NCBI GenBank assembly: GCA_965655095.1
Contig: OZ296652.1
Span: forward strand, 71,362,001-71,426,000
From: Haplodiscus bocki
Taxonomy: Eukaryota
DNA length: 64,000 nucleotides
Direction of reading: 5' to 3'
Shown here: positions 1 to 64,000 of the stretch, one piece after another
Layout: each line of letters starts with the position of its first letter
Position numbering within the stretch: position 1 is the first letter of the stretch
The notes under the pieces: model-generated
Seen by the model: only the letters and a program-made list of their open reading frames with translations
Databases searched by the model: none
What the model was told of the DNA's origin: nothing
Made by a program: the position numbers and the translations under genes

Positions 1-219
1 ACTCTTCCAATACTGATTGAAAGAAACAAAAACCATCAGATAACGCTCCCTAAAGGACGGATTGGATTTTCTTCTTTGGATATAGCTGATAAAAGAGAAC
101 CTAAGTATCAGATCTGGAACCCCTGTGAATTGACCAATGCCATAATGACGACAAACGACAAGTACAACGACTGCTTTTTTTTACACCCAACAATCCCCGC
201 ACAATCTCCAGATGATTGT

Positions 220-648
220 CTTCAAATAAATCACGGTACCGAAGATTCAGTATCGCAACAACCACACTCCATTGGACATTGCATCTCAGCAGATGCTAAG
301 ACGAGCAAAGTATTTGCCGACCTTTTTTCACAACGAATTGCTGGACTTCCAGATGCAAGCAGACGGACAAAATTGTTAACGGGACAAGCTTTCCCAATCT
401 GGGACCAAATTGGCAATCGATTTATCTCTAACTTCGTGACAAAAACAAAATGTTTTGAAAAACCTAACCTACCAATCTTATCCTTAACTCTAGAATCAAT
501 GAAGTCTCATGTTCGATTGCATGGAATATCAACCGATTCAATTCCTATAACCGGATGCGGACTTGATCAGATGAACTGACGAGAGGTTGTGAAACTGCTG
601 AGAGATATTTTCGCCTACTCAAATATCCGAATAGTAGTTTATACTCTA
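220..648 (+). pseudogene. TARG1/OARD1-like macrodomain within pol (upstream of RT)
   Basis: Frame 1 reads SIGHCISADAK...FVTKTK..EKP...LESMKSH...IPITGCGLDQMN*REVVKLLRDIFAYSNIRIVVYTL. This parallels TARG1 (SLAHCISED...LITKK...KP...LEAMKSH...MPRIGCGLDRLQWENV...ITVYTL). TGA at 577-579 replaces the expected Trp. Confidence 0.9.
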
Positions 649-1019
649 GAAGAAAATGGAGTACACGCTTTGTCGTCAGAAGGAGACCATGACTTCTATG
701 CGGAAGACGAAATTGAAAAGTAGATTGAAAAGTTTTAACTGAATGATAGAGATTTGGAAACGGACTTCACTAGAGACGCTAAATCCTGCCAACCGACATG
801 TGATGAACAGTTTCCCATTTTTTGGGAAAAAGATTACAACAATCATCTAATCGAACATTTTTGACAATACCAGCCAAAAGACTTTGTGCAATAAGTGAAA
901 GAATTTGATTTTCATTTCTCTGATATTACCGAGGAGGAGATGACTTATCGATATGTTAATTGATTCTAGCGTTGTCTATTCGCAACACAAATTCGATCTT
1001 GAAAAAACCTGTCAAAAGT

Positions 1020-1700
1020 TTCACGTAAAGTTGAAACTGAATGTCGAAATAAAAAGACAGAGACCAATAAAGTACCACTACATTTGAAAGATAGGTTGGA
1101 AAAACTTCTAACTCAACTTAAGGACGCAGATATTATTCGAAAAATGGGAGACGATGACGAAATGGGATCACTTTTTGTTAACCCCATCATCCTGATGCCC
1201 AACAGTGATTATCTGAAACTGGTCATAGATGCACGATTCCTAAACTCTGTTACAGACTTTACTAACTACTCGTGGCATCTAGAACCTGTACAAAAGATAA
1301 TGACCCGAGTGAACGGAAATTTTTTTTCTGTAAATGACCTATCCTCCGTATACAATCAAGTACCACTGAGTCCTGAAACCTAGAAGCTGACTAGCTTCAT
1401 CATCGGTGGTAGACAGTACACATATGCTAGAGGATTCTATGAAAAATGCGGTTTACCTATTTTCTTAGTAGACTAATGGAAATCCATTTTGAGCCGCTGA
1501 TTAAAAAGAACCAAGCAATAACCTATATAGATGACACTATAATGCAGTCGCAAAACAAAAGCGAAATATTCTTGATTATCCACGAGTATCACAACTTACT
1601 CAGGAAAGCTGGTTTAAAAGCCGCTCCCAAAAAAACCGTCTTCTTCCTCAAAAAATGAAACTTTTGGGACAAGTCATTTCAGCTGAAGGAATACAGCCAA
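1020..1700 (+). pseudogene. pol: Reverse transcriptase (pol), disrupted
   Basis: KLVIDARFLN, DLSSVYNQVPL, YIDD at 1524-1535, KLLGQVIS. Stop at 1381 and frameshifts. Confidence 0.95.
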
Positions 1701-2280
1701 TTGCAAAGCGGGTTAGGGACCTGATGAATCTTAAATCACCTCAGTCCAAACGAGGCGTCATGAAATTTCTGGGATGTCAGAGATTTTATAGTTGCTACAT
1801 CAAATATCTCCATGTGGATAGCAAACCATTCTGCGATCTCATTATCGATTCTACTTCTTTCCATTGGACTGAAGAGCAGGAAAAGATTTTTCAAATGATA
1901 AAGGATAGGATCAGTGAAGATACCTTTTTCACCATTCCATCTACTGAATATCCTTTTCATATTCACGAGGATTCAACTAACGTTGGACCGGATGCATCCT
2001 AATACAACAATTCCCAGAAAGGAAGCGGATAATTTCCTTCAATTCTTGTATTTTCGATGAAGCAGAGCAGAAAATATGTCCACTTCACAGAGAATTGTGT
2101 GGGATTGTCTCAGCGTTACAAACTTTTGAGCATTACATTATTGGATCTCGTTTTCCAGTATACTTGTTTTGTGACCAAAAACCCATCTTCAACTTATGGG
2201 GATGCAAGGGACAATTATCTCACCGCTTCTTTCGATATCAGGTTATAACAACGAAGTTCCAGAATTTGGAGAATTTTTGA
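1701..2280 (+). pseudogene. pol: RT connection and RNase H (pol), disrupted
   Basis: FHWTEEQEKIF, PFHIHEDSTNVG, RELCGIVSALQTFEHYIIG, FCDQKP: gypsy RNase H motifs. Confidence 0.9.
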
Positions 2281-3129
2281 TGAACAAGGACAACAGATAA
2301 CGTACAAAATCAACCACGAAGATACCACACCTGACACATGTAATGATTTTTAATCTATTCAATGCCAACAAGGTAAGGATCAGAAAGTAATCCGGTTGCA
2401 TAACGATGGTGAAAACTTTCCTCTTAACAGCATTAGCACTGATATTACCATGCCAACAGTACAGCCAGCTGCAGACCGTTTCCGAATGGGAAGGATTATC
2501 AACGAGTTCCGACGGTTATGCCAAACACGATTTCCAGTATCATTATCACCATCTGAAAGCTCCATCGGAACATAGAGTTCTATCAGTGTAATTGAGCCGG
2601 ACGGAACCGAGGAACCCGAACCTTCTTCGCATACCAAACTAGTAATGCAGGAGAATTGTGATATTGACGAAAGATGAAGATGACTACGTTTGTGGGATCA
2701 AAGGCAACGATCACTACCGCCTATGCAAGGCTCGAGCAGCTCACGACTCGGTACTTAGTAAACCTAATTCCTTTTCAGAGAAAAAGCCAGTATCAACTAC
2801 GGCTGCTCCTCACTTGAGAACCCAAGATTTGATTACCAAGCTGGATAACGTTGCAAAAGTTGTTGATTTTGATGTACCTACCATCCTACAAGAGCAACTC
2901 AAAGATCCAGTGGTAAGCATTGTACGCTCCTGGATTGAGGAAAGTGTCTCTCCCGACCCCAGTGCTCCAGAAATCCGACAGTTTAATGGTCTGCTCAGAT
3001 ACGGTCAAGAGTTAGATCGACTACTCAAGGAAGAATACGGACAACTCCTGTGTTTTGATGAACCCTCCGACAAATTAGACGAAAGGAACCTACGAATCAG
3101 CCTGCCTTTGTTGCTCTTTTTAGCTTGTT

Positions 3130-4739
3130 TTCGACTGGGACACTATAACGAGCTAGGTGGACACATGGGAGCTTCCAAGACCTACGCTAACGCTAAACGA
3201 TTTTATTATTGGCCAGGGATGTTCCACTGCATCTGCGCTTTAACAGCTGACTGTCTTGCACGTGAGAACAAGAAACCAAAACCTAAACATCTTAATGAGG
3301 TGCCACTGGATGAATGGCAAGGTGATACCACACCGTTTTGCGCAATATATATCGACCATACGGGACCTATCCATCCACCGGGTAACCGAAATACTCACTG
3401 ACTTTTGATAGTTGGTTCTTTTTCGCGTTTCCTAATAGTCTACCTTGTGACCAATACTGCAGTGCAAACTACGATTGTGGCGGTCGAAAGATGGATGCTT
3501 CATTTTGGAATCCGCCAGTCATTAATACACGATAGGGGAACAACTTTTCTTATCACAGACTTTATCAACTGGACTAAAGAGTTGGGAATTACCCTTCGAC
3601 CAGGTACAGCCCACTCAACTTGGACAAATGGCAAAGTAGAGACTCAGAACCAACATATTGCTTCTTATTGGAGAGTTTTTTCGAACAATGCTGGCACTAA
3701 TTGGGCTTCTCTTGCACCAAAATTTGCGTTCGCACGTAATACCAGTGTTAATTACACTACGGGTAAAACACCTTACGAAATTGTCTTCGGTACCAAACCA
3801 CAAATTGCCATGTCTGTCAAATTGGGACTCTACCGTAACAAACATATGATATGTTGTTCCGAAATCTGTACGGACCTGCCTCCTCATACTCACCACGAGA
3901 ACTCTACGAAGAATGAGCTTCTCCAGAAGTTACTCCGTCCACAACTATCTCGGATTTTGTCAAATCGAGGAAGAGATTTCAAACAAATTTACTTTTCCAC
4001 TTTTCAACGACGTCGAGAAAAAACAGCCCGTTCCCACGCATGCAGAAACAGATTTAAACTGGGACACCATTTACACGGTCAGAAATTTTTTTTGCGCAAA
4101 CCAGCGGCAAAACCTATCATAAACCAAAAACTACAACAGCGACCATTGGGTGCTTTCACTGTTATCAAACGTGTAACTAGTACTACCTGCCAAATTCAAA
4201 ACGACAAAGACCCATCCATCACAAAAACAGTACACCGTAACCATTTGGTTGAATATTATTCTAAAGAAGGATCACTTCCAGCTATGATTGAGGAACATGT
4301 ACCAGACTACCAACGAAATGATGACGATTTTTATGAACGGTTCTTGGAACAAAGAATTGGCAAATTGAACATCTTTACTGAGCCACTCGCAGAAGACACC
4401 ATTCCATTTCCAATCAGGCCATTACCTACGGCTCCGGCAGTCACCTCACGCAAACGCGATAGCGTCACCAGCAGTAACTCAGGAAATGGGTCATCTCAGG
4501 TTTTTTCGTCAACCCTACCCATTACGTCTGAACAACTACCACAACGTCCACAGGAGACGGTGACTGAACAGCCGTCAGCTTCGGCTCCAACCAGACCACT
4601 TACTCCCTTTCAACAATTTCTGCGGTACAGTCGAAAGTCCAAAGCGAGAGAACCAAGGTACGTCAAACCTCAGCCACACGATCCTATTTCTCAATCGGTT
4701 CTTCGTACCCTCACTTGCCAGCGTTATAAACTCTATTAA
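3130..4739 (+). pseudogene. pol: Integrase (HHCC, DDE, GPY/F-like), disrupted
   Basis: HYNELGGHMG...YYWPGM...DC; YIDHTGP; IHDRGTTF; TNGKVETQN; GAFTVIKRV. Stop at 3399-3401. Confidence 0.95.
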
Positions 4740-4829
4740 ACAACAATTCATTGTTGCTCAGTATTAGCCTACATTCTCTTTGTTTAGAACCTCACTACCT
4801 AAGTTTTCATTATTCATTTTTAGTACAAA

Positions 4830-5854
4830 ATGCCTAAATGTCACAAATTCTACCTTAACTGTCAGTGGACGGTTACTCACTTTTGGCCCAACCAGGCACT
4901 CGACACAGTACGTTTGGCTATATTTTGATGGAGTTATTCAACAAGCATAGTCGTGCGTGTTTCACACCTCTTCTACCACCTTTACTTAAACGGGATCTGA
5001 AGCGCAAAAGTATTCTTCAAATCAACGTTAACTCTCTTGCCATGCCAAGCCTTTACGAACTTTTGTGTTACCATTCCCTTGAACACTTAGATCCAAATAT
5101 GGACGAATTTCTTACTTTTATTCACTCTACACTATCTTCAGTTTATTCTTCTCCAGCAATTTCAACAGTTCTACCCGAAGCAACAAATGGCAAAATCACC
5201 TAACTTTGAATTTTACGATGTATTCTTCACAGAAATTGTGGAATGTGCAATCCCAAAACAAATGAATACCTCCCACGCAGAGAATTGGTAAAGACGTAAA
5301 AAGAACAAAACCAATGGGGGAGGATAACCCCGCCGGCAGGAGTTGCTTAATCCGTGCACGCACAGGAAGCCCCTGACTTCGGCCAAGGACCTCACCCGCG
5401 CCCGGAAGACAGCTTGTGGCGAACTCTCCATGGCCAGAGCAAGCTCCTCCTTTTGCTCCATCGTGAGGCCGAGCCACTCAACAAAGATTGCTCGAATTTC
5501 GAACAATAGCACCTCACCGGACTCGGACAAGACCATTGTTTCCCTGTTTTCCCCATAAAAACAAACCAAGAAGCTCAGGAATCTTGCCAACACCGGGCCC
5601 TATGCACTGGTGCTTCGTCATCACCCGGGTGATACCTCATGAAGGCTCTCCAACCATCTAACCAAAAGATGGCGGGCTCCACGAAGATTTACACGGAGCC
5701 GCCAAACGAAACTTCCACCGTGGAGTGGAAGAGCCGGAGCTCCGGGAGGGAGTCAATACCGTCCCACCCTACCACCTCGACGTCGACTTCACGGGGTTCT
5801 GCCATCTTTCAAAAAAACAGGAAGAAACAAAGGAATAACACCCAAAGCACTTAG
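4830..5854 (+). pseudogene. Possible accessory ORFs of the retroelement, unknown function
   Basis: Broken reading frames (4865-5203, 5343-5854) between pol and env; no recognisable motif. Confidence 0.35.
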
Positions 5855-6352
5855 ACAACAAAACAACAAACATTACCTCCCTGATTACCCGAATTCAATT
5901 CTTGTCTTCATTCCATCAATTTATCACTTCATTGTCAACTTCAGTTATTCCCTACCCGCAAACATTATCACTATTTTTCCCCGGAAGGCCCTGCTGTGAC
6001 AAAGCACAGCAGAACGGAAGAAAGAATGAAAGAAAGAAAGGAAGAAAAAGTATTGTTGCACGATTCCGTTTATTAGTTTTGCACAATTCCGCTTACATTT
6101 GAATCGCCTAAATTATTTGAATAAAATTATTTACCTTAAACTTATTTTCAGTAAATGTTTTAAATTAACAAATAATCACTTTATGAAAAGTCTAAAACTA
6201 GGTTTCCATTGAAACATCGTTCTCAGACATGATATTTACTCAACGGTACCAAACTACCCAGAAAAAACACAGCTCAACGCAACTGACCTACAATCCAACA
6301 ACTGGCAACGAACACTGTTAATACACAATCATTTGGGAAAATTTCTAATTAG

Positions 6353-6574
6353 ATGACAATCATATTCTTCAAACTCAACGGAGACACCTTTAATCTCAGA
6401 AAAAAAACCTACGATTAAACAACGGAGAGTTTTGATGTAGAAACAGAAGCGGTTGAAACTGGAATAAAAACAATTTTCAAGTGCCTGAAAGGATCAGAAC
6501 ACTATTCTTTTGTAGACGGTCTTTACAAAACCTTTCCACCTACAGAAATTGAAAGCCAGAAACGAAAGTTTTAA
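6353..6574 (+). pseudogene. Small accessory ORF A (~73 aa, internal TAA at 6416)
   Basis: MTIIFFKLNGD...TY...ETEAV...KCLKGSEHYSF..GLY...PP aligns without gaps to the next ORF (6592-6804). Confidence 0.6.
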
Positions 6575-6591
6575 ACGGTTATAAAAATCAA

Positions 6592-6804
6592 ATGACCACA
6601 GTTTTTCTCGAAATTAAAAACGATTCTTATCCTATTGAACACTTAACGTATAATTCAGAAACTAAACTATTTACAGTATTGACAGAAAGAGTCGGTGATT
6701 GGAAAAAAGTTAATTGTAAGTGCCCCGAAGAGTCAGAGCACTACTTTTTTAATAAAAGCCTTTATTTCAATTCGCCACCAGAAAACGTAAAGAGTATAAA
6801 CTAA
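6592..6804 (+). CDS. Small accessory ORF B (70 aa), paralogue of 6353-6574
   Basis: Intact ATG-TAA frame; shares MT..F, TY, TE.V, KC...SEHY.F, LY, PP with ORF A. Confidence 0.6.
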   Translation: MTTVFLEIKNDSYPIEHLTYNSETKLFTVLTERVGDWKKVNCKCPEESEHYFFNKSLYFNSPPENVKSIN

Positions 6805-7408
6805 ATGTTGGAGTAAAATATCCATGACGTACGAGCTCAATCTCAGGTGTATTTGGCAACATCCGACAACTGGAAACCATCTGGAGATAACGAAATTTGT
6901 TTGGGGAGAAGTTGAAAAGCCGATTATAATACAATCAAAAGCCTACGACAAGCTCAGCCAGGAACTTGGGAAATACCTATCAAACAAGACACAGAAGACC
7001 TCATCAACCTCCTGTCGTCTCTGGTAGATTTCACCAAGTTTCCTTTCTTCAATAAGTCTCACTCACTGCAAAAGCAACTGTTGAAAGAACTCATTCTTTA
7101 TTGTCAGTCACTAACTCTCAGCACTGGACAATCCAGTTCAAAACGACCTAAGACTAATTATTTGAGCTTCAACTCAGGTTAGAAAACCCCAATAGGCACA
7201 TTTTGACGATCCGGTTTCAGTTCGGCGTCGTTTTTTGACGATCGGTTCTAGTCCGACGTCCTTTATAAAAATCTCGGCGTCGTTTTACAGTAGTGGAGCA
7301 ACTACTATAAAATTTTTGCTCCCGCTTTGTCTTAGTGCCCACAAATCTGCCGGTTTGATAGTACGGCTTTCCTATTTACGGTTTATTTTTCTTAGCTACC
7401 CTCTACAG

Positions 7409-9564
7409 ATGGGACTTCCGCTACGAAAACTAGCGATGAAGCTTTTATTCTTTCAAATCTTCGCGCTTGCTGTCGATGTGGTTTTCAAATTACCTCCAGA
7501 TGAAGACCACGTTGCCCCAGCGCTAAAAGTAGCTCATTTTGATTGCAGTGAGATGACTGCAATTACTCTTTACGCCATAAATCAGGCATGACCATGCCAT
7601 ATTACGCATGAAGAATTGGAAATATGTACGGCTAAAGTTTTGCTCTACACCAAACATTTCAGAAGAACTTAAACGCTACAAAATACCGAGTACAACATCA
7701 ACGAGAAAAATGGCATTGCGGACACCATGATCAAAGCAGCATTGATCATACTGTTGCAGAGATTACAAGTGACATTGTTATCTCTCCAAAACAATGTCGA
7801 ACCTCAGCGATAAGAAAAGAGATTACCCTGCTCGGACCTTCGATAAACTTTGGTTTCGACACAAGGAACCCTTTTGTGAAAACTTCCAGTGACACCAGCG
7901 ATGCTACAGGAATGAATGTGACGGTAACGGTTGGATCGCTCGTGACACCCTCCTCCCTCACATGCAGACAACAACACTGAAAGTTATGTTAGAAAACGGT
8001 AAAGTTCTATCTGATACTGGTTTAGTTTTGGGATGTGAAACTACTTCGTTAGACCTCTATGCTTACATCTGGGCTATCTTGACAACTGTGCGATCTCAAT
8101 CCTTCGAACTGAGGAATCTAACATGGTAAAACAAGGAAACAAATATTATGTTATCAGTGGAGCCGATTCCAGCTCTGAATTTGTATTCGAAGTTAGAAAC
8201 AACCCTCAAAAACTTTGCGGAAAGCCGGCATCTATTCACCCTAGAAACCACGATTCCCTTTATATGGACCGGTTAAGCGAACTTTTGACATGGATACCGG
8301 AAGGAACCTGGGTCGTGATCAAAACGGAGCAAACAAGATCTTACAATACTTGGGACCAAAGGCGACTTCGGTCAATTTTATGCCCATAACCCCAAGTTAG
8401 AAGGAACGCAAAAGTCACAATTAGCAGACCCCGACAACTATCTGAATATCGATAATGGAATGCAACTTGGAACGAAAATTGACTATCTATTTTTTCACAG
8501 CTCGCAATTACTCCAAGCGACGAAAATACAGTTATTGCAAAACCAGTGTGAAGAAGATCGTACTCAAATTTTAACTAATCTTATGCTAGCTCTTGAGAAC
8601 CCACGTTTGGCCGGTTATATGCTCACTGGTAACCGATCAATGTTTCTGGAAACAGATGGAAACGTGGCATGGCTAAATCACTGCCCCAAAAGTTCAGTCG
8701 CCTCCTCACATAATGAACCAGTGTTATGATAAAATTCCGATCCTTTACAGATGAGAAATTCAATTTGTTGTCCTTATAACTTGACAAACCTATACTCATG
8801 CCACAATTCAAAACTGTTCTGATCGCATCAAGAACCTGTTTCAACTCAACATGGATCAGTGAGAGTCTTAGTACACTCTAACACCTGGTACTGTACACCA
8901 AGAGAAGCCTGCCCTATTTTGACTTCAAGGTTTTAATCCAGTTGCTTCTCACACTTTCACCGGATCACAGGATGCGGGAATGTACACCCGCAACGAGCTT
9001 AAAAAGTTTTGGGATAGCATTCTTATCAATGCCGCTTCGAGAACGGCACTTAAAAAGTTCTCACAAAATCCTATTGTCTACGCCACAGGCCAACAAGGAA
9101 CAGACAGCTCTCACTATTATACCCCACGAACCGAGTTCTTTGTGGATAAAATGATTTTAACTTTTAAAGATCAATTTTTGGACACATTTGGGCCTGTCGT
9201 TTATGTACTTGAGCATTGCGGAATTAATCTCTGAGTCTTTTTGCTCACCAGGTTTTTAATTAATGCGGTAGTTATGATCGTGCGTTGCATGGAAATAGAT
9301 AAGATAACTGGTTCCACTATAGGATTTGTTAAGATCCTTTTGAGTGCATCGTACAATATCTTCTTGACGAGTGTCTTAACTTTCATGCATAACCCAACAG
9401 CTCCGGCGATAGCTGCTGTTGAACACATGGAGGTAGGTCCATATGTCGAAAATGATATGCATGAGGTGAAGGAGGATGAGAAAAAAAGAAGAGCACCTCT
9501 ACCCTGCAATGAGCACGGTAACACTACCATTGTCACCTGTTTAAAATTTTTCTTCGTTTACTGA
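7409..9564 (+). pseudogene. env: Envelope glycoprotein, chuvirus-like/class III fusogen family, disrupted
   Basis: Signal-peptide-like KLLFFQIFALAV, AHFDC, many Cys, SPKQC, G.VAWL..CPKV...NQCYDKIPI, GMYTRNEL and a C-terminal hydrophobic segment (VFLLTRFLINAVVMIV). Splice-acceptor-like CAG directly before the ATG. Confidence 0.8.
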
Positions 9565-10253
9565 TTTTTAGTGTTTAGATTTTCAGTCAATGGAAAACGA
9601 CGATTCATTGCGTGTCTTAACCGATCTGGAATTCGACTTCCCTCTTTTGACGCCTTCAACTATGGGACAGCCAATTGAGCCAATAGTAACTTTTTCTCTC
9701 GCCTCCTTCAACCGTTATCCCGTCAAACCCTGCTTCACCAGACGCAAAATCAGACACCCTCTCAACAACTCAGAGATTATCTTCATTTTGCTCTGCTCCC
9801 ATTGTCACCACTGACCAATAACAACCTTCAACCATTTCTACTTCTGTTGGAAACGCTACATCCAAGAGTGTATCTTCCCGCAGCTCACGCTCCCAATCTA
9901 AGCGAAAGCTACGCAATTTGCTGCGACCCGGCAGCAAAAATACAATAGCCGAGATAGACATACAATTGCCCGTCAACACAAAAGGGAACACTTCGCTCGA
10001 CTGGCGAGAGCTGGAAAATGCCCTCGCTTCAACCCCCATCTGCATTTTAGGTTGAGACCGGAATACTTTTCCTGGGAGATATTGTTCTGGGATACCCAAC
10101 GACAGGAGTTTACCATTCAGAACACGCTCTTGCCCTCTCAGCGACTTGTTGTTCCGCTGCGGGCTATAACTGCTAATTCAGAGAAATAACTTAAATTCAA
10201 GTTTTACTTATCTTAAATTTGCATAAACGTTTGAATTTACTACCTTGATAAAA

Positions 10254-11222
10254 ATGAATTATTTTCTTCCTGGATCCTTTGGATTACCCGAAGAACCTAC
10301 TCCGTCTACGCAAGTGTTTCCCACACATGGGAGTCCAACGATACCATCTTAAGGGCCCATGTATTCTACTTTATTACAGTTGCGCACTCATGTTGAGACT
10401 GAAAAATTCGAAAGGACAGTCCTCAAGCAACTGCTTCAGCGTCCTCAAAAAGACTTTGCCCTTCTGCAGCCTCAACTTTAATCAGTAGATCAGCCAACCA
10501 CAAGTAAGTCCTCTTCACTTGAAACTAAAATTAAAACTTTAGAGAAACGCCTTTCTACTGAGACTTGCAGATACAATTCGCGACTAAATTCTCTAAAACA
10601 TCAGTTATCAACTATGGGCGATCAAATCTGCCAGTTCGAACACAGCAATTCCAATTTCATTTTGTGAAAGATCACTTCTATCCAACTTGTAATTGAGTCT
10701 GGCAGATTATGGTATGTGAAGCCTGGGCGGGAAAATGCTCCATCCACCCAATTTCGCAGCCCTATTTTTCGCTCTCATCCATATGGCTAAAACTTTCATT
10801 CAAATTTGGACCCATATTAATTTGCCGCTGCTATCGGAACATGGGCTTCTATCTCTTTTTCTTTGTCTGCTCGAGATTATGATGACATTCTGCCTCCGCC
10901 GGTCTCAAAGACGATCCAAATCAAAGTGCGTGACCAACTGAACCCTCTTAATGCCTGTAGCCAGACAATCGAGTCCAAAGAACTAACTCGACCAACCTCC
11001 GCGGAGTTCTCCACTGTACCGACAGTTCGATGCCCTTATTTCTTCCCTCACAAGAAACATTTCAATGAAACTGATGGATACCTCTGTAATGACACTCTAT
11101 ATTTTGAGATTTCTCTTTCTGACCCCCCAATACAACCTATCCAGTCTTCTCTCCTTTTTCCTATCCGCAGAGACCCCCAATCATTTTCAACACCTTGTCA
11201 GTGGGTTGAGTTGTCGCGTTAG
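10254..11222 (+). pseudogene. TRAF-family protein (coiled coil + MATH/TRAF-C, no RING/zinc fingers), in-frame stops
   Basis: One frame: heptad region then NFIL*KI, FRSPIFRSHPYG, GTWASISFSL, DYDDILP..VSKTIQIKVRDQ, LTRP, CPYFFPH, GYLCNDTLYFEI. Matches the TRAF-C consensus (FIWKI, SPAFYTSRYGY, GTHLSLF, DALLRWPF..KVTLMLLDQ, FQRP, GCPLF, YVRDDAIFI). Confidence 0.88.
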
Positions 11223-11306
11223 CCATAACGCTAAACAGTACCAGTGCTAAATTTAGAAATGACATAATAGAAGTAATATTAGAAACTCACCGTTTGAAGG
11301 GATAGT

Positions 11307-13991
11307 TGTTGGAGACCGGTAACAATGTTGGATTTGCACATTTTGAAACCTCAAAAAATCGTTGACATGCCTCAGCCGGATATCAACGAAGCTTCTCTAT
11401 TCGTTAACCCCCCCCCCCCCCGGTATCGGAATTTGATACTTTTGCTTCGCGAACGGCACACCTTGCTTCCTAAGAGTTCACTTTTTGACTCCTTTTGCAG
11501 GATCACCATACTTGGTGTTCCTTGGCGCAAAGTTTACAGTACTTGGTCATAACCTTGGAAAATACGAGAGCTCGGAAAAACTGAGCGCTGGCCGCCAACC
11601 GAAGGAATCATAACTTTCCTGATCGCTTACCGTCAACTCCCCACTCCAAAAGCAAAAACCACTAAATTCTCAACTTTCTTCTAAAATTTTGGAAATTTTG
11701 GAAATTTCTCAACTCTCTTCTTCTGAAATTTTGGAAACATAGAAACTTGAAACCGCTACAAAAATTCTGCCTTTTCGATATTGGAAATTTTTATAGCTTT
11801 GGGAAAGAGACAACTATGCAAAGAAACTCAAATATTCCAATTGTTGGAAAGGGAGTAGACTGTTGCCAACAACCTATTGACTATAAATCTAGTTTCATCA
11901 TTTGGAATAAAATGAAATGTTAGTATCTAAAATGACTAACCCTGGTAGAGCACAACTCGCCAGATGAACCTAGTTAATTAAGATAGGGTCCGGCGGCAGA
12001 TACTCTGAAGAAGAGTTGCCACGGAATTTGCTCTGAACAAGAGCTCAATGAAACTTTCCGATACCTAAAAGAAATCGCTCGATGTTTCTTCCATTTGGGG
12101 TTGTTACTTTTTTTTGGCTGCCTCCATTGAAGTGAATTGATGCTGAGTCTTAGATAAAATTACTTACCAACCCAGTTTCGATCAGAATCAGGTTCATTGG
12201 TTAACCGATGGTAATTGCCTGAACCTAGGAGAAATCGCACGGTTGCTACGCCATAAAACGAGTTACCGTAACTTAATTACTAACCCAAAACTTCTGATCG
12301 GAACTGAGCCAGCGGTCAACAAAATCACTAGATTTTTTTCTACGGGTTCACAACTGGCCTAGGAGATATCGCTAGGTTGATTCGTCACGCGAATTACTTA
12401 GCCTTAGCTAAACTGACTTCGAAGTTCACTTTAAAAGAACTCTGTTAGAAAAGACGGATGACTTTATTGTCCGTTCTAGCACAAACTTAAAGCGAATCGA
12501 TGGTGCTCAAAGGCAACTCTACTCCGACAAGGTTAGAAAAGACATTGCTTATTCTTACTGGAGCTACTAATAATTTCGTATTTCATTTTCGCGTCAGTTA
12601 AAAGTGCGTGCTACATTCTTTTCTTTGAATTTTAGTTGAAAATTTTAGTTTCATAATTTTGACATTACATTTCTGGGTGTTGATAAAAATTGATCGAACA
12701 GAGTTGAATGGTAATGTTGCTAACGCTCTTACTTTGAATGAAATTAGAAAAGAGTGAAATTTGAACCAAATCTTCTGCGCTTAAAACAGTACCGTCCCCC
12801 TGGTGAACTCTCTACCAAGTTTGACATTACAAGTATTGTATTTGAAGCCATAACTTTCCGAGTTTATATAACAGAACTGCTTGCGTTGAATAAATTTTTG
12901 ACAAATTCTCTAATCACCCAATAGCAATTCACTAAGTCCTTGCCAGCGCATTCACGCTCTATTTTGTTCACGCGAGCCGGCAAGGCAACTTTGAGACTTA
13001 AGTTTGTTTAATCAGTAACGGCCGCACACCAGAAATATGACAAGTCTTTGACAACATAAAGCATGAACCGAAATCTGCCACTCCGCGAAACATACTGGTG
13101 CAATCAGTGAGGCCAAATCATTTTTTGTGATGATGCTTTGAGTGAAGTTTACGAGTTTTTCAATTCTGTTGTGCTACCTCCTCCTGGCCTGTTAATTTCA
13201 GTTTTGGTCATTTTCCTAACTGTAAATTATAAAATCACAATTGGATCTCTACTCTTGGTGCTAGTGAGACTGAGTATTTTATATCGACACTGGATTTCTC
13301 CGAGTGATCACGTACGAATTTAAGTTGAGTGACCGTGGATGAGACGTGACTTGATTGTAGCTCTTTATTTTCTCTTTTTCACGATAGACCCCTCCTATTG
13401 ACCCCACCTTATCTTCTCGCTGTGATACGATTGGAACGAATCATAATTTGACAGAACTGTGATTCCTGACGTGGATGAACGACCTCCTGAATTCTAAAAA
13501 ACTCGATTCTTTTTGTATCCTCTTATCTCAACTCTTCTGAATGAGACATAACCTCATCCTAATCTTGTATTTTTATCTCTTGCAATCCTTATTCTACTTT
13601 TGGGACCGGGATATCTTTTATCTGTAGTTCAATTAATGCTACTCATTAAAAAACTCAACAACCATATTTGAATGCCACATACGGCAAACCAAAACTCATT
13701 TGTGAACTCTCTACCAAGTTTGACATTACAAGTATTGTATTTGAAGCCATAACTTTCCGAGTTTATATAACAGAACTGCTTGCGTTGAATAAATTCTTGA
13801 CAAATTCTCTAACCACTCCATAGCAGTTCACTAAGTCCTTGCCAGCGCATTCACGCTCTATTTTGTTCACGCGATCCGGCAAGGCAACTTTGAGACTTAA
13901 GTTTGTTTAATCAGTAACGGCCGCACACCAAGAAAGTGACAAGTCTTTGTCAACAAAAGACATGGACCGAAGTCTACCACCCCGCTCGACA
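11307..13991 (+). repeat. Putative long 3' LTR region
   Basis: Purine tract GAAGGGATAG (11296-11305) precedes TGTTGG; ends ...CTCGACA; contains TATA- and AATAAA-like motifs. No 5' LTR in the window to confirm. Confidence 0.5.
12803..13991 (+). repeat. Pair of ~290-bp direct repeats (12803-13092 and 13702-13991)
   Basis: Near-identical GTGAACTCTCTACCAAG...CACACCA blocks, each with TTTATATAA and AATAAA and ending in CA. Confidence 0.95.
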
Positions 13992-15754
13992 GTTTTTTAT
14001 TCAAATAAATTGTTTCTCAAACCCATCAAATAATCATAAATTTTTCTTGAGTCCCCACGGATAACTTAACTTGCACATTTCTCGTCGTGCAAAGTGGGTT
14101 TCTACATCGTTTTGCACATTTTCAAGGTTTTTAAATTCACGTGTAAATGGAGCATTTCTGCGTTTTAAAGCAGATGTGCTAGAGCCAAAATATCTGCTGA
14201 AGAAGCTTTTACAAAGACTCAAACCTCTCTGATTTTTTCTCGATTTGAACTTGGGGTAAAATATTGGAAAAGTTTTAGTGAGCGAGGTAACTGAAGCCAA
14301 AATGTTTTTTCTTTTTGTGACAATACATTTAAATTAAATAATCCGGGCGCCACTTGAAAGACAAAAATCGTTGTTTTGAACGAAATGGTGGGTTTTGAGA
14401 GAAAAGAGGACGTCGCTAGTTTTTGGTTAAAAAAATGTCTCATAATGCCAAAAACTCCATATGGGGACCCTTTGATGATGCTTTTCTAGTACTGGTTGTA
14501 CTGGTTGATGGCCTTTAGTCGAGGTCACTCTTACTTGCGATTGCACTTCATCTGTCGAATACTTGTGAAGAAAAGTAGCAACTCTGATAATCTGTGACTT
14601 TTGATAAACTGAAAACGATTCTGAGCAAGGTCAGTAAGAATTTAATTGGTTAATATATTGAGGATTGTAATTAAATTTGGAAACTATGCAATTTGGTTGA
14701 AATTTAAAGATAAAATTAACGATTTGATCTGTCTTCGAAGTAAAAAATGAAAGTTGAAGTTGATGTTTCAGTCTACAATTTTTTTTCAAAGTTATTTCAC
14801 CGAGATAGTTGCACAAATGTTCAAAAGTATGGAAGAAACAAAAGTTCTGTCATCTGCTGAAGTTGCAGCATGCATTAATTGTTTCTTTTCATCGTGGTTC
14901 GTTGGTATTGAGTTGCACCACGTGCTCTTCTTACCAATGTTCCAACTGATTAGGGCAAATTACGAAACATGAAAATAGAATAAAAAAATTTTGACAAAAA
15001 ATCTAGTGACAAACACGAGTATAACGAGAATCTGTTGTTCACTTCAAGAAGAAACTCAGCATGAAGATGTGGATGAATTGTTTTTCATTACTGCACATTG
15101 AAAATAAAAAGGAAGGTTATGCTTACTTGACTTGGTTCCAGGCAAAGTTTTCAGATCAAGTTTGAAAGCTTTTTCAAGTACATAAAAACGTTTATTTTTC
15201 CGAAATTCAAACATGCTTTAATGATAAAATTACAAATTTCAAGTCAACAGTACAACGCTTGTTTACAAAATGGCCACAAACTCTTCCAGTATCTTTTTAT
15301 TTTTTGGTAATAGTTGGATTCATTTCACTATAGCCATATTTTTGTTTTTTTTTTTCATAAAAAAACTATATTCACTATCCTATTAGATTCAGTAGATACT
15401 GTCATCATAGAATATAAATCAACGATCAAATTATCCGAAAGAAGCGCAGACCTGAACTTTCAACATAACATGAAAAGTTGTTGAAAGTGTCATTCAGTTG
15501 AATGACGCCAATTTGAAGAGCTTCAAAATTCAGTCACAAGCTCTCAAGAGTATGCAAGATTATGGGTAAAATATCAAGACATTCATATAAAACAAGCAAT
15601 ATTAATATTAATTCAAGTTTTTTTTTGTTTTCACTGTTACAGCAACGTGAATTCAATGAGATAAATATGTACCAGTTGACGATGTAAGAAATTTCGAGAA
15701 TGTTCTAGAAGGTTTTTGCACAAGAAGTTGAAGATATGTTAGAGATGAGAGGTT

Positions 15755-16906
15755 TCAAGCGTCTGCTTCTTTCGTGAAGCAAGTACTAGCCAATCGCCTT
15801 TCTCGAACGGATCTGGATTCTCGTTTGAGGATGATTACTCTGGTGTCTTCTCGGAATCTGTCACTCAGGACGGCGTAGACTATGGGGTTGAGGGCAAAGT
15901 TGAGATAGTACCCCAACTGGGCTGTTTTTATTGACTGGGAAAAGAACATACGGGTGTTGAAGAAACTTTCGGGGCTGGCAAAGAAGACAAAATTGATGAT
16001 AGAACTGGGAACAAAACAAAAGATATAGACCAGAGTGACGCAGATGAGAATCTTGACAGTCTTGTCTCTCATTTCCTCCATAATATGTCGAGGTTTCTTT
16101 TCCTGCGATGTCGACGTCCCGGGATTGTTGCTCGCTTTCGATTTCAACTTCCTGTCTGATTCTACAGGATCAGCAGGTGTGATCTCATTGTCGTCGGTTG
16201 CTACGACAATAATTCCGCCTGTCCCGTTTCGAGTGGGCGGGACTTTGTTGTTTGTTTGTTTATTTGTCATAGCCATCGAAGCTTTCTTCAGTCTTTGTTC
16301 ACGAGCCTTTCTTGCTTGCGCGTTTACAGTCATGTACACTAAGGTGTACAGAATGATGATTAGAATCAGGACTCCAAACAGAACAAGAGGATACACCAGG
16401 TGAGCCACCAAAATTAAAGTGGGTGCAAGCACAGGGAATGCGGATAGGATCACAGCCAGCAAAATTGAGCCGACACTCATCAGAACAGCCTTGGTTGGGT
16501 TCATGAGATAATGTGTGGCCCAACATATTGCGAGGTACCTGTCGATTGCAATGCTTAGGAACAGCAAAGCTGAAGAACATTCTAAAAACATGCTGAAGAA
16601 TAAGAGATAGTCAGGGGGCTCGTTGCATGTTGCAGTGTCGGACCACACGGTGTAGATTTCCCAAGGAATGAAGAAGAGGGAACCAAAGAGATTGATAGCA
16701 GCCACACACAGCATGAATATTTCATGGGGGCATTTGCTCTTTTTCAGGAGGTAGACTGCAGTTATGAGTGAATTTGCACAAGCTCCGATCACAGCTGCAA
16801 CTGTTAGGTATGCAATAACGAGACTGCATTCTATTGGGGTGTAAGCAAGTCCCGCAAAAGGGTGTGGCGTAGAAGCAGGTGTGATCTCAGCAGAAGTTCC
16901 GTTCAT
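15755..16906 (-). CDS. Class A (rhodopsin-like) GPCR, 383 aa, intronless CDS, orphan
   Basis: Seven hydrophobic segments, N-terminal NGT sequon, TM1 Asn, IAIDRY, TM6 CFVP, NPIVY, helix 8 SDRFR; uninterrupted ORF. Confidence 0.95.
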   Translation of the reverse strand: MNGTSAEITPASTPHPFAGLAYTPIECSLVIAYLTVAAVIGACANSLITAVYLLKKSKCPHEIFMLCVAAINLFGSLFFIPWEIYTVWSDTATCNEPPDYLLFFSMFLECSSALLFLSIAIDRYLAICWATHYLMNPTKAVLMSVGSILLAVILSAFPVLAPTLILVAHLVYPLVLFGVLILIIILYTLVYMTVNAQARKAREQRLKKASMAMTNKQTNNKVPPTRNGTGGIIVVATDDNEITPADPVESDRKLKSKASNNPGTSTSQEKKPRHIMEEMRDKTVKILICVTLVYIFCFVPSSIINFVFFASPESFFNTRMFFSQSIKTAQLGYYLNFALNPIVYAVLSDRFREDTRVIILKRESRSVRERRLASTCFTKEADA

Positions 16907-18652
16907 TGCTGCAGTCCTAAACGATTCAAAGTAAGTTTTGATTGATAGCCTTAAAGGCTTTGAGAGGTCTTAGCTTCAATCACAAAAATTTGATAGATTT
17001 TCAACGGAAGTTGAAAAGCTTTGAATAAAAAATTTTATAGTGACCTTACATAATATTTTATGCGCCAACTTCAGATAAATCAGCTGAACAGCAATTCAGA
17101 TAACAGGGTGAAATACGGAAACGCTTCTCTGAATTTTTATGATAATTGGCAAACTCAAAAGTATGTCAATTTTCGAAATTTTCTGCGCATCACAAACAAT
17201 ACCCACAGACACACTGCAACGTTTTCTGTCAAAGAGGTGTAGAAATGGTTGATCGAACACACAATAAAGGATTTTCGACTGAATAGATAGTTGTCGATTG
17301 AGATTTTCTTGGAAGAAATCAAGACGAGAGCTTTAGAAAATGATGAGTTTTAATATCGACGAAATAACAACAAGACGTCCGGCTAGCACGGGCATATTTT
17401 TCGCCCAATTACAAATTTTCTGGTCAAAAATTGTTTGGGAAACTTTGTTTGAGTATCAAGACGAATCAGACCAATATTCATTTTTGGCTAGTTTCGCCCA
17501 ACAAGTTACCGTTGCCAGGAAATAAATGCCTTGTCTGGCAGTCAAGTGATTTTTAGGAGTAGTAAAGTGTTGATTCATACCCTAATGGACGAAATACAGC
17601 CAGTTCCTTTGGAGAACAAATGGTTTGGTTCCCAAGTAAAATCGAAAACTTTTGCGCTCTCCCGCCTTTTCGGTCTTAAAATTTTCCGATGTCAGAAACA
17701 TTTGCGAAAGAATTGCTATTGAACAATGCTCTACAATAGCAAAGTTGTTGACTGAGAACTCAATGTGAGAAATTTAAAGGGTAGTTTTTGAAAAACTCGA
17801 CATTGAAAATCCAGACATTTCATGGATAAGCAACCATTGGCACTTTTTCCCTATCCAGTTTGCGTTGCCAGGAACCAAGCGCAACAATTTACATGCCTGA
17901 ATAGTTTTTAAGGGTAAACAAACAGTCAACTGATACCCTGATGAACAAAGGGCAGTAAATAATTTTTTTGAAATGCGTTTTGTTTTTCGCCAGGAGTTAA
18001 AAACATCCACATTTTGGCTATATCGGCTCAAAAGTTTGCCATACAATGACATTTTTCAGGAATGTCATACTTGAGCAAATTTCTGAATATTGACGTTTGA
18101 TGATGGGGGCCTTGATAGCAGATATCCAGAAGGTTGTTTCCAAAACAGTCCCGTTTGTTTATCAAGATTGTTCAATTAAAGCTGAACTTCTTGACAATTA
18201 ACCGTATGAGGTTTCCGTTCTGAAGAACGAAACACAACATTGGACAATCGAGACGGAATATACAAGTATGAAAACGTCGACTGAGGCATTGACTGGAAAA
18301 ACGTAGTTGGCAGTTCTGGCGAGATTCAGGTGCGATTTGCGAGTAAAATCAAATCATATGAACAGTTTTCAGCAAACTCCTTTTCTTGAGCTTCTGATGG
18401 GAGAACAGGGATCAAACAATTTGTTTGTCAAAGACGTTTTACAAATTGGAAACTGTCAATTGACACATTGATGGAACGGTTATAGCCGGTAGTATCGAAG
18501 AAAAATTGTTTTTATTACCAAGGTTGATCATACGGCAGTTCTTGCTTTTTTTGGTCAAAATGGTTTCTTTTAGATAGTTCAAATGGCAATACATGTATAT
18601 CTCAGACCATTAGAAAAGGTGACAAAACTAGAGCAGGGCTCTGTTGATGAAA

Positions 18653-18776
18653 TTTGGCAGGTAGTTCCGAAAAAATTTAGGCTTGAATTTCCATTAAGTT
18701 CATTACCTGTCCAGTTTTTGGCAGGTAGTTCCGAAGAAATTAGGTTTGAATTTCCATTAAGTTCTTTTTCTGTCCA
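18653..18776. repeat. 64-bp tandem duplication
   Basis: TTTGGCAGGTAGTTCCGAA...TTGAATTTCCATTAAGTTC...CTGTCCA at 18653 and 18717. Confidence 0.9.
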
Positions 18777-19239
18777 ATATTTTTTTAAAAATAAACTTCT
18801 TGTCTTGAAAGCCAGCTTTCAAAACTGAAGTTTTCCGATAACTTAGGACCTTCAACAGGTGGGAAAATGCCGTTTGTGGCCTACTTGCGGAAAATCCATT
18901 CGGTCGTTTCGGATAAAAATGACTTTGAGTATGGAGGTTGTTAAAAAAACTTCTTTAGTTAGCTTGCTCTGACTCTAAGGATTACACAACGTACAAAATG
19001 ACGTCTTCCTGGGAAAATTTTCACAAATCGTTCTTTTGTGTCTGCGGTTCTGATAGTAAAACAAAATATAGCTTTTTGTGGAATCTTCCACAGAAAAAGA
19101 GTTCAAATTTTCAAAACGGTTTCCATCATTTAAAATGGAGGTATCTAGTTGAAATTTAGCAAAGAGCTTTTTTTCGATTTTTCTTAAGAAGTTGAAAACA
19201 AGTTGAGTTTTTTGATGCAGAATTATGTTGTTTTTACTT

Positions 19240-21430
19240 CAGAAACAGAAAGATTGTAGAGTTTACCGAAAAAAACTGTAATGTAGGACAAAAAAAATTT
19301 ACAAAAAGGTTTCCGGGAAACATGAAACAGGTGGTATAAGATTTTGCACAATCTAAGAGGGGCTACTTTTTGGCGGTGACGCCAAATATATGTGTAATAC
19401 AAGTGAATTTCGCAAACTTTGGAAAAGTAAAAAAAAATGCACCATTGAAAAGACTATTTTGATTTTTGAGTTTTTATGGATGGTCGGTCAAACTGCTGAG
19501 AACCAGTGAAAAATTGACGCTGCTCATCCGATTAGGGCGAGAAATTCTGTGAATCATTGCAAGGTATCACAAAAGATTGTCGGAAAATTTTTGTCGAAAA
19601 GTATTACAGCACTGATCTTTTAGTAAAGGAGCCCTTCTGATATTTCTGGAATTTTTTAGCGTTTCTGGAACTTTATCGCACTGCTTACTAGTCAGGTGCA
19701 AAAAATTTTGATGAACCATAGAAAGTAGTATCACAAAAAGATGTTTAAAACTTTTTAGTGCGTCAGTAACATTCCATTAGCGGGCCGTTTTGGTGTTTCT
19801 GGAAGTTTTTGGTACCACAAAAATATGCGAAATTGGGGTATCGCCATTCTTCAACAAAAAGTTTATTGTCTGACAGTACAGAAATAAGTCCTAGAGGAAC
19901 CTTTCTGTCTTTTGAAAATATTTTGGTACTAAAAAAGTTTTTGCATGAAACGGGGTATCACGAAATTTCGACTGGAGTGTTTTGTCTCACACTACAGAAA
20001 AAATTGTGTAGGGGTTTTTTGTTGTTTGTAAGTACTTGCCTGGGTTTGACAAAAACTTCACTTAAATGTTTGGAATTTTATATACTGGGGAAAACAGTTC
20101 GAAAAAAATTAGAAAAATCCTTGTGTTATTGGAATTAAAAAATCTCAATTACAAAAAATATAAAAAATGTACTTAAAAATTCAGAATTTATTTCATTGTT
20201 ACTGAACTTCGGTGGAAAATAGTTAGTTCAACGAGAGGTGAAAAAAACAATCCTTTACTCTGAATTTGCAATATTGAAGTAAAAAATATTAAGCAAAGGC
20301 TGATCTGATTTGAGTTTTTTTGGTGTATGATGCCGTAATAATAAAACGAAAATACAGGTAGTCCAAGAAAATTTTCTGGAAAAACGTTTTAAACTATTAA
20401 AAAAGAATTCATCCAAGAATTTAGAGAAGTAAAGTTTGGATCGTCCAATATTATCAAAACGTCCATTTCTTGCGATTTTTTTCTACCAAAGTTGGAGCAT
20501 GTTCTGTTGATTCATTTGGTAAGAAGAACAAAAGGAATGAAAAGCAGAAAAACCCAAAATTTTGTCAAAAAAAACTGTAGTGTGGAACAAAAGGAATAAA
20601 AATTGAATAAAAGTTTCAGGAAACATCAAACCACCTGGTAGAAGGTTTTGTAAAGTGTAAGTTAGGGCTACCTATCCGCGGTGATGCCGCTTATATAAGT
20701 TATACAAGAGGCTTTTAAATCTGCTAAGGGAAGTTTGTTTGACATTCGCAGATTCTGGAAGAGGAAAAATTGAACCACTGAAAAGACTATTAGCTTTTTC
20801 GAAAAATTATGGACGGTAACAAAAACAAGTTGATAACACGTCAATGTCGACGCTGCTTGTGTAGCCGGCTCGAATGCTTCTGTGAATCGTACAAGGATAT
20901 CGCTAGAACTTGTTGAGAACTTTGTGTCTCGAAGTATTACGCTACCAAAAAAGTGGGGGACACCTTTTGGTTTCTCTGGATGTTTCTAGTGTTTCTGATA
21001 GTTTCTGACGCTATTAATTTGTCGGGTTTGAAAGGTTTGGTGAACCCTCGTTGGTAAACCGTCGTTGGAGTATCACAAGAGGTTGTCGAATACTGGAGCA
21101 AACTGGTGAGATGGCCATTTTGGTGATTCTGAAAGTTTCCTGTATCAAAAACTTGCAAAACGGGGCTATCACGTTCACTCATCGAAAATGTTTTCGTGTG
21201 ACAAAATCAAAAAATTCCATAGGGGAACCCTTTTGTTGTTTCTGGAAGTTTCTGGTGACGAAAAATTTTGTGCATAAGAGGCGGTTCCACAATGTTTCGT
21301 TGAAGAAGTTTCATCTCGCAGTACTGAAAATTTTCGCTGAATCGAAATTCTGGTGTTTCTGAATACTTGCCCGTGCTTAGCATAGACTGTCTTTCTATTC
21401 ATTCAAAAATTCAGCATGCTGGGAAAAACA
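19240..21430. repeat. Diverged compound repeat (~1.3-kb duplicated unit with GGGGTATCAC/TTTCTGGAA sub-repeats)
   Basis: GGGCTAC...GCGGTGA.GCC...ACCA.TGAAAAGACTATT...TTCTGTGAATC occurs at ~19360-19555 and again at ~20665-20890. Confidence 0.65.
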
Positions 21431-21659
21431 ATAGAGGAAAAATGAGCAAACTTCGCTGTGATCTTGAACATAAAAAAAAGAACAATAAAATTAAAAAAAT
21501 TAATATGAATAAAAAAAATAATAATATTGAAAGATTTTAACTACAAAAGTCAGCATTTTATTTCATAAAGTACCGACTAGAAATCGGCGGGAAATAGGAG
21601 TTTTGAAAGTGTAGAGAGTAAACAATCCTCAATTCATCTAGAAAGATTTAGGGTGAATA

Positions 21660-21830
21660 CTGCGATTCGATCCCGTACCAACCGCTTCAGAACTTTATTG
21701 TCTCAACCATTGTGCCCTTGGAACAATTGGAAGCTCTGACAGAAGTCAGTGAAATAAAACAATGGCACGATAGGGATTCGAATCTTGAATTAATACTTGA
21801 GAAACTTTGGTCCTGACCAAACTGCTGAGA
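21660..21830 (-). repeat. Two tandem tRNA-derived (SINE-like) heads
   Basis: Minus strand shows A-box-like/B-box-like pairs: CAGCAGTTTGG...GATTCGAATCCCTATCGTGCCA and GGCACAATGG...GGATCGAATCG; no intact cloverleaf. Confidence 0.45.
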
Positions 21831-21911
21831 CTTATTTTCAAATAAAACGAGTTGGCAATTATGAATTGAAATAAAAAAACAACTCTGCTGAAAGAATAAA
21901 TTTTTCTATAG

Positions 21912-21912
<1 letters not shown>

Positions 21913-21982
<70 letters not shown>
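21913..21982. repeat. (TA)n microsatellite, ~35 units
   Basis: Perfect TA run. Confidence 0.99.
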
Positions 21983-21986
<4 letters not shown>

Positions 21987-24900
21987 TGTAGCACGAAATA
22001 CAATCATTTGCACTTTTCGTCATTTTGGCCTACCATGAAAGTTCGGTTGCATCAAGAAAATTCATTTTGAAGACAATTCTACAGAAAAAAATTGTACTTT
22101 AATAACTTGATGGAAGAGGTTATTCCTCTATTTATGAAAAGATATACTTTGGAATATCGGGAAACTTCAAAAATGGTATCAGTTTTCAACTTTTTTTGGA
22201 CCATTAGCCTTATGACGCAAAATTTAAAATCTATACTTTTCCTACAGAAAAGTATCCATCAAGTATAGTGCGGTCGACTGAGTTTTTGATGGATAAACTG
22301 AAGCCAGTAGTTTTGGAGAATTATGAGTTTTGGAACCGAGCTCTCTGAATATTAAATTGATTTTTGGAACTTTGGGCTTTCAGGATTCGGAAGCAAAGAA
22401 TTTTTTTGGAAAAGTCTCCTACCAATTAAAAGCTGTTAATTGAGATCAAAATTCGTTTTTGAGTTTTGTTTAACTTTTCTAAGAATGATTTTAATTTTTT
22501 TTCGGCATTTTTGAAGAATCTGGTTTTGTTAAAACTGTTCAACTTGTCCAGACGAATAATTAAAGCATTTTTGTGGAAATTTTGGAAATTTTCAATTTTG
22601 TTTGGACTTTGAGGGAAAAATTTTCGGAAGGGTTGTCAAAACTGCATTGTATGTGCTCGGGAGGACATTTCGAGCGGATATATATTTTTTGAAAACTACG
22701 CCGATGACACAGCCAGAATTGGTAAATCTCGGAGAAAAAAGTCAACATACTGAGAGAATGTTTTTTCTTTCGAAATATATTACGACGAAAAATAATAAAT
22801 ATGTCTTTGTTTAGATTGTAGCTTTGAAATAGAGGAGTGTCAGTCTTGCAAAGCTTCCACGCAGACAAATTCTTTTCATTTTCAGGCGGAGTTTTATGAT
22901 CGAAATTCCCTCTGAGACCACGAAAATTAATTGTTTAAGCAATGAAGAGACAGAATATTCGATAGAAATTTTGAACAGAGATGCAGCTGTTCGTCCACTC
23001 AACAACAGAAAGCTGAGAAATCTGAAAAAGCAGAATGAATGAATTCTGAAGTCAAATATGAGTTCCACGTCAAATCAGGATTTGACTTAAGAAAGCTACC
23101 CTTGTCTCGCTCTTCCAATGTTCTTTGGCACCTATTTGGAACCTTCCTTTGTCTCAATCACGGATCTACTTTCGAGTCCCAGAAAGAAAAAAAATCCCTC
23201 ATTTAATGAAAATAAAACGACCCCCTCAGATTATAATCATTTCAATTTCATGCAAATGACGCAAAATTTTTCTTTCCAATCCTTCAAAAAGAAGCCTTGG
23301 CAATTTCTAAAAAAACGGTCGGCAAAACATTTCCCTCGGCAAAATTCCAGCTCTATGCGAGATTTTTTTACATCAACCAACTTTTGATAGGGCTTTCATT
23401 TTGATGTTTGATGGATATCGTAATCAATACAAAAAAGTCATTGCGGGTTCTGAAGATAACAAAAAGAGTCATTGCCGAGCTCGCTTTAAGATAAGAAGGT
23501 CAACGTCCTAAAACTAGAAATTGAATGAAATTATTCGTCTCCGGAAGCTTTTCAAAATCATCTAAAATGAAGTAACGCTTTTAGGTATCCACAAGTAAAG
23601 TATTTTGAAGTAATTTCAGGAAGATCACAATTTAACCGAGTTTTTAATGACTGTAGAGCGACCGACCTACTTACTTCAAAGATTTCAGTTTAGTTGGAAG
23701 AAGGTCACTAATCTGCAACTAAAATTAGGTAGAATCAATCCGAAGTTCCAATTGAAAAACAGACGAAAAGGTTGATGCATCATTCTGAACAGAAGAACTT
23801 ACACCGCCCATATTTTCCCAGGAACAATATTCAACATTAATTTCAACATTAATGAATACAATTGTTCAAGAAAAACATCAGTTGAACAATTATTGTAAGT
23901 TCTTTAAAATATATATTCCTAGAATGTTCTTCCAAAAAAACTCAACTCGAAGATATCGAACCGTTTTTAATGAGAGTAGGACATGAAAAAGAGAATAATA
24001 ATTATCTATACATTAATACTTTTAAAGATTCTGTTATGTTTGAATTATTGTATCAACGAGACGTCCGCTATGACCGGCATATTTTCCACCCTCTCTTTGT
24101 TACAAATACGTTTTAGAAGAAAAAAACGTTTTTTATTGAAAAAAATTTGATATGCATTCTCCTCAGCAATTCTTTTACTTTTTCCCAGTTTAAGCTTTTT
24201 TCCATAAAAAAACCAAATTTTTGCGAGGGCAAAAGGCATTTTTCAGAAATATTACCATCTTATACACATTCTACATCAAATTTGCCACCTTTTCCCAATT
24301 TTTTTTAAGAGAATCAATTTTTTCAATTAAAGAGAACGACTTTTTTTTCAAAAAATCCTAATCTGTTACGTATTTGAGAAATGTTACTATTTCTTTCGCT
24401 TTCTACGGCAATTTTCCTAGAATTTGGTGATTAAAAAGTTCAAGCTTAAGATGTTGCAAAGGTGCAATTGGCAAGAAGTATTCGTAAAAGAAACGCGCGC
24501 GGCGAGAGGACGATCTACTTACCGTATTTATATGCGTGGAAAATAAGAAACCTTCAGATCTTTCAGTCCGAATGTTATAAAACGAATGATTTTCCAGTAA
24601 CAACGGTATCGCTGCAAAAGGGTTCAGCGCGAAGTTGTTTTCTTTTGAAAATTTTTCTTTTCCTTTTTTAAACCAAATCATTTTGTTTTGCACACTATTG
24701 AAGCGATGCAACACCGAATGGATTCTAAATTCTCGGCGTTCTTTTTCAGAAAGCCAGGAATGTTAAGCGCTGGATTGGGATGAAGACTGAAATTACTCTT
24801 GAACGTTGTTCATATGAGGCTAAATAATTCCAAAACAACTCTTTGCGATACTTCCTGTCGTTTATGTTTACTTCAACTTTTTTTAACCGGGTAAAATCAA

Positions 24901-27099
24901 CACGACGTTGCTGCGAATAAAATGAAATATATTATCTCGAAAAGTGTATGAGTTCTATAAATACCCGCAGAACATACAAATTCACATGAAGACAGACTGA
25001 TGGGAAATTCAGACAAAAGTTATCAGTAAGATTTTCTAAATTTAAATTTTAATAACTCTTGGCTCAATGTGGCCTGATTCGGTGGCTGTGATAGACGACA
25101 TTCTATGAAGTAAACAATCTGAAAATAATTGCTATAACCGCAAGGTTCAAATTTCATAGTGTTGAAGACGAAGAATTTGTCAGTTCGTTGATTCTAAAGA
25201 TATAAAATTGTAATTGCGTCAAAACATGGCCAGATTTCTCGGAGATCCTACTGGGTCCAGCTGGATTCCAAAAATGTCATATCCAGGGAATTTTTGCATA
25301 TTAAATGCCATTTTGCCAGCGATTACTAGCCACTGATGTTTTCTCTCTATTCAGCTAAAAAATGGTTAATGACTTACTAAGAAACTCCAGGTCGACCAAA
25401 TTGAGAACAACGGCTAAAACTACAGATTGACAAAACAACTGGAATGTTTTTCTTCCTGTTTTATAAGGAGAAATGATCTCATAATTTTTTTGCACTCTAA
25501 CTATCAACATTTGAAGTCAATGTAATGTGTACACTTGTAAAATTTTCTATTATTGACAGTGCTTGTGTATGAACAACCCAAGCATAAAAACGATTACATG
25601 AAATTTTTCCATATTTTCAATTTTCAATTTTTTGACGTTCGAGACCTCACACTTTTTGCGAATAGATAGGTGACACGTTGTAAGAGTGCATGAATCAATG
25701 CGTATGAAATTGTATAGCGTCACAAGTTTGGATTTGATGAAACGGTTATTTCTGAAATACTGATCATTTATTTTCACATGGTGCCGAAGGGAAGAAAAAA
25801 TGTTTTCGTTGACGCTTTTTGTTCATGACGCGAAAAGGCTTTGTAGGCTTTTCACTCCGCAAAATTCTACGAAGAGGTGTTAAAAAAACACAAAAATCAA
25901 GCAACAGTTGGAAAACAACTTATGTTTTAGTATCGCAATTGTTAGATTTAACTTTGTGATTTATCAAGATTTGGTGAAATATGAAACTCACATCAATGTT
26001 AGAGATTGTTAAAGGCCAATAATGATACAAGACTGAAATCTCAAAGAAAATCAGCGCTGTTCAGCTTTGAATGAATTATCATCAGCGGAGGCCAGCGCTA
26101 ATTCAAGACTGTCCGAAAATTATCCGAAAATCACAGATCCGAAAACCAACAATTTGCAAAAAATCAGCGCTACTTGGGTCGAATTTCACTCCGAAATTTT
26201 TCTGCGATAATTTCTCTAACAGGAAAAAGTGGAAGTGGCCGTTATCGTGTAGCAAATTAGGTGAAGATAACAGCGTTTCATGGCAAAATTTAACAGAACT
26301 GCATACGTTGCATTTAATTTTACTCAAAAAGTTTCTCTCTGATGGTCAAAACCTTACCGGGTTGAACACCGGTAGCAAATCCTTTTTCCAGAAGTTGAAA
26401 ATTGGAAGCAAAATTGAACTTTGAAAATCCTTCAGATTCAATCATCGATTACACACCTGAAGATCACAGTTTCTCAACCAACATCCACATTTTATTAGCG
26501 CAGCGGCAACAATTATCTAGCAAATGTAAGATATCACATTCACGAAGCTGCATTCATTGGATTGACAATCAAGCATCCTTGCGAGGGTTTCAAAGTTGCT
26601 TATAACGTCCTGTACCCGAGAGGGAAGTAGATAACCGTCACAGCTTATCAAACGTAAGCAGGGTGCGCATAGTAGCAAAACTGAAAGATCATAAGGTGTC
26701 TTTCTATCTTTATTTATGCTAACTATTTCCCCACGTTGCTGCCACCCAGTCGACTGCCGGCCTATCTTTACAGTTTCGATAGTAATCTCATTGCAATATA
26801 TTCGGGAGTTGTTCCATTAAGTAGGCTCTTGTGTCGATATATTGCTCGGATCAAAGACGCGGCTTTTTTTTAGCTTAGAGTCTTGTTGACACGGGATGCT
26901 TTGTTGTTGCGACGTAGTCTTGTCGTCAATGAGTTCTCTCTCCAGCTCACATGTTGTTGGAACGGGAGCTTCCACCAAACTGGTCTGGTAGCTTTGTTGG
27001 CACAGTTGTTGGCCTGAAGTAGTATGGCTTGTAGATAAACGAGGTTTCACATTTGCGTTTATATGGTTTTTGTTTAGCAATTGTGTGATCAATTTGACG

Positions 27100-28200
27100 T
27101 TCTCTTTTCAATTGACTGAATTGGGGTTTCTGATGGCCCGGATGGCCGGACTAATAGCACTGTTTTGGCTTCAGTTTTAGTGAATTTGGAGGCTGTTCTT
27201 TGGTCTTTACTTGGTTCGTAATTGCTATTACTGGTTCGTCAGGCGCCTAGAGGCTATTCAGTTTAATTATTCTTTTCAAGCATTGGACGATGTCCTATTA
27301 TGATTCAAATTTGAGGAAGGCACTGTTTTTTGTCTTTTCGAGATGGGGAAGCAACTTAGCTTAGCTCGGAATGTTTCTTTGCTAGTCTTTGTAGGTCGTC
27401 AAGAAAGTTGGTCAACTCTTGTTGTAATGTGTCGAACGTAAATTTATGCCTCACTGTTGCTCGTGATTAGGGCGGCTTGACGTATTATATACAGAAATCA
27501 GCATTTATATGTTGTTCACTCCTGTTCGGGCCTCAGAAGAATTCTTCTTCAACGTTTGTAGCCATATGATGAGGGAGTGAAAATGAGTCAAAGTTAGCTT
27601 TTTCTGAAAGATCATTATAACTCTTCATGGAAGTTTGGAACGATTCTTCGAATTAACCAATTTTTTTTTCACTTTCCTTCCAATGTCGGCTTTGCTGTGG
27701 ATATTGTTTTGGACTTCAACTGTATAGTTTCTGAATGAGATGCTGCCATAGCCTGTAATGCTTGAAGGAATCGTTGAATGACCTGATGACAGTCGTTTGA
27801 AAAACCTGGGTCAAAGCTGACTTGTTTAGCGTTTTCGTCAGTCAATTCTACTCATCATGTATTGGAAAACCAGCCAGCATGTTGCAACCTTGCACCAGAT
27901 CAGTGACGATGCTAGATTCCTTAAGATTTTTATTTCAGATAATTTTCCATTCGATGTAGGAAGAACAGTAGTATTTTGGTTTTCATACCAATGTTCAAGA
28001 TAAAAACTACCGGATTGCGTTAACGCAGTCTTCTTGAAATTAATGTTTGACTTCTTAGCAGTTAAATTGGTCCATGTTGACGATAATTTTGAGTTGAAGA
28101 AGTGACAATGTCTTTTGCTTTACGATAAAGTTAGATTCAAATTCTGTTTAAAATTTGGCGCTTTTCTTCATCAGTTATGTTGTTCCTTTGAGTGTTGGAA
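27100..28200 (-). mobile_element. Highly decayed gypsy integrase fragment
   Basis: Minus-strand LQTLKK...LYIIRQAALITSNSEA*IYVRHITTRVDQL resembles the integrase C-terminal core (QTLK...L..YR.TP..TT..SP.E...GR...T.LD.L). Confidence 0.3.
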
Positions 28201-29814
28201 ATACTTGTTGACGTACGCTTTGACGTAATTGAATATTGAAAATCTCTTTATTTTTCTATTTAATTGGGCTGCTTGCAGACATTGTTGAAAGATCCTTAGT
28301 GGGAAAGTTGAATATTCTATCTTAAACATTGACACAATTATATAAGTTGCAGAATTTCCAGAACTTAGTCATAAAAACGAGGGACGCAAAAAATTTGAAA
28401 AAAAATTTGTCCAGATAACGGGAATGAAGTTTTTTAAACTAGGATTTTACTATGATCAAAGCGATATATCCCGACACTTGAACACAACGTCGACATGAAG
28501 TTTGCCGGGGAGTTTCACAGTGACTTTGTAGGATCTAGTCTTGAGGTCATGTGGCCTTCCTTTGGTTTTTCGACGTTTTTTAGAGACCGGATGTCAAAAA
28601 AATATATAAAACTCTTCAGAATTTTTTTTTCAGATTTGTTGCATTCTTAAGCGTGCGTCATCTCAACTCGGCAATGGACGGTTTTCGTTCTCGGTTAAGT
28701 ACACAAAAAGATTTAATGTTAGACTTTGTGGGTTTCCTAGACGAACCAAAACTGTTTCCTAACTTCTTCATTTCGAAAAACCAGAACAAATTGATTCTTA
28801 CTAAATTCAAATCTGTATATTTTGATCCTGAGCATTCAAGCAACTGGAAATTTGCTTGAAGGTTGGAAAATGGTTCTATTTGAACAAATATCTGCGATCT
28901 GTGGGGTTTTGTTTGTTCCTAGGCAGAAACTGATAGGAAAAGCATCTTTTTTTCAGGTTTTTTCCCCTAGCTTTACTGTTCTCAGAATTGTGTGTCATTT
29001 TATATCAGTCATCACTTAGCTGGATTTGTACTTCAACCTAATCAAGATACGTGATTAAAGTTTTTGTGCCGACTAATATTCAACGCAAGAGTTTTCCCAT
29101 TTTGTTTAGTTGGTAAAAAAGGAAAAAAGTTATTTTTGCGAGACTTAACACTTTTCAAACGATAGGCAGTTGAGCTTTCAATAACCTCACATTTGTTCGA
29201 ACTTTTCAAAACGTTTTTCTCAGAGCTTTGGCATTCCGCTTGTTCGCTCTCCGATAATCTTTAAAAAACTCTTTTCTCATTTTTGTTCAATTTTGCTGTC
29301 TTCAAAATTGTGCATCGTTTGAACTCAGTTGATATCGAGTTCGATTTGTATCTGAACACAGATGAAAGACATAACTGTCAGTGTAAAGGCGTATCGTAGA
29401 CGATGGGAAAACGTTTCCTCAGCCATAAACTTAGCAAAACGAGACAGCAATGGAATTTCAGCATTATTTATGAGAACGGTATATTTTTTCTCTCCATTAT
29501 CAAAGACGTAGAATTTCGCACGATCTTATGATCCAAACCAAAAGACGAAAATCAAATTTTTGTTGAGTTTAACAGAAAATCTCAGAAGTTTTTTTTTGTC
29601 TCCTCCGATGCATGATAAAATAAGTTTACTTGTACACAAATCTTGCGATTTTGGAGACGGCTTATTGTGACACCAGAGCATTCCATTGGCCTGAACCTTG
29701 TCGGAATTTTCCAGAAGTATTCGTTTGGAACAGATATTTGAAATTTTTGGCATTCCGAAAGTTTTTATCGGACTGTCAGCAAAAGCTTTTCCTCGGTTTT
29801 CCCCTGTCTTGCTA

Positions 29815-30564
29815 CCCTAGTTGAGAAAAAATGAAATTCTTGCAAGAGAATTCATTATTCTTGCGGAAATCTTACAATATCTTGTAAGAATTGTTTCATT
29901 CTTACAAGTTTTTTTCAAGATTCGTGCAAGAATTGCTTTGAGCTCTCACTGTTTTTTTTCGCCAAGATACTATTTTAAGTTTTATGTTCTCCTCTACAAA
30001 ATTGTAGTAAGTACCTCGCAGTAGATTCAGAACCCAGAGTTTGGCTTCGGTTCAGAAAACGACAAGAACGATCTTATCCAAATGGACGAGATCAAGTAAC
30101 TGTGGACAATCATTGTTTCCTTTTGTATTTCTATTCAGACAAACTAAGCCATTACAAAACATGATTTCAGAAAATTCCTAATTCTTGATTCTTTTAAACA
30201 TGTTCGGTTACAAAATACGTTTAACAGGTGTAAAGTTCATCAAAATTTACCTCTAATGGTTGATTATCCTGATTTTTTGGTGAAATGCATAAATTATCAG
30301 AACGTAATGTGCATACTAAAAAATTTTCTTGCAAGACCTTGCAAGATTCTTGCAAGTTAGGAAAATCTTGCAAGAATCTTTCAAGAATGCCATTGCATCC
30401 AAGAATCTTGTAAGAATGCCATTGCGTCCAAGAATCTTGCAAAAATTCCATTACTTCCAAGAATCTTACAAGAATTGAATTTTATGTAAGAATCTTGCAA
30501 GATTTTCTTAAATTGCAAGAAACTTGCAAGATCTTGCAAGAAATAAATTTTCTGTCAACTAGGG
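29815..30564. mobile_element. MITE, 750 bp, ~33-bp imperfect TIRs, TA TSD
   Basis: TA|CCCTAGTTGA.A.AAAAT..A.TTCTTGCAAGA ... TCTTGCAAGAAATAAATTTTCTGTCAACTAGGG|TA; internal TCTTGCAAGA palindrome arrays. Confidence 0.85.
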
Positions 30565-32699
30565 TATCTTCATATTTCATATTAGCACGACAGTCAACGA
30601 ACTGAATTCTCGTCTGAGCACAACAGGTAGACCCAAATATGATTTTTCATAGGCGTCTTTGATAATTGCAATAGACAATTGAAGAGGGTTTCCTCACTCA
30701 TATACATAGAAAAATGAGACAAAAAGAGACTGTGACCAAAAAAGGTTTTCTTTTCAAAACAGGATATTGTTCTACTGAGTGTATGGTCCAACTTAAATTT
30801 TTCTTGAGTTTTTCAAAACAAGGCTTTCAGAACACATCTGTCGTTTCCTTGGCATTGCACTAGTTTCTGCTGCAAGTTTTGAAAACTGCTTGACTTTATT
30901 TTATGGTCTGTAAAAGATTATTAGATATAAAAGTCTTCCGGTAGCGGTATGTATGAGTCGCTACATGTATAATATATTCAGTTCTGATGAGCTCGGAAGC
31001 TTCGTTTATCAGCGGTGATATCAACCTTGTTCTCTGCTGGAGTACCGAATAGTGCTGAAAGTTATCTCTTTCCTAACCTCTGTCAAACGTGGAGGTTATC
31101 ACAAACATTTACTACGGAATCTTTAAAATAATTCTGATTTCCGGATAATCTTGATTATTAAAAGTAAACCAAACACAAATACAATTGAATGCACGGTACA
31201 TAGCTCACAGTAAAAGCTCAATACACCCTATAATAATTTTCAAGTGGAAAAAAAACGAGGCAGTGTGATGTTTTGAATCAATGGGTTAGCAAAAATGCTT
31301 GATAGAAAACTCAACAAATGTGTTTGAGTAGCAGACCTTTTATTTTGGCCGTGAGGTCATTGTGAAACCCATAAATACCGTACAACCTTTTCGAAACATC
31401 AATCAAAATTCCCAATTAAAGTTGCAGATGTGACGCTCCATTTCTTTCAAAGCCTTCTACAAAGGAGGTGACGTCGATTGAGACGATGATGGGAGAATCC
31501 AGTCGGTGGTATTCAAAAATTGATATTGAACATCAAGAACATTCGTTTTTATTGGCAATTTTTGGCATTTTTGGCCCACTAGATTTCCGGTGCAAACAAC
31601 GAAACAGGAGATATTTTATTTTGAAATTCTTCAAAAAAATTGAAAAAGTCATTCAAGACCTTGATGGAGGAAATCCAGTCGATAATTTTCCAGAAAATTA
31701 TGTAGAAGAAGAATATTTGCTACTTTCACAATTTAGCATTTTCATATTGTCAGGTTTCTAATACGAGACACAAAACGGGAGATATTTTTGACGAGAAATT
31801 GGAAAATGTTGGTGAAGACCTTAATCCAGGCAGTGTAGGCAGTAATTTACAAAAAAATGAATCTTAATATCCAGAATAAAACAACCCAATGTTATCCATG
31901 GCATTCATGGACTACAAGGAATACACAGAAAAGTTTTTTGAAACAAATCTTTTGAAATACTTTGTCGGTAATATGAGGCCTTGAGAAATCCTATATAGTT
32001 ATGCTTGGAAAAGTTTGCAAGAAAAACAATTCAAATATTTGAAGAGGATCAACTTTTCCAATTTCACTTCAAAAAACTGAATAGGGCAGGAGTTCATTAC
32101 GTCACGCGGTAAATTGTTGTTTTTTTTTACCAGAAATTATACCTTAAGGTGTCAGAAAACTCCCGGAATTATCAAAAAACCCATTTTACATTTTATGGGA
32201 CCATAGTATCCAACAACGTGAAAAAAATTCTGAAAGTATGAAAATTATTGGCTTGTACAGAATGTCTGCCCCATTACCACTGGGCTACCTAAACGAGAGG
32301 AGACCGCACAATTGTTTTATACCAGGCAACGCAAAATTTGGAAGCCATGGGCAAAATTTGGAAAACAACAAAGTTTAAAACCCTGAAGTGAAAGATTTCA
32401 CTCGAAAATCAAAAAACGGCAAAATGAAATTACAGCGTAAATTTGATGTGTAATCAAGCGCATGAAACTGATGTTTTCCTTATTTGGAATGGGCGACATT
32501 ACGCACAGAGGAAAAAACTTCTCACGCCAATTTGCTTTTGGAGCTCAAAACGTTTGAAAAATATTTTACCAAGTTTTACACATAGAGAGAGTAGGCGTTG
32601 CAAAAACGATTTTCATGTTTTCTGTTAAAAACGTCGCAGATCAGGAGAGTAATATATATTTTACAGCACATGTAACTGTTATCCAACTAAATCTACAAG

Positions 32700-34600
32700 C
32701 GTACAGCTACAATTTTGAATCTTTCTTCCGGGTATCAATTTCGGTTAAGCAACACCGTATAAATGGAATCCATCTCTTCAGTTACGTAATGCAGTACTGT
32801 ATAAGAGGTTCCTTCTTCTCCAATATGTCGGTACAAAAAAACCCTCGTCGTCATCGACCTTCAACATCTCCGGCTTGGGTGCTTCCTTTCTCGTCGGTTA
32901 TCTGATAAGTTAAAATTTTAACAACTTTAATTTCTTTTGTGCTCCGTTTCAACGGATAGCGTTGCATCCCAATCTACATTGGGGTATTACTTTATTACTC
33001 TAAGTGGAGCTTCTGGGTTCCATATTTGAAATTTCAATAACGTTTCTTGCTTTTTGGTACAGGTGAAGTTTCAGTTTTCATCTCACCGTTTACGTTTGCT
33101 AGATTAATTTTGTCTCCGCTGTTCGTTAGGATCCATGGCCATTGTTGGTACAGGTTTGGCACTTTTCGGTTGTGTTTTATCAAATGGGTATGAAATTAGG
33201 TAAATTTTGAATATTGAAACTACCGGTAAAGCGTTGCACGGCGGTTTTTTGGAAATGGAAAAGACGGTGCAGTCATTTTCTTAAACGTGACAAGCCTTGA
33301 TGCTTTGCCTAAAAGTGAATCTTTTTCCGTATTTAAAAAGTCTGAAAATCTTTTGATCTCTTACAAACTCTAATAACTCCAACTCTCCAATTCATCATCT
33401 CTCAACGGTTTCCTTCAAAAGTTTGATTCCGAATGCAATCGTTTTCTTCAATCTGTCAGTTTGTTTCTACAAGAATGCTGCTCCGAGACCGGTATTGCTT
33501 GCATCGCTTCTTTCAGTGTCTTCTATTTCCTTTGCAAAGGGTGCTAGACAGGGGATATCGGAGATCTTTTTTTGTTACTCTTCAAATCTTTTCCATTTTT
33601 TCGCTACAGATCGATTTATTCTCTTTTTTTAGTAGTTGAATCGGTGTGTCTGTTTTTTGATATTTTGGTTCAAATTCTGCTTTATTGTTTTGCTCGAAGG
33701 ATTGATTTTATTTGTTCTACCCTGGCTGGGGATTTTTTCAATCAAAAATGGCTCTTGTTTGTTCTTTGTTTGAAGTTTTTCATTTATCGGCACCTTCTTT
33801 TCCAATCATTTATGTTTAATTGAAATAAAATTTGGATTCTTTCTACTTGTTCAGTGTCCAAATTTGATGGATTTTTCGGAATGTTGTTGACAAATCAGCT
33901 GCAACGTGAAAACCTTCTATTTATCTCTATTATCCATCTTTGTTACTTCCAGTAATAGCGAATTTGTCTTGTTTGCTTGTTTTTTCGGATACTTTCAATT
34001 GTTTTTTATATTTCATAAAGGTTTTTGATATCTATTAAGGTTTCTCGACGTTTTCTGTCATTCCGTTGATATTTGGTTGAGTAGTTCTTCTATGTTTGGC
34101 ATATGTGGCCCAGTTTTGATGCAGCTGTCGCTAAAATTTATCAAGTCTTTTGCGATCTTTACTGACTAATCTTTTGTCTTAAAAATCAAAACAGGAGAGA
34201 TAAACAAACTTTTTGCATATTTTGAACCTCCTCAAGGTGTCCGGTTTGAAGTAGATTTTGGAAACTACCGTAGGGCTTCCTCTCACTCCGTGACTCCGGG
34301 TTCATTTTGTTAATTTCAACTTCCGTGATCTTTTGACTCCTTTATTGGTTGGATATCTTCTATTTGTTCTGCTATTAATCTTGCAGGATAGTTTCCTGTT
34401 TGTTTTCTACAACTGTTGATCCGGTTCTTCTGACAAAGTTGAGTGCATTTTCTTTTAGGTCTTTGTATTCATCTGATTGTCTCTCCAGTAATTACTTGCC
34501 GTCGATTATTGTTTTAAAAAAGAAGCTGTTTTTTCAGTAATCGAATTTCTTATCAGTGTCCTGATTTTGCTCAGAACGTGATGACTTCGTGTTGAAGAGC
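32700..34600 (-). mobile_element. Decayed LTR-retrotransposon fragment
   Basis: CQTCTNNGH (CX2CX4H knuckle-like) at 33161-33135; purine-rich coding-like minus strand. Confidence 0.3.
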
Positions 34601-35149
34601 AGCATAGTCTAGGGTATATATACTACATGAGGTCAATGTATCAGCGCGAATAGGAAGCCAAAAGTATTTGGCTGAAATCTCTTTATCGGTCAGTTCCTTA
34701 CACATGTTCTCAGTTGATCGTTAACACACTCTTGTTTCAAAATAGCAAGATAACCTGTTTTTCTTTTACTAAGGTACAGAGTTGTTTGACAAATGGGAAG
34801 TTTTTCTGGAAAATTGTCCGTTTCAAAACGCAACTGGAACAAATCGTTTTTTTGATTGTCTTTTAAAACCTAAGTTTTTCTTCAACTTTTCTGAAACCCT
34901 GAAAAAAGTTTGCGAAACACGCTAAAAGGTTCAAGTAAAAATGTAACTAATCGATTTTTTCTGCAACTTTTAAGCAACACATTTCTTTGCGCTATTACTT
35001 TTTTGGGCCAGAAAATACAGGGTTCAGTGAAAAACTTGTGGGAACATATGCTCCGTTCTCCTCAAAGTGATAATGTGAGGGAATGCACAAAAGCACAAAA
35101 AGTACTGATTTCCGTCGAATTCGCAACTGTTTTTTCACCGGAATTACAG

Positions 35150-38060
35150 TTGTCGTTTGTTTCACGAAACTCTCTGTCGAAAGCCTCATTCTTTTAGGAT
35201 AGTATTCGATTCGGGAATTTTTCATATTAGTTCATGCCTTAGATTCTTGATGCCGCGATTTGTCCAAAAACTGCCAATAATTTTGGTTCATCTCGATAAT
35301 CAAACTCAAGTTTTTCAGTATCTACAGGTTTAACTTTTTCCATCGAGGTTCAGTTGAATATTACAGACTTGTAGAGCAGTATTCGATTGAAAAATTTGTT
35401 TTTTGTTCCTTGCTTTAGAACTCTGATTTTCCCGATAATCCAAGGTGTTGTTCGTTCTGATTATTTTTTCTCTATTTTCAAAATCATACCTCTCAGTGCA
35501 TTCAGGCTATACTTCTTCGATCATGGTGTATTGAACGTTATAGACTTTTGGAGGAGTATTTTTTTATGAAACAATGCATTCTTTTGTTCTATGCAACAGA
35601 CTTTTGATGGTCCGATTTTCACAGAAAGTGCTCTTCATTCTGATTACGTATCTGGCTATTCAAACTTACGTTTCTCAGTCACAACCTGCTTGATATCTCT
35701 CATCAGGGTCTAAATATAAACTTCCTGATTCGAAATCGAATTCAACTGAATAAGTCACTTCTTTGCCTGAGGCTCATTATAATCCGATTTTTCCAAAAGC
35801 TGAAGGTCAATTTGATTAAATGCCTTCACCTGTAAACTCATATTTCCCAAAATCAACAAAAGTTATTTCCTCCACCAAGATTCAAACGACTGCTATTCAC
35901 TTGCAGAGGACTTTTGGATAAAAAAGTCATTCGTTTTCTCTCTTGCCTCACTTTCCTCATAGTCAGATTTGTTCAAAATTTTAGTTTTCGTTTTGCATGT
36001 ATATTTCTTTTTTCAAACTCATGCTTCTCAGTAAGTACTGGTTTGACTTTCTCAATCAATGTGTCGATTGGACGGTTCACAACCGTAGAGGAAGATTCGA
36101 CAGAAAAGTCTTTGACTTTGATCCTTGCATCAGGATTATGTTAATCTGCGATTTCTGAAGAAGTGTTCTTCAAAACGGTTCATCTTGCTTTTCAAATTTG
36201 TTTTTTTCAATTACTTCGATCATTTCCGTCAAAATCGCAACAAAATGTTTCACTTCCCAGAACAGCCATCACTTTAAAAAATTTTGATCTTCTCTCGCGC
36301 TTCAGAACCTTGATAGTCCCAAACTTCCAAAAAGTGCTATTTTTATTTTTTCTTTATCTCGATATCTGAAATTCATAGATCTCAGTCACTCCACGTTTGA
36401 CTTTTCCATCGGAATCTCAATCAATTCTTTAACAAATGTAGAGCAAGATTCGAGTGAGAAAACATGTCTTTGATTTTTGGTTCCGATTTTTGTTAATACC
36501 AAAAATCCCAAACGAAAACGTTTTTTATGTTGAATCTTTTCGATATCCAAACTCAAATTTTTAAGTTAGTAAGGGTTTCAATTGTTCCATCAACGTGTCA
36601 ATCAATGAATTTGCACTTGTAAAGCAACATATTATAGTCGAAGAAAATTTTACTTTGTTCCCTGACTCAGAATCTTGAGTGACCGAAAAAAACAAGACAG
36701 TGTTATGAATATTCATTCATTTTGATAGTCAAGCACAGACTCCTCGGTAATTATAAGTTTGACACCTCCAAAAAAAGTTTTCTCGTACTTTTTTCACTTG
36801 TAGAGGAGGGTTGTATTCAAAAGACATACAATTTTTCCTTGCCGCAGAATCGTGAATGTCACATAATTCTGACGTGTTACTACTCATTTTGAATAATTGT
36901 CTCGCTATTCAAACGCGTACTTCTCAATTGATATAGGTTTAAATTTCTCTCTCAAAATCTGCATCGAACGTGTGACAATTTTAAAAGAGGTTTTAATCGA
37001 AAAAATATCTTTTTGATCTCTGGTTCCGGATCTTGATAGTCCGAGAACTCCAAAGCTGTTAATCGCAATAAATAATTATCTCGACATTCAAACTAACAAT
37101 TCTCGAAACTACAAGTCTGATTTTCGCTATCAAGGTGTCAATAGAACGCTTTACACTTGTATCAGTAGATTCAATTGAAAAAGTTACTTCTTTGATCCAT
37201 ATTTTTATTCCTCACTAACTGCACGTGTGAATATTTGCATCAAAATTCACTCGCATGGTTAACGGTTACAGAGGAACATTCGATTGAAAAGGCGTTCATA
37301 TTTTTTGTTGCTTCAGCATCTTGATAGTCGGGATGCTCCAATTTTTGCGATTCTTTTTGATTATTAATCCCGTATTCAAATCAGACTTCTCAGAAACAAA
37401 TGTTTTGACATCTTTCATCGAAGCTCAAACGAGTTTTTTGTTTTTCACAGGAGTTTTTCAAAGAGTTATCATTTTTTGTTCTGCTGGCCTCAGAATATTC
37501 ATATTGCGAACATTCGATAAAATATACTTACATAGATTAATCGTGCGGTAGTCAATTTCATAATCCTTTGCGACTACAGGTTTTATATTCTCCGTCAAGG
37601 ACCCATACGAGTTTTTTACACTATAATACTGGACTTCGATTGAAAAACTCTTTGTTTTGATCCACGCATAACATCCATTATAAGTGTCTTTTTCCAAAAA
37701 GTGCAATTCCTCCGAAAGTTTCCATTCGCTTTGTTTCATCCCAAGTATCAAACATTTTTTGTCCGTAACTAGAGGCCTAATTTCTCCTATCAAGGTCTCA
37801 ACCAAAAAATCTATCCTCAGAAAAATTTTCATTTACAAAATTATCTATTCTGTTTTTTGCAGTGACATCAAATTGGATTAACTTTGCACAAATTTTTTTT
37901 AAATATGATTTGTCTCCGAATTCAAACTGAATTTTCTCCGCACTTCAAACTAGAATTCTTCCATCAAGTTCTCAATCAACGACTTTTAAGATCTGTTGGG
38001 TCATTGAAATTATCAAATGATTGATTTTGTTCCGTGCTTCGAAGCTTAATTATTTCAAAA
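35150..38060. repeat. Degenerate tandem satellite, period ~180 bp
   Basis: Motif TTTTCTCCATCAAGG.TCTCAATC...CACTTGTAGAGCA.GATTCGATTGAAAA recurs near 35340, 35520, 35697, 35870, 36052, 36225, 36405, 36587, 36947, 37127, 37413, 37592, 37785 and 37960. Confidence 0.7.
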
Positions 38061-38129
38061 AGGCGAGAGGCTTGTCAATAATTTTTGTCAATTTTCCGAT
38101 GATCTAACTTCAAACTGTAGCTTACGTGA

Positions 38130-38830
38130 TGGGCTCCACTTTGGCATATTACAAAAGCTACATCTTCTTTTTTGTGTTTTTTTGGTAAGGCACAGTATCT
38201 CCGGAAGCTTTTGTATTATTCTTTGTATTGCTTCTCTTTTTGTTCTTAATCTTTTCTGGTGTTAGTGGGTCCAGTGCGGTGTTTTTCCTATTCCGGAGAT
38301 TTGTATTTTGTTGCCGCAGTTTTTGAGAAATCTAAGTCTTTCTCCTGCATCAGTCTAGATCCTAACTTTTATGTTAACCGTGAATTTCGATATAACAAGT
38401 TCTTCGCTGGAAAGTGGCAACTCGCATTCCTTTCCAATGTCAATTGTTTTCTCCGAATGGTCTTCGGGAATTTCACCTTAGATTTTTTGACGCAAAATAG
38501 TTTCCTCGGCTATTGTACTTGGTTCGTTTCGATCGCTAATATCTGCTTTGGAGTTACATTATTTTGTTCACTTTTTTCTGAGGATCTATGAGCCATTACA
38601 CTCTTGTTTTTTTTCTGTAGTGCTTCGGAGCCTATTGCGTTTAAAAAAATCGTTGGCATTTATCCTTCTTTTTCGGTACTAGCTACTCCGGTTAATTCTT
38701 CTCCTATATTCAATGGTTCATTATTTACTCTCTGTAACCTTTTCATAAATTGCTTCAATCTGTGTAGTCATGATTTGTTTGTGTATATCTTTATTCCATC
38801 GGTGTCTTTGTTTTCCAGGCATGGTAACTT
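38130..38830 (-). mobile_element. gag: Decayed gypsy gag fragment
   Basis: Minus-strand AIGSEAL, EIPED...IDIGKECEL...EELVISKF, RLMQEK and CSFCNMPKWSP (knuckle-like). Confidence 0.5.
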
Positions 38831-41031
38831 CGTTTTATTTTCCGTATTTTTCCATGATTTATGGGGTCTCAATAACTTGAATAACTTCAACAAATTAAGA
38901 ATACTGCTTAGTGCGCTATGTTATCTTTTTGGGTAAAAACATCAGAGATCATGAGAGTAACATAAATGTTTTGTAACCTGTAACTGTTGTACAACAAATT
39001 CTGCAGAAATACGGTTACAATTTCGAATCTTTTTTGGCAGGTATCAAGTTCGGTTATGCAACGCCGTATAATTGGTTTCTCTTTTCGGTTATGTCATGTA
39101 GTAGCGTATCAAATAGTAACTTGTCATGTTTTCTGTCAAGTTCAATTTTTCTAAATTAGCATATTTTTTTTAAGTTTTCTTTATGAATCCTAACTTTTTC
39201 CCGGACGTAGATTTTATACTGCACTTTGCAAGCATTCTCAGCGAAACAAAATGATGAAAACTGAGCGTCTTGTATGCATTATTTATGCCTTGATCGTTCT
39301 TTATATGTCCTTTAGCTAAAATTTTTAGAACGTGCAGTAGAAAGACCCTTTCAGTGACAAGTTGAGCTTTTCTGGGATTTTTTTGGAAAAAACGCAAACA
39401 AGGCTGTAAAACTTCCAGTTATTTTTCTGACACATTAAAAATAGTTTCGTTTATTATACTTAGTATACTTTAGGACATATATTGACTGTAAAACAAGAAA
39501 AAAATTCAAAACTTTTTTTGGTTTGCGCCCTCTCAACGCTACTACCGTAGGTCCAGCCAGTTCTCCCGCGCAGCTTCCAAACAAAATTGAGTTTTTCAAA
39601 TATCATCAACTGCTATCGTTGGTCAAATAGTTAATTGACTTCAGTTAATCAACTTTAGTGAACGGGCTTTACTTCACGAGCAGTATCTAAAAATTCGAAA
39701 ATTCTTGTTACGTTTGTAATGATTCGAGCGTTATTCCTAAAATGCTAAATTTTTTTACCTGAAAGATCTTGCCGATTATTTCCTTATCTTGACAGGAGTA
39801 TTTTATGGAGCAGAAGTAAAAAGCGATAGAAACATCTGAAAAATTAGTTGATTAGGCTTGTAAAATTTGCAGCAACGACTTCAGTCTGCAATAATCTCAA
39901 ATGGCACTTCTGTTCACATCTGCAGATTTGGTAGAAAGTAACCGGTCCTCTGCCAAATAAATGACTCGTAGCAATACTTGACAATAAGAGAAAATATTAT
40001 GGTTATACCATGATCCGGGCAAGATTATGGCTTTCATGCTCTTAACATCATGTTAATACGCATCAATGGTCAACTCGGGTTATGCTTACAAGAATGTATA
40101 ATGAATCTCGACCGGAAGCTTCATTGAAAAAGTTGTCTAGTGGGCTTATAGTGGCCTTCTTCCTGGGTGTTCTGAGATATTGATAAAAAACCCTTCTGTG
40201 AGAGTGATCTATAGAAAATTCTGGATATAACAAGCCAATACTTGTTTGACCTTTTTTTTACAATTTGATTAATTCCGAACTCGTCATTTCATCAACTGAA
40301 TTCGTCGCTTGGCTTGTTGAGCATATTTCTTGCTGACAAGCTGCAGTAGCATTAGACTGACCATGACTGCTGTCTCAAAAATCAACAAACGAGGTGGGAT
40401 AGATAGAAATGCCTCAATCTAAATGATTAATCACTTCAAAATTAGATGATATATACTGTGGTGTGATAAGTTTACTAATGGTGGAAATCTCCCTTTTTTG
40501 AAGCTCAATTACTCCGAAGCAAACAAGAATATCGAGGATTTATTCAGTTTAGTTCATTTTGTTTAGCTTATTATCAGTTTATTTTTCTTAAAATTCCATC
40601 TTGTTTACAAGGCTTTTTGTTTGGAAATCTTGACATCATTTGTTCGAAAGATCCTAACAATCATTTCGACCAATTTTGACCGTAAGTTTATGCAAAAATC
40701 CGAACATCCGTCGAATAGGTGACAAGATGTTGGGCTTTGACCAAACATTTTCGACTTGAAAATGTAACGAGAAAATATTGTCTCTGGATTTTCCGTTGTT
40801 TAGCGTCTGAAAAGGTTTCGCTCCGGTCGCTTCGAAAAGATCGAAGAATGACCACATTGTTGACGAATTGGAAATTCTAGAGCAAATTCAATCGTTGAAC
40901 ATTAAGTTTTACATGTTGCCAGCGGAAAAATGCGTCGTTGAACGGGACATGGGACAAAAAGCTGTATAACGGGACGATCCCGGTGTGAGTGGGACTTCTG
41001 GGCAGCCTAAGTGGCATTAGATTTTGCGATA

Positions 41032-42011
41032 CCCAGGTTGCCCACTAATGGAAATTCATGGAAAATTATCCATGATTATAAATATCTCAAGGATAAAAGC
41101 GCTCAAACACGGATATTCATGGATGTCAATTCAACCGTGGATAATCATGCATGGGAAAATCCATTAATGGATGCCAATCCATGGCATGTTAAAAAAATTT
41201 CTTTCGGGTTGAAAAAAAATCATTCTTATTTTCTAATTTTTCTTCATCCATGAATTATCCATGATGCATCCATGACGATCCATTTTTTAAGTGTAGTAAC
41301 GCTTGTAAAATTATAACGTAGTCAACAAGATATTTTCCTGTTGAAAATACTCAATGTTATTGAATAAATGATCCGTGGCTTTCAAATAATGAATCAGCGC
41401 CATCAGCAGTATCCAGCAACTTGAAAGGGAAAGTTAGGAAGAAACAGAGATCGTTTCTCAGAGGAAATGCTGCAAAAACAATTGAATGCCGAGTTTATTG
41501 GGTAAGATTTGTAAAAGACCTGAAACTTTCTGAAAGATTTGCATTTAAAATCACACGTCTAGCAATCACTTCTAGATTTTGCATCTTTCAGTTTTAACAA
41601 AATTTGACAAATTTTGAGTCGATTCTGACTAATGTTTGGAAAAACTGAGAATTGTCAAGAGAAAAATTTAGTGTCATTTGTTGAAGATATTTGTTGCTGT
41701 CTACGTTCTCGACTGTTCAAATTTTGTTAAAAGAACGAAATTTCTTTTTTACGAATATAATTTATGAGCAATTTACTATGTGGGAATTACCCGACCTCTT
41801 CAAGGAAAATTCATTACGTTGCAGTGTTTTTCACCCTCCAGTGAGTGCAGCCGAATTCATCCAATAACTTCTTAAAAATTCATGGATCATCATCCATGAA
41901 TCATCCATTATGTATTTCAAAGCATGGATGAATAATGTAATGATCATTGGCATAGCAATCTATGGGTCATGGTTGAATCATGGATGACGATGCATGAGAC
42001 GTCAACGTGGG
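41032..42011. mobile_element. MITE-like element with CATGGA/TCCATG sub-repeats
   Basis: Termini CCCAGGTTG / CAACGTGGG; dense CATG motifs in both arms. Confidence 0.55.
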
Positions 42012-43014
42012 TCATCATCATTAACTGGCGTCAATGCAAAAACGGAGGAGATTAAAATAGCTAACTTTGTGCTGATTTGTTGACGTGCTTCAGAAAATAA
42101 TCAACTGCAATTTTTTCATTGTTCTAGTTTTTTGAATTTCGTCACATTTACGCAGCAAATTACCGGGTACAGATGATTAGTGTTTCTTTTTTTTCAATTT
42201 TAGTGCACATGATTGAGATAATCTCTAAGACCAGCAAGAAAACTAAGCAGTTTTAGAGAGCCGTCTCGACTCGAACAATGATCTGGAACTAAACAGTTAA
42301 CTAAGTTCCATTTGTTCTATCTTTATAAAAAGTGGCACTTATCCACTCTGCGACATGAAATCGGAGCTTATCCGTAAAAAATTTCCTTTCATTCACTGGA
42401 AAAAAGAATAGCCTCAAGAAATACACTAATTTGCGGCATGAGCTTCAAACCGGCAGAAAAAGTAAATAAATCTCGTTTTTGTCAAACTTAACAAAAAAGC
42501 GGCTGATTTCAGGGAAAATTGATGAAATTTCGAGTGTTTTTTTGCGTTATTGAACATTTTAGGACTGGAATGGACGAAATTCACTCACCAATTTCTGGCT
42601 TCAGCAAATGATTGAGTTGCAGAATGTTATCATCAACATGAAATGTTTTAGCAGTTTAGTTTGAATTTTATTTTCAAAAGATAAGATTAGTTGCGATAAG
42701 GAGGTACGTCAGAGCAATCCAAATCATATCACATAGGTTGAAGCAAGATCCACTATAAACATTTAGGGGCATCCAGGGATAGCCGTCGGTGATCCGCGAC
42801 AGTTCCAAACAAAACCACGTCACATTTTTTGTTCTGAGAAAACTTCCGGTTTTCTTGAGCTGCACAATTTGAATTAACTCAAAAACTTTGCCCATTCTTT
42901 TTTTCTCGAATTTCCAGAAATTCGCTTGTTTGAGTTCGAGGAATTGGATCAGCGATCCAGATGGTGAAATGTTTTTCAAATTTTGAAAGTTTGCTCAAGT
43001 GACGTGGGACTCAT

Positions 43015-43598
43015 TGTCAGACCGGCTGCCACTACCTCATGATGAGCTATCAGCTCTGGAGCAGGCGGTGTCTTTGTGACGTCTGTTCACCTGCTCATTT
43101 CCGAGTTCACGCATGAACTCACAGAGGTGCGCTATTTGTTGTGACAGGAGATCAGTAACTGCTTTGATTTTTTGGGCAACTTCCTCAGACGTGACGGATA
43201 CGCTCGGTGAAGTTTCTATTTCGTGATCTGACACTCTTCCCAGGGTAATTCCCATCAAACTAGCAATCTTGGCGCTTCTATCTATATCGTCAGTTTCAAC
43301 TGCTACGGTTCTTTTCATATATTGGAAAACGAGCTGAGGTTAGTATATTAGTCGTTAATTTTAGTAGGGCTACTGTGAAATTGAACAGTAGAAATGTAAG
43401 TTATTTACAAATGTAAATTGAAAAGAATCAGAGTTTTTTCGAGGCGGATATGACGTTATCGTGACCAGCTCTTCTGCCTTTCACTATCGACAAAAGTGTT
43501 GTTGCGTCAATTTTCCGGTCTGTGTGCCCATTTACTCGCACTAATTGGTCACGTGACCGTGTTTCTGGCTCGTGGTTGACTGCTGGTCTTCACACCTA
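43015..43598 (-). mobile_element. Probable solo LTR carrying a gag-like N-terminal ORF, interrupted by the Polinton (remainder 61380-61398)
   Basis: Rejoined minus strand begins TGTTGAGTAT (61398) and ends TCTGACA (43015). ORF 43318-43037 (SEEVAQKIKAVTDLLSQQIAHLCEFMREL) is coiled-coil and gag-like. No clean TSD. Confidence 0.45.
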
Positions 43599-43810
43599 AG
43601 CAGTGTGCAAAAAGGCATCGACCCCAAAAGAAGCGGACGAAGCAAAAATCAAGTAAAAAAATAATGAAAATTAAAGTATGCCAATGGGGGTACACAGGAA
43701 AAAAAATTTAATTATAAAAAATTTTCATTTCATTTATATATCAATGGGGGTGCACAGGAAAGAAAATTGAATTTTGTACAAAAAATTTTGAATAGTTTTA
43801 TCAATGGGGG
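43599..43810 (+). repeat. Polinton left TIR
   Basis: Reverse complement of 61168-61379; three CAATGGGGG(TACACAGGAA) units at 60-bp spacing. Confidence 0.9.
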
Positions 43811-44119
43811 TTCGTTTAGTAATGCACACATAGCCATGCTCGTGTTCAATAAAATATTAGTCTCAGGTATAATAACATGTAAGTCCACATTTACACAAAC
43901 ATAGCACCTGCCTTTTTATGTACACGCGAGATTGAAAAATTAATTTGAGCACGTGTGAAATTTGGATGTTGTGCGTTTCGAGGTAATTGTAAGCTGATGG
44001 CAAACCAATACTACACCTATGCTTGGTTGAAAGGTATGTTTTCTCAGAAACATGTTTACTGTCAGTTTTACTAGCATGATAACTAACACTTAGTTTTTAA
44101 AGAATATCTCCAAGACTAC

Positions 44120-44366
44120 ATACTTGATTTATGTCAAAGAAAAGTTGAAAATTAAAAATTAAAAAAAAAATAAAAATTAAAAATTGAAAACTCAAAATTA
44201 AAAATTAAAAAATATGAACTTACCATCTTACCACAGCAAAAACAGGACTCTGTCATTTTTCAAGTTTTAATTTTAGTTTTTAGTTTTTAATTTTAAATTT
44301 TTAATTTTCAATTTTTTTAATTTTTAATTTTTAATTCTAAGGTGTACTTTCAAATAAAAATCAAGT
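44120..44366. repeat. Imperfect hairpin with (AAAAATT)n / (AATTTTT)n arms
   Basis: Arms ~44147-44212 and ~44256-44338, flanked by ACTTGATT / AATCAAGT. Confidence 0.7.
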
Positions 44367-45479
44367 CAAACTACAACATTAATTTAAAAAATCATGTTTT
44401 TTTATACTATGTCAACGGGGCAGCACAGGAAAAGTAAAAAATTTCAAAAGTGTCTTCTTCAAAAATAAGACATGATCGTACAACATTAAAAATATAACAT
44501 ACACATTCTTATAAAATGAAAATCAGGAAAAACTATAAAACCAGTTTGAGCATGTGCAAGTTTTGAAATTGGCGCCTTCCTAGGTATGTGTTCGCTCACG
44601 ACAAAACAATATATGAATTTCAACATTTCACCAAGCATTTAGTGCATTTCTTTAGTTCCAATTCAGACGCCATGAACGCCAAAATTACGTCGAATATAAA
44701 CCTACCAAAGAAACTAAAGAAACTCGGATCTTGACAGGAGACTGTTTTGGCTGGTGTAGCAGATTATTTGACGGAGGAAGAGAAGTCAAATATTACACTC
44801 ACACTAAGCAAAATGACCAGCTCTCTTATAACATCAACATAGAAGAAGAAGATAGACCTTCCACCCAAAATACTACAGAGACCCCAACATTTGAGGTCTT
44901 TGTCACATTATTCAAACACGAGATTCGTGCATATAAGGAGTCAGACAAAATGGCCTGCTAAATGTTTTTCACGGTGGACAAATTCCGATTCAAGACGGTT
45001 CTATATCAAAACTTTGATCCGATGTATTACCAACGATACATCACAGCACTAAAAATGTTTGAAAATCAAACCAATCGAGTTTTGCTGTTTCTTGAAGCAA
45101 ACCGAGGTTTCATTTATTCATAAATGCGAGAAGATTGTTTGCAGAAAAATATCACATGAAAAGAATATATCACGGTACGAAAACTATCGTACACGACAGT
45201 CAGCAACCATTTTCAGTTTCTTGAGCTTGTTGCAGAGTTTCCCAGAGTGCTCGTATCTAACGCAACTAAAAAAGAATGGTTCAAGTTCTTGAAACAATTC
45301 AAAGATGTGATACAAGATGACGACAGCATGAAAACGAGGCTCTCGGCAAATCTAAAGGAATTTGTGGAGGAGAACAGTTTATTCGAAGACGTTGGTGAAA
45401 ATTTTAAGATCTGTTCTCCACCCTAATTTATGTGTCATATGAAATATGTAAGTTTTATAGAAGTTAATCTGGGGGTATA

Positions 45480-45762
45480 TATATTATACTATAACTCCAC
45501 ATGTTGTAAAATCCGTTTAGGCGAGATTTATACATTATAACATTTGTTTACATGTTTAAGGAATCGTTAACTGAGCTTTAACCATTATAGCATATCTCCA
45601 CACGTTTAAGGAAGCGTTAGCTGATCCTTCCACATTATACCTTATCTCTACATGTTTAAGGCACCGTTAACTGTTTTTTATACATTATAGCATATCTTCA
45701 GGTGTTTTAAGATCAGTTGAAGCGAGATTTATACATTATACTACATCTTTACTTGTTTAAAG
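45480..45762. repeat. 50-bp tandem repeat, ~6 diverged copies
   Basis: (C)ATTATA...CATGTTTAAGG..CGTTAACTGA at 45484, 45533, 45583, 45633, 45683 and 45734. Confidence 0.85.
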
Positions 45763-46622
45763 ATAGGACATACCATCTTACCATGGTGAAAGTTGATATT
45801 CGGCGGTTCGATACCAATCGATATATCATACCATAATTAGTATACTCTAAAAGGTTCAGCTTCATAGATATCATAGTTTTCAATAAAAAAAAATTTGAGA
45901 AAGATCAAGGGACTAAAAGCCAATTAGAACCACTCAAGTCGAAACTTTCTTTCATTTCTCCATGGTATAAACAGATCAAGAAATCAATGAATTTCTGAGT
46001 CACAGAAAAGTATAATTTATCATAAAAAAGGTCCTAATAATTCGACGATTATCTATTCAAAAACATTAACTGAAACGTTACTATTGAAAAAAACGCGAAA
46101 ACGATAAAACTATACCCTGAAACTTGGTATGTCAATGAAAAGTTCCTGATATTGATGACATAATTTATATCGTTGAAAAGGTCAAGAAAGACTCTATTCA
46201 ATGATAACATTTTCTGAATCGTTGACTAAAATGATCAAAGATGATAAAATGATCAAATAGATTTACATAAAAGATGTCAAATATGATAAAACGATTGAAC
46301 ACAAACTAATGTTCAATTACAAGCTCAATAGTATCAACAAATTGTTTAGAACTAACCAAATAAAAAATAAATTCCCGTAGTGAGTTTGTTTTTTCTAATT
46401 GAAAATCTAATTTTTTAGCCAGAATTAATATCTTCATTTCATCAATCATATTTAGAGCTTCAATCAATTTTAATACATTGTAAACTTCAAATTCAATAAC
46501 GAATCGTAGTTTTACACTTCGTCATTATTTGTATTATCAGTAAAATCAAGCTCGTTTATAGAACAAAAGACATCTTTCATTGTCTCTATTTGTATGCATA
46601 GAAAACGATAAATTTATAATAA

Positions 46623-47163
46623 TCAAACACGATAACTTTCAAATATTCTATTCAAAGGATGTGTCCAATTTCGATTTGATTTGTTCATCAAAGTTTTGTT
46701 TTTGTTAGTCATAGCGTATAGTTTCCATTCTAGAGCAAACATATTGCGGTTGATATAGATATCATATGTCATATACAATATATTAGAAAATGTTATAATT
46801 TTCATTTCTGCTAGATGATTGAAATTCTAACCCTTATTTTTAGAATCATTGGTTACATTTTCTAAAAATTTATACCAATAACACATTGTATTTTTATCAG
46901 ATAATTCCGACGTGATATATGGACAATATTCATAATCATTAAAAACTAATTCGAATTGGCATTTCCTGAGAAAGTAATCGAACTTTTTTTTATATTCAGT
47001 AATGAATGAATTATACTATTTACCTCCTTTCTGTTAGGATTTTCAATAGTTAATATTATATGTTCACAATTGACGAATTCTTTATCAAAATTCAGTTTAA
47101 AATGTTTATATCTCCTCTTAGATTTGATTTATTTATCACATATTTCACAATAGTAATCCAGTT
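46623..47163 (-). pseudogene. Polinton zinc-finger-like protein, disrupted
   Basis: YYCEICDK*IKSKRRYKHF...KKKFDYFLRKCQFELVFND...MTYDIYINRNMFALEWKL. Confidence 0.6.
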
Positions 47164-47316
47164 AAATAGAGTTTTTGTCAAAAAAATGAACATTAAAACG
47201 AATTTAATTGAAGAATACGTCAACTTTGTCAATACCACAAAGAAAATAAATATTTTAAAATAATTTTTTCAATTGCATTTAATATAGCTTTGTTTATTTT
47301 ATTTTATTTAAATATC

Positions 47317-47662
47317 TAAACGGATAATACTTTTTCTCTAGATCGAAATACATAAAACTGGAAATCTCAAGGCTGAATTTAGAATGAGGCTATACAACTT
47401 AGATAAGATGGCGAAATTTGCGGAAATCAAATCTACCAACCCTGAATTAAAGCAATCTCAAATAGCCAATTTATTGGAATTATCATCTTCTACGATACAA
47501 CGATATAAAAGAGAAATAGTTATGCTTTCACCTTATAGGATACCACCATCAAGAATCAGTCTTACAAGAAAACGAAAGACACCAAACACGAATTTTGATG
47601 ATGTTGAGGTGACCTCAAATGACCTTAAAATGACCTCAAATGACCTCAAGCGAATCAGTTAA
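47317..47662 (+). pseudogene. Helix-turn-helix DNA-binding protein
   Basis: LKQSQIANLLELSSSTIQRYKR is a classic HTH pattern. Confidence 0.65.
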
Positions 47663-47749
47663 ACCTATGAAAAACAAATTGAAAGGTGGTGCAAAAATTG
47701 AAATTAACAAAATTATCTAGATGAAGTCATCCATAGTAAATACCGTAAA

Positions 47750-48530
47750 ATGGATTCAGCTATACAACATATTTCTAATGATAGAACAGTAAGAAACGAT
47801 ACAATGGTTGATATAAAAGAATTCAACAATCAATCTTTATCAACACAAGCTAAAAAAGGAGAACAATTAGTTTCCATGATGCCTGCTATTAAAAAACGTT
47901 TAAATTATTAGGTGATGATATCGTGGATTTATCTACAGAAAATGTTGCCCTAAAGATTAAAATAGGCTCCTACGATGAAAAATGGTTAGAAGTATCTAAG
48001 GCAAAACAGTTAAAACGGATCGATATTGAGAAAACAGCAAAATTAGTTATGTGTAGATTGAAAAAACAGATGAAAAAACATTGAATAAATGGCGTATATA
48101 TATTATAATAATTTATGGGAAAGCAAGTTTCATAATTTTTTTTCTAAAAGGGATAAGCTTCAACATTTGAAAATTAATCAACTGAAACTGGAGGTACATG
48201 ATACTTACAAAAATGATGAAAAAATAACAACAAAATTTGAAGCTGTTGATGATGAAGATGTTATAAACAAAGCTTATTTAGCCAAAAAATAGTAAAAATA
48301 GGCGGTCATGTTTCATATAAAGAAAAATATTATACCGAATATAAATTACAATACAACAAATAGTCTGTAGAAGAAATTTTAATTCAAAGAGCTGTGAAGA
48401 CGACGATACAAATAAATAATGAAAATGTTTATTTGATAATTATTAATTTGCTGATGAAGTTTTAAAAAAGTTTTCTGTTTGTTACAAGGCGTACAACTGA
48501 TTTAGAGGAAGAAAATGATGATGTTGTTCA
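47750..48530 (+). pseudogene. Two Polinton proteins of unknown function (start ~47750 and 48089)
   Basis: Coding-like broken frames; DDEDVINKAY motif in the second. Confidence 0.45.
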
Positions 48531-48940
48531 ATGATTTTATTCATAAATGTAAACCAAAAAATAAAGCAACATCAATTGTGGACATTAATCGAGTTCTTTC
48601 ATCTTTGTTTTGGATGATGTAGGACTCTATTTAAGATGTGGACCATTTGAATCTGAAATAGGAATCGGTAATTTGCATTCATCAAAAGGAACACATTGGG
48701 TTGCATACATAAACGAAAATTATTTTGATAGTTAAGGTTGTTCTCCTTCTCAAAAACTTTCTAAATTTGTTAAAAAAACGAAATAAACATTGTTTATCTT
48801 CTGAGAACAAAATACAAAATCCAACAATCAAAAAAGATTCCTACTGTGCAAGTTTTTGTTTTTATATAATTTACCTGCCAAAAGTCTTGGGAAGGGATTT
48901 TAAATCTGCTGTTTTAAATTTATACTATCAGAGAATATAA
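48520..48940 (+). pseudogene. Adenain-like cysteine protease (PRO)
   Basis: NLHSSKGTHWVAY...YFDS*G (His, Asp), then after a frameshift KIQ...DSYCASFC (Gln, Cys). Confidence 0.88.
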
Positions 48941-49157
48941 TATCTTTGATGTTTTCTGTAAATTAAATGACATTAAGAAAAATAACTGTTCATGATTGTG
49001 TAAAATTGATAGAAAACGTGATTAATTAAGAGAAAGTAAACCGAACACGATAAAGAATATTTTACTTCCTAGAAAACAAAATAAAAATCTTTCACAAAAC
49101 TATAAAAAAATCATTAAAAACGTAGCAGCAAGTGGGTATGGTATTCTTAAATGAAGA

Positions 49158-50227
49158 ATGATTTGTTACTTTTATTTAAAAAACATACTGATAGGTTTAT
49201 TCAACAAACAAAAACAAAACCACAGGAAATGCTTGAGTTTAAACCGAAGAAACAAATGGAAACTTTTTCAATTTCACCTCCAATAATTATTTGAGAAGAA
49301 GGAAAATGGTTAGTGGCAGTTACAAGTTTTGAAGCAACGAGCTGTGTTTTTCACAAAAGTAACCGGGTCAGAAGCTTTTCAATTACTACACCAGGTCATT
49401 GGAACTCTAAAACTGCTCAAAAAACTATTGACCAACCAAATGAATTACTAGAGCCTAGATCTTAAAACGATATTGAATTAAATGTTGAACAAGTTGAAAA
49501 AAAGGGATAATTTTAATAAAAGACTACTCTTTATCCAGTATCCAGTATTGGTACTTTTGAAATTGAAATACTTGAAGAATTAAAAATCTCAAAAAACACA
49601 GATCTAGAAGTTATGGTATATGGATATTAACTAACATATTATGAAATTATAGATATATTAGACCTAAATTATAATCCAACAACAACTATAGGACATACAA
49701 TACCACATGGTATATTTGAAGGTAGTGATATTAGTTTCATTTTAAAGCCTTTACTTCCTAATGAGGTAAAAATAATTTTTACAATTGATGATATTAGACT
49801 GAAATAAAATTTAAGTAATAATAAAACAATAAAGTTTACTGAAAAGTCTTTTTATTATACAAAATTAGGGTTTACTGAAACCCATTCAGATGAATTAGGT
49901 GAAATTGAAGGTACTGTTCAACTAATTCCAGGAAGTTATAAAAGCGAAAAACCTATTAACATCACAGGAATTGGTGAAGTACATCTAAAGGCAAAACTGT
50001 ATTGATGAATCAAATTCGGACGGAGTAAGACAGCCTTTTTTTACAGTTTTTCTCTCTCATCACCACCAGGACATAAAATATACAATCAACCTAGAATAAA
50101 ACTTTGTAAAATGATAAATAAATCTGTTTTATCTCATATAACATTTTATTTAGAAGACGACGATCACAAACCCGTTGAGTTTAATAATGAAACGATAAGT
50201 TTTACTTGTCAACTAATTAAAATATAA
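49158..50227 (+). pseudogene. Minor capsid (penton-like) protein 1
   Basis: FSISPPI...GKWLVAVTSFE; C-terminal EVHLK..CID...DGVRQP.FYSFSLSSPPGHKI...ITFYLEDDDHKPVEFNNETISFT. Confidence 0.75.
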
Positions 50228-50234
50228 TAAATAA

Positions 50235-51336
50235 ATGAACTTAAACATGATTAGACCTGAAAATGAAACAAGAGACTCATTACGTTCAATAACTAAAAAG
50301 TGTGAAACACAATTCAAACAAACTCATAGAAAAGCAGAAGGAACATTAGGATTTGAACTTAACAAATCAAAAGAAACATTTCATTTCAATCCACCTATGC
50401 CGATTGAAGGATCTTGGATGGTAGGATTAATAAGTTTAGAGGTGTACAATTCTATTTTTAACATAACAGAACAAAACAATAAATTTGAAATTTATGCAGA
50501 TAATTTCGACCAGTTTTCATTTGAAGAATTAGGAGATGAACTTGAAGAAATGCTTAATGTTTCAGATATTACATCTTATCATCTGCAACATGAACAAATA
50601 GGACCTGTTTTTCTTCAAACCATTCGGAAATTAAGATTGGAAAAATCAAGCACTGGTGGTTTTATTATACTATTATTGGGTTAATGCTCGATCTCCATTT
50701 CTAGATTTCGAAAGCTATCTTAGAAATGTAGTTGCTTTAGATGAACATGATATTCAAATAACTTTAAAACATTATAACTCAAAATTTGTCATTTTTAAAT
50801 TGTCCCCAGACACTTACACAATCAAAGATTTTGCAGAAACTGCTTACACCATGGGACATCATGAAGGAACTTTACAACTTGAATATGATGACATAACCAT
50901 GAAAAACAAAACTTTTTTTAAAACGCATTGGAGGTACTTTTGTGACGCTAAGATTTGATGAAAACCTTTTTTAATACTTTATTAAAGTTCACACTATATT
51001 GGTTTTATAAACCTACTAAAGCAATCCATGTTGATTCTCCAGGTGTGTACACTAAAGATAAAAATATGATTTTAAGTAACATAGATGAAATCCATTTCAA
51101 ATGTTATGTTGTAGAGGGATTGGTGGTCAATGGTTTAGGACAGACTGTACTTTTCAGTTTTGTTTTAGATAAGCCAGCAGGATACAATGTGTTTTGCCAA
51201 CGAGAAACAATACACTTTGAAGAAATAAAAAAATATGTTTTGATTACTATAACTTTTGGTTTAGAAGACGATAATCACTAAGAGTCAAATTTAACCAAGA
51301 AACTTTGACATGCACATTTAAAATGATCAAAATCTG
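50235..51336 (+). pseudogene. Minor capsid (penton-like) protein 2
   Basis: FHFNPPMPIEGSWMVGLISLEVYNSIFNITEQNNKF; IDEIHFKC.VVEGLVVNG..QTVLFSFVLDKPAGY...ITFGLEDD. Confidence 0.8.
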
Positions 51337-51339
51337 AAC

Positions 51340-51733
51340 TATTAAAAGGGTTTCCAGAAATTTAAAGTAGATAGTTATTGCGTTGGTGGTAGACACCGAT
51401 CTGCTACAAAAAAAATTATTGTGATATTACAAGTAATGGTAGTAAAGTACTAATTGTTCAATTTGTATCAAAACAAAGCATGACTGTTAGCGATAATACA
51501 ATACAAGCAGAAGATATGGGTGACTTTTTCAAAAGTCTGGGTAAAAAAGGACCTAATGTATCAAAGAATATGGAAAAAACGTATTAAAGAACCCGGGACG
51601 AGCCTTGCACATCACAACAAATCTTGCTACAGAAGCAGCATCTAGAAATGCTAAAATTGTAATGTCAACACTACCTCAACTAAAAACTTTTTATAACACA
51701 GGTAAAGGATTTTATTTGGGCAAATTCGTATAA
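51340..51733 (+). pseudogene. Small virion-core-like protein with amphipathic helix
   Basis: YCVGGRHRS...AEDMGDFFKSLGKKG...YNTGKGFYLGKFV. Confidence 0.5.
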
Positions 51734-51747
51734 ATTATGCTATATAA

Positions 51748-52260
51748 AGGGACCAAGAAACAGAAGAGCTATACCCATCAGCACCATTAGAGAATACTGA
51801 TTAAGAACAAAGATTAGAAAAGAAATTGAATAATGTTAACAGTTTTCACAATCAAATCAGTAAAATCAAAGGAATGATTACATACTTCAAAGATAAAAAT
51901 CATAAATCAAAAAAGAAATATAAAATTTTAAAACACTATCCACATTATTAAAATCATTTGATACATTTGTTAATATTGGCGCAACGTCGAGTTTGATTAC
52001 ATTATCCCTTACAGGAATCGGACTAATAGCTATACCAATATTAACAGCATCAGCTTGTACGTTATCAGTTGGTAATAAAGTAGTATATGAGATAATCATA
52101 AACAAGTACAACAAATACAAAAGACAATAAGAAAAATATCAACAAACTAATAAATCTTTTGGTATTATATACACAAAATCTTTACAAGATAATGTAATTG
52201 ATAAAAATTAATATGAAAGTCTATGTAACACTTTTACGAAATGTTTTGGAAGAAACAAAA
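51748..52260 (+). pseudogene. Coiled-coil/two-TM membrane protein
   Basis: LYPSAPL, coiled coil, then hydrophobic IGATSSLITLSLTGIGLIAIPILTASACTLSVG, then SLQDNVID. Confidence 0.6.
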
Positions 52261-52589
52261 AATGAACCTTTCTTGAAAATATGGACATAAAGATTAAAAT
52301 AATTTTTTTTAGTCATAATAATTTTATTTCAACCTAGAACCTAAAACCTAGAAACTGGAATTCCTAGAAGTTATTATTTTTAAAAGACGTCTCTTTTTAT
52401 TGATTTAGGAAGAAACTTAAAGGAGTAAAAACGTTATAGAAAGGTGGCAAACAGATGTAAAGGTTGTTTAAATATAATATTCAAGTGTGACTTTTGTGGA
52501 AAGTTTTTTTACAAAAAAAACTGACAGCTCATATCGAGCGAGAACATCATCCGAATGAACTTAATTCCAAAGTGATAAAAAATTATTGG

Positions 52590-53190
52590 ATTATGTTGAG
52601 AGTAACAATAACAATCGATCATTTTGGTTGGGCTTTGTTTTTCGGGTAAAACATATCTTATGTTGAAAATTTTTTCACTAATACCACCTGATCGAGATTT
52701 TTACATAATCACCAAATCACCTCCTTAAGGGTTTTCAAGTTCTAAAATCAAAATCAAAGAAATAAGTGATAAAATCAAACATTAAAACGAATACGAAAAC
52801 GTTATCATAGTTTTTGATGATAATTTAGGTTCATCAAATAGCAAATATATAGATCAATTTTCCATAAGAGGTCGACAGAACAATTTGGATCTTTGTTATC
52901 TATGACAATCATGTTTTGATTTACCCGAAAGAACAGTGCGAAACAATAGTAACAAAACTTTTTTGTTTGTTCAAACAATAAAAGATATAGAAAGTATATA
53001 TGGAGATGTTGGTGGTTACGATATTATTTATGATGAAACTAAACAATTGTGCAAAAAATCATGGGAAGAAGATTATACTTAGCTTCGTATTGATAGATCT
53101 AAAAAGACAGATCAAGGAAGATAATGTATTTGTAAAGAAACCCAAAACACATATATAGATTGTACTCCTAAACGAAACCTTTTTGATTAA
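52590..53190 (+). pseudogene. A32/FtsK-like DNA packaging ATPase
   Basis: Walker A VGLCFSGKT, Walker B VIIVFDD, RGRQ.N, QSCFDLP.RTVRNN. Confidence 0.9.
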
Positions 53191-53195
53191 CATAA

Positions 53196-54064
53196 ATGTT
53201 GTATTCAATTAAAAATAGAGATAATTTGGAAAATTCAAACGAGTTAGTCTCGTTAAACAGACAAGTAGCAGAATTTTGATTAAAAGACAAATTAAATAAA
53301 GGAAATTTTCACGAGAATGTAAAAAAAAGTTCGAACTGATACAATTAAAATTACCTCTGAAAAAATAACGAAAACTATCACGGAAACTTCTATTAACCAT
53401 AACAAAACACTAGAAAAACGAAACGACAAACTTCTAGGAATAATGACTGATAGAAGTATAAAAGCATCCTTTTTGTTGTCTCCTCTATCTAAAATCACCA
53501 ATCCTGAAAGTTCTATTCAGTTCAACCTAGTAAAATATTCCAACTCCAATAGAGTCAATGATTTGGTAATAAACAATACAATACCTGTTACTCTATATAA
53601 CAGTTTGCTAACTCTTCGTGACACAGGTAAAGAATTCGAATTGAAAGGAGATATTCTGAAAAAGATAACTAATAAAAACTATAATGTAGATCTTGCTAAA
53701 TTCTCAGACAAAAAAATAATGTATGATTTTGCAAAGGAAAAGGATTTTGATGTGAACGCTCAGGGTAATAGATTTACTCGAGATCGAACACTTATGAATT
53801 TGCTTAAATCACCAGGTTCAATGATTTTTGCTTCGGGAAATTCAAACACAGAATTTTTAACATCTGATCCAGACAAAATATGTGATAGATAAACATTATT
53901 AAAACAAGAAAAACAAGCTGGTAAAATTTCTGATATAAATAACGAGGAAATTATTGGTATACTTGTTGATAAATTATTAGAATACAAAAGTATTTCAAAA
54001 AAACAACATAAGCAAATTTAAATTAAATGTAATCTGTTAGACACAAAGAAAAAGTGCGTATAAA
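53196..54064 (+). pseudogene. Conserved Polinton protein of unknown function
   Basis: C-terminal FLTSDPDKICDR*TLLKQEKQAG...NEEI...DKLLEYK.I motif, of a type recalled from Polinton ORFs. Confidence 0.6.
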
Positions 54065-54254
54065 TACTCATATAGTCTGTACAATTACTCGCGTAGTTGA
54101 TATACGCGTAAGAATGTTATTACTCATATAAAAATACGTATACATAAATATAAATACTGATAAAAATGTATGTATACTCAATTATAAAAACTCATATAAT
54201 TGTATGTATACACAAATATAGTCGCAGATAAACATGTCTTTTTTTTCATATTAA

Positions 54255-55498
54255 ATGTTCAAGCCAAATGAAAATTATGAAATTGATCTTAGGATTCTGA
54301 AATTTGACTATATTCGTTATTCACCTGCTGAAACATCTACAATAGATACTCCTAATAGTCAAATACATATATCAATACACCTAAAGTATATTTTGTTTTT
54401 TCTTATTTAAATAGTTACTTGGATATAATTTTTGAAGTTATCAGAAAAGCTGCTAATTCCAGATATGCAGACGGGATTGATATACTGTTAGTTAATGTAG
54501 GACCTATTGCTTTATTCTTCAGTTTCAAATTGACAACAAGCAGTGTAAAACACTTGGAAGGTATTAGTCACAGTCACATAATTTCTTTAATGTAAAAACT
54601 AATAACTAGTGCTAAGCATTCTGATCATCTGCCTATTGGTTTTGACCGTAGTCGTGATAGAAGAAGACAAAAGTTAACTAATAACAAAAACGTAAAACGT
54701 AAAATTCATGTTAGATTTATGCTCAATGATGTCTTTGGATTTGCAACACACCAAGACAAAACCATTTGAGGCCTTGGTTATAAATTAACACTAACAAGAA
54801 ACAAAGACGATGCCGTTTTGCAAAAAGCTGTGGCAATAGCAGATGCTAGAATTAAAATTGATCATATCCATTGGTGTGTACCCTATTATACCCCTTCCAT
54901 TCAACAACAAGGTATATTAAACAAAATTTAAGCAAAACACCCACAGGGCTCAGATATGTTGAACGATCGGTTTTTATGAAAGAAATTAATATTCAAAACC
55001 TACGGAACTTTGAACTGGGCAGTCAAGAATCCACGAATATACCAATTTGGATAATTAGATACTTATAGACTTTCAACAACCAGATACACAAGGCTCACAA
55101 AAATTGAACACTGATAGTTCTTGTAGGTTACCTGTTGTTAGTGCTTAAGCTGTTATTGGAACGGAAAAAAGTCCGGATGCTGGTATTGGTAAATTAATGA
55201 ATTATGTTGAGGATGAATATAGTCAGGGTTATAGTCATTTTGAAGAAGCTTTCAGAGCTTTAACAAAAGATGACATCCTCCAACCATATATATCTGATGA
55301 TGTTTTTAGATCTTCAAACGGTGGATTGTTGAGCTTTGATATAATTTATACGTTACAACTTCCCAACCAAAAAAAGTAGAATGTAAAATTGATGGAATCG
55401 TTCTTAATGATATCAACGGATATGCTTTGGTGTTAACGAATAATTCATTTAGTATAAGCTCAGATGGTCAGCGACATTTTGATTTAATTTTAGTTTAA
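54255..55498 (+). pseudogene. Major capsid protein (double jelly-roll)
   Basis: ~410 codons: DYIRYSP, SYLDIIFEV, GPIALF..FKL, LNDVFGFA, GLGYKLTLTRN.DD, IHWCVP.YTPS, PIWII; size and position fit MCP. Confidence 0.8.
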
Positions 55499-56334
55499 GG
55501 CTTCATAACACTACCGCTTTTTTTCATTGTTAATTCTGTCTTTTTCAACAAGGCTTTATTATGTTTTTCGAGAAGTTGGTTGATTCTATAGCTTAGTATT
55601 ATATCATCGATAACTTCTGTTACTCTAAATAATCTCTAACTCCAGTTTGTCAAATCTGATTTTGAAAACGTTTTCTTCAAATCTGTTGTTCTGATGAGAT
55701 CGTTTACTTGAAACTTTGGTTTTATTTTTGTTTCGTTTGTCTAGAAATTTCTGTTAAACAAATCTTTCCTACTTTTTTATATTAGCTTGAAGAGGCGTCA
55801 ACTTAATCGATGAATGTATTCTTTTATTATTTTGTTTTGTTATTGTAGGCAATTTATCAACCCAATTGCCATTTCCTTTTTCAAAAACTGGTCTATCAAG
55901 AAGATTTCTAACAGTAAAGTTGAACCTTTCAGCAAAAACATCACCTAAGGAGATTTTTAAGAATAATGTTTATAGTTTTTGTTTTTTAGGAAATTCTGAA
56001 AAAATTGTTATAGAAATCTTTATAACGATCAGTCTCGAATAATAAAATTGGTTTTCTTTTTGAGCTTATAAGAATATTTTCGAAAAAGTCTCTTTTTATT
56101 ATGGAATTTTTGTTTTTCAATGGAACTGTCCAACCAAATTTACTAAAATTGTCAATTACTTATAAAATATATCTAAATCCTCTATTATTTTTAGGACCAT
56201 AATCTTTGAGGTCTAGTAAATCTGAGCTCTAAATGTCATCGATATGTTAAAAATCTGTTTTCTTTATAGCTTGATTTTTTTAGGTTGTTGTAATAAACCT
56301 TGTTTATGAATATTTTAATTGATTTCTGGGGTAT
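55485..56334 (-). pseudogene. Retroviral-like integrase of the Polinton
   Basis: SSDLLDL..Y..NNRGFRYI...DNFSKFGW.VPLKNK, ETDR, FAERFN.TVR, IHSSIKLTP, KPKFQVNDLIR, FSK..TNWS. Confidence 0.92.
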
Positions 56335-56613
56335 TTATACTGAATTTTACTTCCATAGCTTTCAACCTTTTTTCTAATTCAACATAGGACCTAAGTAATT
56401 CTTTAAAATTTAAATATCTGTTATTTTGTTTTTGTTATAGTTTATCTCTATTTTCTTTCATAATATATTTTTTTTCGATTTGATATTCTATTTTTATTCC
56501 CATTGTAACGTTCTAAACTTCGGATACTAATAAAATTTTTACATTCTGTATATTTGTTGTAAAAATCTTCAATTTTTTTTTCTATTTTTATTGAGTGCAA
56601 TTTTTTCTTTCCA
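56335..56613 (-). pseudogene. Small basic Polinton protein
   Basis: Broken frame ME.KK...FYNKYTECK...LLRSYVELEKRLK directly upstream of INT. Confidence 0.4.
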
Positions 56614-56669
56614 TTTATTTATTATAAATTTCAATGAAGTTTTTCTATTTCAAATAAAATAATACTATT

Positions 56670-59600
56670 AAATAGAGAAGCAGAATGGGAAACAACCGCA
56701 TATTTGAAACTTGTAATATTGATGTTCATAGAGCATCTATGCAGTAACACTCAAGCAGTAAAACACATTTAGAAAAAGAAAAACAAAATGAAATGATTAT
56801 ACCATTATATTTCATCAATGAAAGTTTAAAAATAGGTTTCAAATTAATTTGGAAAGACATAATGTTAATGATTCAAATTTTAACAAGTACACCCAATTTT
56901 CGAGAAATCGGAATCGAAACAAGATATTTAAAAAAGATCCTGAAAGAAATGGCATTTGTTTACGCTAGATTATTAAATCAAAATAAATTTAAGTATCATA
57001 TAATATTTTCAGTCAGCTTTTATAAAATTATTGAAGAGGATCAGAGAAGAGACGAAATTGAATTCTCCATTAACTTGAATAATAATCATAATTTAACAGA
57101 ATCTGATAGTGATAACATTGACGTTAATTCTCAATTAGAACATCCACTTCAAATTCAAGAAACAAAGGAAAGTGGTTGGATATTTGATAGAATTAATTCA
57201 ATGAAAATAAAATTTGATAAAACTGGTGAATTAAATGGTTCGAAGATTTTTAAATAGCTTTAAGATTTTCTGCTTCAATAAGTTATAAAAATAATGATAA
57301 ATATTGTCTCATTTGGTCAAAATTAGCTAAGCCTCATCCTTGTGGAATTGATCATCCTAACAGAGTTTCAAACTATAGAGAAAATTTTGATAAAATAAAT
57401 ATTGATGTTTTCGATTTCTCAAACGGATTTAAGTGTAGTGATGTTCAAAAATGTGAGACTTTAAACAATTTATCTATAAACAATTTTGCAAACAAAACTT
57501 CCAATTCTTTTTTCGGAAAAAAAAATTTGGGAAACATAAATTAATTCCTTTTGAGATTAGTAAAAAAGATTCGAATAGAGTCGTTGACCTTATAATCTAC
57601 GGAAATCCTTATGATCTCATTAAAAAATTAAATGTATTTTCAGCAGATCATCACAAAAATTTTATTTGTAGACGACGTTTGAATTCAAATACAAGTGAAA
57701 AAGTGTAATAACAAATAAACCAAAATGTGAAAATAATGATATAACTATTAGAACTTCCAGTTGAATCTCATATTTATTGGAAAAATATTTTCATAAAAAT
57801 CCATTATAATTTCGCATATACGCTGATTTTGAAGCTGAGAATGAAAATGATAATTCTAGTGTAGGAAATGAAACAACTAATATTTACAAACAAAATCCGA
57901 TGGTTAACGGTTTTAACATATTATCTGAATTAGAAGATGTTTTGAAAGATGGTCGTTACGAATCTCCTCTTGGATAAGATAATGTAGATTGGTTTGTGGA
58001 TGAAGTTATAAAATTAGAAAAAAAAGGTTTTCTATTTTGAAAGTACTAAGAAAGATATCATTATGACAGAGGAAGATGAACAAGAATATAGAAATAATAT
58101 TGTTTGTTGATTTTGTGAATAAAAAATTGAATTTGATAAAGTTAGAGGTCATTGTCACTTAACAAGTAGATATAGAGGTCCAGCACGTAGCAAATGTAAA
58201 ATAAACGTTACACAGAAACAAAGTATTTTTATACCATTTATATTTCACAATTTTAGTAAAAACGATTGTCATCTATCTTTTAAAATTTTAGTTGATAAAA
58301 AGAATGATAAAATGAAATTCGATAATATACCTAAACCAAAAAAGTACATATCTGTGACATAAGGATGTTTAGGGTTTATAGGTAGCTAACGATTTATATC
58401 AAGTAGCTCAGATTCATTAGTTAAAACGTTAGTTGGTAAGAGTCATAAAACACTTAAAAATTTGGAAGAAGAAAAAAGTTGATAAAGATGAAATATTAAA
58501 TATTGTTGAAGAAAAAAAAATTAATTAAAGAAGATAGGTATGATAACGCTTCGATTAAAGATTTAAGGAAAGATTATCCAGATAAAATTAAAAATTTAGA
58601 AGAAATTTTACTTAATTATATAGGTCAAAACGATCGTAAAGCTTTAATTAGAAAATTTCCTGACAAATGAAAATGTTTAACTAGAAAATTAGCATATCGA
58701 TATGAACATTTCAATAGTCTTGGTGATTATCGAGAGCCTGTTGATAATATAAAGAAAGAAGACTTCCTCAGTAAGTTAAAAGAAATGTCTTGATGATAAC
58801 GGAAGAGAACGAACAAAGGGAAATTTAAAAAAATTTCAAAAATTGAGAAAAGTTAACAAGATTATACTTAAAAAGTGATGTTTTATTACTTGCATGTGTG
58901 TTTGAGAAATTTTCAAAAGTATCGATTTTTTAATTTGGAATCAATCGACCATATTATGTTAGTTTAGCTGGTTATACGTGGCAGTGTGGCTTGAAATACA
59001 CAGGAATAAACTTACAAACACTTCAAGATAAAGATATAATTTTAGCATTAGAGAATAATATTAGAAGAGTCTTGAGCAGTGTTATGAGAGATCGATATGT
59101 AAAATCAGATGAAAATAAAAAGATTTTTTATATAGATGCTACTAATTAATTTATACGGACATTCTATGAGCCTACCTTTACCTTATGATGAAATTGAGAT
59201 GTGGCATGTTCATCCTGATTTTTATATGAATAAACAAGAATAAATTGTAATTACTCCTGATGACAGTGATTTGCAATAATTCATTGAACTTGATTTTGAA
59301 TATCCTGATAATCTAAAAAAAATATTTTCCATTTTGTCTGGAGAATAAAGTTATCCTTCAAAATAAAAATACCGATTATATGAAAATGAAACCTATGAAC
59401 TATACGAAAGCTAAGAAATTATTGCGTGATTGGACTGATAAAACTATTTGATTCATTGTAGGATGTTGAATTTTTACGTTGGACATGGTATGGTAGTTGA
59501 TAAGTTCATCAGATAAACTCATTTAAACAGAGTAAGTGGTTGGAAAAATATATGTTTCAGTAAAAAAATGAGAGAAAAGGCTAGAAACGAATTCGAAAAA

Positions 59601-60373
59601 GATTTCTATAAACTTTCCAACAACGCATTTTATGGAAAAACAACAGAAAAGGTCAGAAATCGTGTAAGATTAGAAATTATTAAAAAAGTTGAAAATTGAA
59701 AAATAATAAAACAACAGTCTAAACTAACCTTCAACGGAAATCATAAATCATATGAAAATTGTGAAAGCTATACATTTGAACAAAACGAAGTCCTAATGGA
59801 TAAGCCCATTACTGAGTATTTACTGTAAAAGAATCATCAAATTTACTCGTGTATGAGACATCTTATGATAAATTACAACCATATTTTGGAAACAATATTA
59901 TACAACTGCCTTTTATGGATTGTGAAAGCTTCGTTTGAATTTAACAGCAGAATTTTTCGTTAGAAACCTTGAAAAAATAGAGAATATTTTTGATTTTAGT
60001 AACTTAGATGAAACTCATGAATTACTTAGTAACAAAAACAAAAAAAAGAGTGGTAAATTTAAAATTGAAGCTCTTAAAAAATTTTTGGATAGATGAATTC
60101 ATTGCGTTGAGAAGTAAAATGTATGCGTTTAAATGTGGAGATGATAGTAAAATTATTTTGAAAGGTATTTGCAAATCTCAATCAAACCATATTAAATTTG
60201 AAGAATGCAAAAAATGTTTAGATGGTAAAGATTATCAAAATGAGTGTGATAAAGAAATTGTTCGATCAATTGATCGTGAAATGCATCTTCAAAAAGTAAA
60301 ATCTTCTACACTACTTTCATTTGATGATAAACGATGTTATAAAAATGGAACTGAAAGTAAACATTGCAATTAA
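56670..60373 (+). pseudogene. Protein-primed family B DNA polymerase (pPolB)
   Basis: ESGWIFD, YADFE (ExoI), FHNFS.ND (ExoII), YIDATN.LYGHSM..PLP, KLSNNAFYGK, MDCES (degraded DTDS), LRSKMY, KGI. Confidence 0.95.
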
Positions 60374-60389
60374 TCTTATCTGTTATTTC

Positions 60390-60950
60390 ATAGATCGTTG
60401 TAAAGGTAAAAAAAAACTGAGAAGATTTTTATTTCAAACGAAAACATTATTAATAAATCAATGATATATTGAATCAAAGTACTCTTGTTATTAATATGAA
60501 TATATGATTTCAGATATTGATGAAGTAGATTCTCTACTTGAAGAAGTTATTCAAATTGTAGAAAAAATAAATCTCTTTCGTGTGAATTAACATGTGTTTA
60601 TGATATAATATTTACAAATCTAACAAATAATAAAGAAGTTATTTTAACAATTAGTCTTGGATATGTGGAATTTAAACTTGATTACTGGAGGTTAAAAAAA
60701 ATTGAAAAATTTAAGAAACAATGGTTTTATAACTAATGAAGTAGTAAAATTAACAATAAGTTTTTATTCAAATCTATCCAGAATGAACATACATTTTTAC
60801 CTAAATTTCCATTTACCAATAATGTAAAGACAATTTTTCAGAACAATATCTCAAAATCGAGAATATATAAAGACTCATTGTAATGATTTTTATAATCTTT
60901 TTCAATTTGCTTGTAGAAAATGGTATTTAGACAATCAATCATCTAACGTT
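60390..60950 (+). pseudogene. Polinton protein related to 46623-47163
   Basis: DIDEVDSLLEEVI...CVYDIIF...NGF..NEVVKLTI...MNIHFYL.FHLPIM.RQFFRTISQN...FACRKW. Confidence 0.5.
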
Positions 60951-61167
60951 TGTATCGAGATTTTACCATTTCGACGTAATTTTGTAATTTAACACAGTTT
61001 TATAATAACACTTATTTGTATAATTTCATTCAAATTTATAATTCAAAATAACTTTATAATTTAACCTAAGTTTGTAATTTTTATATATTTTTTTAATATA
61101 ATTTCCTGTGCTACCATTGATAATACTGTTTTAAAAATTTTACAGAACTAATTTTTTGTTTCTGTGT

Positions 61168-61379
61168 AGCCCCATTGATGAAACTGTTCAAAATAACTTG
61201 AACAAAATTAAATTTTCTTTCCTGTAGACCCCCTTGATATATAAATGAAAAAACATTTTTATAAATCTAATTTTTCATTCCTGTGTACGCCCATTGGCAT
61301 AGTTTAAATTTCAATAATTTTAAGTTGATTTTTGCTGCGTCCGCGTCTTTCGGCGTCAAATTCCCTTTCGCACACTACT
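61168..61379 (-). repeat. Polinton right TIR
   Basis: Reverse complement of 43599-43810; ends CACACTACT, followed by CACTTA. Confidence 0.9.
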
Positions 61380-64000
61380 CACTTAATTATACTCAACAAG
61401 TGATTACGCTAATCCTATATCCTCTTCTGCACAGGGGGTCCATTCTGATCGTACTGCATCCTGATTGGCGGACACAAATCAGAAAAATTAAACCTCTGTA
61501 TTAGCATCGTTAATTGAGCAAATATCGAGCAAAGATGGCTGACAACAATTTGATTACTTCCAAATGACTAGTATCACAAAAAATGCACGGGGTTAGGATA
61601 CGATTAATCACGGACACTTATGAATGAGCTTAGACTGTATCATTGAACACGAACTTTATACTGCGTTAGGACGTTATTCACTACTGCTGTTCCAGGTGTG
61701 GTGCTGGTATCACAAAACCTACACCGTGATAAAGCTATAACTAATTTTCACTCCCTGCACTATTATTAAAAAGTTGATGCTGGGTTAACTTGACGTGAAG
61801 TCGTTATGTTCGGATTTGGAAGACTTTCACTAACTTCACTGTGGGCACTTCATGAACGCTATCGTAGCACAGATTTCGTTAAATAGGACACAAATCGCGT
61901 TCGCAACAATTGGGAGGAAGTGATATGACATAATGGCTTTCATTTCGGTGTGTGACCAAAGAGCTGCCTAAATTGCTAGTGTACTAAGTTATTAAAAACA
62001 GTTTTAGATTTCATAGCATATGACATATTCTATTTGCATTTTCACATTTATGTAGGGTTTACATTTCCACCATACTGGCTTGACACTCATCCATAACGTC
62101 CATTCATGGCTGTTCATCGAAAATCATCCATGGCAATTGATTTCTCCTGGAAGAAGTTGCTTGAACATGGAAGATTATGAATGAGTCAGGGATATCCATT
62201 GAATCGTGGATTTTTATGCATGATTACATCTAATTTTCATGGATGTCAACTCAAGACACATGTCCGAAATTTCATTTGGAAAGAAAAATAATGTTTGATA
62301 AATATCAGGTATTCATTCTGACATTTTGTAGAAAAAACTAATCGTAGTCAAACTTAGTGAGGACTTGAAGAGAATCGGCACTGTAAATTTTATTTCCGTA
62401 GTTCGTAATATTCAACCGGTTATGTTTATGGGGTTGGAGTTTTTAATGAGAGTTCACCGAAAAACAATCTTGAACGTCTGTAAAAGAGTTGAACAACGAG
62501 AAACTTGCGAAAAAACTGTCTGTCAAAAAGGCAGTAGCGTTAAAACTAATTTGATTTAGGTGATGTCGCTCCTCCGTGATGGGGGTTCATTTTGCACTAC
62601 CATGTCGAAAAAACCAAAGCTGAAAAACACGTTTAATAATGTTTCAATGGTTCCAAATTGTGAAAAGTTTTTTCGATTAAGATGAATTTTTGAACAGGAA
62701 GCGGATTGGCACTGCGACTTTATTCGTGAATGGGACACAGAAGGGGTTGATCGAAAAACTATTCGCAAAAAGTTTAGTAAGAGACCCAATAAATTGAATG
62801 GAAGGTGACATGAAAAGAAAAAAATATGAATTGCAGATTTTGGTCGCTTGCGGCTACCAGGCTTCCCACTTAGTGCTTTTAAACTCAATACTTTTTTACG
62901 AAAGACCTGTCAAAAGTTTTTTATGGAAGAAATCAAACCTTTCGTGAGTACAACGGACTGGAACATCAATACTTAATGCACTTTTGGGCAACACCAGCTC
63001 ACTCGGATTCCAACGCAAGACGCAAAACTGATGGAGGTCTCTGCAAAAATGTTGCTAAATTTAGGAAACTGTCGATTTGAACTTTGACGGAAAAAGTCCA
63101 GGAATTATTGAAAATCTAGGCTTGAAGGATGCGGGAAATCAAAACCAACAGCACATTTGTTGCAATTTAGGCTTATCTGGACGCCGATGCATCAATTAGG
63201 AATACATATTTTCCCGAATGATTTTTCATAAAAAGAAAAAGATGGCCGACGAGATATTGATGGAATATTGCAAGCTCGTAACCCGGACGAAATAGGTGTT
63301 TCATTACCAGGAAGTAGCAGTATTTTTGCTTTTCTTGGAAATTCAGCCAATCAACATTCCCATTCCAGACGCAAAATCCGCGGTTGCTTAATGGAAAACC
63401 CTCTACTGGTAGAAAACTGATGATTGGGGCACTGATTGGCAAAATCTAGCCGTTAGATGCAGAGCAAATCGGGATTGAATATCATAAAAAATTTCAAATA
63501 AGTGCTAGTTTTGCTGCTCTAGATCTATCACCAAATCGATGAAAGATGCTCCAGTGCTGGTGTTAGCTCAAACAATAATGTTGATACATCTGAAAAACTG
63601 TTGATTAGAACCTGTAATTGATGGTTGTACTCCAGCTGGTGGTTATGGCCAAAGTTGAGTTAGGGAATAGAAAAAAATACCAAATTCTACCACCTAGGTC
63701 TTTCTTGATTCCGACGCAAGAAACACAATCGAGAATGCTGTAAAAGAGTCTCTGCAAGTAGTGATTGGTTGATTGTAACTTTCGGAGGTTTATTGCAGTC
63801 GGTGGCTACGGCACAAATTAGTAGCTTAAGTCTCACTGGAAACAATAGTCAAAGCAGATTCTGGCATTTTTGGTTTGGTGCGATTTTGATAAGAAGAGCA
63901 AAACAATTGATGTTTCTTCTGCACGATCTTTTACTTGAGAAAAACGTCTAACTGCTGGCTTTATGGAACATACCTTCAGATAGATAATATCAACTATAAA

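What the first reader, a model, noticed from the sequence alone, without database searches (positions are those of the whole stretch)
220..648. TARG1-type macrodomain embedded in pol upstream of RT
Near full-length correspondence to TARG1/OARD1, in the pol reading frame, retaining the TK and GCGLD motifs that hold the catalytic Lys and Asp. TARG1 and the related DarG remove ADP-ribose from Glu/Asp residues and from thymidine in DNA. Inference: a virion-packaged hydrolase protecting element proteins or cDNA from host ADP-ribosylation. The GxGIA loop reads SKVFA, so specificity may be altered.
Basis: partly seen in the sequence, partly recalled or inferred. Interest (0 to 1): 0.75.

Follow-up and report, generated by a model that had tools for sequence, protein, structure and literature searches.

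The report
ADP-ribose eraser inside retrotransposon Pol
This is a broken copy of an abundant envelope-carrying jumping gene whose replication polyprotein has a TARG1-like domain inserted before the reverse transcriptase; that domain likely strips ADP-ribose tags, possibly to counter a host defence (untested), and several sister lineages are predicted to have partly lost the binding pocket.

Summary
Observation confirmed with corrections. Window 220-648 matches human TARG1 (E 2e-17), with the K84 and D125 equivalents at 442-444 and 565-567. This copy is dead: a TGA at 577-579 lies inside the domain and pol has further stops and frameshifts.

Intact relatives carry the domain in frame as protease-[mid region]-macro-RT-RNase H-integrase (P0050, 617-member cluster). 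Lys is kept in 129 of 136 and Asp in 128 of 134 relatives. A relative's model superposes on TARG1 (Z 21). The domain is a ~140-residue insertion in one RT clade; 15 relatives spanning the site lack it.

'SKVFA' is copy damage (Val 1 of 128, Gly 112). The family-wide changes are Phe for Ile44 and no GDLF motif. The domain diverges fast; three lineages degrade the pocket yet keep the Lys. Distant Gypsy elements carry the domain after RNase H or after integrase.

A hydrolase role is likely; an anti-defence role is inferred. Macro domains in fish retroviruses are in print; my searches found no paper on Gypsy Pol. The scan reported the same arrangement before on other DNA, in this genome and another.

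The parts
1..219 (+). End of the pol region between protease and macrodomain ('mid' region plus a short helical stretch); protease and gag lie upstream, outside the window
   Evidence: tblastn of P0050 aa 217 onward starts at window 4; the region is also present in macro-less siblings
220..648 (+). TARG1/OARD1-type (ALC1-like class) macrodomain in the pol frame; broken in this copy
   Evidence: phmmer to human TARG1 E 2e-17; model of relative P0049 matches TARG1 at Z 21.0, rmsd 1.8 A, 141 residues
301..318 (+). Loop 1 (TSKVFA here; TARG1 residues 40-45); the Val is near-private to this copy, the Phe is family-wide
   Evidence: Val 1 of 128, Gly 112 of 128, Phe 127 of 128; Phe in 2 of 93 non-family rows
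442..444 (+). Lys equivalent to catalytic TARG1 K84 / DarG K80
   Evidence: kept in 129 of 136 relatives and in all 7 lineages compared
553..567 (+). GCGLD loop 2, with the D125-equivalent Asp at 565-567
   Evidence: Asp in 128 of 134 relatives
577..579 (+). Premature TGA inside the macrodomain, before its last helix and strand
649..2280 (+). Acidic linker, RT and RNase H of pol, with stops and frameshifts
   Evidence: Pfam RT_RNaseH E 5e-13; tblastn segments in frames 1, 3, 2, 1
2646..4739 (+). Integrase (zinc finger, core, C-terminal SH3-like), one internal stop
   Evidence: Pfam Integrase_H2C2, rve, Integrase_p58_C
7409..9564 (+). Decayed env-like gene (mononegavirus/chuvirus-type fusion protein), probably of the same element
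   Evidence: Pfam PF24664 E 8.6e-10 in one of three frames read with X at stops; same strand, downstream of pol
10254..11222 (+). Decayed coiled-coil plus TRAF-C/MATH accessory ORF, probably of the same element
   Evidence: Pfam PF21355 E 8.9e-8, above cut-off; TRAF1/TRAF5 E 0.0015-0.017; region is repetitive in run X2
11296..11317 (+). Purine tract followed by TG; candidate polypurine tract and start of the 3' LTR
   Evidence: read by eye; the 5' LTR is outside the window, so it is unconfirmed

Best explanation
The stretch is a broken copy of a TARG1-type macrodomain inserted in frame between the protease region and reverse transcriptase of an env-bearing Ty3/Gypsy Pol; in intact lineages it is likely an active ADP-ribosyl hydrolase, which would remove host ADP-ribose marks from the element's own proteins, RNA or cDNA. 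Shown: TARG1 fold and dyad, in-frame position in relatives, insertion into one RT clade, preferential retention of TARG1-conserved columns, and a dead window copy. Inferred: (1) it is made as part of Pol and so would travel with RT and integrase in the particle; (2) it would work by the TARG1 Lys/Asp Schiff-base route on Glu/Asp-, thymidine- or phosphate-linked ADP-ribose; (3) the marks come from host PARP-type enzymes acting against the element; (4) three lineages have drifted towards reduced or non-catalytic forms.
For: Fold: TARG1 takes Foldseek ranks 1-8, then DarG; VIA Z 21.0 TARG1, 18.5 DarG, 14.1 MacroD1/2; pLDDT 83-98 across the domain. Dyad: Lys and Asp both kept in 117 of 128 relatives; canonical Lys and GCGLD in the majority of covering members of 5 of 9 high-copy clusters sampled. 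Selection at protein level: TARG1-conserved columns are more alike than other columns in 20 of 21 lineage pairs at p<0.05, e.g. 31 of 37 against 37 of 108 for P0163-P0168 (pairs not independent); the Lys is one of only 10 invariant columns of 145. Recurrence: Gypsy Pols about 28-31% identical in RT/RNase H carry the domain, with Lys and GCG[LI]D, after RNase H (P0385 of Athalia rosae, P0340/P0496) or after integrase (P0366, P0291/P0495). [quoted passage not shown]
Against: No activity, expression or substrate data. The domain is dispensable: 15 relatives spanning the site lack it, some in clusters of hundreds of members (P0175 373, P0191 1183). It is the fastest-diverging folded part of Pol: 10 of 145 columns invariant (7%), against 24% in the mid region, 23% in the linker and 6% in a low-complexity spacer. 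Clusters P0169/P0170 read ASELE for GCGLD in every covering member, with Glu at the G123 position that blocks binding in TARG1; P0167 and P0176 are also degraded (16-20 of 37 conserved columns). The N-terminal GD of the GDLF motif is missing in all 7 lineages and Ile44 is Phe, so even canonical lineages could bind differently. A single origin of all retroelement copies is not rejected (AU p 0.26), so recurrence may be shuffling between elements rather than repeated capture. No host anti-retroelement ADP-ribosyltransferase is known here.
Confidence: 0.5

Rival explanations
1. One reading: the domain binds ADP-ribose/PAR or RNA without needing catalysis, for example tethering Pol to genomic RNA or steering the pre-integration complex to PARylated chromatin.
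For: The fold core is kept while pocket loops decay in three successful lineages. TARG1 binds RNA through basic surface patches even when G43E or G123E (PMC5928194). Loss of catalysis with retention of the domain recurs in alphaviruses (PMC10221186, passages).
Against: The Lys is invariant in all 7 lineages and an acidic residue stands at D125 in all. The domain is only mildly basic (16-22 K+R against 13-19 D+E). Position upstream of RT is not the usual integrase-tail site of targeting modules (recalled).
Confidence: 0.22
2. Repair helper rather than counter-defence: an active hydrolase that clears incidental PARP1/2-type marks from cDNA ends or integration gaps so that reverse transcription and gap repair finish.
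For: Among 30 longer non-family hits scanned, TARG1-type domains are fused to DNA ligase or LIG3-BRCT (7), uracil glycosylase (1), TatD (1) and NADAR (2) domains. TARG1 protects replicating DNA. It uses the same residues as the best explanation.
Against: Fast divergence and lineage-specific pocket loss fit a conflict better than housekeeping; close siblings manage without it; the element also seems to carry a TRAF-like signalling gene.
Confidence: 0.18
3. Tolerated passenger: a captured host TARG1 fragment kept only as a folded in-frame spacer and now decaying.
For: Identity falls to 18-38% in pairs with the degraded lineages, near the unconstrained RNase H-integrase spacer (14-45%); absent from siblings.
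Against: Surface catalytic and pocket residues, not only core residues, are kept across lineages 43-48% identical in the domain; no deletion of the domain was seen inside the clade among proteins spanning the site; it recurs at two other Pol positions.
Confidence: 0.1

Closest known systems
Human TARG1/OARD1/C6orf130 (PDB 4J5S, 4J5R, 2LGR), ALC1-like macrodomain class
   Same: Fold (Z 21.0, rmsd 1.8 A over 141 residues, 33% identity); HCIS-D, TK, KP and GCGLD motifs; K84 and D125 equivalents.
   Different: A domain inside a retroelement polyprotein, not a stand-alone cell protein; Phe for Ile44 in 127 of 128; no GD of GDLF; pocket degraded in three lineages; activity untested.
Bacterial DarG macrodomain (PDB 5M3E, 5M3I)
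   Same: Same class and catalytic Lys (Z 18.5; NF048014 E 5e-13 for P0049).
   Different: About 20% identity; score 49 against cut-off 250; DarG lacks the Asp of the dyad (PMC9411070), which this family keeps; no DarT partner or DarG C-terminal domain seen.
Macro-domain ORFs of fish epsilon-like endogenous retroviruses (review PMC4977317, one passage seen, citing Basta et al. 2009, which was not held)
   Same: A macro domain carried by an LTR retroelement.
   Different: Vertebrate retroviruses, described there as additional ORFs; macrodomain class not stated; here a TARG1-class domain in Gypsy Pol between protease and RT.
Macrodomains of alphaviruses and coronaviruses (nsP3, nsp3 Mac1)
   Same: Polyprotein-embedded ADP-ribose erasers in a host-virus conflict, with recurrent loss of activity (PMC10221186, passages).
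   Different: MacroD-type (Z 14-16 here) with a different catalytic set; RNA viruses without a DNA step.
Enzyme captures by Gypsy elements: orchid Gypsy AlkB m6A demethylase (PMC9289625, passages); planarian Burro cargo with MATH_TRAF_C and a dUTPase-like region between PR and RT (PMC6431247, section 7 read)
   Same: A Gypsy element fixing a host mark-erasing or signalling domain; a TRAF-C ORF and a mononegavirus-like env occur here too.
   Different: Different chemistry; the Burro review has no occurrence of 'macro' or 'ADP-ribos'; this element is much shorter than Burro.

Membership tests
TARG1/ALC1-like macrodomain class | Compact alpha/beta/alpha macro fold closer to TARG1 and DarG than to MacroD | tested here: met
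   Model of relative P0049: Z 21.0 TARG1, 18.5 DarG, 14.1 MacroD1/2; Foldseek ranks 1-8 TARG1
TARG1/ALC1-like macrodomain class | Catalytic Lys (K84) | tested here: met
   Window 442-444; 129 of 136 relatives; all 7 lineages
TARG1/ALC1-like macrodomain class | Asp of the dyad (D125) in GCGLD, with Gly123 | tested here: met
   Met in the window and in 128 of 134 near relatives; not met in clusters P0169/P0170, which have Glu at both positions
TARG1/ALC1-like macrodomain class | Loop 1 G43-I44 and N-terminal GDLF of the ADP-ribose pocket | tested here: inconclusive
   G43 kept in 112 of 128 relatives but not in the window copy; I44 is Phe family-wide; GD not matched in 7 of 7 lineages, though an alignment shift is possible
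TARG1/ALC1-like macrodomain class | ADP-ribosyl hydrolase activity | not testable with these tools
   needs an assay
Cellular TARG1 orthologue | Stand-alone host gene outside a mobile element | tested here: not met
   In frame in Pol between protease and RT in 34 of 34 held proteins spanning both; the set was gathered through the domain or its clusters
DarG antitoxin (DarTG) | Full-length NF048014 match and an adjacent DarT gene | tested here: not met
   Score 27-49 against cut-off 250, macro part only; neighbours are RT and integrase
Ty3/Gypsy LTR retrotransposon | Pol order PR-RT-RNase H-integrase | tested here: met
   P0050 Pfam order; window RNase H then integrase
Ty3/Gypsy LTR retrotransposon | Gag upstream and paired LTRs | tested here: inconclusive
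   Gag-like protein P0151 is filed in the cluster of Pol P0056 and a similar gag end precedes pol in L001; the window starts inside pol, so only a candidate 3' LTR start is seen
Env-bearing Gypsy element | Env-like gene downstream of pol inside the element | tested here: inconclusive
   PF24664 E 8.6e-10 at 7409-9564, same strand; linkage was not checked in a second full copy

The most novel reading that the evidence does not exclude
Animal Ty3/Gypsy elements have repeatedly built TARG1-class erasers into Pol, at three positions, because invertebrate hosts ADP-ribosylate retroelement cDNA, RNA or proteins as an unrecognised defence, a eukaryotic echo of DarT/DarG. This clade records the arms race, with fast divergence, a remodelled adenine pocket and lineage-specific loss of the phosphate loops, and it points to a host transferase that may modify nucleic-acid bases.
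Probability: 0.3. Interest if true: 0.85.

Novelty: new variant of a known kind. Interest (0 to 1): 0.58.

Why it matters
Viral macrodomains are the classic sign that hosts use ADP-ribosylation against RNA viruses. A TARG1-class eraser kept in retrotransposon Pol suggests the same chemistry acts on retroelements in invertebrates. TARG1 is the non-redundant human eraser of thymidine-linked DNA ADP-ribose, yet no human transferase for that mark was known to the authors of PMC8501950 (passages). This clade offers natural canonical, degraded and domain-less lineages side by side, so the question can be tested with isolated domains. The window copy itself is an ordinary dead relic.

Tried and rejected
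No own genome is held, so no copy census or dN/dS. Related-locus scans gave 1 locus in metagenome contigs, ending before the domain, and none in viral contigs. No RNA holder was listed among 4 runs, which says nothing about expression. Contigs laid on 1-1500 show many diverged copies, but none spans the stretch.

One search used a mis-set region (252-400; the domain is 289-433) and one search had wrong anchors for loop 2; both were superseded. P0003 looks like the collection's gene call on this same contig and was left out of all counts. A single-sequence model of P0282 failed (pLDDT 33) and was not used. The careful RT tree did not finish, so the quick tree is quoted.

The macro trees do not resolve the donor. 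The AU test does not reject one origin for 11 retroelement-type rows among 42 (p 0.26); two of those rows, P0290 and P0292, were grouped by tree position only. The idea that the mid region is dUTPase-like is recalled from motif likeness and from PMC6431247: no Pfam, PDB or Atlas support, low pLDDT.

Rejected: 'SKVFA means altered specificity'; a cellular TARG1 gene; a DarG antitoxin; a chance match.

Literature: six searches for prior reports plus one search showed no paper describing a TARG1-type domain in Gypsy Pol. I saw listings for most hits and passages for PMC4977317, PMC4695847, PMC6431247, PMC4245714, PMC11696869, PMC9289625 and 10.64898/2026.07.25.740670. One search was uninformative. 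Basta 2009, Sharifi 2013 and a review of eukaryotic transposon diversity were not held; Repbase, GyDB and supplements were not seen and may already note the domain.

Full report
What is there. Frame 1 of the + strand from 220 to 648 encodes a macrodomain. Read with X at its one internal stop, it matches only human TARG1/C6orf130 among PDB sequences (E 2e-17, query residues 15-143 of 147). The Lys of TK (442-444) aligns with TARG1 K84 and the Asp of GCGLD (565-567) with D125 (numbering counted back from the chain end at 152 shown). The frame is broken: TGA at 577-579 falls inside the domain, with more stops at 721, 736, 862 and 892. Downstream lie RT, RNase H and integrase in at least five frame segments. 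Further on are a decayed env-like gene (PF24664, E 8.6e-10), a decayed TRAF-C/MATH ORF (PF21355, E 8.9e-8) and a candidate polypurine tract at 11296 (by eye). An intact rhodopsin-family GPCR ORF at 15755-16969 points to an animal host. The best relatives other than this contig's own gene call are at most about 78% identical over the full domain, so the copy is probably old.

The family. A search among longer proteins gave 121 hits of 418 candidates, 120 listed. They include uninterrupted Pols such as P0050 (1827 aa, cluster of 617) with the order protease, mid region, macro (289-433), RT, RNase H, integrase. Of 164 held proteins, 143 other than the window's own carry the domain. The Lys is kept in 129 of 136 that cover it, the Asp in 128 of 134, and both in 117 of 128. 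All 12 proteins over 1500 aa and all 34 that span protease and RT carry it; this set was gathered through the domain or its clusters, so it cannot show absence. An AlphaFold model of relative P0049 has pLDDT 83-98 in the domain and superposes best on TARG1 (Z 21.0, rmsd 1.8 A, 141 residues), then DarG (18.5), with MacroD1/2 at 14.1 (Foldseek agrees).

The SKVFA loop. Relatives mostly read MSKGFA or MGKGFA: Gly in 112 of 128 and Val in 1. Gly stands there in 93 of 93 non-family rows (these are top hits to the query, so conservation is biased upward). In TARG1, G43E, I44E and G123E each abolish ADP-ribose binding and activity (PMC5928194, passages). The Val is therefore best read as decay. Two differences are family-wide: Phe at Ile44 (127 of 128, against 2 of 93 outside) and no match to the GD of GDLF in 7 of 7 lineages. 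That this Asp contacts the adenine in macrodomains is recalled, not tested. If specificity is altered, these are the places.

Origin within the clade. An RT-based search gave 78 proteins. Of the 38 closest, 9 carry the domain, 15 span the site and lack it, and 14 cannot tell; none of the other 40 matched. The alignment shows a clean gap of about 140 residues in P0171-P0175. In a quick RT-RNase H tree of 34 rows, the carriers form one group of 13 (SH-aLRT 95; 12 carry the domain, one lacks its N-terminus), sister to four domain-less rows. The simplest reading is one insertion in the ancestor of this group.

Selection and decay. Across one natural protein from each of 7 lineages, only 10 of 145 macro columns are invariant (7%), against 24% in the mid region, 23% in the linker, 55% in RT and 6% in a low-complexity spacer; pairwise identities tell the same story. 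Yet the invariant set includes the catalytic Lys and its strand. The 37 columns conserved among 87 non-element homologues are better kept than the rest in 20 of 21 lineage pairs at p<0.05 (pairs not independent). Fifteen members were listed for each of 9 high-copy clusters. Five clusters (617, 854, 201, 498 and 415 members) keep Lys and GCGLD in most covering members. P0167 (168) reads EDGLD and has lost the loop 1 Gly. P0176 (131) reads mostly ACGGD. P0169 and P0170 (36, 108) read ASELE in all 22 covering members, which puts Glu at the G123 and D125 positions and predicts a blocked pocket.

Other elements. A search of 1.84 billion representatives found 2806 homologues, 150 listed. Of 30 mostly longer ones scanned, 3 are other Gypsy Pols: domain after integrase (P0366), between RNase H and integrase (P0385, Athalia rosae, followed by a second, degenerate-looking motif) and after RNase H (P0340). 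A fourth, P0291/P0495, ends in the domain after integrase. Their RT-RNase H is 28-31% identical to P0050, and they keep Lys and GCG[LI]D. Different positions in distant elements suggest repeated gain, but the AU test does not reject a single origin with later shuffling (p 0.26), and the donor is unresolved. Other fusions among the hits are to DNA ligase or LIG3-BRCT, uracil glycosylase, TatD and NADAR domains.

How it likely works. Shown: fold, dyad, frame and clade-limited insertion. Inferred: the domain is translated in Pol and would accompany RT and integrase. In canonical lineages it would hydrolyse ADP-ribose by the Lys/Asp route described for TARG1 (PMC9411070, passages). Plausible substrates are thymidine-linked marks on single-stranded DNA (PMC8501950, passages), ADPr caps that block translation of RNA (PMC9458441, passages) and Glu/Asp marks on element proteins. 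Fast divergence and lineage-specific pocket loss resemble alphavirus macrodomains (PMC10221186, passages) and favour conflict over housekeeping. I put hydrolase activity in canonical lineages at about 0.7 and the counter-defence role at 0.5; reader or RNA binding 0.22, repair helper 0.18, passenger 0.1.

Against what is known. It works like TARG1 and meets the class features tested, but it is neither a cellular TARG1 gene nor DarG. Macro domains in fish epsilon-like retroviruses are in print (PMC4977317, one passage), TARG1-like homologues are noted in many viral genomes (PMC4245714, passages), and enzyme capture by Gypsy elements has precedent (PMC9289625, passages). My searches showed no paper on a TARG1-class domain in Gypsy Pol; subscription papers, Repbase, GyDB and supplements were not seen. 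The scan has noted the same protease-RT arrangement before in this genome and another, and the other positions too. These are unchecked notes and not support; they gave me the lead to look for env.

Verdict. A real captured domain in a successful retroelement clade, seen here in a dead copy: new variant of a known kind, interest 0.58.

Noticed in passing
window 10254-11222 (+): Decayed coiled-coil plus TRAF-C/MATH ORF between env and the candidate 3' LTR (PF21355 above cut-off; TRAF1/TRAF5 hits). The region is repetitive in run X2, so it is probably element cargo, as MATH_TRAF_C is in planarian Burro elements.
   Followed up: partly
window 7409-9564 (+): Decayed env-like gene of the mononegavirus/chuvirus fusion-protein type (PF24664).
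   Followed up: partly
window 4740-7400 (+): About 2.6 kb between integrase and env with several decayed frames (e.g. 4859-5203, 6553-6804, 6916-7182) and no Pfam match in three frames; may hold further accessory ORFs.
   Followed up: partly
window 1-100; P0050 aa 150-245: Conserved beta-rich 'mid' region between protease and macrodomain, also in macro-less siblings; its end resembles dUTPase motifs (recalled), with no tool support; unnamed Atlas clusters from molluscs and rotifers score 0.94-0.95.
   Followed up: partly
window 2273-2521; P0050 aa 980-1100: A conserved unnamed segment between RNase H and integrase (25 of 115 columns invariant), found across the wider clade.
   Followed up: no
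window 15755-16969 (-): Intact single-exon rhodopsin-family GPCR ORF, 404 aa (7tm_1 E 3e-22).
   Followed up: partly
window 44000-62000: AT-rich stretch (25-32% GC) with decayed ORFs that look like Polinton/Maverick parts (recalled); no Pfam match for 6 ORFs tested.
   Followed up: partly
window 12803-13086 and 13702-13985: 284-nt direct repeat, 94% identical, 899 nt apart.
   Followed up: no
proteins P0300, P0314, P0318, P0322, P0342, P0347, P0374, P0388, P0336, P0339, P0360: TARG1-type domains fused to DNA ligase or LIG3-BRCT, uracil glycosylase, TatD plus Ulp1 protease, and NADAR domains.
   Followed up: no
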